In this document: positions 1 through 64,000 of the stretch, piece by piece
How positions within the stretch are numbered: position 1 is the stretch's first letter
Layout of the letters: each line of letters begins with the position of its first letter
Virus record (IMG/VR): IMGVR_UViG_3300032328_000910
Direction: 5' to 3' (one strand)
DNA: 64,000 nt
Source: an uncultured virus (IMG/VR IMGVR_UViG_3300032328_000910)
Lineage: Duplodnaviria > Heunggongvirae > Uroviricota > Caudoviricetes > Crassvirales
The notes under the pieces: generated by a model
The model's database searches: none
What the model was told of the DNA's origin: nothing
What the model saw: only the letters and a program-made list of their open reading frames with translations
Position numbers and translations under genes: made by a program

Positions 1-2
1 AA

Positions 3-1064
3 AAGCTTGACGAAGGGTACAAACGTTTATCTGATTTTGGACATAAAATTACTAAGCAAGCGTTTTCTGCTGCGGATGGTGGAATAGTTGAATTTATTAT
101 TCCTGATGAATTGGGTGGACGAGAGCTTAAAAGTTTATTTGAAGTTCTTAGCCTTAACCTATCTCCAATTCAGCTCGATGCCGAAGGTAGAGTTAAGCCT
201 ATGATTCTGCACCATCTCCGTTTAAGTACTTACCCTAAAGGTAGTAAAGAATATACAAAAGGTAAGCCAATTAAATACCCATGTTATGTTCAACCGAAAA
301 AAGATGGTGTATGTGCTGTTGGTAGTGCAAAAGACGGGCTTATTACTCGTGGCGGTAAAGACCGTTTAACACCTGGTGGTAAAGCTTGGAAGGACATTTG
401 CCCCCAAATCTATAAAGAGCTTAAACGTCTTAACTATCATAAGCCTCTTCATGGAGAAGTATATCTGCACAGTTACACACTCGACGATATAACTTCTGCT
501 TGTAAAAAAGAAAACACTCTTAGTGGTAAGCTACAATTTATTATCTTTGATGTTGTAGATACGTCTGCTACATTTAAAGAACGTAAAGAAGAGCTTGAAG
601 ATTTGGAAGTACTTTTGCAGTCACTTGATTATAAATACCTACGTGTGATTCAAACTTTCACTGTAAAAAATGAAAGCGAATTACTTGACTTTGAAACTCA
701 TTTTCTTAGCAAAGATGAAGAAGGTCTTGTAGCACGTGTACCTGCTGGTAAGTATTACCCTGGCGAACGCAGTACAGAAGTTCTTAAACTTGTTAGATTT
801 GACAGTATGGAACTGAAAGTGCTCGACATTCTGCCGATGGAAAATGAACCTACTCACGGAATTTTTGTAGTTGATTGTGAAACTGCTAATGGCGAACTAT
901 TAAAGGTTACGCCTGGAGAAGGCTTTGACGATAAAAAACGTCAAGCTATTCTTAAAAACAAGAAAGACTACATTGGGCAACTACTTACTATTCGTCACCG
1001 AGGTTTTACACAGTACGGTACTCCACGTATCGCTACAGGTGAATCTCTAAGACACGATTTGTAA
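3..1064 (+). CDS. lig: ATP-dependent DNA ligase (5'-truncated by window edge)
   Basis: Ligase motifs QPKKDG (I), HGEVY (III), FIIFDV (IIIa), EEGLVAR (IV), LKL (V) and a C-terminal OB fold ending GTPRI. The frame is open from position 3 (KLDEGYKRL...), so the true start lies upstream of the window. Confidence 0.93.
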   Translation, partial: KLDEGYKRLSDFGHKITKQAFSAADGGIVEFIIPDELGGRELKSLFEVLSLNLSPIQLDAEGRVKPMILHHLRLSTYPKGSKEYTKGKPIKYPCYVQPKKDGVCAVGSAKDGLITRGGKDRLTPGGKAWKDICPQIYKELKRLNYHKPLHGEVYLHSYTLDDITSACKKENTLSGKLQFIIFDVVDTSATFKERKEELEDLEVLLQSLDYKYLRVIQTFTVKNESELLDFETHFLSKDEEGLVARVPAGKYYPGERSTEVLKLVRFDSMELKVLDILPMENEPTHGIFVVDCETANGELLKVTPGEGFDDKKRQAILKNKKDYIGQLLTIRHRGFTQYGTPRIATGESLRHDL

Positions 1065-1066
1065 TT

Positions 1067-1282
1067 ATGTTGTTCCTATTGGATGTACAAATGGCAGCTA
1101 TTGGAGGCGGAGTTCTGCTTGTATTAGCTGCTGTATTTGTAGGAGGCGGAAAGGGCCCAAAAGAGCCCATTACTTGTAAAGGCTGTGGCAAAGTTAAAAA
1201 GCATTGCATTTGTAATGATTTAGACAAAGCTAATAAAGAAGTTCAAGAACTTCTTAAAAAGTATAAACATAAAAAAGATTAA
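1067..1282 (+). CDS. small membrane-anchored protein with CxxC...HCxC motif
   Basis: Hydrophobic N-terminal segment, then CKGC...HCIC; tightly packed after the ligase. Confidence 0.6.
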   Translation: MLFLLDVQMAAIGGGVLLVLAAVFVGGGKGPKEPITCKGCGKVKKHCICNDLDKANKEVQELLKKYKHKKD

Positions 1283-1310
1283 CTAACCAAATTTAAAATT
1301 CAATTTAGTC

Positions 1311-1712
1311 ATGGGAAAGTTCAAAATTATGCCATTCTTTGTGGCACTCGCAATCTTGACGACGATGTTCTTTGTATTTCCGTCTTACAAGCCTGTACAT
1401 GATTATAAAAATATCACCACAAAAGGGGGTAGTCTTAGATTCGAAACTGTACGTTTCGTTGGTACATTTATCAATCAAGGTGCAGACTATGTTCTGAAAC
1501 TTGAAATAGGTGATACTGCTATTTTTGAAAAGCTTACTTATATAACTAAAAGTGCCAAAACTAATGTAAGCCTTACATTGTACAATCAGCATCAACATTT
1601 TGTGCTTCATTTTGTAAAGGGTCGTCTAAGTGGAGTAACTCAAACTATTAACCACAATCCTGACCTTGGTTTACAAGGCGGTACAATCTATTACGAACAG
1701 CAATGGAATTGA
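1311..1712 (+). CDS. hypothetical protein with N-terminal signal/TM segment
   Basis: Hydrophobic N-terminus; A-rich leader; operon packing. Confidence 0.6.
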   Translation: MGKFKIMPFFVALAILTTMFFVFPSYKPVHDYKNITTKGGSLRFETVRFVGTFINQGADYVLKLEIGDTAIFEKLTYITKSAKTNVSLTLYNQHQHFVLHFVKGRLSGVTQTINHNPDLGLQGGTIYYEQQWN

Positions 1713-2176
1713 CGATAAAGAACGATATGGATGTTAAAGAGATTGCAGCTACCATTGAGAAATCTATTCTTGATGGTGAAGTCGATAAGACCGAAGCTGC
1801 AATCTTTTTAAAGCGTATCGAAAAGATTGTAGAATTAGTTCTCAAAAACGAAGACGTTAAAGAGCAATTTAGAATTAATTTTCAACGTTATAAAAAAGTG
1901 CAAGCATTTGGAGCTATTGTTGAATATGGTAGTACTCATACGTCTTACAATTATGACCTCTGCAACCACGACCTTTACAACGCCTGGAAACGTATTGCTA
2001 TTGAAGCTGCTGCTAACATGAAGCTTATTGAAAAAGACCTTCGTGAACTACAAGATAGTGAAAAAGAAATTATTATTACAAATGTACCTGTAATCCGTTA
2101 TGAAAGTAGTGGCGATATTATAACTATATGTCGTCCTGTAAAAGCGGAACAATTTGGTCCTAAATTTAAATTCTAA
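1703..2176 (+). CDS. hypothetical phage protein
   Basis: 157-aa ORF whose start overlaps the previous stop. Confidence 0.7.
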   Translation: MELTIKNDMDVKEIAATIEKSILDGEVDKTEAAIFLKRIEKIVELVLKNEDVKEQFRINFQRYKKVQAFGAIVEYGSTHTSYNYDLCNHDLYNAWKRIAIEAAANMKLIEKDLRELQDSEKEIIITNVPVIRYESSGDIITICRPVKAEQFGPKFKF

Positions 2177-2179
2177 GTT

Positions 2180-2518
2180 ATGAGTCGACGTAGAGAACCG
2201 TATAAACCTGAAATTGAGCCATTGCATATCGTTGAGTGTATCAACGGTGATTTTATAGATGAAGTTGCTCGTATTACTCTATCTTTGCCTATTGAAGGTG
2301 AAGTATATACGGTTCGCTCTGTCGTTAATTATCAAAATGGTGAAATTGGACTATTATTAGTCGAAATGATAAATCCGCTTGTACTTACCGAAGTTGGTCC
2401 TAATCAACAAAGAGTTATTGAAACCACTTTTAATTCAAAAAGGTTTCGAGTTATTGGGCATTATGCTCATATTATTAATCTATTTGAAAATCCTGATGTA
2501 GAATATGGAAACTATTAA
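2180..2518 (+). CDS. hypothetical protein
   Basis: 112-aa ORF in a packed operon. Confidence 0.65.
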   Translation: MSRRREPYKPEIEPLHIVECINGDFIDEVARITLSLPIEGEVYTVRSVVNYQNGEIGLLLVEMINPLVLTEVGPNQQRVIETTFNSKRFRVIGHYAHIINLFENPDVEYGNY

Positions 2519-3188
2519 GTTAACGGAAATGAGAGAAACTATTAAAGAAAAAGTTTCTGAAGAAGCTATGCAACTTATTGATGAGTTTATCGACAGATTT
2601 GTCGAAACTCACAATTTGAGTAAAGTTGAGCGATTTCAACGTATTACAGGTCAACCTATGATTCCGGCGTGTGAAACTCCTGCACCTGAACTTGCAATCA
2701 ATCGTATTAAAATGATTGTCGAGGAAGTGTATGAACTTGTATATGCTCAACATTCTGAAGTTCGTGAAAGCATTGCTGAGTTTATTAGAAGTAAAAACAA
2801 AGAACTTCTGTATCATATTATTGACAACGCTGACAGTCCGCCAAACATTTACAGTGTACTTGAAACTCTCGACGCTTTGATTGACATTCGCTACGTTCTT
2901 GATGGTGCTATTTTAGCATTTGGACTTGGTGCTCAATTTGCCGTAGGCTTCGAGATTGTACATGAAAACAATATGACTAAAATTCCAACTGACCCTGAAG
3001 TTGCTGAAAAGACTTTAGAAAAGTACAATGCAATGGGAATTGTAGTCGGATTTGATAAACGTAGAGTTGACGGCATTGCGTATTACCCTTGTATTGTAGT
3101 TGAATCGTCTGACAACAATTACCCTAAAGGTAAATTAGTTAAGCCGATTGGCTATCGAAAAGTATCTCTCGCTAAGGCGTTAGAATAG
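2505..3188 (+). CDS. MazG-like/PRA-PH family NTP pyrophosphohydrolase (dUTPase-like)
   Basis: Motifs RIKMIVEEVYEL, ETLDALIDIRYV, VHENNMTK and GKLVKPIGY, typical of this all-alpha family. Confidence 0.85.
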   Translation: METIKLTEMRETIKEKVSEEAMQLIDEFIDRFVETHNLSKVERFQRITGQPMIPACETPAPELAINRIKMIVEEVYELVYAQHSEVRESIAEFIRSKNKELLYHIIDNADSPPNIYSVLETLDALIDIRYVLDGAILAFGLGAQFAVGFEIVHENNMTKIPTDPEVAEKTLEKYNAMGIVVGFDKRRVDGIAYYPCIVVESSDNNYPKGKLVKPIGYRKVSLAKALE

Positions 3189-3236
3189 ACTACTGTGTTC
3201 CAGCAGCAAAAAGTTCTTATCAAATCAACTATCGAT

Positions 3237-3269
3237 GGCGGTGCAGATGCGTGTCTGCATCGCCTTTTT
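3237..3269 (+). terminator. intrinsic terminator
   Basis: 12-bp stem GGCGGTGCAGAT/GTCTGCATCGCC followed by TTTTT. Confidence 0.75.
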
Positions 3270-3302
3270 AATTGCATTATTAACAATAAACCTCCCCAAA
3301 AA

Positions 3303-4181
3303 ATGAAAGATAAAACTAACCACATTGCAAACACTTATCTTGTGTTAACACTGCTTGAAGGTATGTTAGAAGAAAGTATTGATAATGCTCACTTTACACA
3401 AGGCGATAAGCAAGCTGTTAATAACTTTAGAAAATACTTCCGTAGGCATATTGACCGCTTTTGGAATGTATCTGATGATAATGATAAACATGAACTCGTT
3501 GAGTTTGGGCATACAATGCAGAATATTGAAAAACTCCCTGAATTTATAGGGAAACTCAATCCACCTTGCCTACACGTTGCTGTTGATTTTATGCAACGAC
3601 TTGCAGCTAATGAATACGACAACAATCCGCTTGTGTATGACTTTACAAAAGTCTATGCTGAAATGAAAAGTTTTGAACTTTATGAAGCTTTGGCTGACAA
3701 TCTTCGTAGAGTAAATATCGCTGACTTAGGTATTTATACTATCAAACATGATGGTAAAGAATATACAGTTTGCGATGTTGAAAATGGTGTATTTTATCTT
3801 GCAACCCCTGAAGGTACATTTATAACTGTACAAATACAAGACATTAGTATCGACGAAGTGCTGCGATTTAACAACGCAATTTACAAAGAATTGATTGAAT
3901 TTCAAGACTTGAAAGTAACTAAGCGTATGTTTCCAATTGCTAAAGACGTGAACGTTTACATTGGTGAAGAATATACAGACCGCGACAATAGCCTACAAGT
4001 TGATTACGTGTTTAAACATGGTAATCAGGTTTTAGTCAATTCAACTACTAATGTCGAATATGACAATAAGCTTGGTTATTATATTAAAGTAAGTTGCTCT
4101 TATGACAAAGAGCATAAATATAAAGGTATTATACCTTTGGATAAAACCGTATTAATTAACCAACTTAATGAAGTTTTATAG
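3303..4181 (+). CDS. hypothetical protein
   Basis: Long ORF; start moved to ATG 3303 because the track's GTG start (3195) would run through the terminator hairpin. Confidence 0.7.
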   Translation: MKDKTNHIANTYLVLTLLEGMLEESIDNAHFTQGDKQAVNNFRKYFRRHIDRFWNVSDDNDKHELVEFGHTMQNIEKLPEFIGKLNPPCLHVAVDFMQRLAANEYDNNPLVYDFTKVYAEMKSFELYEALADNLRRVNIADLGIYTIKHDGKEYTVCDVENGVFYLATPEGTFITVQIQDISIDEVLRFNNAIYKELIEFQDLKVTKRMFPIAKDVNVYIGEEYTDRDNSLQVDYVFKHGNQVLVNSTTNVEYDNKLGYYIKVSCSYDKEHKYKGIIPLDKTVLINQLNEVL

Positions 4182-4697
4182 ATGAAAACTCTTAAAGATA
4201 TATTTGAAGGTTTTGACCCTTCTGAAGAAAGTCACACTTTTACTACCAATATGGACAAAAAGCTTAAAGAGTTTACTCTTAAGTTAATGATAGCAGATGA
4301 TAAATACGTTGCTAAAGTTAATGAAGAGCTTAATTTGTTGTGGCAATATCAAGCTATAATCAAACGTGCAGAATTTTGGGGGCTAAAAATTGACCCGAAA
4401 GTGTTTATTCTGCTGATGATGGTAAGTAATGCTGGAATTGGAGGACTATTGCTTAGTATTATTTATATGGTATGGTATGACAAGCGGAAGTCACTTTGTT
4501 ATAGTAATGCTAATTATAAGAAAGGTGATTTTGATATTGAATTAAAAGAAGTGCTTACTAATCTTGGTCCAATTTTACTTACAGACCATGATATCGACCG
4601 TCTTTGGGAATGGCAAAAATACTTCGGAGATAACCTTATAGACAACACTGAGCAAGTACAAGAGATTATTAAATACAGCCGTGAATTGATGAAATAG
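4182..4697 (+). CDS. hypothetical protein
   Basis: 171-aa ORF abutting the previous stop. Confidence 0.7.
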   Translation: MKTLKDIFEGFDPSEESHTFTTNMDKKLKEFTLKLMIADDKYVAKVNEELNLLWQYQAIIKRAEFWGLKIDPKVFILLMMVSNAGIGGLLLSIIYMVWYDKRKSLCYSNANYKKGDFDIELKEVLTNLGPILLTDHDIDRLWEWQKYFGDNLIDNTEQVQEIIKYSRELMK

Positions 4698-4732
4698 TAA
4701 ACCTTATTGTAAATCATTTAAAACATTATTTT

Positions 4733-4813
4733 ATGAAACACCGTAATGACGGTAATGGTACTACCGGTACTAATAATAGTGGTAATGGTACGGCTGGCTC
4801 GCAGCGACCATAA
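4733..4813 (+). CDS. putative 26-aa Gly/Asn/Thr-rich micropeptide MKHRNDGNGTTGTNNSGNGTAGSQRP
   Basis: ATG in an AT-rich leader (TTTAAAACATTATTTT); followed by a terminator-like hairpin; below the ORF-track length cutoff. Confidence 0.4.
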   Translation: MKHRNDGNGTTGTNNSGNGTAGSQRP

Positions 4814-4852
4814 AAAACCGAACCGACCCAAGTATATTACTAACCAATAAAA

Positions 4853-4894
4853 AGCCCTGAAACCGCCCGTTTTGTGCCGTTTTGGGGCTGTTTT
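4853..4894 (+). terminator. putative intrinsic terminator
   Basis: Stem AGCCCTGAAAC/GTTTTGGGGCT (with G-U pairs) followed by GTTTT. Confidence 0.5.
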
Positions 4895-4910
4895 ATGCCA
4901 AAAATCAACC

Positions 4911-5201
4911 ATGAAACAGACCGTACAAACATTGCTTAATCAATACATACAGCAACATCGTAATGCTTACATCAAGTTACAAGTTAACGGCGTGCCTATT
5001 CATCCCAATAATCAATTAGAGCTTATAATGTTTGAAGCTGATAAATATCAAATTATTACTTCACACAATGAAGGTCAAGTTGTACTTGAATTGGATATCG
5101 AATGGGACAATGTCGACCAGTGCGTAATAGCTTTTAGAAAAGGTCACATCGCCGCTATCATGGCGGATATTATCCACATTGTTTTTACTTGTACTACCTA
5201 A
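4911..5201 (+). CDS. hypothetical protein
   Basis: ATG 4911 after AAAATCAACC; last gene of the rightward block. Confidence 0.6.
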   Translation: MKQTVQTLLNQYIQQHRNAYIKLQVNGVPIHPNNQLELIMFEADKYQIITSHNEGQVVLELDIEWDNVDQCVIAFRKGHIAAIMADIIHIVFTCTT

Positions 5202-5209
5202 AACAACAA

Positions 5210-5239
5210 AAGCCGTTAGAGAGTTATCCCTAACGGCTT
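5210..5239. terminator. bidirectional terminator at convergence of middle and late blocks
   Basis: Perfect 10-bp stem AAGCCGTTAG/CTAACGGCTT flanked by A and T runs, between convergent genes. Confidence 0.8.
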
Positions 5240-5266
5240 AAAATTTTTTATCGGCAAATCGCTGCG

Positions 5267-8200
5267 CTAAAACAGCTTGTAATGATTATAATTCTCGTAT
5301 AGATTATTCCATCTAACAGTTTGATTATAGATAGGTATAGCTTTAAGCATTTCTGTTTGCAGCTTATTCTGTCCATGATAAACACCAGACTTATATATTA
5401 AATCTTCTTCATTACTGAATGGATATAAAATAAGCTGTTGCCCTATTTTAATAGCACTTTCAAGAGTGTTAAACGTAGCAGTAGGAGATTTAAGAATCTT
5501 TTTACTTTCATTAAGCCAACCACCACCTACATAACCAGGTGCAGCAGCTAATGGTACGTAAGTAGTTAATTCGGTAGCAGTGCGGTCAGCTTGATAAATA
5601 GCAAGCATAAGTGCTAATGGCGGTTCTTCGTCATCACCTTTAACATACTTAAGTGCATACAATAACCCAATAGCACTACAGAACGCTAAGTATTCAAGAA
5701 CAGTTCTAATAACATTAGCCTTCTGCGTATCACTAAGTGTTTCCCAATGCACTTTACTACGTGTAAGCATATCTCCATATCCACGTACAATATTGCCAAT
5801 AGCTTTCATTACTCCAATAGCTTCAGCAGTACCTGCTTTATCTCTGAAATCCGATATTGAATCTATAATTGGGCGACCAATGAAATTAAGAGTAGTAAAG
5901 TAAATACCCTCATCTTCCATACTACGACGTTCATTCCAAAACTTAGCACCAAATCGAGTACCAAATCGCTTATTCCATCCAGGTCGCATCCACTTTCTAA
6001 ATTGAATAGCTAAACGACCAAGAGCATATTGTTGCATAGCACCTGCATCCGCTTTGTTATAGATACCATGTAAGTACTGATTAACACCAAGTACACGTCG
6101 CTCAAATTCGGCAATTTCATCCTTTTTAAATACAATCCCTTCTTTAGGACTCATTTTACCATCCTTAAATTCAAACGCTTCATAAACTGAAGTGTGAGTT
6201 TTCCATTGTTCTTTAAGCTCTTTCATAAGCCCTTTGTTCTCACTTAGAGCAGCTTTAGTAAGCTCTTTATCAGACTTATAGCTAATCTCTTTCAGCTTTC
6301 CACGTTTAAATTCATCAAACGACATAATAACACCATCAACTACTTTGTGACTATATGCCATTGCCATCAACGTTCTATTTTGAATGTTATGTTCAGATAT
6401 ATGCTCTAACATATAAGCTTTACTAACAGCGAAGTTAAGACCGCGCATAGCTCGTTGCGCAATAGAAGTATTTTCATTACCGAAAGCAGCTTCTGTAAAG
6501 TCCATAGTAATATTGAAGTATTGTAGAAATGCACTTTGCTTAGTAGATGCTTGACCTTCTCTATCCGCCATGAAACTTATAACACCTAAACCATATTCAG
6601 CTGTAGCTTTAGCCCAATCCCCTGTAGAAAAGAACTGACCAGATACGGACTCTATATGGTTCATAAGAGTACCATAAACTTGATTATTCATAGCACTTAG
6701 AGGATTAAGAGCCATACCTTTAAATGAAGTATAGTTTTGAAGTACACGAGCAACTTTTTGCCAAGCGCCTTCATCAGCTTCAAACTCTTCATAGAATACC
6801 ATTTTAAGCCAATCTTCATAATGAGCAAGCACATTACTCCCAAGAGTAGATTTTTCTACTTCATTATTAACAAAGCCAGCCATCTTTTTAAACTTATCAA
6901 CAACCGGAACTCCATTTTTAGTAACAGAGATTTTATGGTTCTCAATAAAAGACTTACGAACACGAAGCATTTCAAACTCAATAGCTTTCTTATGCTTGTG
7001 TTTAAGAGCTTCATTCATATACAGCTTCATAGTAGCTTTCAAGTCCATATTCACTTCAGCAGCATGAGCTTTCTTGTTATTAATCCTAATTTCTTCATTA
7101 GTACGACGCTTTTGAGCTTTAACTTCTTCACTATCAGTAGACAAAACCTTTTCGTATTGTTTTTGATTAAGCAGATTATTGTATTTAAATGGAAGAAATT
7201 GTACAATATCACCCGCTTCATTAACAATAACACCTTGTTCATTGTCGTATTGACCTGCATCTCTCCAACCTATGTTTTTAGCAATTTGAGCCAATACTCC
7301 CGTATTATTTACAGGGACAGAAGGCAAATATCCATGCTTAACTACACTTTCCTTAGTATGTTCAGTTAGAAACGCAAGCGTGTTAAGAAGATATGTATGA
7401 AAATCTTTTTCTGCATTTGTAAATGTAACATAACGGCTATTCATCCACTTATTAAGAGCGGGTTTGTAATAAGCACCTGTACGGCTATAAGTAGTTGTAC
7501 CTTTAGTATTAGTGTACAATTGTTTAGCTCGCCATTCTTTAAATCCAATTTCACCCAATTGAAGTTTTTTATCGGCTTCCAGCTGCGCAATTTCTTCTTT
7601 AGTCAGTATTTCAGTATTGGCTAATAACCAAGCATTAACAGTTTTAGCAAATCCTTTCTTATTAGTTTTAAACTTTTCTTTATTTTCACTAAACATTTTA
7701 GCGCGAGCTTCGTAATATGCACTGTAATCAAGACGTGGTATTACTTTACCACTCTCTTCGTCGACAAAGCGCATTACATTGCTGCCGCTTGCTTCAAGTA
7801 TCTTTACAGCTTCGTCCCAACGTTTAGTTTCATCTATGACTTCGTCTTTATACTCACGCATTTTATAGTCATACATTTTAATAACGTTAGCCATAAAACT
7901 ATTGTGAGTGTCAGCCATAGCGTCCATGTTACGTTGCATAAAGCTTTCATCCATTTGGGCTTTAAAGAATGCTTGTGTATTATCAAGAACACCTCTACCA
8001 CCATACAAAGGATTAGATGACAATTCAACGTAACGCATATCAAGTTCTTTATTCAGCCTGCCAATTTTAAGTTGCAAATCACTCATAATACCCTCATTAA
8101 CTTTAAGAGCTTTATGAACTTCATTTACTTGTTTAGCGTCAGAACTTGGTAGTTGTCTAATTTTAACTACTTGGCTAAGAAACATATCAGCGTTAATAAG

Positions 8201-10384
8201 AAACGCTAAGAACTCCATATATTGAGGCTTATCAGTTTCTTCAAGCAATTTAATATCTTGCCATGTATAACTGTCATAACCTTTAATAAACTTTGTTACC
8301 ATTGCACCATTCTCATCTGGTACACTAATAGTTCTATGTGACATTTGTGTATAGATACCTTGAAGCCCAGATGTAATAAATCTTGTATAATTGATGATAG
8401 CTTTAGTTTCATCAGCTTCCAACAATTCTTTCATTACGTTTTTAACAATACGTTCAAAACGAATAGCATCATCTACATTTGCAGTCGCTTTCATACGACT
8501 GATACTTTTGTTAAGATTAAGTATAACTTCTTGTATCCATTCATTAGTTTTGTGAAGTTCACTCACTTGGTCACTAAGAGTTTCAATTGTTTCTTCAGTA
8601 GCTGCAATTTCATCAAGTGTTTCGTCGACATTATCTTTACCGAGATAAACAGTTTTAAGTTTATCAGATAAGTCATCCAATGGTAATACACCATCTTCAT
8701 CTGTATCTTTAGTTTGAGCTATTTCAACGTTATGGTAGCGAGTTTCGCCGGTATCTTCTGTAATTGGAGTACCAACTACAGGAATAATAGCCATTTTAAC
8801 TACTTTAAAACCTTTACGTTCAAGCATAAGCTTGTATGTAGATAGCTGAAGGGCGTAGTCATTAGCTTTACTTGGTGGTACACCTTCTAACATATCGTCA
8901 GCGTAAGCCTTATTGTACTTATCTTTAGTATAGAAATAGTTAAACTTACCGCTTTCTTTAGTCTTCCAGTCATATATCATCACATCACCATTAGGAAGCT
9001 CAATCAACAAGTCGATAGTACCTGCAATCCCCATTTCTTCATCAAAAATTTTAATTTCTGAATGAAGTTTATAACCTTTATCATAAAGGCTATCGAGAAA
9101 TTGAGTAATATTGTCAACATAGTCTTCAACTAAAGCTCTGTCCATACCACCGTAGAAACGTACACCGGTACTATCAGGTTCACCTACTTTGTCAGGTACG
9201 TACAAGTTATTAAGTACAGCTTCGCGAGCTTGAGCTTTAGTCATACCTGAATTAATAGCTTTAATATAAGTTTCAGCCATTAAGTGAATACCAGTACCCT
9301 CTTCGCGCTTATCTGCCCATAATTCTTCAATCTGCTCATCAGAGTAAAAATTACCTTGAGCTTCTTGTTTAGCTTTGAAACCCTCGATAGCAGCTTTCTT
9401 ATCGAAAACACCTTTCAAGTTTTCAATTACGTTAGTAACACGTCCCATACGTAAACTTGGGTCATTATCAACTAAGTATGCAGCTTCGTCCGGAGCAATA
9501 GTTAAACGTTTACTATCAAGTTTCAAATCATTGATAGACATTTTATCACCTGTAACTTGAAACTGTTTGTAATTAGCAGGCTTACCTGTAAGGCGGTGTT
9601 TTAATTTACCACCTGTAAGCTCGAATGCAAGACGTTTAACAGGAGTAATACCGATACCAAGTTTTTCAGCTAATGATTTAAGGAAATGTTCAAACCAAAA
9701 CTGCCATGCACGTACCTTACCAATAATATCTTTACCGCTTTCAACGTAGAGTCTTGCACGGTAATCGTGAAGTCGAGCAGCTTCAATACCAATAGCAGTA
9801 GTTAATAGTTCTTTGCCAAACTGCTCATCAGTAAGATGAGGATACATTTTCTTAAGCTGTTTAGCTAACGCAGTGTCTTTCAAATGTTCAATACCACGCT
9901 CTATTACATGGCGGTCGCCATACATATCTACAAGTATGTGACCAAATTCATGCCAAACTGTATCTTTCTTAACTTGACGAGGATTAAACTCAATAGAAGT
10001 TTTACCATTTACAGTAATAACACTACCAAGTGCGCCCATATCGGCATTAAAACTCACTTCGATGTCCAAGCCTGCTTCTTCAAACATACTTGTAAGACTT
10101 TCTATTTGTGAGTTAAAATCTTCCATTGTAATTTCACCCATTTCTGAATGTACTGATTCATCTTTAAGATAACCTTTAGTTTCGCCAGCTTCATTTGTAA
10201 ACTCACCATTTACATCTAAATCAGGTTCGCCATTAGCATCCAATTTACCATTACCAAACCAATTCGCAAATGAATCAGTTTTAGTGTATGCAAAGTTTTT
10301 AATAGCTGTACCTTGCGAAACATTAGCAAGCTTATCATATAAGATAGACTTTTCCCCATTTTTAGCAACAAAACTGCAAGCCAT
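5267..10384 (-). CDS. large ejected virion (cargo) protein with zincin-like and PD-(D/E)XK nuclease domains
   Basis: 1705 aa; HEFGH at 9938-9952; GTIDLL...YDWKT at 8960-9022 followed by YALQLSTY; hydrophobic helices near the C-terminus; lies directly downstream of the vRNAP as in crAss-like phages. Confidence 0.8.
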   Translation of the reverse strand: MACSFVAKNGEKSILYDKLANVSQGTAIKNFAYTKTDSFANWFGNGKLDANGEPDLDVNGEFTNEAGETKGYLKDESVHSEMGEITMEDFNSQIESLTSMFEEAGLDIEVSFNADMGALGSVITVNGKTSIEFNPRQVKKDTVWHEFGHILVDMYGDRHVIERGIEHLKDTALAKQLKKMYPHLTDEQFGKELLTTAIGIEAARLHDYRARLYVESGKDIIGKVRAWQFWFEHFLKSLAEKLGIGITPVKRLAFELTGGKLKHRLTGKPANYKQFQVTGDKMSINDLKLDSKRLTIAPDEAAYLVDNDPSLRMGRVTNVIENLKGVFDKKAAIEGFKAKQEAQGNFYSDEQIEELWADKREEGTGIHLMAETYIKAINSGMTKAQAREAVLNNLYVPDKVGEPDSTGVRFYGGMDRALVEDYVDNITQFLDSLYDKGYKLHSEIKIFDEEMGIAGTIDLLIELPNGDVMIYDWKTKESGKFNYFYTKDKYNKAYADDMLEGVPPSKANDYALQLSTYKLMLERKGFKVVKMAIIPVVGTPITEDTGETRYHNVEIAQTKDTDEDGVLPLDDLSDKLKTVYLGKDNVDETLDEIAATEETIETLSDQVSELHKTNEWIQEVILNLNKSISRMKATANVDDAIRFERIVKNVMKELLEADETKAIINYTRFITSGLQGIYTQMSHRTISVPDENGAMVTKFIKGYDSYTWQDIKLLEETDKPQYMEFLAFLINADMFLSQVVKIRQLPSSDAKQVNEVHKALKVNEGIMSDLQLKIGRLNKELDMRYVELSSNPLYGGRGVLDNTQAFFKAQMDESFMQRNMDAMADTHNSFMANVIKMYDYKMREYKDEVIDETKRWDEAVKILEASGSNVMRFVDEESGKVIPRLDYSAYYEARAKMFSENKEKFKTNKKGFAKTVNAWLLANTEILTKEEIAQLEADKKLQLGEIGFKEWRAKQLYTNTKGTTTYSRTGAYYKPALNKWMNSRYVTFTNAEKDFHTYLLNTLAFLTEHTKESVVKHGYLPSVPVNNTGVLAQIAKNIGWRDAGQYDNEQGVIVNEAGDIVQFLPFKYNNLLNQKQYEKVLSTDSEEVKAQKRRTNEEIRINNKKAHAAEVNMDLKATMKLYMNEALKHKHKKAIEFEMLRVRKSFIENHKISVTKNGVPVVDKFKKMAGFVNNEVEKSTLGSNVLAHYEDWLKMVFYEEFEADEGAWQKVARVLQNYTSFKGMALNPLSAMNNQVYGTLMNHIESVSGQFFSTGDWAKATAEYGLGVISFMADREGQASTKQSAFLQYFNITMDFTEAAFGNENTSIAQRAMRGLNFAVSKAYMLEHISEHNIQNRTLMAMAYSHKVVDGVIMSFDEFKRGKLKEISYKSDKELTKAALSENKGLMKELKEQWKTHTSVYEAFEFKDGKMSPKEGIVFKKDEIAEFERRVLGVNQYLHGIYNKADAGAMQQYALGRLAIQFRKWMRPGWNKRFGTRFGAKFWNERRSMEDEGIYFTTLNFIGRPIIDSISDFRDKAGTAEAIGVMKAIGNIVRGYGDMLTRSKVHWETLSDTQKANVIRTVLEYLAFCSAIGLLYALKYVKGDDEEPPLALMLAIYQADRTATELTTYVPLAAAPGYVGGGWLNESKKILKSPTATFNTLESAIKIGQQLILYPFSNEEDLIYKSGVYHGQNKLQTEMLKAIPIYNQTVRWNNLYENYNHYKLF

Positions 10385-10399
10385 ATAGTTTGATTAAAA

Positions 10400-10432
10400 A
10401 GTTCCCCTGTAATAAAGAACTACAAGGGAACT
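10400..10432 (-). terminator. intrinsic terminator after vRNAP gene
   Basis: Minus strand AGTTCCCTTGTA...TACAGGGGAACT followed by TTTT. Confidence 0.65.
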
Positions 10433-10439
10433 AAGTTAT

Positions 10440-13400
10440 TTAATTAGTACAATCAGCACCATTTTCATCAATTTGCTCGTTCTTGTGAGCTTCAAGCAGA
10501 GCGTCACGTTGTTCTAACGTTAAACCCGCTGTTCTAAACTTACCAATATTAACGCTTTCAATAGTTTTACTATATGAAACAACGTCATTATGTACAATTT
10601 TAATAAGCACACCATCTTTAGCAAATTTGTCTAAGTATGTATCAATAGAGCTACCTTTATCTGTTATAACATTCGCTCCATCTTTAATAACATTATACGT
10701 TTTAGCTAAAGTACCTGTTAATTTATTGTTAGGTGCAATTTCACCGACAGGTTTAGTAGAAGTAACGAGTACATTCTCTCCGACATCATATTTGTCTTTA
10801 TTTGAGTTTTTATCTAAGAATATAGATTTAAACTTTGTATCGCCAATATAAGAATCAGAAATCATATAAGCATTTGCAATTGCAGGACGAGTTTCTAACA
10901 ATCTTTTAAATTCAGGAACACCGATGTAATGACCGTTTTGGATAACGTGTTCAAACAAAGCAGGTTCGTGTAGCGCAAGATTATCAGTTATCGTTGTATT
11001 ATCAAGCTCGAACATATTTCTGTTACCCAATTTAGTAACTTCGTAGTATTTAACTGCACCATTCACTTCACCATATTTACGGTACAGTTTAGTTCCTGTT
11101 TTAACTCTAACATTAAAACCATTAACTTTCTGTACAGCGTAGGTTGGCACTGTAATATAAGGAGCTTTTTTGATATTAGCATCATCTTTTAGTAAAGATT
11201 TTGTCGTAACAGTAATAATACCATTATTAGCTACCCAAATAGGTGTGCCATTAGTATTAGAACGTGTTTTATCAGCCCATTTAGTCTGTACATAAGGAAC
11301 AATATTACTATTGCCAGCATTATTACGAATGAAATTATCCATAAAGTTAGGATAATGCTTAGCAAAGTAATCTCTATTTTGCATCTCGAATGCAGCTTTA
11401 TAAAGATGTTCACCGAGTCCAAGTTCTTTAAGTATAGATGTAGGTATTAGCTTACCATAACTATCTTTTTTCATTTCAAATGAAGCAGATACAAAGTTAT
11501 GATTAACTAAATCACGAGCTAAATCGGCAACAAATTCATCTTCGCTATTCCACATTTCAACAATACTATCAGTAAGCCTATCGTCTGTCAAATTGTCTGT
11601 CTTAGTATTGATAAACTCAACCATGTGAGTACCATTACGTTTGACAGTATCGACATCCATTTTCGGCACTAAGTAGTTCATGATGTGAGTATCGTCCGCT
11701 AATTGGTCTTTCATGCGCTGTTTCATTATCATAAGCTTATTAGCGAATGACAACTCTTTAAACGCATCAAAACTAATATCTGAATTGGTTTCAATTTCAG
11801 TAGTTACACCCATAATTCTACCTCTATCCAAGTACTTAAACGCAGGTAATTCTGACATTATAAGATGCTTAGCAAATGTAGATACAGATTTAACTACTTT
11901 CTCATTGTAACCTAATCCTGTAAATCGTTGCACATTGTCAAACAAGTCTTTAAATGCAGGGCTATGTTCAATAAACTCACCACCAAGAACATCGACACTT
12001 AAATCATTAGCAAATTGCTTGTATGTTTCAAGTATAGAATAAACTGATTTGTGAGTCATACCAGCGTAATCAGGATGAACAACCGAACCATTAACAGTTT
12101 GTTTAAAGAATTCAGGGTATATCGCAACAGTAGCCGGAATATCTTTACCGTCTATATTTACAAATACACGAGCACCTTCTCCGAACTTAACGTAGTCTGT
12201 ATCTTTGTATTTAAACTCTTGCTTTTCTGTCTTAGCTTTAGCTTTCGCTTCTGCCAATTCAGCTAAAGTATTATAGTCAGATACATTGAATAACTTAGCT
12301 GTATGATTACGTTTGTTTTTAATCGCAGTAGCAAGTTCGCTTTGTCTGTAATAGTAAGTAGCTTGCTCAATCTTACGATTAAGGCTCTCTGTTTTAGACA
12401 TACTAGGCCCAGCACCAATTTTATCAGTATTGAAAACATTAAGAACGTCGTTATAGGCTTCTCCAGCTTCTTTGTATGTCTTATATGCTTCCAATACTTT
12501 TAATTGTTGTTTAAGGTAAGCTATTAACTTAGCGTTATCGCGGTCTCCATTTTTAAACGTAGCATAATCTGAAAGACCATTGCGAAGTTCATCTATTGCA
12601 AATGCAGTAACAGCTCCACTCTCGATACCAAACAAATCTTTACTCATTTCAGCAGAGATAAAGAAGTTATCATCTCGAACTGCTTGCATAAAGTCTTTGT
12701 CATTTCCAATCTTATGTCCAGCTTTTACCATCTCTTTAATTAGAGCCTTTTGGTACTTTTTCTTAATGTCTTCAATTTCGGTAGTACTACCATCACTGAA
12801 TGCACCTTGATTTTCAAAGAACCTAATAGCTAAATCGTTAAGAATTGGCTGACGAATAAACATAGATGTATATTGAATGTCAATACCGGTATTAAGCATG
12901 GTAATATACGGATAAAAAGTATAAGTATTAACATTATCGGGAATACCTTCCTTAACAATATCAAGAATCATAGCTAACATTTGAGATGCGTGACGAGTAG
13001 TAGTTTTACCCGTAGCATTATCAAAAGAGCCATCTTGATTCCAACCAAGTTGGTTATGGTTAATTTCGATGTATTTAACACCATCTTTAGTTATTTCAGT
13101 ACCTTTACCATATTTACGCTCAAGTTCAGCACGTTGTTCAACCGGATAAAGAATTTTAAAACCTAAGTCTTCGCGAAGCTTCATTTTAGCCACTTGCGCA
13201 ATTGTAAGGAACGCATTACTATCAGCTGCCATACCTTTAAGTGCGCGACCTGCAATATTCTGCTTACGGAAATATAATTGCCCTTCAACAGACATTGCAT
13301 TAATGTCATCACTATCTTCACCGAGTAATGCAGCTACTTCAGCTTTAGCATTCTTACCATCTTCAAATGACTGTGGTGAAAGTGTATCTTTATAGTGAAG

Positions 13401-16400
13401 CGGGTTGCTAAGTATAGATGTCCAAATGTCAATAATACGATTGTCACGAGCTTTACGAGAATTATCTTGTAAAGATTTACTTTCGTCAAATTGTACTTTG
13501 CTATATGTACGTTTACCATCAACGTCATTGACTTCAAAGTGTGGAATTACACCAAACTTCTTATCAACGTCAAAGTCCGCACCAGTAGAAGTAACAATCT
13601 CACGAGGCATTACAATAGTACTACCCATAGATTGAGGTAAAAACCCAACTACTTTAGTATAAACCATACTATACTTCTCTTCAGAAGGAATACGATACCA
13701 AAGCATAGTACGAACTTCTTCAGGAATGTTATTAATATCGTCAAGCTTATATTCACCTGTAACTTCATCTTTGATGTAGAACTTCTCACTCCACGCAGGT
13801 AGTAATACTTCCGCAGCTACTACTTTACCATCAGGTGTAAGTTCAGTCATTTTAAGACTAAAATCATTAGCGTCAACTTTTTCTTTAAGCCAATTGATAT
13901 TGCCCATAGTGGCACTATCATAAGCGTCTAAGTCAATAACCGTAGGTTTAGCAGCTTGATTAAGCTTATTAGTAACGAATACTGAAGAAAGAAGTACGGC
14001 ACTACCGCCAGGTAACTTTTGATTTGTTACATTATTGGTAAATAGAGATGTAAGAATACTTTCCCATTTATTAGCCATGTGACTTACAAACATAGGAAGA
14101 GTAAATTCATTACCATCAATAGTATCAATAAGTTCAATCGCGTCAACATAGTTGTCACTAACTCCACGTCTTTCAATTTCACTAACTAAGACCTCTCTGA
14201 GTTTGTTTTTATCGGGAAATTTATAGCCCGCAGTTCCATCATTACGTGTAAATTTAACTGCTCCGATACGTTCAATAAGATTCGTAGCGTCTTCTTGAAT
14301 ATTAGCCGCCATCGTATCGAAATATATTTGAATAAGCTCACTTGTTTTGTAATCTTTACCGTTAACAGTGTAAATACCATCAGCAGGTAAGTTACTAATA
14401 ATAAGTTTAGCAATTTGAGTACCGAGAAGATTATCAGCGTCCATTAAGTGGTCAGGAACATCTAATTGCACACCCCAGTTTTTATTCTCAAACGTTTTAT
14501 GCGTAAACCCATTATCAACGTGGTAATTATTCAGAGCGTTATCATCTATTTTACCATCTTTATCAGTGATTCGCATTACGTGTGTAATACCAACCTTTTC
14601 AGCAGACTCAAAGAAAACTTCATCAAGCTTATTTTCATTCATCCACTTGTACAGTTTTTCAGCATCAGTTCCCTTAATTAATTGAGGGATAAGTGGGACA
14701 GAAGAATATTTCACTTGGTCAGCTACAAAACGACCTTGAAACTCACTATAAGTTCTACCGTAATAGAAACCTTTAATTGGCTGTAAAAATAGATTAAGGT
14801 CATTAACATCAAGAGTATCACCTTTGCGAACCTTTCTAAAAAGCTTTTCATAATTCTTACTCCAACGTCCTAATCCTTTAACTATCTTTTCATAACGGTC
14901 TATGCTAACGTAGCCTTGACCATCGCCAATATTGATACTATGGTATGCACTTACAATGTCATGAACTGCTTTTTCAAGTTCGTTCAAATCTTCGTCTGCA
15001 TCACGTTTGCTTACTTTAGCTACTCGCATTTCTAAACCTCGCAACTTAGGTTGTTCACGTTTAATTGCAACAGCTACGTTTTCAGCAATGCTACCGTAAA
15101 TATCAGATGCAAGTTCTACGTCTTTGATAGTAGCACCTGTAAACGTTTCACCCATAACTTCAAGTAATGGGCGTACAGATGGAGCAATAGCTTCAAACGC
15201 GCGCTTATTACTATCTTTAGCGTGTTTGTATTCTGCATGGTCACCAATAAAGAAATTAAACTGTTCTACATTTGAAATATGACTGTTAAGCATATATTCA
15301 GCTATAAATTCAGTAAAGTTATTGTAACGAGCATATTGCTCAGTTCCTTTAATAATCTCTTCAGCGTACAGTTCTTTACCCTTTTTGATACGGTTCTCTA
15401 CAAACTTGTGAATACCCGCAGTAATTTCAGTGTCAATAGCTAATTGAGTTTCAGGATTCACATTAAGTACAAATCCATTCTCAAACAGAGATTTAACTTT
15501 AATAGCAGGTATGTTATAAAACTTAAACACATTGCCAGTAGGTTTACCACCATTCATTAGAATTGGCATACCATTTTTATCAGTTTTTTGATAATGGTAA
15601 TTCTTTTCTAATTGATAGTAGTCAACATGAATATCGCTATCATAATCAGGTGAATTGTAAGCTTTATGTTCTTTAGGTATAAATGTACCATCGCCCATAT
15701 CAACATACATCAGTTTTTGCGCAGCTTTCATCTTATCAATCTCCGCATTAACCATATTCTTTAAAGCTTTAAATAAATCACTATTTTCAAGTAATTTACC
15801 GTCTTTAAATATAGCTCTAAAGCGAGGACTTGTAATGAACGGAATGTTAGCTTTATCAGCAGGCACTAAGAATGGTAAACGTATGGTATCAGGGTCACCT
15901 GTTTCAAGATACATAATAAGCTGCGTAGCCATCCATGTACTATCACTCATTTCAGTGTATTTTTCACCTTCCACTTCTGAAAGATTCTTTACACCGTCAA
16001 TTAGACCATAATTCCATTTAGTAACAAAATCCCAATTTATGTCTGCAATAGAATTAGGATATTTATTACCAAGTATAAGACCATTAGTACCATTTGTACC
16101 CATAAGCCAATTGCTACGAGTCATACCATCGCTCATATAAAACTGTTGCATCATTGCAAGTACACGCTCTTTAGCTTGGTCTTGACCAATGTAACGCATA
16201 TCGACAGCAGCCTTAAGTTCTTCAAATAAATTACTCATGAAGTGAGGATTAGTACTACTATATACATTGTTACCTTTAACGTCAAACGAGCTACTTTCAA
16301 TCTTATCGTATTGGAATAGATTTACAACTTGAGATATGTCATTAAGACGACTAAGAGATTGGAATTTATATTCAAGCTTCTCTTCAGCAGTTAGCTTGTT

Positions 16401-19400
16401 GTAAATTCCTATCTCCCTGTAAATAGAAGCCAATCCAGTTTTAAATATATCAGTCCAAACGTCTTTCTGACTACCAAAGCGTTGCCCAATAATAGGGTTA
16501 TTGATAACTTTAGTTAACTGTGTATTTGTAACTACAATGCCAAGATTATTAAGCAAATCAACTGTTTTATCAATTATATCCGCTTTGTTATTATTAAAAC
16601 GGTCTTGATAAGCAAGTTGTTCTAACTCTTTATAAATAGCACCCATTTGTTTTAAATACTCAACACTAAAGTTACCTTGCTCAATCTTAGCAAGGAAATT
16701 AGATTTCCATTCATTAGCAAGTAAGTAATGACTTGTATTTTTGTTACTAACATCAACCTTAATTGAAGTTTCTTGTCCATTATCAAGCAGTATCACATAC
16801 TTATCAGGACTTTGCTTATGAAATTGAGTGTACCAAGCTGCACGTAGATTTTGGTCATTCTCTAAACGCGCAACTATATGTATAATTGCAGGGTCATGGT
16901 TTGACATATTACGTAAGCGGTCAATCATTTCTTCAATAGTAGCAGCTCCAAGCATATTACGCTGAATATAAGGATAAACCTTATTAAAGTCAAGGAAAGT
17001 TTCAAGACCTAAGAAAGTATCAGTATCAGACACATATTCGCCTTCACTATTAATAGCAGTTTTAGGCGTAGTCATAATTACTTTTTTAATGTAATTACTG
17101 ATACTATCTTTACTTGACGTTCCAAATACAGCACCATCATCCCACTTCTTTTCAATCTCCTGCATTTCGAGATTGTCCAAATCTTCATCTTGTGTGATAC
17201 CAAATTGACGACTAACATTTTGTATAGTTTTAGGCATAAATTTATCTAAATCGAGTAATACACGATTGATATTTTTACGCTTATTAGCAGGAACAATTCT
17301 AAGATAACGTTGAAGCTCTGTTTTAATAAACTCTTTAGGAGTTCGCATTGCTTCTGTATTTTGAACAGCAGTATTATCTGCATAATCAACGTACATTTTA
17401 GTCAACAATCCGATTGTTTCGGCTTCTTCAGAACGAGTATAACCCTCGACTACTTTGAAACGTTTAATAGTCTTAGCATAAGCTACTGCTTTGCTATCAG
17501 GCGCGTATTTAAACGTACCACTATCAATAGAAGCAAATAATTTATCAATAGCCTTACTACCACCATAACTACGAGGTTTAAACCAATTTCTAACCCAATC
17601 CCAAAGTTTAGCAAATAAACCTTTAGCCGCGGGAACTACTTTATTAGTTTCACCTTTTTTCAGCATATAATCCATGAACTCATCTGCAATAGCTTCTTCA
17701 AGTTCTAATGCAGTCAAATTGCCATACTTCTCGCGAGCTTCGTCAAGTATTTTACTACGTTGAGCGTCATCAAGGTAAAGCCAAAATACAACGTGAAATG
17801 CTTCGTGATATTCAGTACCACGTACAGCTTGACGACTAATCTTAACCATAGCATCTTCAAATACACCCCAAGCTTGTACACCTTGACGAGTTAAAAGATT
17901 AGCAATGTTAGTATCAAGTGGTATATTGTCGCCAAATACACTTTTCCACCATGTTTCAGCAGCTTGTACGTCAATAGTATTAGCAGCTTTTGTATCAGGC
18001 TTAACAGCTTTTAAACGAGTTACACCTGTACCCAAGTCAATAATTTTAACTAACCATCCATTCGCAGTTTCAGATATTTCAACAGATTGGTTATCTGTCA
18101 ATTTATCAAACACTTCATCAGATGAAGCTAATTCTTCAGCGAGTGCTTTACTGTTAGTAAGAACTTTACCTTCTTTGAAAAGTGTATCAGCAATACTTTG
18201 AACTTCTGTAGCAGCAATATCTTTTGTTTCATCAACGGTAACTGATACGGCTTTAATCTTAGCTTCTAAATCTTTAATACGATTTTGAAGTTCAGTTATT
18301 TGACCGTCAGTGCTGTATTCAGCAATGAAATTATTTTTACCTTTTTTAAGAATATCAATAATAATATTACGAATATCTTGCAAATCCATGTTAGCTAATT
18401 CAGGTGAAGCTTGCATATCTTCAGCAAGTTTTTCAACTGTCTTACCTTTTTTATCTGTAAATGCAGTATTAACATCTTTGCCGACTTTACCGCCAGTTTC
18501 TTTTTTAGCAGACTCTGGAGTAACTTTAAAGCCTTTACTACCAAGTAACTTAGCTATGAAAACTTCAGCTACAAATTCAGGAGTATTAGCCTTAAGCGCT
18601 TCAAGCTTGTCAGTAAGTTCTGCAATTTCATTATACATCTTTTGAACATCATCAACGGCTTCGTCAGTTTTAACCTGTTCTGTAACTTGCTTTGCAGTTT
18701 GACCAATTACACTAAGTTGAGGGTCAATAGCGATAACTAAATTACTATTACGAGCTTTACTTGCCGACTTAGATGTAACCATTGGAATTGGATTACCAAA
18801 GCCGTCTTTAAGTATTTTACCATCTTTACCTTTAATTGGGTCAATATCAATTGTCAATTTACCAGTAGCTAAGAGATAACGAGCGTAGCTTTTATGCCCT
18901 TTATATTCACCTTTAGTTTGAAGGTTTTTAAAATTAACATTGAAACGCTTTTTAGCAAATGCGCGCTTAATCAAGTCTTCAAATATAGCAGGGTTATTCT
19001 CCATGCTCATACGAGAAACCTTACGTCCTTTTTTATTCGTAAGTTGTATAACTTGAGGCTTACCATCTGCATCTAATTGAGTAATTTCAAGGTTAGTAGC
19101 AACTTCAGTAGTCTTTTGAGATGTAAGATAAATATTAGCTGTAAAGCCATCTCCAAATGTAAACTCAATACGGTCACTAAAAACTTTAAGATAATCTTTT
19201 ACACCAGTCTTTTCAGTTTCAGCAACATACATAATATTATTAAGTTCTTTTTTAAGAGCCTTAATATCTTCATTAGCGAGTACGTTTTTAGGTTCTACTT
19301 TTTGAACGTCAATAAGATTACGAATCTTAGTTATGATTTCCATAACTTTATCGTAAGCTTCTTTAGCCGAAGCCTCATCTACACTAACAGTTTCAAGCTT

Positions 19401-22400
19401 AACAGGTATGTATGTACTGCGGTCGCCAATAATACTATTAGCGCCAGGTATAAGCATATAAGCATTACCCACATAATATACACCATCTTGATTAAAATAA
19501 TCAGTAGCGTCGGGATTACGTTCAAACTTATTACCTTCAGACGAAACGAGTTCAGTTGCAAGACCTGCATCAATTACTTTAGGAACAAAGAAAATTTCAT
19601 CAGCTTCAGGATATAAATCCGTAACATTACGTTGTTCTTTACCACTATTTAAATTACCACTTGTTTTGCGAGTGATAGTAGTAGTTACGCGTGCCATTGG
19701 ATTATTACCCCAAATATTAAATAGCTGTTGTTCTATTTGTTTAGTAGTAGCTATTTGTGATTTTAGAATAGCAATGTGAGAACTAAACGGTTTATCACCT
19801 TCATTCGTACCGTTAATTTCACGTAGCTTCCACGCAGCTAAGTTTTTATCACCTTTACTGTATTTTCTATCTTTAGATTCAATAACGGCAGTTAATTCAT
19901 CAGCCGTCATATTATCAAATAGCTCTGCAAATCCAAGCGTTTTTATTAGTCCAGCAGGGCTATTAATAAAACCAATTAAAGTACCTCCAAGTGTTTTAAG
20001 AGCGTAACCTCCAGCAGGAGTCGGTACGATTTCGATAGTAGAACCTTTACCCAACTGTGGATTAAGAACCGTAGATATAATTTTCTCTAAGTCTTTTTGT
20101 TCAACTTGAGGGTCATAGCCATACATTTCTTTAACCGCTTTATTATATGCACCCGCATCTACAACTCCATTAACTATACCTAAGTTTACAAAACTAAGAT
20201 AAATGTTGTTTTCTTGCATATTGTTACCGAGATTATTAGTCGAGGTTACTTCTTCAGTTGCAAGTAAAGTTTGCAGTTCCGCAGGTAAATTGATTTGATT
20301 ATCGGTAATGTATTTAACAACGTCACCTTTAGTAATCATACCATTCGGACCTGTACCTTTAATCTTACTAAAATCAATATCGTAATCTCTTGCAAGAACA
20401 CGAGCTGCTTCTGTAATACGAATCGGAGATGGCATCGGAGCGTTAACCGGTTCTGCATTTACAATAGCTTTAGCAAATAATTCATTTAGTTTAGCTAATG
20501 CGGGTTCAGCATGGAATAACTCCCGCAGCTTTGTTTCTACAGGGGTATTAACAAGATAATCAGCAGTCATTGGACTCGTAAGAAAATATGTAAGTATTTC
20601 TTCAGGATTACTTGAAGTAAGAATCGCATCAGCAATCTCATTCATAGTTTTACGGCCAAAATCACCACCTTTAGCAGCGTATAAATCACGTAAAGCATCT
20701 ATTACAGGTTTTAAAGCTTCGTTAAAATCTTTACGTTCTTCAGGTACACTTCCAGTTTTATCATTCCATACAGGAAAAGCATTATTAAGTACAAAATGTA
20801 CAAACTCATGTGCAAATGCAATTTCAACAAGAAAAGCTAAGTCTTGACCACTTTCTTCAAAAGCTGTAAGTGAAATTGTAATACTGTTCGTAGCAGGATT
20901 AAATTGAGCAATTGCACCGTTATACAAACGCTTATCAGTAATTTCAATTGTAGGACGAATCGGATTTAAACTATAAAACAAGTTGTCAATGTGAGTTGGA
21001 ACTACATATCCATACTTTCTTAGAAATTCTTGCATTACAGTGCGTACATTCGACGCTACACCTTCGTAGTTACCTAAAACTACAAAAACTTCTTTAAGTG
21101 AAGTTACAACGTCAGCATTATTAACAACTGGATTTACAATAACAGTAGATTCAGTAGAAGTAACTATTGTAGCATTCCCTGTAGAAATAGACTGCTCGAG
21201 AACTGAAAGTGCTATTTTACCTTTAACAACTTTACCATTACTATCAGTATAAGAAACTTCAGCCCAAGCTTTACCAAGTTGGTCAGTATACAAACTATTA
21301 ACAGTATAAACATTACCATCTTTAGAATAAGTAGTACCTACTACAACATTTGTAGATGTAGTAAATGTACCATCTGCAGTAGTGTTAGCTTTACCAGCTT
21401 TAGCAAGTTTAATATATTCACCTTTAATACGTTCTTTAGCAGCTTTATTTTCTGCAAATGTAGGACTATCAAATAACTTTTTAAGGTTATCTAATTTCTG
21501 TTTAACAGAAAGCTTTTTATCATTGACAATATTAGCAATCTTATCACTAAACTTATCAAATAACGCACGACGCTGTCCTTCAGAATTCTTTTTACCTCTA
21601 AAGACAGCGAATCCATCAATAACGTCATCGTCTTCAACAGTATTGACGTAATCATTATTAATATCATCTTCTGTAATCCAATTAGTTTCTGTACCAGTTT
21701 CTGTAGTTGGCGCAGTAGGTGTAACTTCAGTCGTAGGTGTAGGTTGAAGTAAAGAAGGTTCAGCTTGTATACGTTGTTGAACACTTTGACGAGCTTTCAT
21801 ATCGGCAAGTTTTTGTTCAGCATACTTACGATATTCTTCGTTCTTTTGGTTCTTAACCTCAATCTCAAGATTAGAAACAACTTGATTAATGTCAGGATTA
21901 GCGAGCAATTTATCAACGCTTACCTTATAATCACCAAATTGTTTTTCTTTAACCCTACGTTCTTCGGCAGCACGATTATTGTCAAAAGCTTTTTGTGCAG
22001 CTTCTCTACCAGTTGAATTATTTAATTCGTTAATACGTTCGTTATTATGCGAAATAGTAGCTTCATATCCAACCCATTCTTTGTGCAAATCAAGTAAGTC
22101 CTTATTTTTAAGGTCTATAATCTCAATTTTACCACCAGCATCATTGATAGATTTAGTAAGTTTTTCTTTCTTAGCTTTAGCTTTATCAATTTTGGATTGA
22201 ATTTCTTTCTTATCCATTTGAAACGTATCCGCGTGTTGAGCTACCAATTCCCAATCTTTGATATATTCATCAAGAGCCTGGATTTCAACTAAGTCACGTG
22301 CGTGAGGATTAGCATGATTTTTAATTTGGTCATCAGTTTCTTCCAATGCTTGCACACGAGATTTAACACTACCTACTGCATCAAGAACTTTTTCGTTCTC

Positions 22401-24374
22401 ATATAGCAAACCTGTTTGTTCTCTAATAATAGCACGCTCGGCTTCGGGTTTTAAACCTTTACCTGCAATATTATTGTAAGCTTTACGGTACGCAGTTTCA
22501 GTTGCAATAATGTCACGTTCCATAATAGAAATAGCATTATCAATATTTTCAAGACCAAAGTTAAGACGCTCTTCTTCGGTAAGATTAGCAACCATTTTGT
22601 CTTTAAATTCTTTAGAACGAACTTGGTCGAGTAGTACATCAATGCTTCTACTTTCAGCTGCATTAATAGCCATATTAAGAGCTAATGCACTTTTCTGTTG
22701 TGAGATAATACGGTCAGCTTTATCACGAGGCATTTTACCGCTATCAACAGCAGCTTGAACTTCTTTAATCTTAGCAGAAAAACCTGCAATTGCCATTTCA
22801 CGATTAGCAATGTTTTTAAGAAGAGCATTTTGTTGTTCTTTAGCAGCTTTGTTTGCACCAGTTACGCGTCCGCCTATCTGTTCAAACGCTACTCCGCCAA
22901 TCATACCCCAAAGACCTGCTTCCCATGCGTCAGCATTTTGCAGATTCTTCATAGTACGTTCAGTGAAAAATTCAGATTCAGGTTCTTCTCCACTTTTATC
23001 TGTACCTATCATCTTTTTACCATAGTACTTACCTTCTTCACCTCCAATGTAATTTATTACTTCTTCTATACCTTCAGTACTCTGTCTACCTACTGCCATC
23101 GCATAGGGCGAAGCATTTGCAAAGGCTCTGCCGAACTTTGTTTTGGGGGCTTGCCCTAAGGCTGTATTTATCTTATTATTGCGAGCTACCCCCCTTGTAC
23201 GCCCTAAGGGACTAAGTATAGTTCCCATTTGGATAAAATCAAAAACGATATTCGCCGAATTTACCTGATAAGTGTAATATCCAGCATTACTCGCAACGTA
23301 GTTAGCAAGGTTCTCTTTAGTTATATCTAAACCTCTTTCCGCAGCCATTTTTACAAAATCCTTGCCTACTTCAGATGCAAGTACTTCATTATACTTTTCA
23401 TCATCGGTAAATGCAGCTAAGCTTTCGCGCTTTACATCATTAACAACTCCGAAAGCTTCTTTAGTATTTTCAGCATGACGCATTACAGCAGCACCTGTTA
23501 ACTGTTTAATTAGGTCTTTAGATGTGCGACCCATATTAGTACCAGCATTTAAGATATTATCTGCGGCAGCTTGCATACGTAGTTTACCAGTAACTTTTTC
23601 TACAGGAGCAGCACCTCTCGCTACTTTAGCAGCTTGAGTTAATTGTTTAAGCTTATTGGCTTTACCCGCTACATTAGTAGCTTTAGCTAAAGCAGAAGTC
23701 ATCATCTTAAATGCAGTAAGAGCTTTAGTAGCACCCAAAGCCGGAACCATCATAGAAAGTGTAGATGCCATGCTAACACCATTCTTAAACCACCACCCAC
23801 TATCGCCAAAAGAAAAGTTACCATCTTCTTTAAGCTGATATATAGGTGTAGTAGCGCGAGTACTGTTTTGAATGTCGTCACCCAAACTAATCATATAATT
23901 ATCAAAGTCGGTAGTACCGCCATAAATAGCATTATAAATCATTTCAGGTGCTTCTCCAAGTGTACCAATAGCTCCAATTGTACCACCTAATATTTCACCA
24001 ACAAGAGATTGATTAACCCAACCTAAAGCTTGTGCACCAAAAGATTGACCACGAGCTCTTTGCGTATTAATATCATCAAGTGATTGGTCAATACGAAGTT
24101 CTTTGATATAATCCTTATATTCATCGCGGTTAATTGTAGACATAAAACCTTGATGAATTTGTTGATTATCTTGTCCACGTTTACCACCTTTAATAACATC
24201 TAAACCTTTTTTATCAGTAGTACCCTGAACGTTAGGTTCTGTTGTAGGTGGAGTAACAGGAACTACAGGAGGTGCAGTAGAACCTCTACTTCCTCGGCTT
24301 GTACCACTTCCAGTTAAAGCACTAAGCCCGCTGCGTAGGTTATCGCCATTGCCATTACCATTGTTATCTGCCAT
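10440..24374 (-). CDS. giant virion-packaged RNA polymerase polyprotein (crAss-type double-psi beta-barrel vRNAP)
   Basis: 4644 aa; catalytic TGADFDVDK (DFDVD at 13563-13577) preceded by YRIP, plus DGQGY, KYS and ESAEKVG motifs of crAss vRNAPs; Gly/Ala-rich hydrophobic N-terminus; two HExxH motifs. Confidence 0.9.
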   Translation of the reverse strand: MADNNGNGNGDNLRSGLSALTGSGTSRGSRGSTAPPVVPVTPPTTEPNVQGTTDKKGLDVIKGGKRGQDNQQIHQGFMSTINRDEYKDYIKELRIDQSLDDINTQRARGQSFGAQALGWVNQSLVGEILGGTIGAIGTLGEAPEMIYNAIYGGTTDFDNYMISLGDDIQNSTRATTPIYQLKEDGNFSFGDSGWWFKNGVSMASTLSMMVPALGATKALTAFKMMTSALAKATNVAGKANKLKQLTQAAKVARGAAPVEKVTGKLRMQAAADNILNAGTNMGRTSKDLIKQLTGAAVMRHAENTKEAFGVVNDVKRESLAAFTDDEKYNEVLASEVGKDFVKMAAERGLDITKENLANYVASNAGYYTYQVNSANIVFDFIQMGTILSPLGRTRGVARNNKINTALGQAPKTKFGRAFANASPYAMAVGRQSTEGIEEVINYIGGEEGKYYGKKMIGTDKSGEEPESEFFTERTMKNLQNADAWEAGLWGMIGGVAFEQIGGRVTGANKAAKEQQNALLKNIANREMAIAGFSAKIKEVQAAVDSGKMPRDKADRIISQQKSALALNMAINAAESRSIDVLLDQVRSKEFKDKMVANLTEEERLNFGLENIDNAISIMERDIIATETAYRKAYNNIAGKGLKPEAERAIIREQTGLLYENEKVLDAVGSVKSRVQALEETDDQIKNHANPHARDLVEIQALDEYIKDWELVAQHADTFQMDKKEIQSKIDKAKAKKEKLTKSINDAGGKIEIIDLKNKDLLDLHKEWVGYEATISHNNERINELNNSTGREAAQKAFDNNRAAEERRVKEKQFGDYKVSVDKLLANPDINQVVSNLEIEVKNQKNEEYRKYAEQKLADMKARQSVQQRIQAEPSLLQPTPTTEVTPTAPTTETGTETNWITEDDINNDYVNTVEDDDVIDGFAVFRGKKNSEGQRRALFDKFSDKIANIVNDKKLSVKQKLDNLKKLFDSPTFAENKAAKERIKGEYIKLAKAGKANTTADGTFTTSTNVVVGTTYSKDGNVYTVNSLYTDQLGKAWAEVSYTDSNGKVVKGKIALSVLEQSISTGNATIVTSTESTVIVNPVVNNADVVTSLKEVFVVLGNYEGVASNVRTVMQEFLRKYGYVVPTHIDNLFYSLNPIRPTIEITDKRLYNGAIAQFNPATNSITISLTAFEESGQDLAFLVEIAFAHEFVHFVLNNAFPVWNDKTGSVPEERKDFNEALKPVIDALRDLYAAKGGDFGRKTMNEIADAILTSSNPEEILTYFLTSPMTADYLVNTPVETKLRELFHAEPALAKLNELFAKAIVNAEPVNAPMPSPIRITEAARVLARDYDIDFSKIKGTGPNGMITKGDVVKYITDNQINLPAELQTLLATEEVTSTNNLGNNMQENNIYLSFVNLGIVNGVVDAGAYNKAVKEMYGYDPQVEQKDLEKIISTVLNPQLGKGSTIEIVPTPAGGYALKTLGGTLIGFINSPAGLIKTLGFAELFDNMTADELTAVIESKDRKYSKGDKNLAAWKLREINGTNEGDKPFSSHIAILKSQIATTKQIEQQLFNIWGNNPMARVTTTITRKTSGNLNSGKEQRNVTDLYPEADEIFFVPKVIDAGLATELVSSEGNKFERNPDATDYFNQDGVYYVGNAYMLIPGANSIIGDRSTYIPVKLETVSVDEASAKEAYDKVMEIITKIRNLIDVQKVEPKNVLANEDIKALKKELNNIMYVAETEKTGVKDYLKVFSDRIEFTFGDGFTANIYLTSQKTTEVATNLEITQLDADGKPQVIQLTNKKGRKVSRMSMENNPAIFEDLIKRAFAKKRFNVNFKNLQTKGEYKGHKSYARYLLATGKLTIDIDPIKGKDGKILKDGFGNPIPMVTSKSASKARNSNLVIAIDPQLSVIGQTAKQVTEQVKTDEAVDDVQKMYNEIAELTDKLEALKANTPEFVAEVFIAKLLGSKGFKVTPESAKKETGGKVGKDVNTAFTDKKGKTVEKLAEDMQASPELANMDLQDIRNIIIDILKKGKNNFIAEYSTDGQITELQNRIKDLEAKIKAVSVTVDETKDIAATEVQSIADTLFKEGKVLTNSKALAEELASSDEVFDKLTDNQSVEISETANGWLVKIIDLGTGVTRLKAVKPDTKAANTIDVQAAETWWKSVFGDNIPLDTNIANLLTRQGVQAWGVFEDAMVKISRQAVRGTEYHEAFHVVFWLYLDDAQRSKILDEAREKYGNLTALELEEAIADEFMDYMLKKGETNKVVPAAKGLFAKLWDWVRNWFKPRSYGGSKAIDKLFASIDSGTFKYAPDSKAVAYAKTIKRFKVVEGYTRSEEAETIGLLTKMYVDYADNTAVQNTEAMRTPKEFIKTELQRYLRIVPANKRKNINRVLLDLDKFMPKTIQNVSRQFGITQDEDLDNLEMQEIEKKWDDGAVFGTSSKDSISNYIKKVIMTTPKTAINSEGEYVSDTDTFLGLETFLDFNKVYPYIQRNMLGAATIEEMIDRLRNMSNHDPAIIHIVARLENDQNLRAAWYTQFHKQSPDKYVILLDNGQETSIKVDVSNKNTSHYLLANEWKSNFLAKIEQGNFSVEYLKQMGAIYKELEQLAYQDRFNNNKADIIDKTVDLLNNLGIVVTNTQLTKVINNPIIGQRFGSQKDVWTDIFKTGLASIYREIGIYNKLTAEEKLEYKFQSLSRLNDISQVVNLFQYDKIESSSFDVKGNNVYSSTNPHFMSNLFEELKAAVDMRYIGQDQAKERVLAMMQQFYMSDGMTRSNWLMGTNGTNGLILGNKYPNSIADINWDFVTKWNYGLIDGVKNLSEVEGEKYTEMSDSTWMATQLIMYLETGDPDTIRLPFLVPADKANIPFITSPRFRAIFKDGKLLENSDLFKALKNMVNAEIDKMKAAQKLMYVDMGDGTFIPKEHKAYNSPDYDSDIHVDYYQLEKNYHYQKTDKNGMPILMNGGKPTGNVFKFYNIPAIKVKSLFENGFVLNVNPETQLAIDTEITAGIHKFVENRIKKGKELYAEEIIKGTEQYARYNNFTEFIAEYMLNSHISNVEQFNFFIGDHAEYKHAKDSNKRAFEAIAPSVRPLLEVMGETFTGATIKDVELASDIYGSIAENVAVAIKREQPKLRGLEMRVAKVSKRDADEDLNELEKAVHDIVSAYHSINIGDGQGYVSIDRYEKIVKGLGRWSKNYEKLFRKVRKGDTLDVNDLNLFLQPIKGFYYGRTYSEFQGRFVADQVKYSSVPLIPQLIKGTDAEKLYKWMNENKLDEVFFESAEKVGITHVMRITDKDGKIDDNALNNYHVDNGFTHKTFENKNWGVQLDVPDHLMDADNLLGTQIAKLIISNLPADGIYTVNGKDYKTSELIQIYFDTMAANIQEDATNLIERIGAVKFTRNDGTAGYKFPDKNKLREVLVSEIERRGVSDNYVDAIELIDTIDGNEFTLPMFVSHMANKWESILTSLFTNNVTNQKLPGGSAVLLSSVFVTNKLNQAAKPTVIDLDAYDSATMGNINWLKEKVDANDFSLKMTELTPDGKVVAAEVLLPAWSEKFYIKDEVTGEYKLDDINNIPEEVRTMLWYRIPSEEKYSMVYTKVVGFLPQSMGSTIVMPREIVTSTGADFDVDKKFGVIPHFEVNDVDGKRTYSKVQFDESKSLQDNSRKARDNRIIDIWTSILSNPLHYKDTLSPQSFEDGKNAKAEVAALLGEDSDDINAMSVEGQLYFRKQNIAGRALKGMAADSNAFLTIAQVAKMKLREDLGFKILYPVEQRAELERKYGKGTEITKDGVKYIEINHNQLGWNQDGSFDNATGKTTTRHASQMLAMILDIVKEGIPDNVNTYTFYPYITMLNTGIDIQYTSMFIRQPILNDLAIRFFENQGAFSDGSTTEIEDIKKKYQKALIKEMVKAGHKIGNDKDFMQAVRDDNFFISAEMSKDLFGIESGAVTAFAIDELRNGLSDYATFKNGDRDNAKLIAYLKQQLKVLEAYKTYKEAGEAYNDVLNVFNTDKIGAGPSMSKTESLNRKIEQATYYYRQSELATAIKNKRNHTAKLFNVSDYNTLAELAEAKAKAKTEKQEFKYKDTDYVKFGEGARVFVNIDGKDIPATVAIYPEFFKQTVNGSVVHPDYAGMTHKSVYSILETYKQFANDLSVDVLGGEFIEHSPAFKDLFDNVQRFTGLGYNEKVVKSVSTFAKHLIMSELPAFKYLDRGRIMGVTTEIETNSDISFDAFKELSFANKLMIMKQRMKDQLADDTHIMNYLVPKMDVDTVKRNGTHMVEFINTKTDNLTDDRLTDSIVEMWNSEDEFVADLARDLVNHNFVSASFEMKKDSYGKLIPTSILKELGLGEHLYKAAFEMQNRDYFAKHYPNFMDNFIRNNAGNSNIVPYVQTKWADKTRSNTNGTPIWVANNGIITVTTKSLLKDDANIKKAPYITVPTYAVQKVNGFNVRVKTGTKLYRKYGEVNGAVKYYEVTKLGNRNMFELDNTTITDNLALHEPALFEHVIQNGHYIGVPEFKRLLETRPAIANAYMISDSYIGDTKFKSIFLDKNSNKDKYDVGENVLVTSTKPVGEIAPNNKLTGTLAKTYNVIKDGANVITDKGSSIDTYLDKFAKDGVLIKIVHNDVVSYSKTIESVNIGKFRTAGLTLEQRDALLEAHKNEQIDENGADCTN

Positions 24375-24386
24375 AGTTGTTTGATA

Positions 24387-27300
24387 TTATTTCATAAATA
24401 TTTGAATAATTTCCTCATCTTTACCTGCTTTCTGAATAATACTATAAGAAAGACTACTGTTATTAATTTTACCTCCAGAACTGTTGGCTTCAAGCCATGC
24501 TTTAATTTTCTTTCCTTTATCAGTATGCCCAAATATATCAATACCTCTACCAACTACGTGAGAGTTAGTCGCAGCTGCACCTAAATTCTTATTAGCAAAA
24601 TTACTTCTAAGAAACGATGCAACTTCATAAGGCATCTTGATTTGATTTTCAAGTCCTTGCATTTCTTTAAGAAAATCGCTATCGAGATATGGAGCTGAAG
24701 ACTTAGGTGAACCTGTATTAGCGTATTTAAGCTTAACAACTTTGTTAGCATCATACACTTTTTCAAGACCTGCAAGTGGAACCATAAAAGCATTTTGACC
24801 GGCAGACAATTGTTCAATATCTAATTGAACGTCTGTTTCAGACGAATATGCAGATTCAAATCGAGTTTGTCCAGTTTCTCTATCTTGGTACAAAACGTCC
24901 CAATTAGTAGCACCTGTAAGGTCAGTATTACGAGTTACTTTAATCTCGTACTTACCGAGATATAAAGTTTTATTAAGACTCTTTTTAGTTTCACCTTTTT
25001 TAGGATTAGGTAGTTCAACAGGATAGCGTTTAAATTCAGCTAATTGACTATCTACTACGTCTTGTTCCCAAAGTTTAGCAAGTATGTTTGCTTCTTCAAC
25101 GTCAAACAGAGTTTTACCACCCATACGACCTTTATCATTAATGAAAGTACCTGTTTGAACGCTATGTTGAGCTTCGCGAATAGCACCTTCTTTAGCTGGA
25201 CCAGCAGGTTGAAGTAGAATCTCACGTGGAGGGTCTTGAGTAACATTACCTTTATCATCAGTCTTCCATTCTTTAGCTACAAGACAATAACCTACACCAG
25301 GAAGATATTCTTCGGTCATCCCTGTAACAATAGTGTTCTGTGGTTTATATTGCGAATTAGCATCATCAAACATAACTAATTTACCATCCGCTTGTACAAT
25401 ACGATAATCTTTAGGATATTGACGTACTTGCGCAGTCATATTTTGAGTAAATGGACTTCTGCCTGTAACATCACCAAACTTAGTAATAGTAGTGTTATCA
25501 CTACCAGCAGGATTCATAGATAAATCTACAAAGGTATATTGATATGTACGATTTTCTGAAATTTCTTTCATTTTAGCGTTCATTTTTTTACCAATTTCCC
25601 CTTCTTTACCATTTTCAAATAAACCGTAAGTAGATACATCTTTCCAAGTAGTACCATCTTCTAAAGGTCGACTATTATAAAATGCGTCAAATTCTTTAAC
25701 AAGTTTAGCTTCAGCAGCTGCAAATTTAGTTTCCATTTCAGGAGTAAGCTTACCTTCTTTTTTCATTCGAGCTTTAGTAGTTTCAATACCAGCTTTAAGA
25801 TGTCTTTCGGCATTGCCCCAACTAGACCCCCAAGCATTAGCAGTTTCGTCTAAAATAATAGCATTAGCGTCAATTGGACTAAAACCACCTATTTCATTAA
25901 AACCTTCATTATCAGGATTACTTGCTCTTTGTTCTTTTGCCGCAAGACTATATGTACCAAAACCGCTTAATACGTCTGTAATTTCATCACGATGTTGCTT
26001 AGCTCTTACCATTTTAGGGTTTTTAAACAAAGCTTCTTGTTTAGCGACATATTGTTTAACAGCGTCTTCTCCGTACTCTTCAACCAATTTTTCTTTAGCG
26101 TACTGTTGCCACATATCTAAATCCGCAGCCGCAGCTTTAAACTTATCGAGATTGATTTGGATATTCTCTAAATCATCTTCAAGATTGGCTGTATTTTGCC
26201 CTTGTGCTTTAGCTGCAACTATTTCAGCTCGTTTGGCATCATATGATTTACCGTGCAAAGCTACTTGGTCAAGTGCAGCTTTTTTAGCAGTAGTATAAGT
26301 ACTAAGATTTTTAACGCCATCTACACTGTAAGCTTGTGTATAGTGTTCATGGATGATACGTTTAGAAGGTACAGTAGTATAATTACCGCCACCAGCACCC
26401 GCAGCACTTTCACCTTTAGCAGCTTGTTTAGCCCACCAAGGCATACCAAAAGACGTAGCAGTTTCTTTAACGTAACTATGCTTAGCAGTCGGTCCGATAA
26501 TACTATTATAAACTACAGATTCTTGCTTATGATTAGCAAGTATTTGGTCATCAGACATATTGTCAACTTCGGCTTGATTAAAACCAAGAATATTAACCAA
26601 ATCATCAGCCATAGCAGCTCTCGCATCTGTTTTAGTTTGCCCAGTAGCTAAAGCATATTCATCAAAGGTTTTACTGTTTTTACCGCTATCATAGGCAATA
26701 CGTTCACGAACTTCTCCATCTTGTAATAGATGCTTACGTGCAGCTTGTAGCACTTGTTCAAATGGAACTTCTTCTGTACTTGGTTGGTATATGTAACTAC
26801 CATCCGCAGTTTTACCTTCTTCTGCCCAAATCCATTTATCATCTTTTTTAATGATAACACGACTTTCACCTTTAGGCCCAGTCATACGACCAATGTGTTG
26901 GTCAGCTTTAAAACCAGTAAGAAACTTATCAACGCGTTCACCCATATTAATGTACTTAGGTATTTTACCCATCGACCAATGACCACTATATGTATTGGTC
27001 TTAGGGTCATACTGTACACCTTGATAATTTTCTTCAGCTTTAGATTGCTCATACTTCACATCTTCGAGAAGAATACCGTTCTCTTCTTCACTTTTACCTA
27101 CTCGTTCAGCAGCCGCAGCTACTTGAGCTTCTTTACCTTTTTTAGATTCCAAAGCCTCCATAACGCCTTGATTAGTAGCAAAGTTTTTAGTTTCATTACG
27201 TACAAGCATAGAAGCATTTTCCCAATCACCTTCAGCGAGTACACCTTGTATACCAGCTTTAAGCTTATTATAAGCTTGGTCTTTTATAGCTTGGTCTTTC

Positions 27301-27470
27301 TCGTGAACGTCAAGATTAGCGATAGCTATTTCAAGCTTATCAGCAGAATCTTTATTAGAATAGTATCTACCTTCAAGAACGCCAGCTGTTTCGTCAGCTT
27401 CGGCAATAGGTTTACCAGCATAGGTAGGTACATAATTACCGTAAACCAAATCATTTAACACCTTTCCCAT
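24387..27470 (-). CDS. ejected virion protein with C-terminal peptidase M15-like domain
   Basis: 1027 aa; C-terminal SFLRS...N...GAAATNSHVVGRGIDI; lies between cargo protein and vRNAP. Confidence 0.7.
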   Translation of the reverse strand: MGKVLNDLVYGNYVPTYAGKPIAEADETAGVLEGRYYSNKDSADKLEIAIANLDVHEKDQAIKDQAYNKLKAGIQGVLAEGDWENASMLVRNETKNFATNQGVMEALESKKGKEAQVAAAAERVGKSEEENGILLEDVKYEQSKAEENYQGVQYDPKTNTYSGHWSMGKIPKYINMGERVDKFLTGFKADQHIGRMTGPKGESRVIIKKDDKWIWAEEGKTADGSYIYQPSTEEVPFEQVLQAARKHLLQDGEVRERIAYDSGKNSKTFDEYALATGQTKTDARAAMADDLVNILGFNQAEVDNMSDDQILANHKQESVVYNSIIGPTAKHSYVKETATSFGMPWWAKQAAKGESAAGAGGGNYTTVPSKRIIHEHYTQAYSVDGVKNLSTYTTAKKAALDQVALHGKSYDAKRAEIVAAKAQGQNTANLEDDLENIQINLDKFKAAAADLDMWQQYAKEKLVEEYGEDAVKQYVAKQEALFKNPKMVRAKQHRDEITDVLSGFGTYSLAAKEQRASNPDNEGFNEIGGFSPIDANAIILDETANAWGSSWGNAERHLKAGIETTKARMKKEGKLTPEMETKFAAAEAKLVKEFDAFYNSRPLEDGTTWKDVSTYGLFENGKEGEIGKKMNAKMKEISENRTYQYTFVDLSMNPAGSDNTTITKFGDVTGRSPFTQNMTAQVRQYPKDYRIVQADGKLVMFDDANSQYKPQNTIVTGMTEEYLPGVGYCLVAKEWKTDDKGNVTQDPPREILLQPAGPAKEGAIREAQHSVQTGTFINDKGRMGGKTLFDVEEANILAKLWEQDVVDSQLAEFKRYPVELPNPKKGETKKSLNKTLYLGKYEIKVTRNTDLTGATNWDVLYQDRETGQTRFESAYSSETDVQLDIEQLSAGQNAFMVPLAGLEKVYDANKVVKLKYANTGSPKSSAPYLDSDFLKEMQGLENQIKMPYEVASFLRSNFANKNLGAAATNSHVVGRGIDIFGHTDKGKKIKAWLEANSSGGKINNSSLSYSIIQKAGKDEEIIQIFMK

Positions 27471-27494
27471 GATTATATTGATTTAAAGATTAAA

Positions 27495-27520
27495 GCCTCA
27501 CTGTACGAATACAGCGAGGC
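27495..27520 (-). terminator. intrinsic terminator / UUCG hairpin
   Basis: Minus strand GCCTCGCTGTA-TTCG-TACAGTGAGGC followed by TTT. Confidence 0.65.
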
Positions 27521-27547
27521 ATAATATAATTTTACTTAGTATCGTTA

Positions 27548-29302
27548 TTACTTTGGTTTAAAAAACCCATACTTTGAAGCCATTGCGGCATTGTTAATAC
27601 CGGCACCAATGGTAGCTCCAAGAGCATCACCTTCAATTTCTTCAGGAGTCTTAGCATTTTTTTCTTTAGGTTTAAACGCTTTTTTAACTTTAGAACCAGC
27701 TTCTTTTACACCGTCGAGAAATTGCTCATACGTAATGTCATCAGCTTCATAAGCATCAAATACAGCTTGAAGATTACGGTCAAATACACCGCTTTCTTTA
27801 TACTTAGCTTTCATAATCTCCATAGTGAGATTGTCTTTACGGCGGAGATTGTCTTCTGCAATTTGCATTTGAGCGTCTTGAGCTGTATTGGCAAGGTTAG
27901 CAGAAAGACGTTGGTGAATATCATCAATACGCGACATCTTAAGCATATTATAATTTTCTTCTTTAGCAATGTTTTGATTGTTAACTTGTTGACGATTCAT
28001 AGCGTCAGCATTAATCAACTGCGTTTCTGCATTCTCTTTCTGACCGTACAATTGGTTCTTTTGTTCAGTAGCCATAGCCCCAGTAGCAAGCATTTGAGTA
28101 CGAACTAAACCACTGTTACTTGTATTACGAGTGAGATTCTTTTGTACATTCGCTTGTTGACGTTCAGCATCAGCAAGCTGCGGGTTAATATTAAACTCTG
28201 TTTTAAGCGGCTGTACTACATCATTAACAGGTGCAGGAATACGGGGCGATTTAGCAGTAATAATAGCGTTACCAATATTATCAGCATAAGGTAATGCAGA
28301 AGTAATTAAATCGCCAAACGCAGCTTGACCTTCAGGATTTTGAATACCTTTACGCTGTTTAAACATTTCTTGAGATGCAAAGAGTTGTTTAAGCTCCATA
28401 TCAAGTTTTTGTATTTCACGCTTCGCAGAATTAGTATCAAAAATATCAGTAGCTTCGGACAATCGTTTCTCAACGTCACCTTTTTTCTTACCGATTTTTT
28501 CAGCTTGTTGGGCATATGTAACACCTTTATTAAACTCTAATCGGTCACTGAATACATTGACACCTTGTTGAGTGTTTTGCAATACTTCGCCATCTTCAAC
28601 TTCTGCTTCTGCGCCAATTTGAACGCCACCTTGTTCGTGAGTTGCACCTTCTACTTGTTGAACACCATTAGCAAGTTTTTCAACTTCACCGCCCTCGACT
28701 GGCAACATTTGAGGATTAGGATTAACAGCTTCTTCCGGAGCGATTGTACCGCCGACAGCGCACTTTTTCATACGACCACCTTTGGCAAAGTAAGATGCAT
28801 TTTTAACTCCAGTAGTAGGAAATACATTAAGAATAGCTCTACTGTAACTGTCATCGCGAGCAGACTTACGCTCCATTTCAGCTTTCTTTTCTTCACGTAC
28901 AGCAGCGTTTTGTTTTGAAGCATTAATACCTTGTATAATACCGCCACCGATTGCTCCAATTCCAGCGCCAACAGCAGAACCAATTGGACCAAAAGCAGCT
29001 CCAATACTTGCACCACTACCCGCACCTCGTAAAGCTCCACTTAAGGCTTTTCCACCTACATTTACTGTACCGTCATTACTATCTGCCAGATTATCAACTA
29101 ATCCACCGACAGTCTGAACAGCTGCATTACCGTAAGTAAGAAAATCTTTTTTAAAGGCTGCGTCGTAAGGACTACTCATTTGTGCAGTATTACCTTTAAT
29201 AGTCATGCTATTAGGGTCACCAGCAATAGGAAATATAGGAGCTGTACCGCCATCCCCATACAACCTACTCTTCGGCATTCTTTTTAACTTCACTTTCTTC
29301 AT
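27548..29302 (-). CDS. virion cargo/ejection protein (crAss cargo protein 1-like)
   Basis: Gly-zipper hydrophobic segment GASIGAAFGPIGSAVGAGIGAIGGGII; GATHEQGGV...AEVEDGEV...VFSD motif; Gln/Asn-rich coiled coil; follows the muzzle gene. Confidence 0.7.
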   Translation of the reverse strand: MKKVKLKRMPKSRLYGDGGTAPIFPIAGDPNSMTIKGNTAQMSSPYDAAFKKDFLTYGNAAVQTVGGLVDNLADSNDGTVNVGGKALSGALRGAGSGASIGAAFGPIGSAVGAGIGAIGGGIIQGINASKQNAAVREEKKAEMERKSARDDSYSRAILNVFPTTGVKNASYFAKGGRMKKCAVGGTIAPEEAVNPNPQMLPVEGGEVEKLANGVQQVEGATHEQGGVQIGAEAEVEDGEVLQNTQQGVNVFSDRLEFNKGVTYAQQAEKIGKKKGDVEKRLSEATDIFDTNSAKREIQKLDMELKQLFASQEMFKQRKGIQNPEGQAAFGDLITSALPYADNIGNAIITAKSPRIPAPVNDVVQPLKTEFNINPQLADAERQQANVQKNLTRNTSNSGLVRTQMLATGAMATEQKNQLYGQKENAETQLINADAMNRQQVNNQNIAKEENYNMLKMSRIDDIHQRLSANLANTAQDAQMQIAEDNLRRKDNLTMEIMKAKYKESGVFDRNLQAVFDAYEADDITYEQFLDGVKEAGSKVKKAFKPKEKNAKTPEEIEGDALGATIGAGINNAAMASKYGFFKPK

Positions 29303-32300
29303 CGTTCTGATTTTTTAAGATTAACATTAACGTTCTCAATATCAATTGTAAGCTCGTCTATATTGTCAATAATCATCCGAACTATTACAAATTTACTAAT
29401 AAATTTGGACTTTTTAAACCAAACCTTTAATAAATTTATATTAGCAGTATTTAATTTTCCATCTTCAAACAGAATAGGTTGATTACGGTCAATTACAGCA
29501 TCACGGAAATCATTAAATTTCCAATTGTATTCTACATTACGAACAGTATCATAAAGGTTGATAAGGTTTTTACCATTTACCAATGTAATTTCTCCGCTAA
29601 CTTGTGCATCATTATAAATAACAATACGATTAATAGTTTTATCATACAATAGCACAGGTTTATAAGAAGTACCCACTTTACTATATACTTTAGTATCCCA
29701 AAGTACACTTTGAATTACTTTAGCAATATCATGTGGTTCAGCAAATACAACGTCAATATAAGCTTCTTCTCGTTGTTGTTCAAACTCAAGATTAACTCTA
29801 TCAAACATACCTACAATGCCAGCTTCCATTTTGTATAAAAATCCGTCGGCATAACAATACGAACCGTTACGTGTAGATGCATACATTTGCCCCCTATAAG
29901 TATGACGACTAACCCAAGCATCAAGATTAAAGCTATAACTAATAGTTTCAGCTCTTGCACCGTTTTTGGTTAAAACAATACGATTGCTTTCTTCTATAAA
30001 AGTACCATGATAACCTGAACTAAGAAATGGATTGTCAATTGTACTGTCTTTTCTAAAGAACTCTGTAAACCAACTTAGCATCCCTTTAGCAGATAACTCT
30101 TCAAGTTTACCATTAAATAGAAATACTTTACCTTGTTCAGCGTCTATATGTACAACCCCATGTTTGCATAGAAATGTACAATACTGACTTTGATTTCCAG
30201 CATAACCTCTACCATCAGGTAAAATTTCATCAGGTTCTCTTGCAAAAATATCACCTGTACCGAGATATGTTTCTACATCATTAGTATAAAGTGTATCTCT
30301 GAATTGAGCAAGAAACATACTATACTTTTGATATATAATCATAGCTTTATTAAAAGCTATAATCTTCCAAATTTCACCTTTACTACGGTCAGGCATTTCA
30401 CGATATTCATTTGGCGCAAATTTACGCCATCCAAATTCAAACGCCTCTTCACCTACAACAGCAGAACGATGTATTCTATAAGGAAAATCACTAACTTTAG
30501 TATCACAAGCGTCTGCGCAGCGATAAACAACAAGACTAAGCAAATTATTAATACTTGTATAATCATCATTGTAACCTATGTATTCACCAAAATACGGTTC
30601 AGGATTGATAGCAGGAAACTTTTTAGGTAAATACATTAAGTCATTAATTTCGTCGTCATGTCGATACCCAATATTAGCATTAGATTCAACTACTGTAAGA
30701 TACTCGCCGTTACTACCGCGTTTATAAACGTAATGTCCATATGTATTAATAAAAGTATCCCCACCGTATATAACACCAGTATTTACAATAACTTTGTCTA
30801 TCAATGTAGGAATAAGCACTAAACGTTGTGCACTAAAATTACGATAAACATCTTTAACGTAATTATGAAGTTCACTGTAATAGACATCATTAGCTGCGTA
30901 TGAAATAGCGTTATTTAGTGCAACAAAGTATGTAGAATCACTACCCATATTTTTTTCAGGTAATGTTACATTTGCAGCAAGATATAGAGATTTTTCTATT
31001 TTACGATATATAGTATCAGCAGTATAAGTTTCAAACAGTAAATTTTTATAAACGTTAAACGTACCTATATTAAATTTAATAAGTGTTTTTATAAACGCAG
31101 GTGTAATAGGAGGTCGATTATTAACCAAATCAAAAGATTCAAGTAGATATTCTTTTTTAGTCGTATCAAAACGACTATTAAGCATAAGTCCGTTAGCTAC
31201 TTTGATAGAATTACTTGGAGTACGTTGAGCATAACAAAGTTGATACCCTTCGATATTATCTTTTATTTCTTGTGGAATATTAACATCGTGCATTGTAATG
31301 GCTAATATTTTACTACTACCATCACTTTCCGCAAAAAAGTCTTTATTAAAACGGAAAAATACATTCGCAAATTCAGGACGAGTAATTAAAGGCGAACCTG
31401 TAATTTCAATGTTAGTTCTAATTATATCACCGACTTCTAAAACAACATAGTAATTAAACGTTTTTTCGCCCGCAGGTCCGAATATATAACCATTAACGGC
31501 TTCGTTAAGTAAAGTTTCTATACCACCAGAAATACGTACAATATCAATCCTAATAACAAAATTAATAGGACTTGTAGACCATGTAAAATTGCCAGAGAAA
31601 TAACCTTCAAAATCTATAACAGCAGTTACTTCGTGTTTATCAGTTGTAGTTGTAGCAGTGAAATATACTGCATCTATAAATGTATTAGTAAAATCATAAT
31701 TACTATTACCGCCCCAACCATTTCCAATTACTGTTAATAAGTCTGTATTACTAGCACCTGTACTCTTAGTATAAAAAGGATTACCCCAAACTTGTAGTTG
31801 GTCAATACTTGGCATACGGTGATGCCTAACTTTTTGATTGCGAAGATTACCTATAACTATACCAGCGGCGTCTTTAATATCCCAACAATCGTTGTCAGCG
31901 TAAAGTTCATTTTGATTTTCAAATACACCAAGCTCACCTGTACTTTTAGCAGTCGGATATACTTCGTGATAACGGGCATTATTATCTATCGCTATAAATT
32001 CAGCAGAATTGGGAGGAGGAAACCCAGCTGTAACCATATCTTGAATACGGCTATTTTCAGGTAAATTACCAAAACCTGCCATATTTTCAACAGCGCGAGC
32101 AGGAATATGATATGCAGAACTATATGTACCATCCTTCATTTTAAAGATAATATAGAACGCATATACTTCCCCTGTAAGAAATGAACGCTTATCAACAATA
32201 AAAACGGGGTCTTTATAACTACCAGCATAAGCTGCGAGATTAACAGCAGTAGCTCTATTCCACTTAAGCTTAATATTATTAGCGTAAGGTTGAAAATCAA

Positions 32301-33267
32301 ACTCAGGTATAGTTCGCATATTAGCTATATACAATCTATTATTAAGAACTGCACCTGTCTTAATGTGGGAATACGCAGTAGTAGGTACAATTATATTACC
32401 TAAGCTTTCGTCAAGTAGAGTATCGTCATTTACATATGTAAATTCCACAGAGTTGTTTACTACAGGGATAGCTTCAGTACGAACTACAGAAATCACACCA
32501 CCAATCTTCTTTATAATTGCAATAACTAAGTTAGGGTAATTGATATCAATATTACTAATTCTAACTGTAATAGCTTTTGAAGTAATACTATCGGCAGGAC
32601 AACCATCAATGTTAGTAAATAAATTGGTAGAAGGGTCGTCATTTACAGGTATCCAATTGGTTATACCAGAATAATTAGTAATAGTACCGTCGCTCAATTG
32701 ATAAGCGTACATAAAACTATAAACTCCGGAACGTACTTGTCCACCTGTATCTAAAACTCTTACAAGATTAATTTGTGCAGCTCCGACATCAGGAAACAAT
32801 TTAGCAAGATATATTTGTGTAGGGTCAACTAATGCTTTATCTACATCAACTTCAAAAGGTAAACAATCAAGATTAAGCGTACGTGGAGGATTAGCAAAAT
32901 TGTCAAGCGTTTCCCACCAAGCAATAATAAGCTCGCGCTTATAATTATAAGTAAAAACACCTTCAATTGGGTTATTAGAATTAAAATCAAGTACAGTATC
33001 AAATATAACAGTAGTTAATGTATCGTCTTCTTCAAGTATAACTATAGCGCAATCTTGTAAAGGAAGTGCTAAAAACAGAACAAGTCGATTGCCTATTTCA
33101 ATGCAACCGACTATACTAGCATAGACACCATCAATACGAAGAAAACCATCTTCATTTGTAATTGCGCGTAGTCGCGTAGATGCTACCATATTAACAGCAT
33201 CTGTCCAACCGCCATCAGGAAACTTACTTGGATGTACGTCCCTAATCATGCCTTTCGTTAATTCCAT
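29299..33267 (-). CDS. tail muzzle / stabilization protein
   Basis: 1322 aa; N-terminal KGM..D..P; GEVYAFYI, VRHHRMP and GGDTFI motifs and C-terminal W.FNDFRD, as in crAss muzzle proteins; synteny. Confidence 0.8.
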   Translation of the reverse strand: MELTKGMIRDVHPSKFPDGGWTDAVNMVASTRLRAITNEDGFLRIDGVYASIVGCIEIGNRLVLFLALPLQDCAIVILEEDDTLTTVIFDTVLDFNSNNPIEGVFTYNYKRELIIAWWETLDNFANPPRTLNLDCLPFEVDVDKALVDPTQIYLAKLFPDVGAAQINLVRVLDTGGQVRSGVYSFMYAYQLSDGTITNYSGITNWIPVNDDPSTNLFTNIDGCPADSITSKAITVRISNIDINYPNLVIAIIKKIGGVISVVRTEAIPVVNNSVEFTYVNDDTLLDESLGNIIVPTTAYSHIKTGAVLNNRLYIANMRTIPEFDFQPYANNIKLKWNRATAVNLAAYAGSYKDPVFIVDKRSFLTGEVYAFYIIFKMKDGTYSSAYHIPARAVENMAGFGNLPENSRIQDMVTAGFPPPNSAEFIAIDNNARYHEVYPTAKSTGELGVFENQNELYADNDCWDIKDAAGIVIGNLRNQKVRHHRMPSIDQLQVWGNPFYTKSTGASNTDLLTVIGNGWGGNSNYDFTNTFIDAVYFTATTTTDKHEVTAVIDFEGYFSGNFTWSTSPINFVIRIDIVRISGGIETLLNEAVNGYIFGPAGEKTFNYYVVLEVGDIIRTNIEITGSPLITRPEFANVFFRFNKDFFAESDGSSKILAITMHDVNIPQEIKDNIEGYQLCYAQRTPSNSIKVANGLMLNSRFDTTKKEYLLESFDLVNNRPPITPAFIKTLIKFNIGTFNVYKNLLFETYTADTIYRKIEKSLYLAANVTLPEKNMGSDSTYFVALNNAISYAANDVYYSELHNYVKDVYRNFSAQRLVLIPTLIDKVIVNTGVIYGGDTFINTYGHYVYKRGSNGEYLTVVESNANIGYRHDDEINDLMYLPKKFPAINPEPYFGEYIGYNDDYTSINNLLSLVVYRCADACDTKVSDFPYRIHRSAVVGEEAFEFGWRKFAPNEYREMPDRSKGEIWKIIAFNKAMIIYQKYSMFLAQFRDTLYTNDVETYLGTGDIFAREPDEILPDGRGYAGNQSQYCTFLCKHGVVHIDAEQGKVFLFNGKLEELSAKGMLSWFTEFFRKDSTIDNPFLSSGYHGTFIEESNRIVLTKNGARAETISYSFNLDAWVSRHTYRGQMYASTRNGSYCYADGFLYKMEAGIVGMFDRVNLEFEQQREEAYIDVVFAEPHDIAKVIQSVLWDTKVYSKVGTSYKPVLLYDKTINRIVIYNDAQVSGEITLVNGKNLINLYDTVRNVEYNWKFNDFRDAVIDRNQPILFEDGKLNTANINLLKVWFKKSKFISKFVIVRMIIDNIDELTIDIENVNVNLKKSER

Positions 33268-33268
33268 A

Positions 33269-33994
33269 TTATGTATTATTTACTTGGCTACTAAATTCAC
33301 TACTACCACCATCTTCATAGTATTGCATAAAAGTATAGTAATCTATTTCTGCATTTAATGACGGTATCATAGTGAGATGTCGTTCTTTATAAGCTTCCAT
33401 ATCTTTGAAGCTAACTCGTTTGGCTCGATTTTTCGCACGAGGACGTTCATTTTCCCACATTTGGTAAGCTTCTTTCCAATTAACAGTCGGGTGAGTTCCG
33501 CCTCGAAGAAGATACATATAAAGAATATACCATGAAATTGCACGCTGAATAAGAGCGTCATCCATTACCATAGGATAACCTAAACCATCAATAGGAAAGC
33601 CCCAATAATATAAAAGTACAGTACCATGCTCGAACGGAAAATGCAAAAAGTCAGGATTAACTTGAAATCTTTCAGCACTAACATCAAGCTTAGCTAAATC
33701 AGCAAAAGCCGCATAAGCAGCTTCAATTGGAATTGTAGCATTTGATTTGGGCAAACGCATACCATTATGTACAACTTCTATCAAATATTCAACATTACAA
33801 GGTATTTTAGCTCTATATTCTTTGACACAAATTTCTCTACAATAAGGTACATAATTACCTTTCAATTGCATTTCATTTAAAGCGTCATGTATCCATTCAA
33901 TAGCATCAACTTGCCAACCATTATTTGTAGGTTTAAAATCTCGCATAACACGAGCTACTATTTTGCCGCTACTCGACAGATGTAACATTCCCAT
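33269..33994 (-). CDS. tail ring/tubular protein
   Basis: 241 aa; IEWI.DAL and P.D..GYP motifs; immediately upstream of the muzzle gene. Confidence 0.65.
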   Translation of the reverse strand: MGMLHLSSSGKIVARVMRDFKPTNNGWQVDAIEWIHDALNEMQLKGNYVPYCREICVKEYRAKIPCNVEYLIEVVHNGMRLPKSNATIPIEAAYAAFADLAKLDVSAERFQVNPDFLHFPFEHGTVLLYYWGFPIDGLGYPMVMDDALIQRAISWYILYMYLLRGGTHPTVNWKEAYQMWENERPRAKNRAKRVSFKDMEAYKERHLTMIPSLNAEIDYYTFMQYYEDGGSSEFSSQVNNT

Positions 33995-34790
33995 GTTTAG
34001 GCTCCATTTTTAAATAGTTAAGGTAATTAAGAGGATTAAGTCTATTATAAACGTGAAGTTTAGTGACAACACTATCTTTACCTGTACCAGTAACAGGTTT
34101 AAACTTATATATAGGACTATTCTCTATTTTAACATTCTTTTTGACCCAACGGAAATAATTACCGTGAGAACCTTCTTGGTATATAAACCACTTTTCTCCA
34201 TCAGGTGCAGTTTCCTTATTAAAAGGTGTTTTACCTTCGGCTATTAATTGAGCTTTAAGCTTATTACTTTTACCCCAATCAATCGCAGAACGAGCGCGTT
34301 TAGTAATACAACGCTTCTTGTGGATTACCATTATGCTTGCTAAATTGTAACCCATATGAAACTCTTTCCCTTTAATAATCTCATCTACAATTAACGGATT
34401 AGCTTCTTTAACAATAAAACAAAACGCAGGGTATGTAAGAGCACTCATTAATCGTTGTACACTTTCCAACTTATTTTTAAGTTCTCTAACAGTTTTATTT
34501 ATATTGATATAAAGCTGCATCGTTTCTTGCAAGTCGGTAATAGTATAATAGTGCGTATTACGACTTCTTCGTATTTGAATACCATTAACTTTAATAGGTT
34601 GAGTAAAAGCCAGCAACTCTTCGTATGTATAATTAATTACACAATCGTTGATAAATGCTTTAAATAAAACAAGCTTTTTATTGACTTTATCTTGCAACTT
34701 AAGTTCAGTATCTAACTGCCCTTTATAGTCCCGCAACTTCAACCTATAATGTTCGGTTATCATCTTGTATATATCTTTATTCACTATCAT
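33969..34790 (-). CDS. crAss IHF/HU-like DNA-binding protein
   Basis: Basic; N..IVDEIIKG..F.MGYNLASI...K...IDWGKSNK...W motif; located within the tail module. Confidence 0.55.
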   Translation of the reverse strand: MIVNKDIYKMITEHYRLKLRDYKGQLDTELKLQDKVNKKLVLFKAFINDCVINYTYEELLAFTQPIKVNGIQIRRSRNTHYYTITDLQETMQLYININKTVRELKNKLESVQRLMSALTYPAFCFIVKEANPLIVDEIIKGKEFHMGYNLASIMVIHKKRCITKRARSAIDWGKSNKLKAQLIAEGKTPFNKETAPDGEKWFIYQEGSHGNYFRWVKKNVKIENSPIYKFKPVTGTGKDSVVTKLHVYNRLNPLNYLNYLKMEPKHGNVTSVE

Positions 34791-35412
34791 CGGCTTGTAC
34801 TTCTTTAGATGGTGTAAGAATACGTAACTCTTGAGTTACAAGTCCATTTACAATTCGACGAATTAAATGACCTTGAATAGGGAACTCATCGTCGTCATCA
34901 ATACAATTATAACTATCGTTACAAGCAGTAACAGCTTCTTCTGGATTCAAGAAAACACTCTCAAGCATAACATACTTGAATTTCTTGTTAGTATAAACGT
35001 ATATATACCCATTTACATAGGTATAACGAGTTACATTTGCAGTGAATGTATTATGTGCAGTATAACGTAATTCATTAATATCAGTGTGTACCCACTCTTC
35101 ATTTATAAAGTTAGGACTACCAACATAACGAAAAACTTCACCTTTAATAGCTACCGGTTGCGGAACTTTATTTAAGGTTCTTAATACGTCACATCCTACA
35201 TCAACAACGCAAGTATCAGCTATATCAACTGAAGTTAATTGCTGTACCATACGTTGCACAACTTGTCGGTCAATACCACTACGTTCAAATTCTTGACGTA
35301 ATAGTTCAGCGCGATAATACTTCACGCTGAACTTAATACGTTCAAGTAATGCTACGTCAAATGACTTACCAACAGCTTCTGCAATAGAATATGCTATTTG
35401 GTTTAGTGTCAT
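34777..35412 (-). CDS. tail ring protein
   Basis: 211 aa; MTLNQIAY..., YRAELLRQ, YIYV, F.NPEE and FPI motifs; synteny. Confidence 0.65.
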   Translation of the reverse strand: MTLNQIAYSIAEAVGKSFDVALLERIKFSVKYYRAELLRQEFERSGIDRQVVQRMVQQLTSVDIADTCVVDVGCDVLRTLNKVPQPVAIKGEVFRYVGSPNFINEEWVHTDINELRYTAHNTFTANVTRYTYVNGYIYVYTNKKFKYVMLESVFLNPEEAVTACNDSYNCIDDDDEFPIQGHLIRRIVNGLVTQELRILTPSKEVQADDSE

Positions 35413-35667
35413 TTACTTAGGCTGTTCGGCAGGAAAATGTTTAGCAATCTCTGCATCAATTTGCGAAAGCTCGTCTTCAACTTTTTGGCTAATACGAACA
35501 AGAGTTTCCATCTTAGTCGTCTTAATCTTTTCAAGATTAAGCTTAGCTTCTTCAAGTTTCATTTCAGTTTCCGCATAGATGTCTGAAATTCCTTCTCTAC
35601 GTACAAACGTTTTAAGAGTACAAGTACCTTTAACTTCGTCTTTTTTAATAATCTCTACAATTTGCAT
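35413..35667 (-). CDS. small hypothetical coiled-coil protein
   Basis: 84 aa; its stop abuts the next start; a putative promoter lies just upstream. Confidence 0.65.
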   Translation of the reverse strand: MQIVEIIKKDEVKGTCTLKTFVRREGISDIYAETEMKLEEAKLNLEKIKTTKMETLVRISQKVEDELSQIDAEIAKHFPAEQPK

Positions 35668-35700
35668 AATAGTTATATTTATGGTTTAAAAAATTGAACT

Positions 35701-35730
35701 CAAATATAATACTTATTTTTGTATTACAAA
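35701..35730 (-). promoter_or_regulatory. putative Bacteroidota sigma-A promoter (internal)
   Basis: Minus strand TTTG-N18-TATATTTG (-33/-7 TAnnTTTG consensus), about 33 nt upstream of ATG 35667. Confidence 0.5.
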
Positions 35731-35734
35731 AGAA

Positions 35735-36739
35735 CTACACTACAATTTTTAACGTTCCAGCAGTAGTATAAAGAACACCTACTGTTAGACCTGCAAGTAC
35801 AGCCGCAGCATTATCTGCGTGTTCAGGAATACCGGCAAATTGAATGCCAGGAAATGAATCGCCTCTATCAGAGATTAAACGATAAGCAACAGAGCCGTTT
35901 ACATTAGTAATAGTATCTTGAATACCAAGACCTAAAGAAACGTATCTTTGAATTTCTTCAGTAGGGTCAGCAAGTTTAATCAAAGAAGAAGTTATTTTAC
36001 TTTCATAATATCCTTCTTGACCAAGAACATTAGTAATAAAAATAACTTCACCTTGAGAATTATACGTAAGTTCGGCTTCTATATCATTAGAAATATCGGT
36101 AGCTCTTAAATACATAGTACCATTTAAAGCATATTGTGCAGTAAGAAACAGTCCATCGGTAATATTAGCCATACCAATTTGAGCATTTATTTTTCTCGCT
36201 TCTACAAAAGAAGCAGAAGTTGCAGTAGGGTCAGTATTTTCACTTTTAAGAAAAATACCAGTATTATTCACAGAAACGTTTTGGTCAGTAAGCCTATCAT
36301 TAGACAGCAATCTCATTTGATAAGAAGGTAACATACTACCATCACCAGAAAGTATAGTAGCATTGTCATTATAAATAGATTCTTCCCAATGATTTAGATA
36401 CGATTCGTCACTATAACTTCGAGATATACCTTCAGCAACAGCGCCATAATTAGCAAAATTTACATTATTGCCGATTTGATAGTCAATAAAATGACCATCA
36501 GCATCCATACGCTGAAATAAAAATTCTTCTTTTATGTGGCAAGTACGACCAGGAGTATCAGTACCGATACCGATATTTTCTGTATTATTCCAAACGTCAT
36601 TTCCAGTTTTAGTCCAATATGAACCTACACCAGAAACCGCAGTATTAAGTCTAATTAATATCTCATGCAAAGCTTTACCATAAGCTTTACTTGAAGATAT
36701 AGGAAGACTTTGAATTAAACTTTTAATTTCAGCACTCAT
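35735..36739 (-). CDS. putative tail fibre / receptor-binding protein
   Basis: W..TGND....NIGIGTDTP...HI fibre motif; beta-rich body; C-terminal P.HADNAAA..AGL..G.LY motif seen in Bacteroidota fibre-like proteins. Confidence 0.6.
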   Translation of the reverse strand: MSAEIKSLIQSLPISSSKAYGKALHEILIRLNTAVSGVGSYWTKTGNDVWNNTENIGIGTDTPGRTCHIKEEFLFQRMDADGHFIDYQIGNNVNFANYGAVAEGISRSYSDESYLNHWEESIYNDNATILSGDGSMLPSYQMRLLSNDRLTDQNVSVNNTGIFLKSENTDPTATSASFVEARKINAQIGMANITDGLFLTAQYALNGTMYLRATDISNDIEAELTYNSQGEVIFITNVLGQEGYYESKITSSLIKLADPTEEIQRYVSLGLGIQDTITNVNGSVAYRLISDRGDSFPGIQFAGIPEHADNAAAVLAGLTVGVLYTTAGTLKIVV

Positions 36740-36750
36740 TGATTTTGTTT

Positions 36751-38157
36751 TTAGAGTTCAAAATAATTGACAGTAGCAAAAGCAGTTGCAGCTGTACTAG
36801 CAGGTGTTAATACTAATGCAATAACTTCAGATGTACCATTCAATTGCTTACCTATACGACGAAGATTATCTACAATAGATATAATAGAAGTAGCTTGACG
36901 TTGAATAGTACCAAAAAGTGGAATACCTCCGGTAACAACATTTGCAGCTAAACCGTGGGCAAATTGTAGATTATCAGTATTGGGTGCAAGAGCCCACACT
37001 AAACTACCCGCAGAAGCAATAGTAGGATTAAGTATCCATTCAATACCCATATCATCATTACCTGTAATAACTAAACTAGCGTCTAAGAAATCTATAATCG
37101 CGTCGTCGTAAAGGTCTGCTTGACGAAACGCAACTGCAAGATATTTAGTATTTGCAAGTGCCATTGTTATAGGAGTTGTAAGCGGAGTTCTTACTGTACC
37201 TGTACGACCTCTAAGGTCGACTATACCTTCAATTGCGTGTGTAGCACAAGTAAAATACATGGTACGAGGTACAGTAAAGTTCGCAGCGGCACGTATCTCT
37301 GCTCTAATAGGTAGCATAGGAGTCTTAAAAATAAGATTTTTAACATTATTAGAGTGAGCATAAGATACAAATGGAATAAACTCATTGTCAATACATACTT
37401 CCATAAGAAGCCCTTTACCACCAAGCCAAAGAAAATCTGTACGGAAAATTGTAAAGTTTTCAAAATTTACAGTCTTACCTGAAGGGCCAGTACCGTCAAG
37501 TTTATCAAACCATTGTGCACGTGGAATTGAAGCTGTAACAACAGTATCATTTGTAATAACTACTTTATAATCATTAACAACAGAACCATCAGCTTCAAAA
37601 TAAAATCCAATTTTGTTACTATCGAATGGTGCAACTTTATTTGATAACCAAGCACCTAAACGTTTTACAACCCCAGTTTCAATTTGCATATTAATTGAGG
37701 TCATTTCGTACAAAGTACTTTTACCTACAATGTAAGGATGATTTTGATACGTCTTACAAATAGCATACCCACCAGCAGCAGTTACTGTCATTTCAGCAGC
37801 AGCGTAATCAGGTGAGTGAACAATAGTAGCATTTGAAGTTACGCGTTCAATCGCAGGGTCAAGAATATGACGTTGGGTATAAATACCTGTAATATTTTTA
37901 TTACTTGTACGCAAACTTCCCGCAGCGTCAAGAGGTAGTTTTAAAGTGGCAGTTATCGGTGAAGTAACATTAACATCAATTGGTGTACTGTCATCAACGG
38001 TAACAGGATTAGTTACATTAATGTCAATAGGTACTGCATCGTCAATATCTACAGTTCCATTTACTGCAACATTCAAAGGTACAGTAGAATCTACTGTAAC
38101 AGGATTAAACCAATTGTCAGCGAGGAACTTTAAAATCCTATTTAAAATAGTAAGCAT
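36751..38157 (-). CDS. virion structural/spike protein with N-terminal repeats and a lectin-like (ConA-type) domain
   Basis: Three ~16-aa Val/Pro/Asp repeats, then DAAGSLRTS (DAFGRLRxS-like), GFYFE, W.DKLDGTGPSG, D..WLG and LPIRAEI, motifs of a widespread aquatic-phage structural family. Confidence 0.6.
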   Translation of the reverse strand: MLTILNRILKFLADNWFNPVTVDSTVPLNVAVNGTVDIDDAVPIDINVTNPVTVDDSTPIDVNVTSPITATLKLPLDAAGSLRTSNKNITGIYTQRHILDPAIERVTSNATIVHSPDYAAAEMTVTAAGGYAICKTYQNHPYIVGKSTLYEMTSINMQIETGVVKRLGAWLSNKVAPFDSNKIGFYFEADGSVVNDYKVVITNDTVVTASIPRAQWFDKLDGTGPSGKTVNFENFTIFRTDFLWLGGKGLLMEVCIDNEFIPFVSYAHSNNVKNLIFKTPMLPIRAEIRAAANFTVPRTMYFTCATHAIEGIVDLRGRTGTVRTPLTTPITMALANTKYLAVAFRQADLYDDAIIDFLDASLVITGNDDMGIEWILNPTIASAGSLVWALAPNTDNLQFAHGLAANVVTGGIPLFGTIQRQATSIISIVDNLRRIGKQLNGTSEVIALVLTPASTAATAFATVNYFEL

Positions 38158-38164
38158 AACTATA

Positions 38165-38854
38165 TTATGTTTTAGAAATTAAAAAATCTGTAAGCTCGCC
38201 GTTAAGCCTTTCAAAACTGTCAGCTCCATTTTTACATAGTATATCAATACCAAGCGCGTATTGATGAAAGATTGTATCAATCTTATGTTCAATACTTGTC
38301 ATTCTCCCACTACCGATAACACTAAGAATATTAGTATTAATAAGGTCACATTCAACTGCACGCCATTTTTCAAGTTTATTTAAAACAGCAGTTGCTTTGT
38401 TTTTATCAGGATTAATAACAAGTAAATGTTCATAAAATCTTTTATTGTATTCGCTACGACGCCAAGACATTTGCTCTATAAACATCCCCTTAATCTCTTG
38501 CTCAGTGTAGTTAACGTAATCAGTTTTTAACACGTTTTCAATACTGTCAAGAAATACTCGGCAAATAGTAATCATATATTCCCTGTATAGCAAAGCCCGA
38601 ATTGGGTCTTGTATAATAGCTTCTGTACTATGTTGTCCTAAACCTATAAGTTGCTTAAGCTTAAGAACTGTATCGTGATTTTTTAATTCGCCAACAGTGG
38701 CGAAACTTGTACCTCTTACACGGTTGATTAGAGCATTAACAACTGCAAGTCGCAGATTATTATTAGTAAATATAGCAATAATAAAACCTCCAACAGCAGA
38801 GATTAATGTTCCTACAACCACAATAAGAGATACATTTATTTCGTTCCAATTCAT
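38165..38854 (-). CDS. single-pass membrane protein (holin/antiholin candidate)
   Basis: One N-terminal TM helix followed by a soluble helical domain. Confidence 0.5.
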   Translation of the reverse strand: MNWNEINVSLIVVVGTLISAVGGFIIAIFTNNNLRLAVVNALINRVRGTSFATVGELKNHDTVLKLKQLIGLGQHSTEAIIQDPIRALLYREYMITICRVFLDSIENVLKTDYVNYTEQEIKGMFIEQMSWRRSEYNKRFYEHLLVINPDKNKATAVLNKLEKWRAVECDLINTNILSVIGSGRMTSIEHKIDTIFHQYALGIDILCKNGADSFERLNGELTDFLISKT

Positions 38855-39906
38855 TAGTCAACAATGGCTTTTAGAAACTGGTTTATTAAATAAGGTTCAG
38901 CTTCGTTCACACCGGAAGCGACAGTGTTAATCATAAGTTGTAATTTCATGTCGTCAGCCCAATCAATGTCAGTTGTAACATTATAAGTAAAATAAGTATC
39001 AGCTTGGTCAGCAATAAGAACAACGCTATTAAAAGCTTCACCAAATGAAACGTTAGGTCGAGTATAATATTTAATCGTACCAATAACTTTAGCAGTAGTT
39101 GCACTTGTACGATATATATTCATTTTAACGTGAACATGATAAGCAGCTTCAGCTAAAGTTGCATCCAATCCTGCGCCACCAACTCCAGCAAAACTGTTAC
39201 TTGGAGTTACTCCGAACTTAGTAAATAATGCTAAAGCAGCAGTACCAGCACCACTCGTTGATTTGTCAACAGACATTTCATATTGAATATGGTCACCGTT
39301 ACTTGTAAGAGTACCTCCTAATATAGTAGCAGTATGTAACGTAGTATCAGTACCGTCATCAGTTAAGACGTTTTCATCTACTGTAGCTGTATCAACGACG
39401 TGCATAACAGTGCTTTTTACATTGTCAATTTGAGCAACCGCATTGACTGTATAAGCGAGATAATAAAGACCTCTATCGCCAGGTGTAATTAAAGCTACTG
39501 AAGTGTTATCACTTACTTTACGAATAGACAAATCAACAGTTACATTGTTACCTGCAAGTACGCGCGGCAATTCACTTGGTACGACAACGGTAGTAAAACC
39601 ATTTTCAGTATCAAGCTTACCAACAATTTGACTACCAATAGCAATGCGAACAAGCCCGTGTCCGACGTTAGTAGAATTAGCTGTATCTTCAGGATTAAGC
39701 TTGAAAGCGATACTTTCCATAAGCTTTTTAAATACCGCTTCACTTGGTACGTGTCCTTTAAGGAAACGATTGTAAACGTCGATAACGTTACCATCGCAAT
39801 CCGTAGTTTGGTATTGAAGAGGAAAACCAGTTTCTTTATCAGGTTTAGCTCCACTGTTTACTTGAGTAGTTCTAAGAAAGAACTCTCTAAATTCCGGTAT
39901 CGGCAT
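38854..39906 (-). CDS. putative tail fibre/structural protein
   Basis: 350 aa; Thr/Val/Gly-rich beta composition; in the tail module. Confidence 0.55.
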   Translation of the reverse strand: MPIPEFREFFLRTTQVNSGAKPDKETGFPLQYQTTDCDGNVIDVYNRFLKGHVPSEAVFKKLMESIAFKLNPEDTANSTNVGHGLVRIAIGSQIVGKLDTENGFTTVVVPSELPRVLAGNNVTVDLSIRKVSDNTSVALITPGDRGLYYLAYTVNAVAQIDNVKSTVMHVVDTATVDENVLTDDGTDTTLHTATILGGTLTSNGDHIQYEMSVDKSTSGAGTAALALFTKFGVTPSNSFAGVGGAGLDATLAEAAYHVHVKMNIYRTSATTAKVIGTIKYYTRPNVSFGEAFNSVVLIADQADTYFTYNVTTDIDWADDMKLQLMINTVASGVNEAEPYLINQFLKAIVD

Positions 39907-39907
39907 A

Positions 39908-40429
39908 TTAACAATTGGGTTTACATTGTGATTTTAACAATAGTTTGCAACTCGGGCTTGACGCCCACATCTCTTGAAACATAGCGATACTTGCAGGTGT
40001 TCCGATATAACCATCCATAGACGTATCTGTAGCGACAGGTAAACATTGAACACCTTCAACAATACAATTACTTTCAATCGCCATTGTATTTATACCAACT
40101 TCTCCAGCTATAATTTCAGCCTCAATTAGTTCCATAAATTTGTCTAATGGGATTTTAAGGCAGGCAAGGCACGTTTTTAATTGGTCGTAATGGTATAACC
40201 GCCGAACCTCTGAAAGTGGCTTAAAACCGCTGTTTTGTGCCGATTTAAGCAAGACAGCGTATAAAAAAGAGCCGTACCAAAGGGCAATTTCTAAATGTCC
40301 ACAATCATAACCATTCACATCTTCACTTTTAAATACAGCAAGATGTTTGTCAATTACGTGTCGATGGTAATGCTTAAAGAGTGTATTATAGTCATCACCA
40401 GTAGGCTGCGTTTTAAATATATCTAACAT
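39908..40429 (-). CDS. putative tail hub/collar protein (Cys-rich)
   Basis: 173 aa; synteny with crAss tail-hub genes (inference). Confidence 0.45.
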   Translation of the reverse strand: MLDIFKTQPTGDDYNTLFKHYHRHVIDKHLAVFKSEDVNGYDCGHLEIALWYGSFLYAVLLKSAQNSGFKPLSEVRRLYHYDQLKTCLACLKIPLDKFMELIEAEIIAGEVGINTMAIESNCIVEGVQCLPVATDTSMDGYIGTPASIAMFQEMWASSPSCKLLLKSQCKPNC

Positions 40430-40430
40430 A

Positions 40431-42305
40431 TTATTTACAGGTTAAGCAACCTGTATTGTCCTTAGTACTTTTACAAGTACCACAATACTCAATCGCACGG
40501 TTAAGTAATTGATTAATATCATACAGACGTTCAAGGTCTTCTTTACCGAAATCTGTTTCGTCACCGATAATTGCAGCATAAATGTAATGGTCGATATATT
40601 CTTCATTGAGAAGACTAAAGTAACCATAAACCAAAGACATAAAAGCATTGAAATCGTAAAAGTTAGTAGGAATCGCAGAGCAACCTCCAGCACACCTGCC
40701 GCCACATCCACAAGCTACTTTACCTTTACAAGCAAGTGCAAGCATATAATCGACATAACATTGACGGATTCGACAATCTACAACTACAATCAAATGTTGA
40801 CGACCTAATACACCAATTAAGAAATCATAAACTCCATCTTCAGCGACTACAACATCTACGTAAGAACAAGCATCAACACTTATAGTTTGTACAGTTACAA
40901 ATAGATTATCTTTACCAAGCTTTTTAACAAAAAGATTAGTTTTAGATGCACTATAATTGTAAACTCTAAAAGTATTACAAGTCGTCTGCTTAATATGATA
41001 TTGATTACAACCTACAAATTTGTAAGGAACAGTACATTCGATTACATCTACAATACCGTATTTAAACAGTAATATATAGTCACCATAACGCGGCAATACT
41101 ACGGGCCAATCAGGTAGAACAGCATCTTCATAATTATAAACAGCAGAAGCAGTACTGATAATTAAACCTGCACTGTTATACAATTCATAACTAATATCAA
41201 TCTCTTCAGAACCTATTTGGCTTTGGTCATCGACAAACATAATGTCAACATACTGTGGGTCAATAGCTACAATAACATGATTATCACCTTGAACAATTAC
41301 ACATCCATCGGTTTCGCAACATTCAGTACAAGCTACATTAGCAAATACAATTGGCTTTAGTTGATATATTTTTGCAAGTATAAATGCAGTTTCACAAGTT
41401 GCAAATACTTCCATACTACCACATCCACAACCGTCGTTAATTACGTCATAAGAAGTGACCTTTATTTTTACAGGGACAGTAGAACAACAAACCATAGCAT
41501 AATTAACAAGTCCAACTAACTTTAAAGTTTCATCAAGAAACTCAATTACCCCAACTGTAGAAGACAAATTGTAATAATACATTTCATTAGTAAATGGCGC
41601 AGTCCATCCAGTGATACGCGCATACGGATAACGATAATTAACGTCAATTCCACCACTCAATGTATAAACTTCACCATTAAGAGGTACAGTTAAATCGTAA
41701 ATTGGATTACCAGTAACTTCATTAACAGGGTTAGCTATATTAAATGCAGCTATCAATGTTTGAAAGTCATCAATCCCATTCCCTGTAATAAACAGACCGT
41801 TAGGGCTTGAACCGTAAATAACAGCAGTCATCAATACATTACCACTATATAAAGCAGTAGCACGAGTATCACCTGCAAAAGTAGGCACCATTACAATTAT
41901 AATATCAGGGTTATAATCAATCGGGTCGCCATCTCCATTGTTTTGTGTAGGAGAATTACCTAAATCATAACCAAACGCTTTAAACGTATTGGTATAAGTA
42001 TTATACCCTGTTTTAATAATTTCAACTTTCACATCAGCACTTTCCCAAAGCTCTAATCCGGCTATTTCAAGAACAGCAACTGCTTCGGAGTTTTCAGTAG
42101 TAACACCGACTGACAAAGCACCTATTGTTACAGGTGTGACAATGCTGTTACCGTTATTTTCTAAATCAAGCGTTTCAATAACTTTAACCCCATTCACCCA
42201 CACGTTCATTTGCACATCCATCATTTTGATAGTAGTACCCGCACACGCAGCTATATTTTGATTATTAGGTAAAACTAAACGCTCAACACTAAATCTAAAT
42301 TTCAT
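40431..42305 (-). CDS. putative tail hub protein, very Cys-rich
   Basis: Start reassigned to ATG 42305 because the track start lies in a terminator; many Cys clusters; synteny. Confidence 0.55.
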   Translation of the reverse strand: MKFRFSVERLVLPNNQNIAACAGTTIKMMDVQMNVWVNGVKVIETLDLENNGNSIVTPVTIGALSVGVTTENSEAVAVLEIAGLELWESADVKVEIIKTGYNTYTNTFKAFGYDLGNSPTQNNGDGDPIDYNPDIIIVMVPTFAGDTRATALYSGNVLMTAVIYGSSPNGLFITGNGIDDFQTLIAAFNIANPVNEVTGNPIYDLTVPLNGEVYTLSGGIDVNYRYPYARITGWTAPFTNEMYYYNLSSTVGVIEFLDETLKLVGLVNYAMVCCSTVPVKIKVTSYDVINDGCGCGSMEVFATCETAFILAKIYQLKPIVFANVACTECCETDGCVIVQGDNHVIVAIDPQYVDIMFVDDQSQIGSEEIDISYELYNSAGLIISTASAVYNYEDAVLPDWPVVLPRYGDYILLFKYGIVDVIECTVPYKFVGCNQYHIKQTTCNTFRVYNYSASKTNLFVKKLGKDNLFVTVQTISVDACSYVDVVVAEDGVYDFLIGVLGRQHLIVVVDCRIRQCYVDYMLALACKGKVACGCGGRCAGGCSAIPTNFYDFNAFMSLVYGYFSLLNEEYIDHYIYAAIIGDETDFGKEDLERLYDINQLLNRAIEYCGTCKSTKDNTGCLTCK

Positions 42306-42326
42306 ATCATTAAGTTTAGATAGAAA

Positions 42327-42360
42327 AAAAGCCACAACTAAATGTTTAGATGTGGCTTTT
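42327..42360 (-). terminator. intrinsic terminator
   Basis: Minus strand AAAAGCCACA-TCTAAACATTTAGT-TGTGGC followed by T7. Confidence 0.75.
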
Positions 42361-42384
42361 GTTTCGATAGTAAAAAGATTTGTT

Positions 42385-43347
42385 TTACAGCCCTGATGCA
42401 GAAGAGCCAGCTCCAGTGTTTGGAATAGACGTAAAGACTTTAGTAGTCAGAATGGTATTGATAGACGCACGGAGAGTGGTATCACCAATAGCAAGTGTAA
42501 TACGAGGTGCAGCTACTCCTGAAACTCCAACAGCGTTCAACGCTTCAGTTGCCCATTGAATGCTAAACAAATCGTATTGAGTAACATCAACGTCAGATGC
42601 AATTTTCCAATATTCAGCAGCCAAATGACGACGGTTATCATCACCATCTTCGAGCCATGAAGCCATTTCAGCTTCGCGAACTTGAGCGGGAGTACCTTTG
42701 CCATAAGTTACTTCAGTGATAGTACTAATATCAGCAGCTTCCAAAAGGTCAGACACGCGAATAATCAACGGTTCGTCATTATTAAGAGCAGTGAAACGAA
42801 TACCTTCAGGAATACCGGCATTAAGAATTACAGCAGCAAGAGCAGGGCGATTTGGTTGAGCGTTAAAACTTGCAATCAAGCCGTTAATAACGTTAACATC
42901 TGTATCGCCATTGCGAACTGTATAAGAAGCGCGAATCCATTGCATATTCGGAGCGCGACTTGGGTCATATACACCAACAGCTAATTCAGCAGTTTCGCCT
43001 ACAACAAGTGCAACAGGAAGATTTACACCACCAGTTGTACCGTTATAACCTACGGCGCGTACTTGTTTAACAGGGGCGACGTAAGCACAATAGCTACGGA
43101 AAAACGCATCACGGTCAATAGGAATAGATTTCCATAAACCGTTAAGCGTAGAGTTTACGCAAACAATAAACTGTTTAACATTAGCAATCGCAGATACTAC
43201 TGTAGCAGCGGTAACAAGTACACCTGTTTCAGTAAAAATCGCCATAGCACCATCAACCAGTAAACCAGCTTCGCGGATACTTGCAACTACACCACCACCT
43301 TGCTTTGCAGCGTATGTTGCGTGGTCAGCAATAAGAATTTGATTCAT
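42385..43347 (-). CDS. putative auxiliary capsid (decoration) protein
   Basis: 320 aa; Ala/Val/Thr-rich; G.GT..QV...E motif; followed by a terminator like the MCP gene; crAss synteny. Confidence 0.6.
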   Translation of the reverse strand: MNQILIADHATYAAKQGGGVVASIREAGLLVDGAMAIFTETGVLVTAATVVSAIANVKQFIVCVNSTLNGLWKSIPIDRDAFFRSYCAYVAPVKQVRAVGYNGTTGGVNLPVALVVGETAELAVGVYDPSRAPNMQWIRASYTVRNGDTDVNVINGLIASFNAQPNRPALAAVILNAGIPEGIRFTALNNDEPLIIRVSDLLEAADISTITEVTYGKGTPAQVREAEMASWLEDGDDNRRHLAAEYWKIASDVDVTQYDLFSIQWATEALNAVGVSGVAAPRITLAIGDTTLRASINTILTTKVFTSIPNTGAGSSASGL

Positions 43348-43350
43348 ACC

Positions 43351-44418
43351 TTATTCGTTTAATAAGTTTTCGTTAATAATTGTTTTATAACTTTCAGCAC
43401 CAATATAAGCTTGAGCAAGTTGAACAGCTTTGTCCACTATTTCTTCATGTATAGATTCACTCAATTCGCAATCATGTCCAGCCGCTAAATTAATATATTG
43501 CGGAACTTTAATATAGTCAATAAGAATATTGCTAACATAAAAAGTAGGGCGCTGTTGAGCTACAATAAGACCATGTTCATAACTTAAAAGAACACTATCT
43601 TGGCGAGATACATGAAAAGGATTATCCATCATCTTGTATAGATATTCATTATCAGCAACACGCGAAGCTTTAGTAAATTCTTTCTTAGCAGAAACAGTAC
43701 TAATCGAATTATAGCCAGCACTTGTAAATGCAACAACTAACGGAGTAGCAGCAGTATGCAAAGTGAGAGTAATACTTGTATGGGTAGTATTATTAGAAGT
43801 AAATATCATAGCACCATTATTAATGGTGCCAGCAAATTTATTCCAATACGCTTTTACACCACTACTATGACGATTAATACTTTCAACCGCCATTTGAATA
43901 ATAGCATAACGCTCTTCTTTAGAAGTAAACGGAAGGGTTACAGCGTAAAGAGTTTGATTGCCGGTCGTAGTATTAAGAACAATGGTAAATCCTTGATAAG
44001 GCGTAGTAGGCAATACAGGATTACTTTCGGCAATAATAACTTTAGCAGTTTTGAATGTAGCGGCATTTACAGCTCTAACCATTCCGTTACAATTATATTG
44101 TGCAATAGTACGGTGATTAACCATACCAAAAAAATCAGCAGGTACAACCGAAAAAACAGCATCACCCGAATTTTGATATACATACGTAGGGAGATTAGCA
44201 GAAACAACTAACTCTTCAAGGTCAGCGACACGTTTATAAGTATCGAAAAAGCCTTCTTGTTTACGATTGCTTTTTCTATTACTTCGTGTCTTAATAACCG
44301 CGCGTTGAGCGAGATTAAGCAACCAATCCTTTTCTTGAGGTAGAAAAGTATCATAATGATTGCTGTCAATCTTTTGACATTTAAGGTCAAAGTCAATATG
44401 CATTTCCCTTACTAACAT
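43351..44418 (-). CDS. head-tail ring/adaptor protein
   Basis: M...EMH..FD......S......PQEKDWLLN.AQ N-terminus and YIK.P...CEL...HEEIVD.AV C-terminus, typical of crAss ring proteins. Confidence 0.7.
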   Translation of the reverse strand: MLVREMHIDFDLKCQKIDSNHYDTFLPQEKDWLLNLAQRAVIKTRSNRKSNRKQEGFFDTYKRVADLEELVVSANLPTYVYQNSGDAVFSVVPADFFGMVNHRTIAQYNCNGMVRAVNAATFKTAKVIIAESNPVLPTTPYQGFTIVLNTTTGNQTLYAVTLPFTSKEERYAIIQMAVESINRHSSGVKAYWNKFAGTINNGAMIFTSNNTTHTSITLTLHTAATPLVVAFTSAGYNSISTVSAKKEFTKASRVADNEYLYKMMDNPFHVSRQDSVLLSYEHGLIVAQQRPTFYVSNILIDYIKVPQYINLAAGHDCELSESIHEEIVDKAVQLAQAYIGAESYKTIINENLLNE

Positions 44419-44421
44419 AAT

Positions 44422-45438
44422 CTATTTCGATTTTTTAAAGAACTCCATTTTGGCATCAAGTTCCTGTTTAATTGGTAGATTTTTTTCATCTGTCAAAAAG
44501 CTAACAGCTTCACTAACAGAATTACCTAAAATTGTGTTGTCACCGTGAACAATGCGGTCGGTGTTAGGTATGCGACGAAGATAGTTATTTTCAAGACAAC
44601 GAACGACAAATGCACGCATTTGAATAGATGTATCTTTAGCAAAGACTAAGAAACGCTCAGGCATCATATTCGCAATCTTTTCAAGACAAAGCTCAATATC
44701 AGATTGAACATTATTGTCATAATGCTGATTATGAACAGTTGCAAGGATTTTGCGTTCGGCATCAAGAGCGTAATATAAGTTTTCAGCTTTTTGTTCGTCT
44801 GCAAGAACTTCAAGATATGCAGCCATAGCCAATTTACGTTGAGCAAGAGAAGCAGCTTTACCTTTGTTTTCAAGTTCAGGACTTGTCATGTAAAACCTAA
44901 TACGATTACTCATATTAACTTGACTTTCAGTTTTAGCTACGTCGCTATACACAAGGCAATAACGATATAGAATCCAGTCTGGAAGATTAATTGGACGACC
45001 AAGTTTAACGCGAACTGAAAAGTCCATAGTATGAATACGGTTTTCTTCAAGAGCTTTGTAGTGTTTAATTAGTTCACTATCCGACTCTTCTTCGCCAAGT
45101 TTAGCGGCTTCTTTGTTCGGGTAATGGAAACCAATTTCAAGTTCCAAAGCAGCTTTAGTATCATCTACAGACGTAGGTGCAGGAACTATAACACAAATAT
45201 CTTTCCAATAATCGTCACACGCTTTACGGAACATAGGCGCGTCGGCAGGCATACCAACCAATTCAGGCATAAAAATATTCTCTTCGGCGTGAGTAAGTCC
45301 ACGATTAAGTGTACTACCTTTAAATGAACTACCAATCTTATTTTTGTGAATAAGAGAACTAAATTCACCTTCACCTACGCGGTGTATATTGTCAGGGCGA
45401 CGGTGTTTAACAAACACCTTTTTAGAAACTGTAATCAT
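44422..45438 (-). CDS. conserved crAss protein downstream of MCP
   Basis: 338 aa; IGSS...GLT..EE, YW and C-terminal G....EAV.FL..N motifs; synteny. Confidence 0.65.
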   Translation of the reverse strand: MITVSKKVFVKHRRPDNIHRVGEGEFSSLIHKNKIGSSFKGSTLNRGLTHAEENIFMPELVGMPADAPMFRKACDDYWKDICVIVPAPTSVDDTKAALELEIGFHYPNKEAAKLGEEESDSELIKHYKALEENRIHTMDFSVRVKLGRPINLPDWILYRYCLVYSDVAKTESQVNMSNRIRFYMTSPELENKGKAASLAQRKLAMAAYLEVLADEQKAENLYYALDAERKILATVHNQHYDNNVQSDIELCLEKIANMMPERFLVFAKDTSIQMRAFVVRCLENNYLRRIPNTDRIVHGDNTILGNSVSEAVSFLTDEKNLPIKQELDAKMEFFKKSK

Positions 45439-45476
45439 AGCTTTATATTTAGCTTTAGTATTGATTATAAAATAAA

Positions 45477-45498
45477 GGCTAACTAATTGTAGTTAGCC
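45477..45498 (-). terminator. terminator after major capsid gene
   Basis: Perfect 9-bp stem GGCTAACTA/TAGTTAGCC followed by TTTATTTT on the minus strand. Confidence 0.75.
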
Positions 45499-45512
45499 CT
45501 ATAAAAACAACG

Positions 45513-46976
45513 TTATGACAAACCGCAAGTGAGAACGAAACAGTGAGTGTTACGACGAATGCAAATACCTTTGCTACACATATAATGAACGCTACTTTCG
45601 TCACGCTCGCTAGCAAGGTTAACATTTACATTGTTACCGCCGAAGTTAAGAGGCGTAGCAGCCATACCCTTCATAACACCAGTAATCATACTACGACCTT
45701 TTTCATGGCAGAGAACGACATTGCGCTTACCATCGTAAGTGCTCATGTCAACAAAATACATATCATAAGAAGTAATAGGAAGACCAGTAATTGGGTGACG
45801 ACGAGCAGCTTCAGCGCGTCCACCGTGGTCAAGCATAGGCAATTGCTTAACAGTAATGACATGACCGTCAATATGTTGATATTGCGTAAAGTAACCACCG
45901 AGAATCAAATTGCGACCTGCACCAGTAATGAATTTGTCGCCTTGAACAGCATTGAAACCTGAAGTCGCAGCGTCAGCTTTCATTGCATTATCAAATTCTT
46001 CCATGCCACCAAGACCGGTGAACAGAACGACATCCATTTTACCGGTATCTGTAGCACCAAACATTACATCACGAACTGTATTCTTTAATTTCTTAGCAGT
46101 AAGAAAAGAATAAGTATCATGATTGGGAATTTGATCGAGAACACCAGCCCCAATTGGAATTGGTAAGTTAGTGCTTTGGTCTTTCAGATAAATACGTCCA
46201 TTTGCATCGCGGTTGTATTTAGAATACCAAAGGTGTTCTTCAATACTTTCTTTCCAAGCCAAGTTATGTTGCCACTGTTCCCAGTTCATCCATAAGTTGG
46301 TTTTCTTACCATCAATGTCGAACATAACTTCAACAGTTTTGTTGGAAATATTACCAGCAATACGGAAAGACTTACGCAGGAAGCTAAGCTGATTGCGAAG
46401 TTTACCTGGAGTAACAACGTTACTTTCATTACCCATAGACAATGACTGCGCAACAGGAGCACCACCATTCATAGCCCATTTAGTACCAGGTACAAGGTCT
46501 TGAAGAGGGCAAGAAGCAGAAAGGTCACTACCTACAAGTTGAAGTGTGTAATCCCAATAAAGACCATTTTGAACTGGACGGCTAACTACTACGGCAACTG
46601 TACCATTCTCACTTTCGATAAGATGTTGTACTTTAAGCCATGAAGTTTTAAACGTAACAGTAAAGTTAGTCATACTAATACCAGGATTAGAACCCGCAGT
46701 ATAAGTAGAAGAGATAACTACATCCGCTTTAGTCAAGCGCCCGATAGCATCCCATTCATATTGAACATCTTTAACTTCAGTGCCACCCTTCTGTCCTTCA
46801 GATAGAAAAGAAAGTGGAAATTTGTCCGATTCTTTACCCATAAGGTGGGTCATAACCGGGTCGATAGTATCGGGCTTAGTCAAGTATGCATTTACCAAGC
46901 TATTTTCGTTAGTAAAACCTTTACTATCGAAATTATCGTGATAAACGATACGACCCGAAGCGGAATTTGTACTCAT
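45513..46976 (-). CDS. major capsid protein
   Basis: 487 aa; FPL..L.EG, YEW, NQLS..RKS, GAGVLDQI, TG.GG..EF, GGYFTQY...DGH.ITV...P..D motifs of the crAss MCP; synteny. Confidence 0.9.
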   Translation of the reverse strand: MSTNSASGRIVYHDNFDSKGFTNENSLVNAYLTKPDTIDPVMTHLMGKESDKFPLSFLSEGQKGGTEVKDVQYEWDAIGRLTKADVVISSTYTAGSNPGISMTNFTVTFKTSWLKVQHLIESENGTVAVVVSRPVQNGLYWDYTLQLVGSDLSASCPLQDLVPGTKWAMNGGAPVAQSLSMGNESNVVTPGKLRNQLSFLRKSFRIAGNISNKTVEVMFDIDGKKTNLWMNWEQWQHNLAWKESIEEHLWYSKYNRDANGRIYLKDQSTNLPIPIGAGVLDQIPNHDTYSFLTAKKLKNTVRDVMFGATDTGKMDVVLFTGLGGMEEFDNAMKADAATSGFNAVQGDKFITGAGRNLILGGYFTQYQHIDGHVITVKQLPMLDHGGRAEAARRHPITGLPITSYDMYFVDMSTYDGKRNVVLCHEKGRSMITGVMKGMAATPLNFGGNNVNVNLASERDESSVHYMCSKGICIRRNTHCFVLTCGLS

Positions 46977-47041
46977 TTACTAAATGGTTTTATAAATTAA
47001 TCAATCAATTGAACAATATGTATAGTAAGTTATTGTGTAAC

Positions 47042-48259
47042 TTAACCAAGAATTTTATCGAGATTAATGTTACCAATATCCAAAGGTTTTCCAGGTATAT
47101 CTTGAGCGCCAAATTTAACTTTGACAACCTTATGACCACGACCTTTTAACTCTTCAGCTTTTTGTGTCAACAACTTCGTTTTCAAAACGTCATCGACATT
47201 GAACTTTTTGAACCTCAAATAAGACAAGAACAAACGGTTCTTAATGTCTTCTTTTTCAAGGTCTAACATTTCTTGTGTATTACCAGCTTTATCGACAGGC
47301 GCAGCTAAGTAATTAAAGAAAGCTTCACGTTCGGTTTTAGGAATACCTGCAACACCGAGATTACCGCTTTCAACAGTAGTTTTTACATCGCCCCAAAACT
47401 TTTGAGCTGTTTTTTGCTTCTCTTGAAGAATAGCACGGTTTTCAGCATCGCGAGAAGTTTCTTGTTGATTCTCCCAATCTTGAAGATACTTCAAAGCGCT
47501 TTGAGCTTTTTCAACTTCAGTACCAGTACTTACAAGATATTCAACGTATTCCGCAGCTTCAGCTTTAATAGCTTCCAATTGAGCTTTAGAAAGATGTTCC
47601 AAACTCCCACCTGCACGAGAAATAACTTCTTTTTGGAGAAGCACATCTTTACGAAGAAGTTTATTGCTTTCTTTAGTCTTGTCACTGTCAACAGGAATAA
47701 CTGTTTTACGCCATTGTGTAGGCACATTAAAGAATGTATCAACAGCTTTACCAGCACGAATGTGGCGAACAAGGTCAGCAGCGATAGGGTATTCTCCAAA
47801 GAAATCAGCTTCAAATTGTTGCTGCATATGTTCAGCAGCAGTTTTAACCATATTGACTACACCTTCGTCAGTGTTTGGAAACGCAATTGCATTACCTTTT
47901 TCGTCAACAAAATTAACACCGAGTTCAAGTTCGAGAGCTTTACGAATACGTTCTACTTCAGCAGTATCAGCTTCTTCAGGCAAAATAACATTACCTTCTT
48001 CGTCACGTTGTATCTTGTCTTTAGGAACAATGACTGTCCCTTTAGCATCAACGATATCTCCAGTTTCAGATTCAAAGTATTCACCCTCTTCGTTGTTATC
48101 ACCAGTTGGTGGCGGGTCAGTATTTGTAACTGGAGCTACAATTAGCGGGTCAGTAACTACTACAGGTGGGTCAGTATTAGGTGAGTTATCACCACCGAGG
48201 GCAGCTAAACCTTTAGCTACGTCATCACCTAAATCAAGCTTAAATTCATTATCAGGCAT
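47042..48259 (-). CDS. putative scaffolding protein
   Basis: Acidic, Pro-rich N-terminus with a helical body; between portal and MCP. Confidence 0.55.
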   Translation of the reverse strand: MPDNEFKLDLGDDVAKGLAALGGDNSPNTDPPVVVTDPLIVAPVTNTDPPPTGDNNEEGEYFESETGDIVDAKGTVIVPKDKIQRDEEGNVILPEEADTAEVERIRKALELELGVNFVDEKGNAIAFPNTDEGVVNMVKTAAEHMQQQFEADFFGEYPIAADLVRHIRAGKAVDTFFNVPTQWRKTVIPVDSDKTKESNKLLRKDVLLQKEVISRAGGSLEHLSKAQLEAIKAEAAEYVEYLVSTGTEVEKAQSALKYLQDWENQQETSRDAENRAILQEKQKTAQKFWGDVKTTVESGNLGVAGIPKTEREAFFNYLAAPVDKAGNTQEMLDLEKEDIKNRLFLSYLRFKKFNVDDVLKTKLLTQKAEELKGRGHKVVKVKFGAQDIPGKPLDIGNINLDKILG

Positions 48260-48290
48260 AGTAAGAAAATTATTGTGTTAGAAAATCACA

Positions 48291-50642
48291 TTAGTTTTTA
48301 TTCTCTTTCGCTATCTTCATAGCATTATTCATTTGTTCACGTTTAATACGTTGGTCTTCTTCTTTGAGTCGAACTTTATCACCATGTTGACGTTCATTAG
48401 CACTTTGCTTATAAGATGCAATTCTTGCTTTAGCGTCTTCAACATCGGTATTATCAACCCCTTCTGACTCGTCGTACATAGCCATAGTTTCATTATACAT
48501 TTTAACCAAATCGGCGTCAGCATTTATAGCCGCAGCTTCAACCATACCTTGATATTGCTTATCAGCAACGTAGCGTTTAGTTTCTCTATCCGCTTCGTCG
48601 TTTTGCATAGCTAATTGTTGTAGTTGTTGAGCTTGTTGACCTTGTTGTTCTTGCATCTGTTGTTGGAACTCACGTTCATTACGAACATTAGCTTTTACAA
48701 TCTCTTTAACAGCTGCAATATTATTAGCAGCAATTACTTCAATCATACCGTCAGGTGTAAGACCATTTTGCCCCATAGTTTGAATTGCAGACTTAGCTAA
48801 ATTTAGTTTCTCATATTCGTCTGAAGTGTTCTTAACAAACACATTATATTCAGATTCCATATGGCTAAGTGCATCGTCAGGTGTCATTTCAAACCAAGCT
48901 ATACTTGCTTCGCTAGTAACAAACTGAGCTTTCTTTCCGTTTGCATAAGCAATTTTACTAGCATCAAGAAGACCTTGATAATCTTTCTCGAATGTTTTGT
49001 CAAATTGTCTATCTTCATCAAACGTAATAATAGCTGCTCTAAAGATTGCTTGCTCGGTGTTAGCCTTACCATCAGAAGCATAAGTATCGCCAATACGTTG
49101 ACGATTCATACCAACTTCATCCCAATACATCTGCTTTACATTTGCAATAAGATTCCATTGTTGGTCAATAAACTGCCCAAAGCTAAGATTAATTTCTTTA
49201 ACACCTTGTATAGCCATAGCAGCTTTCTCAGATGTTTCATCCCAAAACATAAAGCCAAGAGCTTCAGCCATGTACATAAACTTATCTTCACCCCAATCCG
49301 GACCGTCAGGAATAAGACCAAGTGGAAACAGAACCATTTTATCTTTATTCTTAGCAATCGTATGCTCAAGACGATACATAAAGATATTAGTAAGTACTTG
49401 GTAATTAAGACCAGCTTTAACAACTGACCATATAGAACCAGTATTATATCCTAAGATACGACCATTAAACGGTAACTTACAAGTACCTACATTAGCAATC
49501 TCATTTCGTTGCAGAGGGTGAGGGGTAGCTCCAAATATCCATTTGTCTTCAATTTGGTAGAATGACCAAACTTCGTCCACATAGAAAAAATCAACACTAA
49601 TATCACCATATTCTTTTTGTATTTTGTATTTACCATCAACAGGCATCTTAGCTTCTTGACCAGTATCAGGGTCAGTATAAGTAAGTACTCCTACTTTTTT
49701 AACAAGCTTTACAACTACTTGGTAAAGATTAAACATATTCTCTGTACCAAACGTACCGTTACTGTTATTATGAGTAATGTTTTCATTACGCAATTCGACA
49801 GCTTCTGAAGTATAAACGCCATCACTTGTACGTTGTAATACCCAATCAACAATCTCGTCGTAATCTTCAGACTGCTCTAAATCATCTCGCCAATTCTCTA
49901 ACAAAAAGTTAGGTGAAATTCTACGAGTATAAACAACAGCATCCGCATCTTCGACGTATTGAGTATTACCCCAAGCAGTTACAACAATGTCACGTGGGTC
50001 ACATATTTCATAAGTCACATCGCCATAAGCAACGTCTTTATAAGATATATATCGACCCCCGACTAACCAGTGCCATTTAGCTTCTTGACGCTTGTCTTCC
50101 AAATCCTGATTACGATAAATGTAATCTAAAGCACCTTGACCGCGTTTTGCACGATGGTCATTATAATTAAGGTCAAACTTCTTATTGAGTTCATCATAAC
50201 CCGGAATCGCTTTAGAAGGTTGACCAGTATCAACACCCATAGAGTTAAGGTGATTGATAATATCTTGTCCAACGTATTGTGCAAAATATTGCATCTGTGC
50301 ATCCTTCTTTAATGTCAAAGCGTCTTCATTCCCGATAGTAACAATGGGTCGATGTGGCTGCTTCCCAGCTTCACCCATACGAGAATTAAGAACCGGCTTT
50401 ATAATATCATAGTTACGAAGCTTAGCAGGAAAACGCTTTAATTTCTCGTTATCAGTATTAAGAGGATTTAAGACATACTTATATGTTTCGTTATCTATAA
50501 TCCCTTCCGCAGCGTCATAAAGTATTTGCAATTTAGATTTTTCATCAGAAAGATAATTAGCCATTCTAATATGATAATCTACTATCGCCTTTACGTCTTC
50601 TTTAGTTTCAGGAACTAAAGACAAATGTCTTTCTTTATCCAT
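48291..50642 (-). CDS. portal protein
   Basis: 783 aa; FPAKLRNYDIIKP...GE, CKLPFNG, G.NRQR.G motifs and a Gln-rich C-terminal coil; follows TerL. Confidence 0.9.
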   Translation of the reverse strand: MDKERHLSLVPETKEDVKAIVDYHIRMANYLSDEKSKLQILYDAAEGIIDNETYKYVLNPLNTDNEKLKRFPAKLRNYDIIKPVLNSRMGEAGKQPHRPIVTIGNEDALTLKKDAQMQYFAQYVGQDIINHLNSMGVDTGQPSKAIPGYDELNKKFDLNYNDHRAKRGQGALDYIYRNQDLEDKRQEAKWHWLVGGRYISYKDVAYGDVTYEICDPRDIVVTAWGNTQYVEDADAVVYTRRISPNFLLENWRDDLEQSEDYDEIVDWVLQRTSDGVYTSEAVELRNENITHNNSNGTFGTENMFNLYQVVVKLVKKVGVLTYTDPDTGQEAKMPVDGKYKIQKEYGDISVDFFYVDEVWSFYQIEDKWIFGATPHPLQRNEIANVGTCKLPFNGRILGYNTGSIWSVVKAGLNYQVLTNIFMYRLEHTIAKNKDKMVLFPLGLIPDGPDWGEDKFMYMAEALGFMFWDETSEKAAMAIQGVKEINLSFGQFIDQQWNLIANVKQMYWDEVGMNRQRIGDTYASDGKANTEQAIFRAAIITFDEDRQFDKTFEKDYQGLLDASKIAYANGKKAQFVTSEASIAWFEMTPDDALSHMESEYNVFVKNTSDEYEKLNLAKSAIQTMGQNGLTPDGMIEVIAANNIAAVKEIVKANVRNEREFQQQMQEQQGQQAQQLQQLAMQNDEADRETKRYVADKQYQGMVEAAAINADADLVKMYNETMAMYDESEGVDNTDVEDAKARIASYKQSANERQHGDKVRLKEEDQRIKREQMNNAMKIAKENKN

Positions 50643-50662
50643 ACGTTTAGTGTTACGTTTAT

Positions 50663-52945
50663 TTAAAACAAATCACGATTAAAAAGGCTATTCTTATTGT
50701 GAACATTAGGCAGTTTAATAGATTGTTGTTCAACTTCTTTAATAATGAACTGCCCAACAATCCATGAACTAACTCTATCAAAATTGCCTTTATTAGACCA
50801 CTTAATAAGCTCCTTTAAAAAAGCTTCGTCAAAAATATAGTTTAGTAAGTAGATTGGAGTAACACCATCATCACTCTTTCCTACTTCTGTCAGTAACATA
50901 TCTCTTAGATAAATAGCACCAGTACCTTTCCTTTCCTCGGTCATATGCATACCATAACCTCGACCTGTCTTCCCTTGTACTTGTTTATTAAACAACATAG
51001 CAGGTTCTTCAAATAAAAAGTGAGTTGCTTTATGCTTCCTAAAGAAAGGTATAACGTCACCCCTATCGTTCTCAAATAACATCTTAGCGCGATACTTCAT
51101 AAGTAAAAGTAAAGTAGTGTTATTATAAGTATCCATAAGTGGAGGTCTACCAACCCATGAAGCTACACATATTCCACCTCTACTCGGAGTTATATTATTA
51201 GGACGTTCATATATATAAGTAGCACCAAGCGAATCGCGAGTAGTAATCTTCTTGGCATCTTTATCATGTGCATACGGGTCTTGCCATGCAACGTATAAAC
51301 CCTCGGGAACTAAACCCGTAGTAGGGTCAACATAAGGTGGCTGAAACTCAACTACACATCCGTGAACATCAGTGTTCTTTGTTAAAGGGAAATCAGTAAT
51401 AGGCGGGTGCGCAGGAATACCCATACTTGCCAACTCTTCATTAGTAACAAATACAACTCTACCATCTTTAGCCATTACAGTACCACAACGCATAGCGTGT
51501 TTAACTTTTTTATTATTCTGTACAAAAGCTAATTGCATAGCTATAAGTTCAGTAGGAAATATATTCTCACCAGAACGTGCAAACGCTTCTGCAGGACTGT
51601 TAGCTCTTTGTCCACACCAACGCATAAAAGAAGTCGCATCAGTAGATATTTGTCTTTGATGCTCTTTAGCTTTAAGAAAAGACATCCATGCACTTTCATA
51701 ATTAGTATTACCGTATTCATCCATGTGACCTTCAAGGGACTGTACGTGTGGATAAAAATAAGAACATGGAGTACCCTCTGCACCTTCATCCCATATATTA
51801 TTACAAGCTAAAGCTCCATAGGCTTCAGGATTATAACATACTTTCTCAAACGCAGCCCAGTTAGCATCCTTAGTACCACCTGTACCCCATCCTGTAATAA
51901 AACCTGTCTTAGCATCCCCGGCTTCAGATGTAGATGTAGTCACACCGAAAGAGTCGTCAAAGTTAGGAAACTTACCAAGCTCTTCATACTGTACTTCCCA
52001 AGCATCTTTACCTACAGTTACATCCGGATTATTCATTGTAGACTTAGCAATCCATTGACTACGAAAGCCACGTTCTTCTTTTTCACCCTCATACTTATAG
52101 CCAAACTTAACATTAGTCTTAGTGTCAATTAAACGATTCTTAGCCCAATCAGTAGAGAGATTGATATGATTACTACAGTTCTTACTCATAATAGAAAGAC
52201 CATCACCCTCAGTCAAATAATCAAGGTCATACGCAGCTTGAATCGTTGTTGTATTAGGATTTAAATCTGCATTATTAAACCCACACCAACCATTCCAATA
52301 AGACTGTCCTTTACGTCGAGCTTTACCATAAAAGAAATTAAGACCTACAAATCTTGCAAAACTTCGAGCTATACTTATATGATATTGTCCATCAAAGAAT
52401 AGAGGTAAACCTACATCTTTAGACGTTACATTAGTAGTCTTAAATTGATTAAAGAAATTAACTAACTTGTCGACACCGAGCTTAGTAACATAGCCAACTT
52501 CTTCTTGTATAACATCATCTGCTTTATCCTTAGTTTTTAACATAGGACAATAATTAAGATAGCCATATAGTTCTCCTGTAATATATACAAGTCCATAATT
52601 ACCATTTGCATTTATGCGGCACCACGCAGTCATACCATGCTTACGCCTATACTCTTCTCTATCCCAAAATGCATTATAAGCAGCAGTATCTTCATCAGGG
52701 TCTAACAGAGTGTAAACTCCATACTTCTTATAATGAATAGCTGCTTGTCGAAACACATCAGTATCTATAAACTTAATCTTCTCTGCTTCATACAAATACT
52801 TACCGTACTTCTCAAAGTTTTCTTTATAGCGATTAGCTACCCACTCGTAACCTATAAGTGGATTATTGAACTTCATTTCCTCTTCAAGAGAATAATTTAA
52901 TAGTTCAATATTCTTACTATTAGTTATCTTACCAAGTATTTCCAT
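50663..52945 (-). CDS. terL: terminase large subunit
   Basis: Walker A GKARRKGQS, Walker B YEELGKFP, coupling motif GTGG, nuclease motifs QDPY, FEN and GNFDRVS. Confidence 0.93.
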   Translation of the reverse strand: MEILGKITNSKNIELLNYSLEEEMKFNNPLIGYEWVANRYKENFEKYGKYLYEAEKIKFIDTDVFRQAAIHYKKYGVYTLLDPDEDTAAYNAFWDREEYRRKHGMTAWCRINANGNYGLVYITGELYGYLNYCPMLKTKDKADDVIQEEVGYVTKLGVDKLVNFFNQFKTTNVTSKDVGLPLFFDGQYHISIARSFARFVGLNFFYGKARRKGQSYWNGWCGFNNADLNPNTTTIQAAYDLDYLTEGDGLSIMSKNCSNHINLSTDWAKNRLIDTKTNVKFGYKYEGEKEERGFRSQWIAKSTMNNPDVTVGKDAWEVQYEELGKFPNFDDSFGVTTSTSEAGDAKTGFITGWGTGGTKDANWAAFEKVCYNPEAYGALACNNIWDEGAEGTPCSYFYPHVQSLEGHMDEYGNTNYESAWMSFLKAKEHQRQISTDATSFMRWCGQRANSPAEAFARSGENIFPTELIAMQLAFVQNNKKVKHAMRCGTVMAKDGRVVFVTNEELASMGIPAHPPITDFPLTKNTDVHGCVVEFQPPYVDPTTGLVPEGLYVAWQDPYAHDKDAKKITTRDSLGATYIYERPNNITPSRGGICVASWVGRPPLMDTYNNTTLLLLMKYRAKMLFENDRGDVIPFFRKHKATHFLFEEPAMLFNKQVQGKTGRGYGMHMTEERKGTGAIYLRDMLLTEVGKSDDGVTPIYLLNYIFDEAFLKELIKWSNKGNFDRVSSWIVGQFIIKEVEQQSIKLPNVHNKNSLFNRDLF

Positions 52946-52973
52946 ATAATGATTATTACATTTATTAAATAAA

Positions 52974-53005
52974 AAAGCCGCACTACTATTAGGTAGTACG
53001 GCTTT
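52974..53005 (-). terminator. intrinsic terminator upstream of terL
   Basis: Minus strand GCCGTACTAC-CTAATA-GTAGTGCGGC followed by T6. Confidence 0.7.
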
Positions 53006-53011
53006 GTGCCA

Positions 53012-53374
53012 CTATATAGCAGCTTCGTCAGTAGTATAAATACTAACAATCTTTTGGGCAGCTTCGGCGAGCATTTCAACAGTTTTAGTTGCCAGTCTTC
53101 GTAGCTCTGCATTGAAAATCAAATTAAGAGCTGTAAGCTTACGCAACTTACCATCAACAATCCAATCTTTCTCAAGATTTACGAGAACATCTTTAAGCAC
53201 CTCCAGCGCTTTAATAGTGTCTTCTGTAATCTCAATAGGATTGAGTGGACTTGCCGCAGTAGGCTTTTCAGCACTACGTTCTTTAACCTTTAAAGAGTTA
53301 CTTCTGTTCGTGTGAAGAACAATCAATTCGTCAAGACGACGAATCGCCTTATTCAGTTGTACTTGCATTTGCAT
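53012..53374 (-). CDS. hypothetical protein
   Basis: Start reassigned to ATG 53374 (MQMQVQL) to limit overlap with the upstream gene. Confidence 0.6.
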   Translation of the reverse strand: MQMQVQLNKAIRRLDELIVLHTNRSNSLKVKERSAEKPTAASPLNPIEITEDTIKALEVLKDVLVNLEKDWIVDGKLRKLTALNLIFNAELRRLATKTVEMLAEAAQKIVSIYTTDEAAI

Positions 53375-53939
53375 TAGTATTTTGTGGTTGATTAAAAAAA
53401 TTATACATTCCGAGTAAGTTATTAGTAACCTCTGACACATACCGATATAGTATGCGTTCATTAGTTTCATTTCCGTCAGTAGAATGAGCTATTAAATGCC
53501 CGTGGTCGCCAAGTAAACACGTCTTACCATTTTTATTCTCAATAAAATCTGTAAAGAAATCTTTACAAGTATACGCAGTAGCAACGTTATTGATTTCTTT
53601 AGCCGCATAAACATCGTGCAACTTAACGTAAGTTTTAAGTACTTCTACTCTTTGCCGCGCTTTGTTAAGCCCAGTAATCTTAACAAACTTAAATATAGTT
53701 TTATTGTCATTTACTTCCTTTTCGCAATATACATGATTGACCTTAAACAAATCTTCACATATATCAACAAGCTTAAGCTCATTGATTTCTCTAAGACGAT
53801 CAATTTTATTACCAATAATTTCACGTTGTTTGCTAATAGCATCTAAGATACTATCTTCTGTACATTTAAGTACATTAATCTCAAAGTTGTTTTGCTCAAT
53901 AGCTGTCATCGCTATCTGTAATGCGGTTTGCGTTTCCAT
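53349..53939 (-). CDS. hypothetical protein
   Basis: 196-aa ORF with N-terminal coiled coil. Confidence 0.65.
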   Translation of the reverse strand: METQTALQIAMTAIEQNNFEINVLKCTEDSILDAISKQREIIGNKIDRLREINELKLVDICEDLFKVNHVYCEKEVNDNKTIFKFVKITGLNKARQRVEVLKTYVKLHDVYAAKEINNVATAYTCKDFFTDFIENKNGKTCLLGDHGHLIAHSTDGNETNERILYRYVSEVTNNLLGMYNFFNQPQNTNANASTTE

Positions 53940-53943
53940 AACG

Positions 53944-54936
53944 TTATATATTTATAATTTTGTGAACATGACTTTTAAGATAACTAATGTTATAAAATTG
54001 CGCAGGGTAAAACTTACACTTACCATCAAGTCCAAGTATCTCTTCATCATACTTATTAAGCATAGGACGAATATGACAAAGAATTAAACCTTTACATTCA
54101 AGTCCCCATAGTTCGCAAAGATAAGCATACATACTAAGTTGAAGTGTATAAAGAACTCCTTTACAATTCTGTAAATCATTGACAGGAGCTTTTAATCTTT
54201 TATCTGTAAGAATAAACTCTGATGTATTAAGTTTAGCTTGACGATTAGCATCCCATGCTTTCTTATAATAACCAGCTTCAAACTTAAGTTCATTCTTATT
54301 AGTCTTCCAATCTATAATGTAAAACTCTTTACCGCGTACAGCTAATACATCAATAGTACCGCTAACCTTATGCTCATACGAATATACTCTTTGTTCAGCG
54401 TATAATACAAACCCAGCTTTAATCGCATTAGTAAGCGTAGTATATATTTCAGGTTCAAACAAACTAAGAGGTGAGTTTTTAAGCTCTTCTTCATTTAGAA
54501 TCTTAAACTTAAAGTTCTGTTCTATATTAGTAGGCGTACTGTAACTTTTCCCTGTAGAAACAAACCAGGTATTTATCGCATCTTCAAGAGCATTATGTTT
54601 ATCATTACCTCTATCTGTACTTTGTTTAGCACCATCGACCCACTCTTGCTTAATAACTTCAGGAGTCTTATAAGTACGAAAAATACCATTATACAACTCT
54701 TTAAGTCCATACCAATTCCCAGGTTGTTTATCAACTTGAACCCAAATCATACGCTTATTGGTATCGGGTCTAAGCTTATAACCCATTTGGTCTAAAGCTC
54801 TATACATAGCCCAAAACTCATTGTCGTACTCTTCCTCAAACTCTTTTATCTTAGTAGTAACAGACGTATAGACATTACCTTCATCGTCTGTATACTTATG
54901 CTGTATCGGGTCAAATAGTATCTTTACTTTTTTCAT
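53944..54936 (-). CDS. PD-(D/E)XK (Cas4/RecB-like) nuclease
   Basis: FD...HKY, SVTT, G...H, EQRV...SGTIDVL...IIDWKT and YTLQLSMY motifs; start reassigned to ATG 54936. Confidence 0.85.
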   Translation of the reverse strand: MKKVKILFDPIQHKYTDDEGNVYTSVTTKIKEFEEEYDNEFWAMYRALDQMGYKLRPDTNKRMIWVQVDKQPGNWYGLKELYNGIFRTYKTPEVIKQEWVDGAKQSTDRGNDKHNALEDAINTWFVSTGKSYSTPTNIEQNFKFKILNEEELKNSPLSLFEPEIYTTLTNAIKAGFVLYAEQRVYSYEHKVSGTIDVLAVRGKEFYIIDWKTNKNELKFEAGYYKKAWDANRQAKLNTSEFILTDKRLKAPVNDLQNCKGVLYTLQLSMYAYLCELWGLECKGLILCHIRPMLNKYDEEILGLDGKCKFYPAQFYNISYLKSHVHKIINI

Positions 54937-55081
54937 TTGGTTTAGTTTTACAACGTTCAATATCAGCTTTAGATGCAAGAATTGTTTTAGCTTCATCAAT
55001 CTTAGTCCAAGTAAGGTCAGTAAATACTATCACATGACCAGGGATATGTTTGTTATTAAACGTACTTCTTATATGTCGCAT
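54911..55081 (-). CDS. small hypothetical protein (56 aa, MRHIRSTFNNKH...)
   Basis: Not in the track; fills the gap and overlaps both neighbours' ends. Confidence 0.4.
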   Translation of the reverse strand: MRHIRSTFNNKHIPGHVIVFTDLTWTKIDEAKTILASKADIERCKTKPNEKSKDTI

Positions 55082-55226
55082 TTGTAGCTTTAGATTTTTT
55101 AATAAATTTAGGTTTATTACCAGTTAGCATAATAAGTATTTCTTCTTCTTGAAGAAGAAAAGTGGTAGTTGTAAAACCTTTACGACGTAGTTTTGCAACA
55201 TTAATTTCTTTTACAGGAGTACTCAT
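55056..55226 (-). CDS. small basic hypothetical protein (56 aa)
   Basis: ATG 55226 after an AT-rich leader, just downstream of the tRNA-like gene. Confidence 0.45.
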   Translation of the reverse strand: MSTPVKEINVAKLRRKGFTTTTFLLQEEEILIMLTGNKPKFIKKSKATNATYKKYV

Positions 55227-55243
55227 AATTATATATTTATTTG

Positions 55244-55350
55244 CATCAAGGGTGGGATTCGAACCCACAACTTTATTACTAAAGTGAATTACCTCATTAA
55301 CACTAACAGTGCTAACTTCAATCGCTGTATACCAATTCCGCCACCTTGAT
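55244..55350 (-). tRNA. atypical class-II tRNA-like RNA with elongated anticodon arm (apical loop CT-GTT-AG)
   Basis: 7-bp acceptor ATCAAGG/CCTTGAT, D-arm TGGCGGAATTGGTATAC, T-arm GTGGG-TTCGAAT-CCCAC, variable hairpin CTTTA-GTAA-TAAAG, discriminator G. Confidence 0.75.
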
Positions 55351-55374
55351 TACCGTTAAGTATTATTTAATATT

Positions 55375-55644
55375 TTATTGTTGTACAACGTCCTTATCTA
55401 CATCATAATCACTTCCGGCACTTACAGCTTTAGCTTGTTCAAAAGCTTTAATAGCTTTTTGCTTTTCAAGTTCTTTTTCATACCATTCATTATTACCATG
55501 CGTAGCTGCACGTTGTTTCATTTTTTCAATAAAATCAGCTTCGTCTTGAGAACGCTCAGGTACACTTTTAACGTCATTACTGAATGTACGTATCATCAAT
55601 GCTATAAGCAAAGATACCACAAAAAAACTAAATAACAAAACCAT
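55375..55644 (-). CDS. small membrane-anchored protein
   Basis: N-terminal TM helix and charged coil; in the lysis neighbourhood. Confidence 0.55.
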   Translation of the reverse strand: MVLLFSFFVVSLLIALMIRTFSNDVKSVPERSQDEADFIEKMKQRAATHGNNEWYEKELEKQKAIKAFEQAKAVSAGSDYDVDKDVVQQ

Positions 55645-55651
55645 AAGGCAT

Positions 55652-55906
55652 TTAATTTAAAAATTGATTAATTAACATACTAATACCAGCACCACTTGCA
55701 TAACCTAAACCAGCTATAATAGTACCTCTTAGTTGTTCTGTTTTTGAATCCGCATTCTGAACTATATAAGATAATAACACCAAGTTTAACAACGGCGCTA
55801 TAAACTCTAATAACATGACTATCACAATCACATTGTTCACTATGCTTAGCGTATTAACTATTGACAGTAACGACAATAGTAACGCAGAGAAATACAAGCC
55901 AAACAT
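55652..55906 (-). CDS. putative holin
   Basis: 84 aa with 2-3 hydrophobic helices, immediately downstream of the amidase. Confidence 0.5.
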   Translation of the reverse strand: MFGLYFSALLLSLLSIVNTLSIVNNVIVIVMLLEFIAPLLNLVLLSYIVQNADSKTEQLRGTIIAGLGYASGAGISMLINQFLN

Positions 55907-55908
55907 GA

Positions 55909-56601
55909 TTACGGTCTTCTAACCGCCCACTCAAGCCATTCAGCTTTGAGGTCAGTATCCGCTTGCATATATTCATCAGTCATAAGAATCTTTGCATCTT
56001 CTGCATTGTCAAAGAACAAAGTTTCAAATAGAACAGCAGGCATAATCGTTTGTACAAGTACATAGAACTTAGCCTCATAATCGCCGTCGCCATCTGTACG
56101 TTGCTGTATAAGTTTAAGCTTATTGTGCGCAAGCTCTTGCGTAAACTTAGTACTATACATTTCAATGAACTTCTCTGCAAGTTCGTCACTCGGACTATAC
56201 CCAGGCGCAGTCCAAATAGACATTCCACGTGCAGTAGTATTAATAGGGTTAGTTGGACCGGTAATAGCATTGCTATGTTCACTAACATAAATACCAGGTT
56301 GCACTGTACTATGATACATATTGGCAATGTTAACTCGGTGCGCCAAATCAGTATCTTTCCAATTATGACAGACGGGTACTACGTGAATGCCACGCTTAAT
56401 CAGCTTCTCGGCTAACACCAATCCATAATCGGCGTTCTTAACTCCTTCATAAAAAGTACCTCTATCATGCATAGAAGTAGTATCTTTATGCGTGTACATT
56501 TTAGAAGGTGCAGTTGTGTACTTACGAGCGTGGTCAAGTTTACCATGACCCATGTCTAAGAAGACACATTTATCCAGCGGTTTGCGATACATTATCGTCA
56601 T
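55909..56601 (-). CDS. N-acetylmuramoyl-L-alanine amidase (Amidase_3) endolysin
   Basis: LDMGHG, E, L..RV..AN, VSEHSNA and FYVL..T.MPAVLFE..FFDN..D motifs. Confidence 0.92.
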   Translation of the reverse strand: MTIMYRKPLDKCVFLDMGHGKLDHARKYTTAPSKMYTHKDTTSMHDRGTFYEGVKNADYGLVLAEKLIKRGIHVVPVCHNWKDTDLAHRVNIANMYHSTVQPGIYVSEHSNAITGPTNPINTTARGMSIWTAPGYSPSDELAEKFIEMYSTKFTQELAHNKLKLIQQRTDGDGDYEAKFYVLVQTIMPAVLFETLFFDNAEDAKILMTDEYMQADTDLKAEWLEWAVRRP

Positions 56602-57034
56602 CTTGATTGTGATTTTGTTTTAGTTTATAATAATGTTCAAGTTCAGCTTGTTCAAGCCATGTAGATAAAGCAACACGATTATCATATTGCGACAACATAG
56701 TGTCTTTATATTCAATACCACGTTTCATTTCAAAATGCACATCAATTTTATCACTATCTTCAGCTTTTTTAATTCCAGATAGCTTTAGATACCAATCTTT
56801 ACGTGGATAATTATACGGAGGTAATATATCATCAGGTAGTTGAAGCGGTTTTTCATTTGGAAATGGTTGACTAAGTGTAAGTTGTTTTGCACGTTGAAGC
56901 TTATCAATACGCTTTTGTAAACGATTAATCTCTTCGTCAATCATTTCGATTGACAATGGAATGTTTATGTAGCACATACTAATTAATTGAATTAGGATTA
57001 TAAACAATGTCAATATGTTTAGCAAAACAAACAT
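56570..57034 (-). CDS. hypothetical protein
   Basis: ORF in a packed operon; start uncertain. Confidence 0.55.
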   Translation of the reverse strand: MFVLLNILTLFIILIQLISMCYINIPLSIEMIDEEINRLQKRIDKLQRAKQLTLSQPFPNEKPLQLPDDILPPYNYPRKDWYLKLSGIKKAEDSDKIDVHFEMKRGIEYKDTMLSQYDNRVALSTWLEQAELEHYYKLKQNHNQDDDNVSQTAG

Positions 57035-57036
57035 AT

Positions 57037-57411
57037 TTAAAGAGCTTTAACAAGCTCGTGATAACGTTTAAGACTACCGTATCTTTCATACGCGTAAAAC
57101 TTATATTTAGTAGGGAAGATAAAATCACCTTCTTTACCTTTAAACATACGTATAAATTTATCAAGAGATATAGTAACTTCTGTTTCTGCATTTAAGTTTT
57201 GAACTAAAACTTTATCACCTTGCTTAATAAAGTTTCTACATTCTTGACCTTTACGTTGTAACCAATTCTTTTTTACAGGGTTATCGACCGTTACAGTACT
57301 AACTTTCTTCATTTTACCTCTAAATTTAAGTGGACAATAATTATCACACTCAACTTGCATAAGATAATCAAATATAAGTCCACCAAGTTCACCAGTATGA
57401 AATATAATCAT
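57037..57411 (-). CDS. hypothetical protein
   Basis: 124-aa ORF with A-rich leader. Confidence 0.6.
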   Translation of the reverse strand: MIIFHTGELGGLIFDYLMQVECDNYCPLKFRGKMKKVSTVTVDNPVKKNWLQRKGQECRNFIKQGDKVLVQNLNAETEVTISLDKFIRMFKGKEGDFIFPTKYKFYAYERYGSLKRYHELVKAL

Positions 57412-57507
57412 AATATTAATTTGTTTTAAACTATGGGTAAGTGGAAGATTAACTGTGAGAACTATATCTTCAAACCAATTAACCCAACTTACCCTTTTAT
57501 CAATATA

Positions 57508-58191
57508 TTATTTAGGGTCTTCTCTACGACCTTTAGTTTTATTACCCGCAAGCTTCTTAGCTTGAGCTTCTTCTTCGTCAACTGCTTTTTCGAGTTTACG
57601 TATAGCTTCAATATTAGATGGAAGCTGCTTAGATATAGTCATCATACTTTCAAGGTTAGTTTGAAGTAAACTATTACTATTAGCCAAACTCATCAAGCAT
57701 TTATCACGTTCTTCTGCATCCAGAGTTTCATCCATAAGCAAAGTGTTCATAGCTTTGTTATTGCTATTGATAACATAATTCATTTGCTCACTGTAAGTAT
57801 CAATAGCATAACTCGAAAGCATCATACCTTTATTAAGAGATATAAGAATACGTGCACTCGGTATCTCATCATCAATATGCTCAATGTAACGAGTAATACA
57901 AGATTGAATAAGAGCATCTACTTTGAAAGTACGAGTATCTAAACCCGCATCTTTAATCGCTCTTGTCATCCTTTCTTTATCAGGAATTGCAGCAACTCTA
58001 CTTCGATAATTAGCATACAAGTATATGAACTTAAATATCAGCAAGTGCATATGTTTCTTACGACCATCATGGTCGCCTTCCATAAACATTCTCGTTTTGA
58101 TAAGTTTATTAAAAGGATATATTACATACACATCGTCGTGGAGTTCTACATCTCCAGTATCTTTATTAATTTTAATTAGTTGTGGAATCAT
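57508..58191 (-). CDS. conserved crAss-like protein (possible terminase small subunit)
   Basis: FIY.....S.......ER...A..DAGL......D..I......Y motif with a C-terminal coiled coil; start reassigned to ATG 58191; function is inferred. Confidence 0.55.
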   Translation of the reverse strand: MIPQLIKINKDTGDVELHDDVYVIYPFNKLIKTRMFMEGDHDGRKKHMHLLIFKFIYLYANYRSRVAAIPDKERMTRAIKDAGLDTRTFKVDALIQSCITRYIEHIDDEIPSARILISLNKGMMLSSYAIDTYSEQMNYVINSNNKAMNTLLMDETLDAEERDKCLMSLANSNSLLQTNLESMMTISKQLPSNIEAIRKLEKAVDEEEAQAKKLAGNKTKGRREDPK

Positions 58192-58244
58192 AACTTTAGT
58201 TTTAATTTCCCTGTAAAAAGAACTGCTCGAAAGCAGCAAATAAA

Positions 58245-58275
58245 AAGGGCTAAGTTGATTATCAACCCAGCCCTT
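58245..58275 (-). terminator. intrinsic terminator
   Basis: Minus strand AAGGGCTGGGTTGAT-A-ATCAACTTAGCCCTT followed by TTTATTT. Confidence 0.6.
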
Positions 58276-58413
58276 AACCCCAATCGTTTTAATCCTAAAA
58301 CAAACCTATATAAAATCATGAACAGCCTAATCTTCAACTACAAGTTACATTTGGTTCGGATGTACAGTCATTGCTAAGAATACTGTATGCCGTTCTTATA
58401 GTTATTAGTCTAT

Positions 58414-58698
58414 CTATAAGATAGACTCTACGTTCTTAAAACGTTTATTAATACCTAATTCTTCAAAGCGTTCATTAATCTTGTTAACGCGTTTAGCACT
58501 TACTTGAAAAGAACCAAACGCACTAAGCCTAATAGATTGTTGTTTAGACATGGCGTGAGATACAGCAACAAACTGAAAGTCAATAATATTAAATACGTCT
58601 TCATCACTTAGAGGAGGTTTATCATCAAACCGCCCTGACTTCTTTAATCTTTCATTTACCTTCTTAGCTATTGCTAATGTAGTTTCTTCTTTACGCAT
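58414..58698 (-). CDS. HU/IHF-like DNA-binding protein
   Basis: LS.EDV..II..QF..V...M.....IRLSAFGSFQV HU-type signature; ATG 58698 overlaps the upstream stop. Confidence 0.7.
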   Translation of the reverse strand: MRKEETTLAIAKKVNERLKKSGRFDDKPPLSDEDVFNIIDFQFVAVSHAMSKQQSIRLSAFGSFQVSAKRVNKINERFEELGINKRFKNVESIL

Positions 58699-59083
58699 TA
58701 CTTTGATTACGTTTAGAATCTGCAAGTGCGACAAGAGATATAAACCCTTCGGTCAATAACTTCCTCATTAAGTGAATCTCTGACATAATCAGAGCTTCAG
58801 GTTTAGGGTGATTACCAACGTGAAGATTATACTCATGTACAACTTTCATATCCTCAAGATTAACGGAATTGGTTTCGTCAACAACACCGATAAGGATAGA
58901 AACAGTAGCATAGTTCTCTGATGTAGCAGTAAGTAAAGAAATGCGAGGTTTAATTGCAAACTCAACTGCATATCTATAATCAAGTTTATTGTTCTTAGCT
59001 ATTGTATTAGCGTGTTCAACAATACCTTCAACTACACCGAGTAGTATGTCTTTTTGATGTTTAAGATTTTCTATTGTTTCCAT
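58691..59083 (-). CDS. hypothetical protein, first gene of the late block
   Basis: 130-aa ORF directly below the host-type promoter. Confidence 0.65.
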   Translation of the reverse strand: METIENLKHQKDILLGVVEGIVEHANTIAKNNKLDYRYAVEFAIKPRISLLTATSENYATVSILIGVVDETNSVNLEDMKVVHEYNLHVGNHPKPEALIMSEIHLMRKLLTEGFISLVALADSKRNQSNA

Positions 59084-59103
59084 TGTTATCGTTTTTGTTA
59101 GTA

Positions 59104-59135
59104 CAAAGATAGTAACCTTTTATCTAATATCCAAA
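59104..59135 (-). promoter_or_regulatory. Bacteroidota sigma-A promoter heading the late operon
   Basis: Minus strand TTTG (59132-59135)-N20-TATCTTTG (59104-59111), matching the -33/-7 consensus; about 20 nt upstream of ATG 59083. Confidence 0.75.
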
Positions 59136-59527
59136 CATTATACAAACTAACTTGTAAATTTATTATTAAGTTCCACTATAAGACAATTCATTTGATACAA
59201 TTTGATTGTACGCCATTATATATAAGGCGTTGCCTATCTATCAGTAAATAGAAAATAAGGTCTGAAACGGGCAGCCACGCAACATTACAGCCATATAACA
59301 GCACCCGACCACCCGACCAAAGTTTAAAAAGAAGAGATGGTAATGAGGATGACGGAGTTGAGCAGCTTAGACATTATGATATGTGTCGTTGTAGAGTTAA
59401 GGATTGGTATTAGTGTTAAGGTTTAAATTGTTAATTTTAGTAATTAGGTAAAGTAGTAATGTGAGGGTTTAATTTAGCGATAGTGTAGGGATATATTAAG
59501 AGAGTGCGGTAACCACCAAAATCTTAT

Positions 59528-59649
59528 CCCCCTAAAAGTTTTGACAATTAAACCACCCCGGGGTCAAGTTGATGAAAAAATTAATAGACTATTTAGGGTT
59601 GGCATTAGAAATGTTTATAAGGTATTATTGTCAAAACTTTAATAGGGGG
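59528..59649. repeat. inverted repeat with internal palindrome
   Basis: CCCCCTAAAAGTTTTGACAAT (59528-59548) and ATTGTCAAAACTTTAATAGGGGG (59627-59649); ACCCCGGGGT at 59555-59564. Confidence 0.8.
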
Positions 59650-59655
59650 CTTTGC

Positions 59656-59679
59656 AACCCACTATGTAGTTTTGATATT
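59656..59679 (+). promoter_or_regulatory. candidate early (vRNAP) promoter motif, copy 1
   Basis: AACCCACTATGTAGTTTTGATATT, 21/24 identical to 60696-60719; ends 33 nt before ATG 59712. Confidence 0.6.
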
Positions 59680-59711
59680 ACATATACTTAACAATCTAAT
59701 ACTCTATTACC

Positions 59712-60089
59712 ATGCGTAACAATCTATTGGCACAAAAATATGCCTTCATCTCTGCAATGTTATTCATCCTATTAATGTTGTCATTTGCTAACAATGCAAA
59801 GGCACAACAACAAATGTATGCGCCTGAATCTGCAACAGCAGTACAGGTAGATATAGCTAACGCTACTGTTAAGACTACACAAGGTAGCCGTATAGTAATA
59901 GAAACTACTGTACAATATGCTAACGGTCGTACTGCTACTGTCATATCTGAAAGCATCAAGCCTGTTATCTCTGAAACAAACGGTGTTGTAACTATATCTC
60001 AACCTAAGACTGTAAAGGTCAATAATGAGAATGTTACAATTACTTACAAAGTATTCGTACCTAAGTCATTGAGTGTAACACAATTGTAA
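59712..60089 (+). CDS. secreted beta-rich protein with Sec signal peptide
   Basis: Hydrophobic core, then AKA/QQQ cleavage site; Thr/Val-rich mature part ending YKVFVPK. Confidence 0.75.
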   Translation: MRNNLLAQKYAFISAMLFILLMLSFANNAKAQQQMYAPESATAVQVDIANATVKTTQGSRIVIETTVQYANGRTATVISESIKPVISETNGVVTISQPKTVKVNNENVTITYKVFVPKSLSVTQL

Positions 60090-60095
60090 TCAAAT

Positions 60096-60117
60096 TGCCA
60101 ACCCCGTAAGGTTGGCA
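60096..60117 (+). other. intergenic hairpin
   Basis: TGCCAACC-CCGTAA-GGTTGGCA with no U tract. Confidence 0.55.
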
Positions 60118-60155
60118 CTATCTATCAAATTATTCAAATTTAAAATAACATTGTT

Positions 60156-60626
60156 ATGAAACAGTTTAATAAAAATATACACATTGAAGTTAGTGTTGAC
60201 GCTATCGCTGCACGTTTACTCGATTCTATGAAAGAGTCACCTATTGCAGAACATATTGTTGAAGCAGTTATTGGTAGTGCTCTTGCTGCCAATCATGGAT
60301 TAAATGCTATTTACAACGCAGTATGCGGGTTCAGTAATGAACTTACATACAAAGTTGGCGACAATTGTGCAATTTCAACTGAATACATTAGTACATATAA
60401 CTTTGTAGATAGTCTTAAAAAATTTGACTATGTACTCGGTAAAGTTGTAGCTATTAATGAATATGCTAAATGCCCAATTACCGTTGAAATTGAGCACGTT
60501 AATAGTAAAAATTACATTGACACTGATAGAAAAGATATACCTCTTTGCGCAATTAGTAATGCAGGTGTAGGCGAATGGTGTATCGCACTCGAAGCTGCTA
60601 AAGAATCTGCAAATTTATTTAAATAA
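60156..60626 (+). CDS. hypothetical early protein
   Basis: 156-aa ORF with A-rich leader. Confidence 0.7.
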   Translation: MKQFNKNIHIEVSVDAIAARLLDSMKESPIAEHIVEAVIGSALAANHGLNAIYNAVCGFSNELTYKVGDNCAISTEYISTYNFVDSLKKFDYVLGKVVAINEYAKCPITVEIEHVNSKNYIDTDRKDIPLCAISNAGVGEWCIALEAAKESANLFK

Positions 60627-60634
60627 CATAATAC

Positions 60635-60664
60635 GCAACTCTAATCTTAACCGATTAGAGTTGC
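60635..60664 (+). terminator. hairpin / terminator
   Basis: Perfect 12-bp stem GCAACTCTAATC/GATTAGAGTTGC followed by TATTATT. Confidence 0.65.
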
Positions 60665-60695
60665 TATTATTAGCTGCGCTATTTACCAAAATATA

Positions 60696-60719
60696 AACCC
60701 TCTACGGAGTTTTGATATT
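60696..60719 (+). promoter_or_regulatory. candidate early (vRNAP) promoter motif, copy 2
   Basis: AACCCTCTACGGAGTTTTGATATT; ends 34 nt before ATG 60753. Confidence 0.6.
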
Positions 60720-60752
60720 CATACATTTATAAATTTTTAAACTTCTTGCACC

Positions 60753-61367
60753 ATGAAACATGGAACTAAAAAAATCGTTGCTCTATTGATTATCAGTATT
60801 GACGCACGTTTGAATCGTAATGGTCTTTGCACTGTTCAATGCGAACCATCTGAATTTAATGAAAAAGGCATTTTCCAAATGACGGATAAATACCTTGATA
60901 ACCTTGCTTACAAAGCAGGTGCTATCAATGGTGATATTCTTCAAAATGCCGTTGCGGGTTCACTTGACGAGAACTACTTGAACATTGAGTTCATGTACGT
61001 TGAAGAAGGACAATTGATTGGCAACGATGCCGAAGGTAATCCTATTTTGAGCAAAGACGGTAATGACAAATTTACGGTTACTCATTGGAGAACCGAACAA
61101 TTTGAGTCTATTGAACTTGGCGAAGACGCTAATCAATATGCTAAAGACCTGAACAAACAGCTCGACTTGGAAGATGCACGTGCCTCACGTAATGCTAAAC
61201 GCGAAGAAAAAACAAAACGTACTGCACCTCGCGTAAAAACTAACGTTCCTAAACTTGACGACGGTAAAGGCGACAATGACAAGGAAGGCGATGACGATGA
61301 TGAAGAAGAGGGTGCTGAAGAATTGTTCTCTGCCCCAAAAACCGAAGCTAAACCTAAAAAGAAATAG
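60753..61367 (+). CDS. hypothetical early protein with acidic C-terminal tract
   Basis: 204 aa; DDGKGDNDKEGDDDDEEEG flanked by basic patches. Confidence 0.75.
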   Translation: MKHGTKKIVALLIISIDARLNRNGLCTVQCEPSEFNEKGIFQMTDKYLDNLAYKAGAINGDILQNAVAGSLDENYLNIEFMYVEEGQLIGNDAEGNPILSKDGNDKFTVTHWRTEQFESIELGEDANQYAKDLNKQLDLEDARASRNAKREEKTKRTAPRVKTNVPKLDDGKGDNDKEGDDDDEEEGAEELFSAPKTEAKPKKK

Positions 61368-61388
61368 CTTAGGTATGTAACTATTAAA

Positions 61389-61420
61389 GCCCGTACACAT
61401 TAGTGTGCGGGTTATTTTTT
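61389..61420 (+). terminator. intrinsic terminator
   Basis: GCCCGTACAC-ATTA-GTGTGCGGGT followed by TATTTTTT. Confidence 0.75.
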
Positions 61421-61445
61421 AATCGGCTTATAATTTATCAAACAT

Positions 61446-62012
61446 ATGAAACTCGAAATCAGATTCCAATTCCCTGTTACTATCCAATTTCAACCTCTTA
61501 GAGGTATATTAGCAATAGATGCTGCACGTAATGTAGCTAATTGTAAACTTGATATTGGTCGTATTTCAAATACTATAAACAAACGTGATAGTATTTTAGT
61601 AGAAATAACTGAAGACATTGCAAGAACTGCACCTCAATTTAATAACAGCAATTACGCTGTTATTCAAATTAAATGTCTTTACGTCAATGAAAATGAAGAA
61701 GCTCTCACTTGCTTTGAAGAATATGGATTTGTATCTCATACTTCATTTGTAACAAGAGATGCAAGTACAGATGAAGTTCTCAAAGTTGACCTTATGCCTA
61801 TGCCTGATGAAGAAGCGATTCTTAAGTTTTGGATTGCAAACGGTTGCCCTAATAGCATAACACTTCAAACTATAGCTTATCATAATAACCGCGAACGTAT
61901 TAAAGCTGCACAAATAGCTGTTGATATTTATCGCGATGATAATGTGGACGATGTAGAAGAAGATGAAGATGATTACGATTCTTATGGAGAGGATGACGCG
62001 AATGAAGATTAA
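61446..62012 (+). CDS. hypothetical early protein with highly acidic tail
   Basis: 188 aa ending DDNVDDVEEDEDDYDSYGEDDANED. Confidence 0.75.
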   Translation: MKLEIRFQFPVTIQFQPLRGILAIDAARNVANCKLDIGRISNTINKRDSILVEITEDIARTAPQFNNSNYAVIQIKCLYVNENEEALTCFEEYGFVSHTSFVTRDASTDEVLKVDLMPMPDEEAILKFWIANGCPNSITLQTIAYHNNRERIKAAQIAVDIYRDDNVDDVEEDEDDYDSYGEDDANED

Positions 62013-62032
62013 TTAGTGTATTGTTTTATCAT

Positions 62033-62063
62033 TACCCTGCACATCACAGTGTAGGGTATTTTT
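62033..62063 (+). terminator. intrinsic terminator
   Basis: TACCCTGCAC-ATCACA-GTGTAGGGTA followed by TTTTT. Confidence 0.75.
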
Positions 62064-62098
62064 CTAATCGGCTTGCACATCGTAATATACCACTGTTC

Positions 62099-62217
62099 TG
62101 TACACAGCGCAGACCCAATCTAAACGTAGGGTCGAACCATAAACTTAACCGACTACTAAGTATTGATGTACACAGCGGTAACGAGTGGTATAACCATAAC
62201 GTTAACCACCTACTAAG
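62099..62217. repeat. degenerate direct repeat (2 units)
   Basis: TGTACACAGCG at 62099 and 62167, each followed after a variable segment by AACCATAAnnTTAACCnnCTACTAAG. Confidence 0.7.
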
Positions 62218-62862
62218 GTTTGCGAGCAAACAGCGCGGTGCGAACGCTACGCTATGTATTTGCGCAGCAGGGTAAATTATTCTCGGCAGCTAAATTTGGA
62301 TGAAACTGTTTATTATATTATATGTCAAGTTGTGCTTGGTTGCGCAGCTCTATATATTATACTATATGGTTGTAGTTCTATCTATGGTCGCGCAGCTAAT
62401 ACTAAATAATTTACAGCTTCGCATCCACATTGTCGTCATTAAGCTATACATAGTAGGCATATCAGTCATTGTACAGATACTATGCCTAACAATGCAAAGC
62501 CAAATGTAAAAGACAATTTAGATAGGATTTTAGGTAAAATATTAGGTAAAATATTAAGCCGTAGGATTGATTATTGTATTAAGGTAATAGGTAATTAGAG
62601 TGTAGGTGTTGCGCTGCGCGTAGCTCTTCGAGCTACTCCACCTATTTCTACAAATCTCAAGCCTACCACACATAATAATATAACCTAAACTCAATCTAAA
62701 CCTAAACATCTACTCAATTCTAACAACTACAATCCTCAAAAACTTAACAATATAAGTGTCTAAACAACTACACTTATAACAATCGCCTGCAATCCAAACT
62801 CTACAATTCCAACACTTAATAACTACGCTCTTAATCCTACTAACTCTTAAAACAACATTCAC

Positions 62863-63078
62863 ATGAATATCCACGAAGCTAAACAACAACCTAACGGAAC
62901 TCTTTTTAAACAACCAAACCACACTACAATTTGGATGGTTCGTAATGATAATCTAATAGCAATAGTTAATGGTACAGTTGACTTTGCTAATTTTGAATTA
63001 GAAATCATTAAAGATGTACCACCATCTGAACATAAACCTGAAAGTACATATATTACTTCACTTAGACTTTGGTTATAA
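62863..63078 (+). CDS. small hypothetical protein, paralog A
   Basis: MNIHEAKQQPNGTLFKQPNHTTIW; homologous to the ORF at 63855. Confidence 0.7.
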   Translation: MNIHEAKQQPNGTLFKQPNHTTIWMVRNDNLIAIVNGTVDFANFELEIIKDVPPSEHKPESTYITSLRLWL

Positions 63079-63079
63079 C

Positions 63080-63853
63080 ATGATTAACGAACAACTCGAA
63101 GCTGCTGTATTAGCTCTTAGAAAAGAGTACAATAAGCACATTACATTCGTAGATGATAATACATACAGCGAAATAATGGAAAACTTAATTAAAGTTTCAA
63201 ATCTTATTACCAGTAATGACGAAACTAACATCGAAATTGCATTCATGCTTATGCAGCAAGTATTACCCGACAATGTAAATGACGCAATAGCTGAGATTGT
63301 AAATACTCAACTAATACACAATCGTTACGAAGATAAAACATTACTTATTGCCACTGATAACTACCAAAACCAATGGCACGATGAATATTCATTTAAAGGG
63401 TTTATGAAACATGATGTGTATCAATCTCCAATTCCTTTTATTCAAATAGAACTTAGCCATACAAGCTATCAAGCTAAATGTTTTAAAAAGAATGGTAAAG
63501 ATATGGGTATAATTCGATTTGACAGTTACACTGTAATCTCCATGCAAATCTTCTTCAAGATTGGAGAATATAACTACGCTGAGTTCGAACTATACTATCC
63601 AATTGTTTATCATTTTAATTGCCAAACTCACGGAAAAGATGAACCTCGACTTACAGATGAGATATTCTCTTCTGCTGCAAGTTGTCAATTACAAACTGAT
63701 ATTAGACAAGCTATAACTGTTGTAACTAACCAAGTAGGTAAGATTAAAGATATTGACATCAAAGTCCTACCATTTAGTTATGACATTGCAGGTAACACCA
63801 GCAAACTTGAACCCTATACACTCGAAATCTTAAACCAAATAACACTCTACTAA
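63080..63853 (+). CDS. hypothetical protein
   Basis: Start reassigned to ATG 63080 (TAA-C-ATG coupling). Confidence 0.7.
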   Translation: MINEQLEAAVLALRKEYNKHITFVDDNTYSEIMENLIKVSNLITSNDETNIEIAFMLMQQVLPDNVNDAIAEIVNTQLIHNRYEDKTLLIATDNYQNQWHDEYSFKGFMKHDVYQSPIPFIQIELSHTSYQAKCFKKNGKDMGIIRFDSYTVISMQIFFKIGEYNYAEFELYYPIVYHFNCQTHGKDEPRLTDEIFSSAASCQLQTDIRQAITVVTNQVGKIKDIDIKVLPFSYDIAGNTSKLEPYTLEILNQITLY

Positions 63854-63854
63854 C

Positions 63855-64000
63855 ATGAACAGATTAAAAGCACAGAAAGAACCAATTGGCACTCTATTTA
63901 TGCAACCAGGTGGTTATACCACTATATGGGTAAATACAAACCAAGGACTATATGTCTTTGAAGGCGGAACAACAGGAAATCTCAATGATTACCATATTGT
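63855..64000 (+). CDS. small hypothetical protein, paralog B (3'-truncated by window edge)
   Basis: MNRLKAQKEPIGTLFMQPGGYTTIWV...; open to the window end; TAA-C-ATG coupling. Confidence 0.7.
   Translation, partial: MNRLKAQKEPIGTLFMQPGGYTTIWVNTNQGLYVFEGGTTGNLNDYHI

Follow-up and report, generated by a model that had tools for sequence, protein, structure and literature searches.

Peripheral subunit-binding domains (PSBDs) are textbook parts of central-metabolism complexes. What would such a domain do in a protein that enters the host together with viral DNA? The question is raised by an uncultured virus of the Crassvirales (IMG/VR record IMGVR_UViG_3300032328_000910), of which a stretch of 64,000 nucleotides, called hereafter the window, was analysed. 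A preliminary description, made from the letters alone, had placed at 20307..20426 a PSBD of the kind found in the acyltransferase E2, where it binds the E3 and E1 subunits, and had assigned the open reading frame around it to the virion RNA polymerase (RNAP).

Layout of the polyprotein and identity of the domain

The features of the locus are given below in the order in which they are met along the protein.

10440..24374, minus strand: predicted polyvalent virion protein P0001, 4644 aa (open reading frame list and translation, RNAP homology, motifs)
20469..21017, minus strand: zincin-1 domain, residues 1120-1302, clade-specific (HExxH and its own HMM)
20796..20810, minus strand: HEFVH motif of zincin-1, residues 1189-1193 (motif search)
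20424..20456, minus strand: Pro/Ala-rich linker AEPVNAPMPSP, residues 1307-1317, N-terminal of the PSBD (direct reading)
20307..20426, minus strand: PSBD core, residues 1317-1356, with helix 1, GTG loop and helix 2 (PF02817, PDB matches, AF2/Foldseek)
20271..20306, minus strand: phage-specific C-terminal extension of the PSBD, residues 1357-1368 (alignments)
19755..20222, minus strand: downstream domain of unknown function, residues 1385-1540 (its own HMM)
17793..17807, minus strand: HEAFH motif of zincin-2, residues 2190-2194 (zincin-2 is widely conserved)
13563..13577, minus strand: DFDVD catalytic motif of the two-barrel RNAP, residues 3600-3604 (motif search)

At the level of sequence, the assignment of the 4644-aa frame to a crAss-type virion RNAP polyprotein is confirmed. 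In tblastn, residues 3000-3800 align at 24-30% identity with the "putative RNAP catalytic subunit" of crAss002 and others; these matches fall in 144 phage records, all of crAss type, 50 of which cover at least 80% of the query. The DFDVD at residue 3600 fits the DFDxD motif described for crAss vRNAPs in 10.1101/2020.03.07.982082. The adjoining genes are crAss virion genes, encoding a major capsid protein (phrog_11589), a portal (phrog_6547), TerL (phrog_6681) and tail ring proteins (Pfam CrAss_Ring_1, CrAss_Ring_2 and CrAss_Ring_3_4); the major capsid protein shares no more than 39% identity with known crAss phages.

P0001 consists, in order, of an N-terminal region, zincin-1, the PSBD, a conserved domain, zincin-2 and the two-barrel RNAP catalytic part. 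Judging from homology, it is a zincin "RNAP subunit" fused to the RNAP catalytic subunit: in crAss001-type phages zincin-2 has its counterpart in a gene of its own, annotated "putative RNA-polymerase subunit", and fusion of Crassvirales RNAP/zincin cargo proteins into one polyprotein is described in 10.1101/2020.03.07.982082. The known Crassvirales cargo (gp65, gp66 and gp67 of phi14:2; gp47, gp49 and gp50 of crAss001) has in common with P0001 the DFDxD RNAP, a zincin HExxH and an adjoining crAss virion module. From phi14:2 and crAss001 we infer that P0001 is packaged in the virion and injected.

P0001 also resembles the polyvalent proteins, which passages of PMC5512222 present as giant, injected and multidomain, with zincin-like metallopeptidase hubs and a virion RNAP; two HExxH domains, at 1189 and 2190, are predicted here. 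Zincins of polyvalent proteins are proposed, in the same passages (Iyer, Burroughs, Anand, de Souza, Aravind 2017, PMC5512222), to process the polyprotein. Zincin-1 is nearest to the LPD23 and LPD1 clusters of polyvalent proteins (Atlas), which is a lead only, and a SprT-like Pfam match in the relative P0002 is weak (E 0.0012, below the cut-off). The terms E3-binding, lipoyl, dihydrolipo and peripheral subunit are all absent from the main text of PMC5512222. In a literature search no published description of a PSBD in crAss vRNAPs or phage virion proteins was found, in agreement with the preliminary description, which knew of none in crAss vRNAPs.

The putative PSBD had been called embedded in the RNAP. 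It does belong to the same polyprotein, but it sits outside the polymerase proper, in the N-terminal zincin part, and precedes DFDVD by about 2,250 residues as counted from motif positions in the 4644-aa frame. It follows the first zincin-like domain directly, as had been noticed (HEFVH at 1189, zincin-1 ending at residue 1302), and the Pro/Ala linker reported ahead of it does start at residue 1307. The linkers on both sides are short and poorly conserved, and the sequence AEPVNAPMPSP differs among relatives in the alignment; its pLDDT is 64-65 in the AF2 model of an 80-aa piece. For the 460-residue block formed by zincin-1, PSBD and downstream domain, the mean pLDDT was 48.7 with a 6-row alignment, too low to judge how the PSBD packs.

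By profile and predicted fold, residues 1317-1356, whose sequence agrees with that quoted in the preliminary description, are a genuine PSBD homologue. The Pfam profile E3_binding (PF02817) matched the 80-aa piece with 45.4 bits (E 9.4e-12, profile positions 6-35 of 36), to be compared with a gathering cut-off of 23.7 bits, and the whole 4644-aa protein with 37.1 bits (E 3.5e-9). In a phmmer search of PDB sequences there were 45 matches at E<=1, and almost all were PSBDs of E2 or E3BP, with 1w4i_A on top (E 1.3e-7). The two-helix fold expected of a PSBD was recovered by AF2, with a core pLDDT of 91-95 from an alignment that included E2 PSBDs; the helices lie at 26-34 and 53-62 of the 80-aa model with a short turn between them. 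Foldseek ranks 1-36 were PSBD entries throughout, most at an rmsd of 0.5-2 A and many around 1 A, and from rank 37 on other folds appeared with E of at least 3 and a probability of at most 0.05. A PSBD is very short (36 profile positions), which could favour chance resemblance or mis-annotation; given an E of 9.4e-12 at twice the gathering score, the PDB sequence matches, the Foldseek result and the copies conserved in relatives, such an origin is vanishingly improbable and was ruled out.

The phage domain thus has the length, the two-helix fold (about 1 A rmsd) and the signature A-basic-x-L-A ... G-T-G-x-x-G-x-I-x-x-x-D-V of the E2 and E3BP PSBDs (PDB 1w4i, 1ebd, 1w85, 2eq7-9 and 3rnm), together with the N-terminal Pro/Ala-rich linker of E2. 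Unlike an E2 acyltransferase, the 4644-aa protein has no lipoyl or 2-oxoacid_dh catalytic domain, E3_binding being the only domain that Pfam finds in it. The domain also differs from E2 PSBDs by its place in a polyprotein, by the invariant residues N1344 and T1348 and by the C-terminal extension.

Distribution among relatives and origin

Relatives were obtained by an exhaustive HMMER search of 1.84 billion proteins with a 1200-aa query. It yielded 451 representative hits, most of which target the zincin-2 region; domains were surveyed in 150 listed proteins, 86 of them at least 2000 aa long. The PSBD was present at the same site in all five nearest giant relatives, hence, with the window's, in 6/6 proteins having the block. 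Four of them (P0002, P0003, P0004 and P0006) carry it at the aligned site with 31-39% identity over the 1200-aa query, and P0007 has a diverged copy. Among the 150 listed proteins, the zincin-1 HMM matched solely P0002, P0004, P0006 and P0007, the HExxH being kept in 5/5 clade members that include the region. The downstream-domain HMM matched P0002, P0003, P0004, P0006 and P0007 (iE 1e-65 to 4e-26) and no other, and within the clade this domain always follows the PSBD. None of the other 144 listed hits had the zincin-1/PSBD/downstream block, and a PSBD was found there only in P0123, a true E2 with Biotin_lipoyl, three E3_binding and 2-oxoacid_dh domains (Pfam). Within the 150 listed proteins the block is confined to a small uncultured clade, which sets it apart from the known Crassvirales cargo.

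PF02817 was absent at E<=0.1 from five named Crassvirales genomes (two of Jahgtovirus, and Hacihdavirus, Carjivirus and Kehishuvirus). Shared-word and pattern searches with residues 1050-1650 or an 80-aa piece found no relative beyond the query itself, IMG/VR scans with two pieces found none, and megablast and tblastn of the region gave no match in the phage collection. Among the search types tried, the clade was visible solely by the exhaustive HMMER search.

With the 57-aa PSBD as query, tblastn returned three records at E<=1. In a Salmonella record the hit is the E2 of that record itself (E 9e-3); the other two (E 0.06-0.08) fall at unannotated places in a Listeria and a Pseudomonas phage record.

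In a tree built from 42 columns, the phage PSBDs stand on one side of a branch with support 82/80, present in 84% of bootstrap trees, and the window's copy has the shortest branch among them. This topology is compatible with a single origin of the phage PSBDs. Of 25 E2 loci taken from genome contigs, the nearest belong to a Thermoproteota archaeon (65%) and a Desulfobacterales bacterium (59%), with Bacteroidota loci at 46-54%, in a comparison set that is biased because all 25 were retrieved by one peptide pattern derived from the window. The 42-column tree does not resolve the donor, and none can be named because the best cellular matches come from archaea and from many phyla of bacteria alike. 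A tRNA search of the window found none.

As far as these comparisons tell, the PSBD is an old capture from a cellular E2, common to a small crAss-like clade. The idea of a captured host docking module consequently holds for the cellular E2 origin, but the capture is not special to this phage (6/6 of the clade) and its donor lineage cannot be named. The survey and phylogeny proposed in the preliminary description located the PSBD at the same site in relatives but resolved no Bacteroidota donor, and a Bacteroidota origin was therefore given up.

The binding face and predicted docking on E3

In the Geobacillus PSBD the grip residues are R135, R139 and R156, which we take to be the helix-1 basic residues and the loop Arg. 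The corresponding face was compared between 15 E2 PSBDs and the phage copies, a sample of just six. The helix-1 Pro is found in 15/15 E2 and in 2/6 phage copies (Glu in the window), the second basic residue of the helix-1 pair in 14/15 versus 1/6 (Val in the window), and the loop Arg in 13/15 versus 2/6. At this last position, the Arg of "GRI", the replacement by Met seen in the preliminary description was recovered in the alignments (M1346), and the six phage copies read M, R, N, Q, R and T. Two of the 15 E2 PSBDs also do without the loop Arg, one of them a Flavobacterium E2. The mean net charge is +3.1 in E2 PSBDs, and ranges from -1 to +2 in the phage copies. According to passages of PMC10156792, eukaryotic E2/E3BP PSBDs universally preserve an Arg beside the loop Gly; this Arg is missing from the window.

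Other positions are retained. The first helix-1 basic residue is kept in 5/6 phage copies; in the window it is R1325, followed four residues on by R1329. N1344 and T1348, in the surface loop, are invariant in 6/6 phage copies and variable in E2, and the C-terminal extension (1357-1368) is conserved in 5/6 clade members and absent from E2 PSBDs. The clade-invariant residues A, T-G, N, T and D are fold-determining, and most surface positions vary. Among the six, the window's copy resembles E2 most closely, with 45 bits in Pfam versus 35, 23 and 23.

Docking on E3 was also modelled, as the preliminary description had proposed. The mark used is reached by 116/157 solved complexes and 2/215 mismatched pairs. 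The PSBD with two copies of an E3 from a Flavobacterium MAG, a stand-in for that of the true host, reached it at 0.54 (runs 0.45, 0.59 and 0.54; best of three controls 0.00), a weak pass, as just 18/157 solved complexes yet both of the passing mismatched pairs passed at <=0.60. The runs agreed in at least 88% of contacts, with a partner pLDDT of at least 78. This pass may be a memory of the fold, because E3-PSBD complexes have been solved many times over.

Does the PSBD then still dock host E3 and/or E1, tethering the polyprotein or its zincin fragment to E3 dimers or 2-oxoacid dehydrogenase complexes, which would serve as host cofactor, scaffold, landmark or target? We consider this rather doubtful, although several observations favour it. 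Binding of E3/E1 is the sole known function of PF02817 domains, the window's copy scores far above the cut-off of that family and keeps the nearly universal first helix-1 basic residue with a second Arg four on, and the E3 prediction lends weak support. Partners would be at hand, as Bacteroidota, the B. thetaiotaomicron control genome included, encode PF02817 proteins and lipoamide dehydrogenase. Against it, the phage copies have for the most part given up the basic pair and the Pro of helix 1 as well as the positive net charge, and the loop Arg is absent from 4/6, the window's included; a conserved E3 grip would not lead one to expect such free variation at this position. That E3/E1 is recruited or sequestered, as first suggested, is not supported so far: the E2 grip residues are poorly kept, the docking pass is weak and the copy number is low.

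Passages of PMC10172136 estimate roughly six copies per virion for the RNAP-associated proteins of crAss001. Such few copies cannot titrate abundant E3, which makes sequestration stoichiometrically implausible; titration was rejected on this ground.

Possible roles of the domain

The reading that we tentatively prefer, at somewhat less than even chances, is that of an anciently captured PSBD remodelled into a docking module, whose partner is most likely not bound in the canonical E2-E3/E1 manner. Homology, fold, the conserved site in the clade and the altered binding face are shown; the rest of this reading is deduced. In an ancestor of the small crAss-like clade, the PSBD would have been captured, in a single event, from the gene of a cellular E2 acyltransferase. 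It would then have persisted as a small bead, tethered by short variable linkers between a HExxH zincin and a conserved domain, in that half of the injected polyprotein which is N-terminal and lies outside the polymerase. The cargo protein would be pushed partly unfolded through the tail, and the PSBD would refold on its own; passages of PMC10172136 propose that crAss cargo unfolds in part and refolds, and PDB entries 1w4e to 1w4k speak in their titles of ultrafast PSBD folding. Once refolded, the domain may act as a protein-docking module with a grip differing from that of E2. A new protein of the host or of the phage could be its partner, host E3 being the sole concrete candidate and the main rival. 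The change of partner is deduced from residue losses, and the window's copy, as the most E2-like, counts against it.

It is improbable that the PSBD has no specific partner and is a tiny, stable, ultrafast-folding spacer, aiding refolding or domain spacing after tail passage. Judging by PDB entry titles, PSBDs are a classic case of ultrafast folding, the cargo must, following passages of PMC10172136, partly unfold and refold, and the clade-invariant residues are only the fold-determining ones, most surface positions being variable. Many simpler spacers exist, however. Moreover, N1344, T1348 and the C-terminal extension are kept in the phage copies and not in E2, which points to a specific contact, and the persistence of a recognisable PSBD across lineages of less than 40% identity suggests a function.

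A bolder version of E3/E1 docking, to which we give a slim chance, makes the PSBD an address label. It would dock zincin-1 or the whole polyprotein onto host E3/E1, and so onto the pyruvate, 2-oxoglutarate or branched-chain dehydrogenase megacomplexes, where the Ala/Pro linkers of E2 would be cut or the complexes rewired. A handful of injected enzyme molecules would suffice, so that the stoichiometric objection to sequestration is avoided.

Slimmer still is the chance that the PSBD was turned into a nucleic-acid-binding module like the SAP/HeH-type domains, holding the polyprotein on the incoming phage DNA. Its size and two-helix layout are similar to those of SAP-type domains and the polyprotein works on DNA, but the net charge of the phage PSBDs is just -1 to +2, below that of E2 PSBDs, and no SAP, LEM or HeH domain occurs among the Foldseek rows listed, ranks 1-36 all being PSBD.

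Whichever partner applies, a conserved PSBD in a protein entering with the DNA may offer a first handle on the huge non-polymerase parts of the crAss cargo, and a peptide of 40-60 residues makes the question of the partner (host E3, E1 or another) concrete and cheap. Should the PSBD bind E3/E1, the earliest stage of crAss infection would be linked to host carbon and redox metabolism; if it proved to be an address label, central carbon/redox metabolism would switch within seconds of infection, before phage gene expression. Should it bind something else, it would be a clean natural case in which a docking domain of metabolism has been rewired to suit another partner. Either way, the PSBD is an added domain in the known repertoire of phage polyvalent proteins.

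A PSBD in the giant protein of a crAss-type phage

Residues 1317–1356 of the giant protein are a genuine peripheral subunit-binding domain (PSBD). This agrees with the preliminary description, whose quoted sequence was correct. The features involved are the following.

Features of the giant protein
Window 10440–24374, minus strand: giant ORF, 4644 codons (ORF translation)
Residue 1189, minus strand: HEFVH motif of zincin-1 (motif location)
From residue 1307, minus strand: Pro/Ala stretch AEPVNAPMPSP (direct reading)
Window 20307–20426, minus strand: PSBD core, residues 1317–1356 (exact residue-to-base correspondence)
Around residue 2190, minus strand: HExxH region of zincin-2, widely conserved
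Residue 3600, minus strand: DFDVD motif with the catalytic aspartates (motif location)

The plus strand across the PSBD bases is full of stops. In the HMMER comparison, Pfam family PF02817 (E3_binding) matched an 80-residue piece with 45.4 bits (E 9.4e-12) and the whole protein with 37.1 bits, for a gathering score of 23.7. Profile positions 6–35 of 36 were covered, and no other Pfam family was significant across the 4644 aa. A phmmer search of PDB sequences gave 45 matches at E≤1, nearly all of them PSBDs in E2 or E3BP chains, the top one being 1w4i_A (E 1.3e-7). An AlphaFold2 model of 80 residues, built from a 21-row alignment (6 phage and 15 E2 copies), had a core pLDDT of 91–95. Its predicted fold was PSBD-like: PSBD entries filled Foldseek ranks 1–36 against the PDB, many at about 1 Å rmsd over about 40 residues. 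The E2 sequences in the alignment favour this fold; the sequence evidence is independent of the model. The domain is a member of PF02817, but the protein that carries it is not an E2, having neither lipoyl nor catalytic domain.

Neighbouring genes encode a major capsid protein, portal and large terminase of crAss type, and the families CrAss_Ring_1, _2 and _3_4 were found among them. No phage of the collection has a capsid protein more than 39% identical to this one, and the matches are all Crassvirales. Residues 3000–3800 of the giant protein resemble "putative RNAP catalytic subunit" genes (144 records, 24–30% identity). Because this homology, the DFDVD motif and zincin-2 lie in one ORF, it is a zincin cargo protein ("RNAP subunit") fused to the RNAP catalytic subunit. 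crAss001-type phages encode zincin-2 in a gene of its own, which bears the annotation "putative RNA-polymerase subunit". Such fusions, suspected to be cleaved, have been described in certain crAss-like phages (10.1101/2020.03.07.982082). The PSBD belongs to the N-terminal, non-polymerase part, and the catalytic aspartates follow about 2,250 residues further downstream; its placement within the vRNAP, as first proposed, thus holds for the ORF but perhaps not for the mature polymerase.

The giant protein is a member of the crAss vRNAP/zincin cargo proteins and of the polyvalent proteins of Iyer et al. (PMC5512222), whose main text, by term search, does not mention an E3-binding or PSBD domain. 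A literature search, outside which lay the supplementary tables of PMC5512222 and PMC7886860, found no description of a PSBD in phage virion proteins. An Atlas look-up, useful only as a lead, placed zincin-1 nearest the LPD23/LPD1 clusters.

The ORF holds two separate HExxH zincins (residues 1189 and 2190), the first clade-specific and directly upstream of the PSBD. A Thr/Pro/Ala-rich low-complexity linker at residues 871–900 (window 21675–21764, minus strand; 60–70% P+A+T per 20-residue window) is probably a domain boundary, or possibly a processing site. Directly downstream of the giant gene, a 1705-aa ORF (5267–10384, minus) matches PD-(D/E)XK nucleases (PDDEXK_1, E 4.9e-7; phrog_298 exonuclease) and may encode a further large cargo protein or an early protein. 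Elsewhere are an ATP-dependent DNA ligase (111–1064, plus), a MazG/PRA-PH-like pyrophosphohydrolase (2505–3188, plus) and an Amidase_3 endolysin candidate (55909–56601, minus). No tRNA genes were found in the 64,000 nt. G+C is uniform (35–38%), and GC skew is negative in 8/8 8-kb bins, most strongly (−0.09 to −0.18) at 8001–56000, where most large ORFs are on the minus strand.

Conservation and origin

Word-based and pattern-based searches found no relatives of the PSBD region. An exhaustive HMMER search with residues 1050–2249 against 1.84 billion representatives gave 451 matches at E≤0.001, most of them aligning at the zincin-2 region. The nearest giants were five.

Nearest giant relatives
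P0002: 4981 aa, 39% identity
P0003: 3983 aa, N-truncated
P0004: 5073 aa
P0006: 4456 aa
P0007: 4876 aa

P0002, P0003, P0004 and P0006 have a PSBD at the equivalent site, and the alignment runs through it. Pfam E3_binding scored 35.1 bits in P0003, and 23.3 and 22.9 bits, just below the cut-off, in P0002 and P0006; the P0004 domain was matched by profiles built here. The copy in P0007 is diverged and carries a small insertion (phage-PSBD profile, iE 1.4e-5). Profiles of zincin-1, the PSBD and the downstream domain matched exactly this clade. Among the 150 listed matches (86 of at least 2000 aa) they found nothing else except P0123, a true E2. This 402-aa protein carries a single lipoyl domain and three PSBDs in tandem; its catalytic domain is short or truncated (profile positions 5–113 of 232). 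The zincin-1 HExxH is retained in all five members that include the region. P0006 and P0007, despite their full size, lack the exact DFDxD string; their catalytic motif may be variant, or the RNAP part may have diverged. A six-frame search with PF02817 at E≤0.1 found none in five named Crassvirales genomes (two Jahgtovirus, Hacihdavirus, Carjivirus, Kehishuvirus); the same run detected it in 11 of the 14 control genomes, including that of B. thetaiotaomicron. Conservation of the block throughout the clade, and its absence from the other listed matches and named genomes, argue that the PSBD is old and under selection as part of a clade-specific block, rather than a recent insertion in this phage or something common to crAss phages in general.

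A peptide pattern derived from the window, run over 185,579 species genomes, retrieved 25 E2 genes, a set biased by that choice of pattern. Within it, the best matches were from a Thermoproteota archaeon (65%) and a Desulfobacterales bacterium (59%); those from Bacteroidota (Flavobacterium, Pedobacter, Prolixibacteraceae) reached 46–54%. In a 42-column tree, a branch supported at 82/80 (84% of bootstrap trees) has all six phage copies on the same side; among these the window's copy is on the shortest branch, and no donor was singled out. Since the phage copies share both a side of this branch and their position, a single capture is the simplest reading.

The E3/E1 grip residues and docking prediction

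The 15 E2 copies were compared with the six phage copies at the residues that grip E3 and E1. The helix-1 and loop basic sites are taken to correspond to Geobacillus R135, R139 and R156 (1EBD).

Grip residues in E2 and phage copies
Pro starting helix 1: E2 15/15; phage 2/6; window Glu
First helix-1 basic residue: E2 15/15; phage 5/6; window R1325
Second basic residue of helix-1 pair: E2 14/15; phage 1/6; window Val
Basic at position four residues on: E2 6/15; phage 2/6; window R1329
Loop Arg of "G-R-I": E2 13/15; phage 2/6; window M1346
Net charge of core: E2 mean +3.1; phage −1 to +2; window +2

The loop Arg is indeed Met in the window's copy, as had been noticed, and R, N, Q, R and T in the others. 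In eukaryotic E2 and E3BP PSBDs, according to the survey in PMC10156792, an Arg on one side of the loop Gly is universally preserved; the window's PSBD has none beside it. The loop Arg is likewise absent from two real E2s of the 15-copy set, one of which comes from Flavobacterium. These apparently genuine E2s, at L009:3001-3117 (Flavobacterium sp. MAG, 395-aa ORF) and at L025, carry Ala there; the loop Arg is therefore not strictly universal among bacteria. On either side of the variable loop position, N1344 and T1348 are the same in 6/6 phage copies and variable in E2, and a C-terminal extension absent from E2 is conserved in 5/6. The loss of grip residues, together with these phage-only features, shows that the canonical face has been remodelled and is constrained in a different way of its own. 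Of the six phage copies, that of the window resembles E2 most.

For docking, residues 1313–1366 were folded with two copies of a lipoamide dehydrogenase (E3), using a phage-only alignment. This E3 is a stand-in from a Flavobacterium MAG that also gave an E2 hit, and it may not be the host's. The score was 0.54 (runs 0.45, 0.59, 0.54) versus 0.00 for the best of 3 controls; runs agreed in at least 88% of contacts, with partner pLDDT of at least 78. In calibration, 116/157 solved complexes and 2/215 mismatched pairs reached the mark, and scores of 0.60 or below occurred in only 18/157 solved complexes and in both passing mismatches. Since E3-PSBD complexes have been repeatedly solved, the pass may reflect likeness to them. 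The prediction raises the odds of E3 binding only slightly.

Readings of the function

We tentatively favour a docking module that has been remodelled and that would hold its partner in a non-canonical way. The PSBD would be a tethered bead between short, poorly conserved, low-pLDDT linkers (a model of the 460-residue block, pLDDT 48.7, was too poor to judge packing). It would refold quickly after the partly unfolded cargo crosses the tail, and then dock a partner. PDB entry titles describe PSBDs as ultrafast folders, and the ejection model is that of PMC10172136.

Retained docking of E3/E1, the recruitment originally proposed, is doubtful: the docking prediction with the stand-in E3 lends it weak support, but the loop Arg, helix-1 Pro and second basic residue are mostly lost in the phage copies. 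Simple sequestration of E3, also proposed, is unlikely given the roughly six copies per virion estimated for crAss001 RNAP-associated proteins (PMC10172136). A spacer or refolding aid with no partner is improbable, nucleic-acid binding very improbable, and chance resemblance can be dismissed.

The PSBD itself is a solid, conserved observation. There is a slim prospect that it addresses the adjacent zincin to host 2-oxoacid dehydrogenase complexes, which a few catalytic molecules could disable or rewire.

What the first reader, a model, noticed from the sequence alone, without database searches (positions are those of the whole stretch)
55244..55350. Chimeric tRNA-like RNA: Leu/Ser-type body with an elongated, bulged anticodon arm ending in an Asn-type loop
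Seen (minus strand): ATCAAGG TG GCGGAATTGGTATACAGC G ATTGAAG TTAGCA CTGTTAG TGTTAA TGAGGTAA TTCA CTTTAGTAATAAAG TT GTGGGTTCGAATCCCAC CCTTGAT G. The acceptor stem, T-arm and variable-arm hairpin are perfectly paired. The D-arm resembles tRNA-Leu and the discriminator is G as in tRNA-Ser. The anticodon region is ~38 nt rather than 17: TGAA/TTCA, an asymmetric bulge, then TTAGCA/TGTTAA closing a canonical-looking CT-GTT-AG loop (Asn anticodon). No CCA is encoded. Intact stems argue against simple decay. Inference: it may be a tRNA mimic or decoy for host anticodon nucleases or synthetases, an intron-containing tRNA, or an RNase P/Z processing signal in the late transcript next to the lysis genes.
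Basis: partly seen in the sequence, partly recalled or inferred. Interest (0 to 1): 0.72.

Follow-up and report, generated by a model that had tools for sequence, protein, structure and literature searches.

The report
Odd tRNA-shaped gene in crAss-like phage
A crAss-like phage carries a 107-base gene that keeps the top half of a transfer RNA but has long hairpins where the anticodon arm should be. Its close relatives keep the same odd form, so it is probably a working tRNA look-alike and not a normal decoding tRNA.

Summary
Window 55244-55350 (minus strand) is a tRNA-derived element:
- It has a perfect 7-bp acceptor stem, a canonical T-arm, a tRNA-Leu-type D-arm and a 5-bp variable hairpin.
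- The discriminator is G and no CCA is encoded.
- About 38 nt stand where 17 nt of anticodon arm belong.

ARAGORN (default) and Rfam do not call it a tRNA. ARAGORN's intron mode gives different answers for the window and for its one fetched homologue.

The window is a distant crAss-like phage. The element lies between the lysis cassette and the exonuclease/terminase genes, in a 148-nt gap of a one-directional gene block.

The close relatives found (locus L019 and contigs of 4 metagenome runs) keep the long form. All 9 substitutions fall in loops or preserve pairing, including one compensatory U-A to C-G change. A null simulation gives P about 0.01-0.05.

A 9-bp hairpin is robust, and a small GNRA hairpin competes with the base helix.

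The more distant relatives examined have no tRNA.

Best reading (0.42): a non-decoding tRNA-like RNA that tRNA-processing enzymes cut out of the late transcript. Rivals are a real but expanded or spliced tRNA, a specific decoy, and a relic. No expression data exist. I rate it a new variant of a known kind, of moderate interest.

The parts
55244..55350 (-). Whole tRNA-like element, 107 nt including discriminator G (idx i = 55351 - position)
   Evidence: Sequence. ARAGORN -i recognises the acceptor/D/T frame. The homologue L019 aligns over the full length.
55344..55350 (-). Acceptor stem, 5' strand ATCAAGG (idx 1-7)
   Evidence: Pairs 7 of 7 with 55245-55251 and is invariant in L019. Pair probability is 0.82-1.0.
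55324..55341 (-). D-arm of tRNA-Leu type, with G18 G19 (idx 10-27)
   Evidence: Compared with tRNA-Leu(taa) of L058. One extra A sits in the 3' strand. The D-loop carries a T16 change and a 1-nt insertion in relatives.
55317..55323 (-). Linker G-ATTGAA (idx 28-34). TGAA can pair with TTCA (idx 63-66).
   Evidence: Invariant in L019. The helix has probability 0.01-0.02 and adds about 0 kcal/mol.
55296..55316 (-). Long hairpin H1: 9 bp plus a GUU triloop (idx 35-55). It can also be drawn as 6-7 bp plus a CUGUUAG loop.
   Evidence: Pair probability is 0.65-1.0. Three one-sided changes all keep pairing: G.U to A-U, U-A to U.G, G.U to G-C.
55286..55295 (-). Either a 7-nt bulge or the mini-hairpin GAG-GUAA-UUC (idx 56-65)
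   Evidence: Probability is 0.28-0.66. The G58>A change in relatives turns G.U into A-U.
55271..55284 (-). Variable-arm hairpin CUUUA-GUAA-UAAAG (idx 67-80)
   Evidence: Compensatory change U69-A78 to C-G. The loop changes GUAA to GCAA; both fit the GNRA pattern (the pattern itself is recalled).
55252..55268 (-). T-arm GUGGG-UUCGAAU-CCCAC (idx 83-99)
   Evidence: Invariant. It matches the tmRNA model's T-arm at 11.5-14.3 bits. It is identical to the tRNA-Ser T-arm in many genomes.
55244..55251 (-). Acceptor 3' strand CCUUGAU plus discriminator G; no CCA follows
55909..56601 (-). Upstream neighbour: endolysin (N-acetylmuramoyl-L-alanine amidase)
   Evidence: Pfam Amidase_3 at 3.6e-18. PHROG endolysin at 1.1e-16.
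55652..55906 (-). Upstream neighbour: 84-aa hydrophobic, holin-like protein
   Evidence: Translation. The holin reading rests on hydrophobic segments only; there is no family hit.
55375..55644 (-). Upstream neighbour: 89-aa protein with an N-terminal hydrophobic anchor
   Evidence: Translation. No family hit.
55056..55226 (-). Downstream neighbour: 56-aa basic ORF whose ATG lies 17 nt after the discriminator. It is absent in the X5 variant.
   Evidence: Translation. The X5 contig skips 55061-55231 but keeps the element.
53944..54999 (-). Downstream neighbour: exonuclease
   Evidence: PHROG_298 at 2.1e-23.

Best explanation
This is a tRNA-derived gene that no longer works as a decoder.

What it keeps: everything that tRNA-processing enzymes read. 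That is the 7+5-bp acceptor/T-arm minihelix, the T-loop, the D-loop G18G19, a type-II variable hairpin and G73.

What it has lost: the anticodon arm. A stable 9-bp hairpin and a short GNRA hairpin (or bulge) stand in its place.

Proposed mechanism:
1. It is transcribed inside the one-directional late block, between the lysis cassette and the exonuclease/terminase genes.
2. Host RNase P cuts at its 5' end (before A at 55350). A 3' tRNase cuts after G at 55244.
3. This splits the long message at that point and releases a stable tRNA-shaped RNA of about 107 nt. That RNA can receive CCA but cannot reach the decoding centre.

Shown: the anatomy, the placement, retention of the long form in relatives, and structure-preserving substitutions.

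Inferred: transcription, the cuts, CCA addition, and any effect on mRNA fate or on host tRNA-binding proteins.
For: Anatomy:
- Canonical acceptor, T-arm and D-loop features are present, with about 38 nt in place of the 17-nt anticodon arm.
- It is not a standard tRNA. ARAGORN finds 0 genes in 64 kb. Rfam finds 0 of 4227 families at gathering score. In E-value mode only a 17-nt T-arm match appears.

Placement:
- It is tightly packed, with 24 nt upstream and 17 nt downstream inside a 148-nt gap between same-strand genes.
- No Bacteroidota-type TAnnTTTG motif lies on the minus strand between 55351 and 55608. This fits co-transcription.

Relatives:
- L019 and contigs of runs X2-X5 keep the long form. 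None shows a deletion joint inside 55244-55350.
- In X5 both flanks are replaced, yet the block 55232-55355 differs by 1 base.

Substitution pattern, window against L019:
- 33 of 33 pairs (or 32 of 32 in the alternative fold) stay standard in both sequences.
- There is 1 double change and there are 3-4 one-sided changes; the remaining changes lie in loops.
- In a null simulation, P(no pair broken) is 0.03-0.05. With at least one double change it is 0.008-0.011.

That RNase P and CCA-adding enzyme need only the acceptor/T minihelix is established knowledge, recalled here.
Against: - There is no RNA evidence at all. None of the 8 listed runs is on record as RNA.
- The family is tiny and shallow, at about 90% identity. 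The covariation therefore rests on one lineage comparison, and the structure was defined on one of the two sequences.
- Control (a) is uninformative with 2 sequences (252 of 500 and 265 of 500 shuffles as high).
- The element is not more conserved than the flanks. It has 9 substitutions and 1 indel in 107 nt, against about 14 differences in the other 126 nt of the same 233-nt blast segment.
- A pure processing signal would not need the D-arm, the variable hairpin or the long hairpin.
- The nearest complete relative found (G001, 83 kb) has no tRNA-like element, so the function is dispensable in the wider group.
Confidence: 0.42

Rival explanations
1. It is a real decoding tRNA with a non-standard body. 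There are two versions. In (a), 21 nt are removed next to position 37/38, leaving the loop G-U-UAA/UAG-(C/A)-A and so a tRNA-Leu(UAA/UAG). In (b), the top of the long hairpin is the true anticodon loop CU-GUU-AG. Together with G73 this gives the two AsnRS identity elements (recalled), in an expanded tRNA-Asn.
For: - Removing 21 nt leaves exactly 7 loop nucleotides with U33 and a Leu anticodon. This matches the Leu-type D-arm and the long variable arm.
- The G39>A change seen in all 4 runs and in L019 turns UAG into UAA, which is still Leu.
- UUA plus UUG are 40% of the 1483 Leu codons counted. Asn codons are 6.8% of the 19,120 codons counted.
- The inserted stretch pairs with the anticodon, as in eukaryal pre-tRNAs (recalled).
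- Lak megaphages, predicted by CRISPR targeting to infect Prevotella, are reported to carry tRNAs with 'enigmatic introns' (PMC6784885, passages, supplement hit).
- ARAGORN -i calls L019 as Asn(gtt).
Against: - ARAGORN -i gives different isotypes and introns for the two homologues: Thr(agt) with 12 nt against Asn(gtt) with 15 nt.
- The putative 5' junction lies inside a 9-bp helix, so there is no bulge-helix-bulge.
- 21 nt cannot be a group I intron, and no intron family is hit.
- The joined Leu form would have G32, a 27-43 mismatch, an extra nucleotide at position 26 and G73 instead of the A73 that bacterial LeuRS needs (recalled).
- For version (b), C32-G38 and U33-A37 can close the loop to 3 nt. 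The anticodon would also sit several base pairs too far from the elbow.
- No splicing endonuclease or dedicated RNA ligase family is hit among the 49 window proteins scanned. The only related hit is an ATP-dependent DNA ligase at 201-1064.
Confidence: 0.18
2. It is a non-functional relic: a captured host-type tRNA gene damaged by a small duplication or insertion. It persists only because this phage clade is young.
For: - The family is restricted to near relatives at about 90% identity or more. It is absent from G001-G003, from 50,697 phage records and from IMG/VR.
- It is no more conserved than its flanks.
- GTTAG occurs twice, 9 nt apart, and two adjacent hairpins share GUAAU. This hints at local duplication.
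- The D-stem has an extra A.
Against: - All 9 substitutions spare the pairing, including a compensatory pair. The null P is 0.008-0.05.
- The acceptor and T-arm are perfect and invariant.
- The block survives intact where both flanks were exchanged or deleted (X5, X2).
- The genome is densely packed.
Confidence: 0.22
3. It is a specific decoy or sponge. The tRNA-shaped RNA presents a GUU-containing hairpin loop and/or a SerRS- or AsnRS-like acceptor end (G73, long variable arm). It thereby ties up a host tRNA-targeting defence nuclease or a synthetase.
For: - The loop CUGUUAG and the acceptor/T-arm are invariant in every variant seen.
- G73 plus the T-arm+CCT(T) are identical to the tRNA-Ser genes of many genomes: 104 of 301 genomes have a match, and 10 of 10 inspected loci hold tRNA-Ser there.
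- The listing abstract of PMC10264068 proposes a new explanation for phage-encoded tRNAs, and its title says that they evade tRNA-targeting host defences through anticodon-loop mutations.
Against: - No defence system, nuclease or host is known for this phage.
- The loop is predicted to be largely closed.
- The outer three acceptor pairs differ from tRNA-Ser: AUC/GAU against GGA/UCC. Ser identity elements lie there (recalled).
- The whole idea is inference.
Confidence: 0.12

Closest known systems
Type-II bacterial tRNAs (tRNA-Leu and tRNA-Ser)
   Same: - 7/5 acceptor/T-arm arrangement, U8, G18G19 and the T-loop.
- A D-arm nearly identical to tRNA-Leu(taa) of L058.
- A long variable hairpin.
- G73 and the T-arm+CCT(T) as in tRNA-Ser(gga/cga).
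   Different: - About 38 nt stand in place of the 17-nt anticodon arm.
- The first base pair is A1-U72.
- There is an extra A in the D-stem.
- It mixes a Leu-type D-arm with a Ser-type discriminator.
- ARAGORN (default) and Rfam do not call it.
Lak megaphage tRNAs with 'enigmatic introns' (Devoto et al. 2019, PMC6784885; passages, one supplement hit; preprint passages)
   Same: - These are phage tRNA genes that are too long.
- Bacterial settings do not classify them; only intron-permitting settings call them.
- The inserted sequence is conserved among relatives.
- The predicted hosts of the two phage groups are related, if crAss-like phages infect Bacteroidota as reported (PMC7886860 abstract).
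- No splicing mechanism is known.
   Different: - The Lak example seen has a 93-nt insert, against 12-21 nt here.
- Lak phages carry 30-35 tRNAs, while this window has no other tRNA.
- Homology was not tested. The supplement was seen only as the one passage returned.
tRNA-like processing handles: mascRNA at the MALAT1 3' end, mitochondrial tRNA punctuation, gammaherpesvirus-68 tRNA-like RNAs (all recalled, not read here)
   Same: A tRNA-shaped element inside a longer transcript is cut by RNase P and RNase Z. It has a degenerate anticodon region and does not decode.
   Different: Those are eukaryotic or organellar. No processing has been shown here.
Non-decoding bacterial tRNA-like RNAs: Bacillus cereus tRNA-Other (PMC3399842, listing abstract; mentioned in PMC5389517, passage) and phage T4 stable RNAs C and D (recalled)
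   Same: They are small tRNA-derived RNAs that do not work in translation but have other or unknown roles. The T4 RNAs are phage-encoded.
   Different: There is no sequence relation, and their anticodon-arm architecture differs.
allo-tRNAs and irregular tRNAs (Mukai et al., PMC5389517; abstract and passages)
   Same: They have chimeric identity, with Ser-type elements combined with non-Ser anticodons. They were found in metagenomes and phages and are possibly regulatory.
   Different: allo-tRNAs have an 8/4 or 9/3 acceptor/T arrangement and a normal anticodon arm. This element is 7/5 with an aberrant anticodon region.

Membership tests
Canonical tRNA (Rfam RF00005 / ARAGORN) | 7-bp acceptor stem, 5-bp T-stem and a T-loop with the UUCRANY consensus | tested here: met
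Canonical tRNA (Rfam RF00005 / ARAGORN) | 5-bp anticodon stem and 7-nt loop between position 26 and the variable region | tested here: not met
   About 38 nt stand there instead of 17. The base helix has probability 0.01-0.02.
Canonical tRNA (Rfam RF00005 / ARAGORN) | Detected by standard tools above threshold | tested here: not met
   ARAGORN finds 0 genes (L019 also 0). Rfam gathering mode gives 0 hits. No RF00005 row appears at E up to 10; 1-2 lower-scoring matches of the same clan were hidden.
Enzyme-spliced tRNA intron (archaeal/eukaryal, bulge-helix-bulge) | Both splice sites lie in 3-nt bulges that flank a 4-bp helix | tested here: not met
   By inspection of the fold, the candidate 5' junction (idx 39-41) lies inside the 9-bp helix. 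There is no bulge on the 5' strand.
Enzyme-spliced tRNA intron (archaeal/eukaryal, bulge-helix-bulge) | The same exon-joined tRNA is predicted in homologues | tested here: not met
   ARAGORN -i calls Thr(agt) with a 12-nt intron in the window and Asn(gtt) with a 15-nt intron in L019.
Enzyme-spliced tRNA intron (archaeal/eukaryal, bulge-helix-bulge) | A splicing endonuclease is available in the phage or the host | tested here: inconclusive
   No such Pfam family is hit among the 49 window proteins scanned. The window is only part of the genome and the host is unknown.
Group I intron in tRNA-Leu(UAA) | A ribozyme core of about 200 nt or more, inserted between positions 34 and 35 | tested here: not met
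   The insert is 21 nt. No intron family is hit. A junction at 34/35 would not give UAA (inspection).
tmRNA | A G3-U70 pair, a tag reading frame, and a score above gathering | tested here: not met
   The pair is C3-G70. Only the 17-nt T-arm matches, at 11.5-14.3 bits against a gathering score of 47. ARAGORN finds no tmRNA.
allo-tRNA (8/4 or 9/3) | Acceptor stem of 8 or 9 bp with a T-stem of 4 or 3 bp | tested here: not met
   The arrangement is 7/5. The definition comes from the PMC5389517 abstract.
Phage tRNAs with 'enigmatic' insertions (Lak type; an operational class) | An over-long tRNA gene that is called only when introns are allowed, with the insert conserved among relatives | tested here: met
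   The class description comes from PMC6784885. Shared ancestry was not tested.
RNase P / tRNase Z substrate (works like) | Cleavage at the 5' end and after the discriminator | not testable with these tools
   The minihelix features are present. No RNA run was listed.

The most novel reading that the evidence does not exclude
The 21 extra nucleotides are a genuine protein-dependent mini-intron next to position 37/38 of a phage tRNA-Leu(UAA/UAG). In that case a phage of bacteria, or its host, has a tRNA splicing pathway of a kind not described in bacteria. The same pathway could explain the 'enigmatic' tRNA insertions of Lak megaphages and the 38-nt insertion in the tRNA of locus L018.
Probability: 0.08. 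Interest if true: 0.85.

Novelty: new variant of a known kind. Interest (0 to 1): 0.45.

Why it matters
Phage tRNA genes are usually read as codon supplements or as spare parts against tRNA-cutting defences. This element cannot be either in any simple way, yet it is kept with its odd shape.

If it is processed as proposed, it would be a bacterial-virus case of tRNA-shaped 'punctuation' that separates lysis from packaging messages and yields a tRNA mimic.

If instead it is spliced or charged, it would point to unknown tRNA biology in phages of Bacteroidota-type hosts.

It also shows that standard tRNA finders miss such genes. Similar elements may therefore be under-counted in viral metagenomes.

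Tried and rejected
Searches for relatives that found nothing useful:
- blastn of 801 nt around the element against 50,697 phage records gave no match.
- The element alone gave only T-arm matches of 20-24 nt in 22 records.
- IMG/VR scans with the exact T-arm/acceptor 24-mer gave 0 hits.
- The relaxed pattern gave 1 IMG/VR hit, L053, on a contig of the same length (41,843 nt) and with the same sequence around the match as L018. It was not examined further.
- The hairpin pattern gave 2 hits and the D-arm/linker pattern gave 3. All 5 are matches without tRNA features.
- The genome-contig scan gave 21 loci, and none has the 5' acceptor strand.
- Of the 27 loci from the metagenome scan, only L019 is a homologue.

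Neighbour-protein routes:
- The exonuclease gave 2 loci at 36% identity, neither with a tRNA.
- TerL gave 2 contigs that begin inside TerL.
- The endolysin gave none.

Expression:
- No RNA holder was listed among the 8 runs, so expression, ends and splicing could not be examined.

Signals:
- The sigma-70-type scan gave 30 promoter-like sites against 23.2 expected. The only terminator-like hit in the element is its own T-arm read on the plus strand.
- The TAnnTTTG motif is not enriched, at 107 matches against 91.7 expected.

Ideas considered and rejected:
- attP relic. The 5' acceptor strand matches the element's own 3' strand, and no integrase was seen among the families hit.
- Repeated mobile hairpin. 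The 22-nt insert has no other copy in the window at up to 3 mismatches, and there are no local repeats.
- Plus-strand RNA. The T-loop and D-loop consensus read correctly only on the minus strand.
- L018 as a homologue. It shares the acceptor stem (by design of the search) and the D-arm type. Its middle is unrelated and its 5-kb context shares no protein similarity with the window.
- Two apparent matches in sampled genomes (L062, L066) are AT-rich chance matches.

Not done:
- No covariance model was built, because no large collection could be searched with it.
Full report
**What is there**

I number the element idx 1-107, where idx = 55351 - position.

- The acceptor stem ATCAAGG/CCTTGAT pairs 7 of 7.
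- The T-arm is GTGGG-TTCGAAT-CCCAC and lies directly next to the acceptor 3' strand.
- U8 and the D-loop GG are present.
- The discriminator is G, and the next bases are CAAAT, so no CCA is encoded.
- The D-arm GCGGAATTGGTATACAGC is of tRNA-Leu type. A tRNA-Leu(taa) in locus L058 has GCGGAATTGGTAGACGC. The element carries one extra A in the 3' strand of the stem.
- The T-arm plus CCT(T) and G73 match tRNA-Ser genes. I searched 301 sampled genomes of the phylum of G004. Its record is titled Ignavibacterium album, a class that GTDB places in Bacteroidota (recalled). Of these, 104 gave a match at E <= 0.01, almost all to idx 83-102. All 10 of 10 loci inspected carry tRNA-Ser(gga or cga) there.

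The 'chimeric Leu/Ser body' description is therefore correct.

**Standard tools do not call it a tRNA**

- ARAGORN finds no tRNA or tmRNA in the whole 64-kb window.
- Rfam at gathering thresholds finds none of its 4227 families.
- In E-value mode the only related match is the 17-nt T-arm against the tmRNA model, at 14.3 and 11.5 bits against a gathering score of 47. One or two weaker matches of the same clan were hidden.
- The whole-element fold is only mildly better than shuffles: -29.7 kcal/mol, z -1.79, with 9 of 200 shuffles as good.

**The central region**

- The robust feature is a hairpin at idx 35-55. It has 9 bp and a GUU triloop, with pair probability 0.65-1.0 in the window and 0.81-1.0 in L019.
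- It competes with a mini-hairpin GAG-GUAA-UUC (idx 56-65), which has probability 0.28-0.66.
- Nearest-neighbour models also under-predict real D-arms; the D-stem scores 0.02-0.30 here. I therefore leave both central folds open.
- Both the mini-hairpin and the variable hairpin carry loops that fit the GNRA pattern (the pattern is recalled).

**Context**

- The window is a distant crAss-like phage. The evidence is Pfam Crass_capsid at 8.3e-76, CrAss tail-ring families, and PHROG portal and TerL hits.
- TerL matches 157 phage records, all below 60% identity and about 28-31% among the 30 rows listed.
- Genes from 59083 down to 5267 all lie on the minus strand.
- Upstream of the element are an amidase endolysin (55909-56601), an 84-aa hydrophobic holin-like protein and an 89-aa membrane-anchored protein.
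- Downstream are a 56-aa basic ORF, an exonuclease and TerL.
- The element fills 107 nt of a 148-nt gap.
- No Bacteroidota-type TAnnTTTG motif lies on the minus strand within 258 nt upstream.
- The sigma-70-type scan is not above shuffles, with 30 sites against 23.2 expected.
- No other tRNA is in the window. Among the 49 proteins scanned by Pfam there is no tRNA-splicing family, only an ATP-dependent DNA ligase at 201-1064.

**Relatives**

- A metagenome scan with the T-loop/acceptor pattern returned 27 loci. One of them, L019, is a homologue, 108 nt long.
- L019 shares three mosaic segments with the window: 96.2% over 79 nt, 89.7% over 233 nt and 87.1% over 85 nt.
- Contigs of four DNA runs were laid at 80% likeness or more. 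X2-X4 are labelled freshwater metagenome and X5 gut metagenome. All four cover the element, and none shows a joint or deletion inside 55244-55350. Only a 1-nt D-loop insertion is seen.
- In X5 the small downstream ORF is missing (55061-55231 is skipped, with 19 other letters in its place) and the upstream flank is unlike the window beyond 55355. Even so, the block 55232-55355 differs by one base.
- No relative carries a normal-length tRNA here.
- More distant relatives have none at all. Loci L001 and L002 (exonuclease 36% identical) have no ARAGORN tRNA and no T-loop motif. RF00005 finds nothing at E <= 1 in 3 of 3 records searched, including a complete 83-kb genome. L018 and L019 were not held for that search.
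- There is no homologue in 50,697 phage records, in IMG/VR or among 21 genome-contig hits.

**Substitution pattern**

Between the window and L019 there are 9 substitutions and one D-loop insertion. The same changes appear in the run contigs.

| Change | Where | Effect |
|---|---|---|
| U69>C with A78>G | variable stem | U-A becomes C-G (compensatory) |
| G39>A | long hairpin | G.U becomes A-U |
| A53>G | long hairpin | U-A becomes U.G |
| U55>C | long hairpin | G.U becomes G-C |
| G58>A | bulge or mini-hairpin | G.U becomes A-U in the mini-hairpin fold; in the bulge otherwise |
| U73>C | variable loop | GUAA becomes GCAA |
| U16 change plus insertion | D-loop | unpaired |

- In both tested structures every pair stays standard in both sequences: 33 of 33 and 32 of 32.
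- With only two rows the shuffle control is uninformative (252 of 500 and 265 of 500 as high). The slid controls drop to 32-50% paired, which partly reflects that the structure was derived from these sequences.
- My own null model placed 8 random transitions and 1 transversion on the element, 200,000 times. P(no pair broken) was 0.029-0.050. P(no pair broken and at least one double change) was 0.008-0.011.
- This is moderate support for selection on the fold, and it comes from one lineage comparison.
- The element is not more conserved than its flanks, which show about 14 differences in the other 126 nt of the same blast segment.

**Intron reading**

- Deleting 21 nt next to position 37/38 would leave a 7-nt loop G-U-UAG-(C/A)-A. 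In L019 and in all four runs the anticodon would be UAA (G39>A).
- That gives a Leu anticodon matching the Leu-type body. UUA plus UUG are 40% of the 1483 Leu codons counted.
- Against this reading:
  - The joined form would have G32, a 27-43 mismatch, two nucleotides at position 26, and G73 instead of A73.
  - The 5' junction lies inside the 9-bp helix, so there is no bulge-helix-bulge.
  - 21 nt cannot be a group I intron.
  - ARAGORN in intron mode gives Thr(agt) with a 12-nt intron for the window and Asn(gtt) with a 15-nt intron for L019. The calls are therefore forced fits.
- I did not generate exon-joined sequences.

**Literature**

- Yutin et al. [quoted passage not shown] In the passages returned they do not describe over-long tRNAs.
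- Devoto et al. 2019 (PMC6784885, passages, one supplement passage; preprint passages) report Lak megaphage tRNAs 'larger than expected' with 'enigmatic introns', predicted only with eukaryotic settings. The one example seen has a 93-nt insert.
- Mukai et al. (PMC5389517, abstract and passages) describe irregular and chimeric-identity tRNAs that are possibly regulatory.
- PMC3399842 and PMC10264068 were seen only as listing abstracts.
- Five full-text searches returned no description of this architecture. Subscription papers are not covered.
- Earlier notes of this scan held nothing on this element.

**Verdict**

The element is real, tRNA-derived, retained in its long form and under some structural constraint.

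| Reading | Confidence |
|---|---|
| Non-decoding tRNA-like RNA excised from the late polycistron by tRNA-processing enzymes | 0.42 |
| Relic | 0.22 |
| Expanded or spliced decoding tRNA | 0.18 |
| Specific decoy | 0.12 |

Under the leading reading, excision punctuates the message between the lysis and packaging genes and releases a stable tRNA mimic. All functional steps are inferred, because no RNA data could be obtained.

Noticed in passing
The first is a tRNA-Tyr. The second is a permuted tmRNA (RF04321, 55 bits against a gathering score of 47). The third is a 110-nt tRNA with the same ATCAAGG acceptor stem, in which 52 nt replace 18 positions of the tRNA model (RF00005, 37.5 bits). ARAGORN calls the third only with a 38-nt 'intron' and a non-canonical A33. 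It may be a second example of phage tRNAs with aberrant anticodon regions.
   Followed up: partly
window 58245-58275 (-): A strong terminator-like hairpin (14 pairs followed by a T-run) lies between the HU-like gene (58414-58734) and the next minus-strand gene. It may mark a transcription-unit boundary upstream of the lysis cassette.
   Followed up: no
window 10440-24374 (-) and 5267-10384 (-): There is a 4644-aa ORF whose only Pfam hit is a short E3_binding stretch. Next to it is a 1705-aa ORF with a PD-(D/E)XK nuclease domain. Their large size recalls the giant virion proteins of crAss-like phages (recalled). Neither was analysed.
   Followed up: no
window 55061-55231, compared with run X5: One close relative lacks the 56-aa basic ORF downstream of the element (171 nt replaced by 19 other letters). 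That ORF is therefore dispensable, and the element is a module boundary in a mosaic region.
   Followed up: partly
window 55245-55268 compared with loci L054-L071: The element's T-arm plus the first 3-4 bases of the acceptor 3' strand, and G73, are identical to tRNA-Ser(gga/cga) genes. Of 301 sampled genomes of one phylum, 104 gave a match. This is a possible hint to the tRNA donor or the host group. However, the same T-arm also occurs in phage tRNAs of other isotypes.
   Followed up: partly
window 201-1064 (+): An ATP-dependent DNA ligase (DNA_ligase_A_M at 1.3e-08, OB domain at 6.6e-08) also gives a sub-threshold RNA_ligase hit (23 bits against a cutoff of 27). It is the only nucleic-acid-joining enzyme seen in the window.
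   Followed up: no
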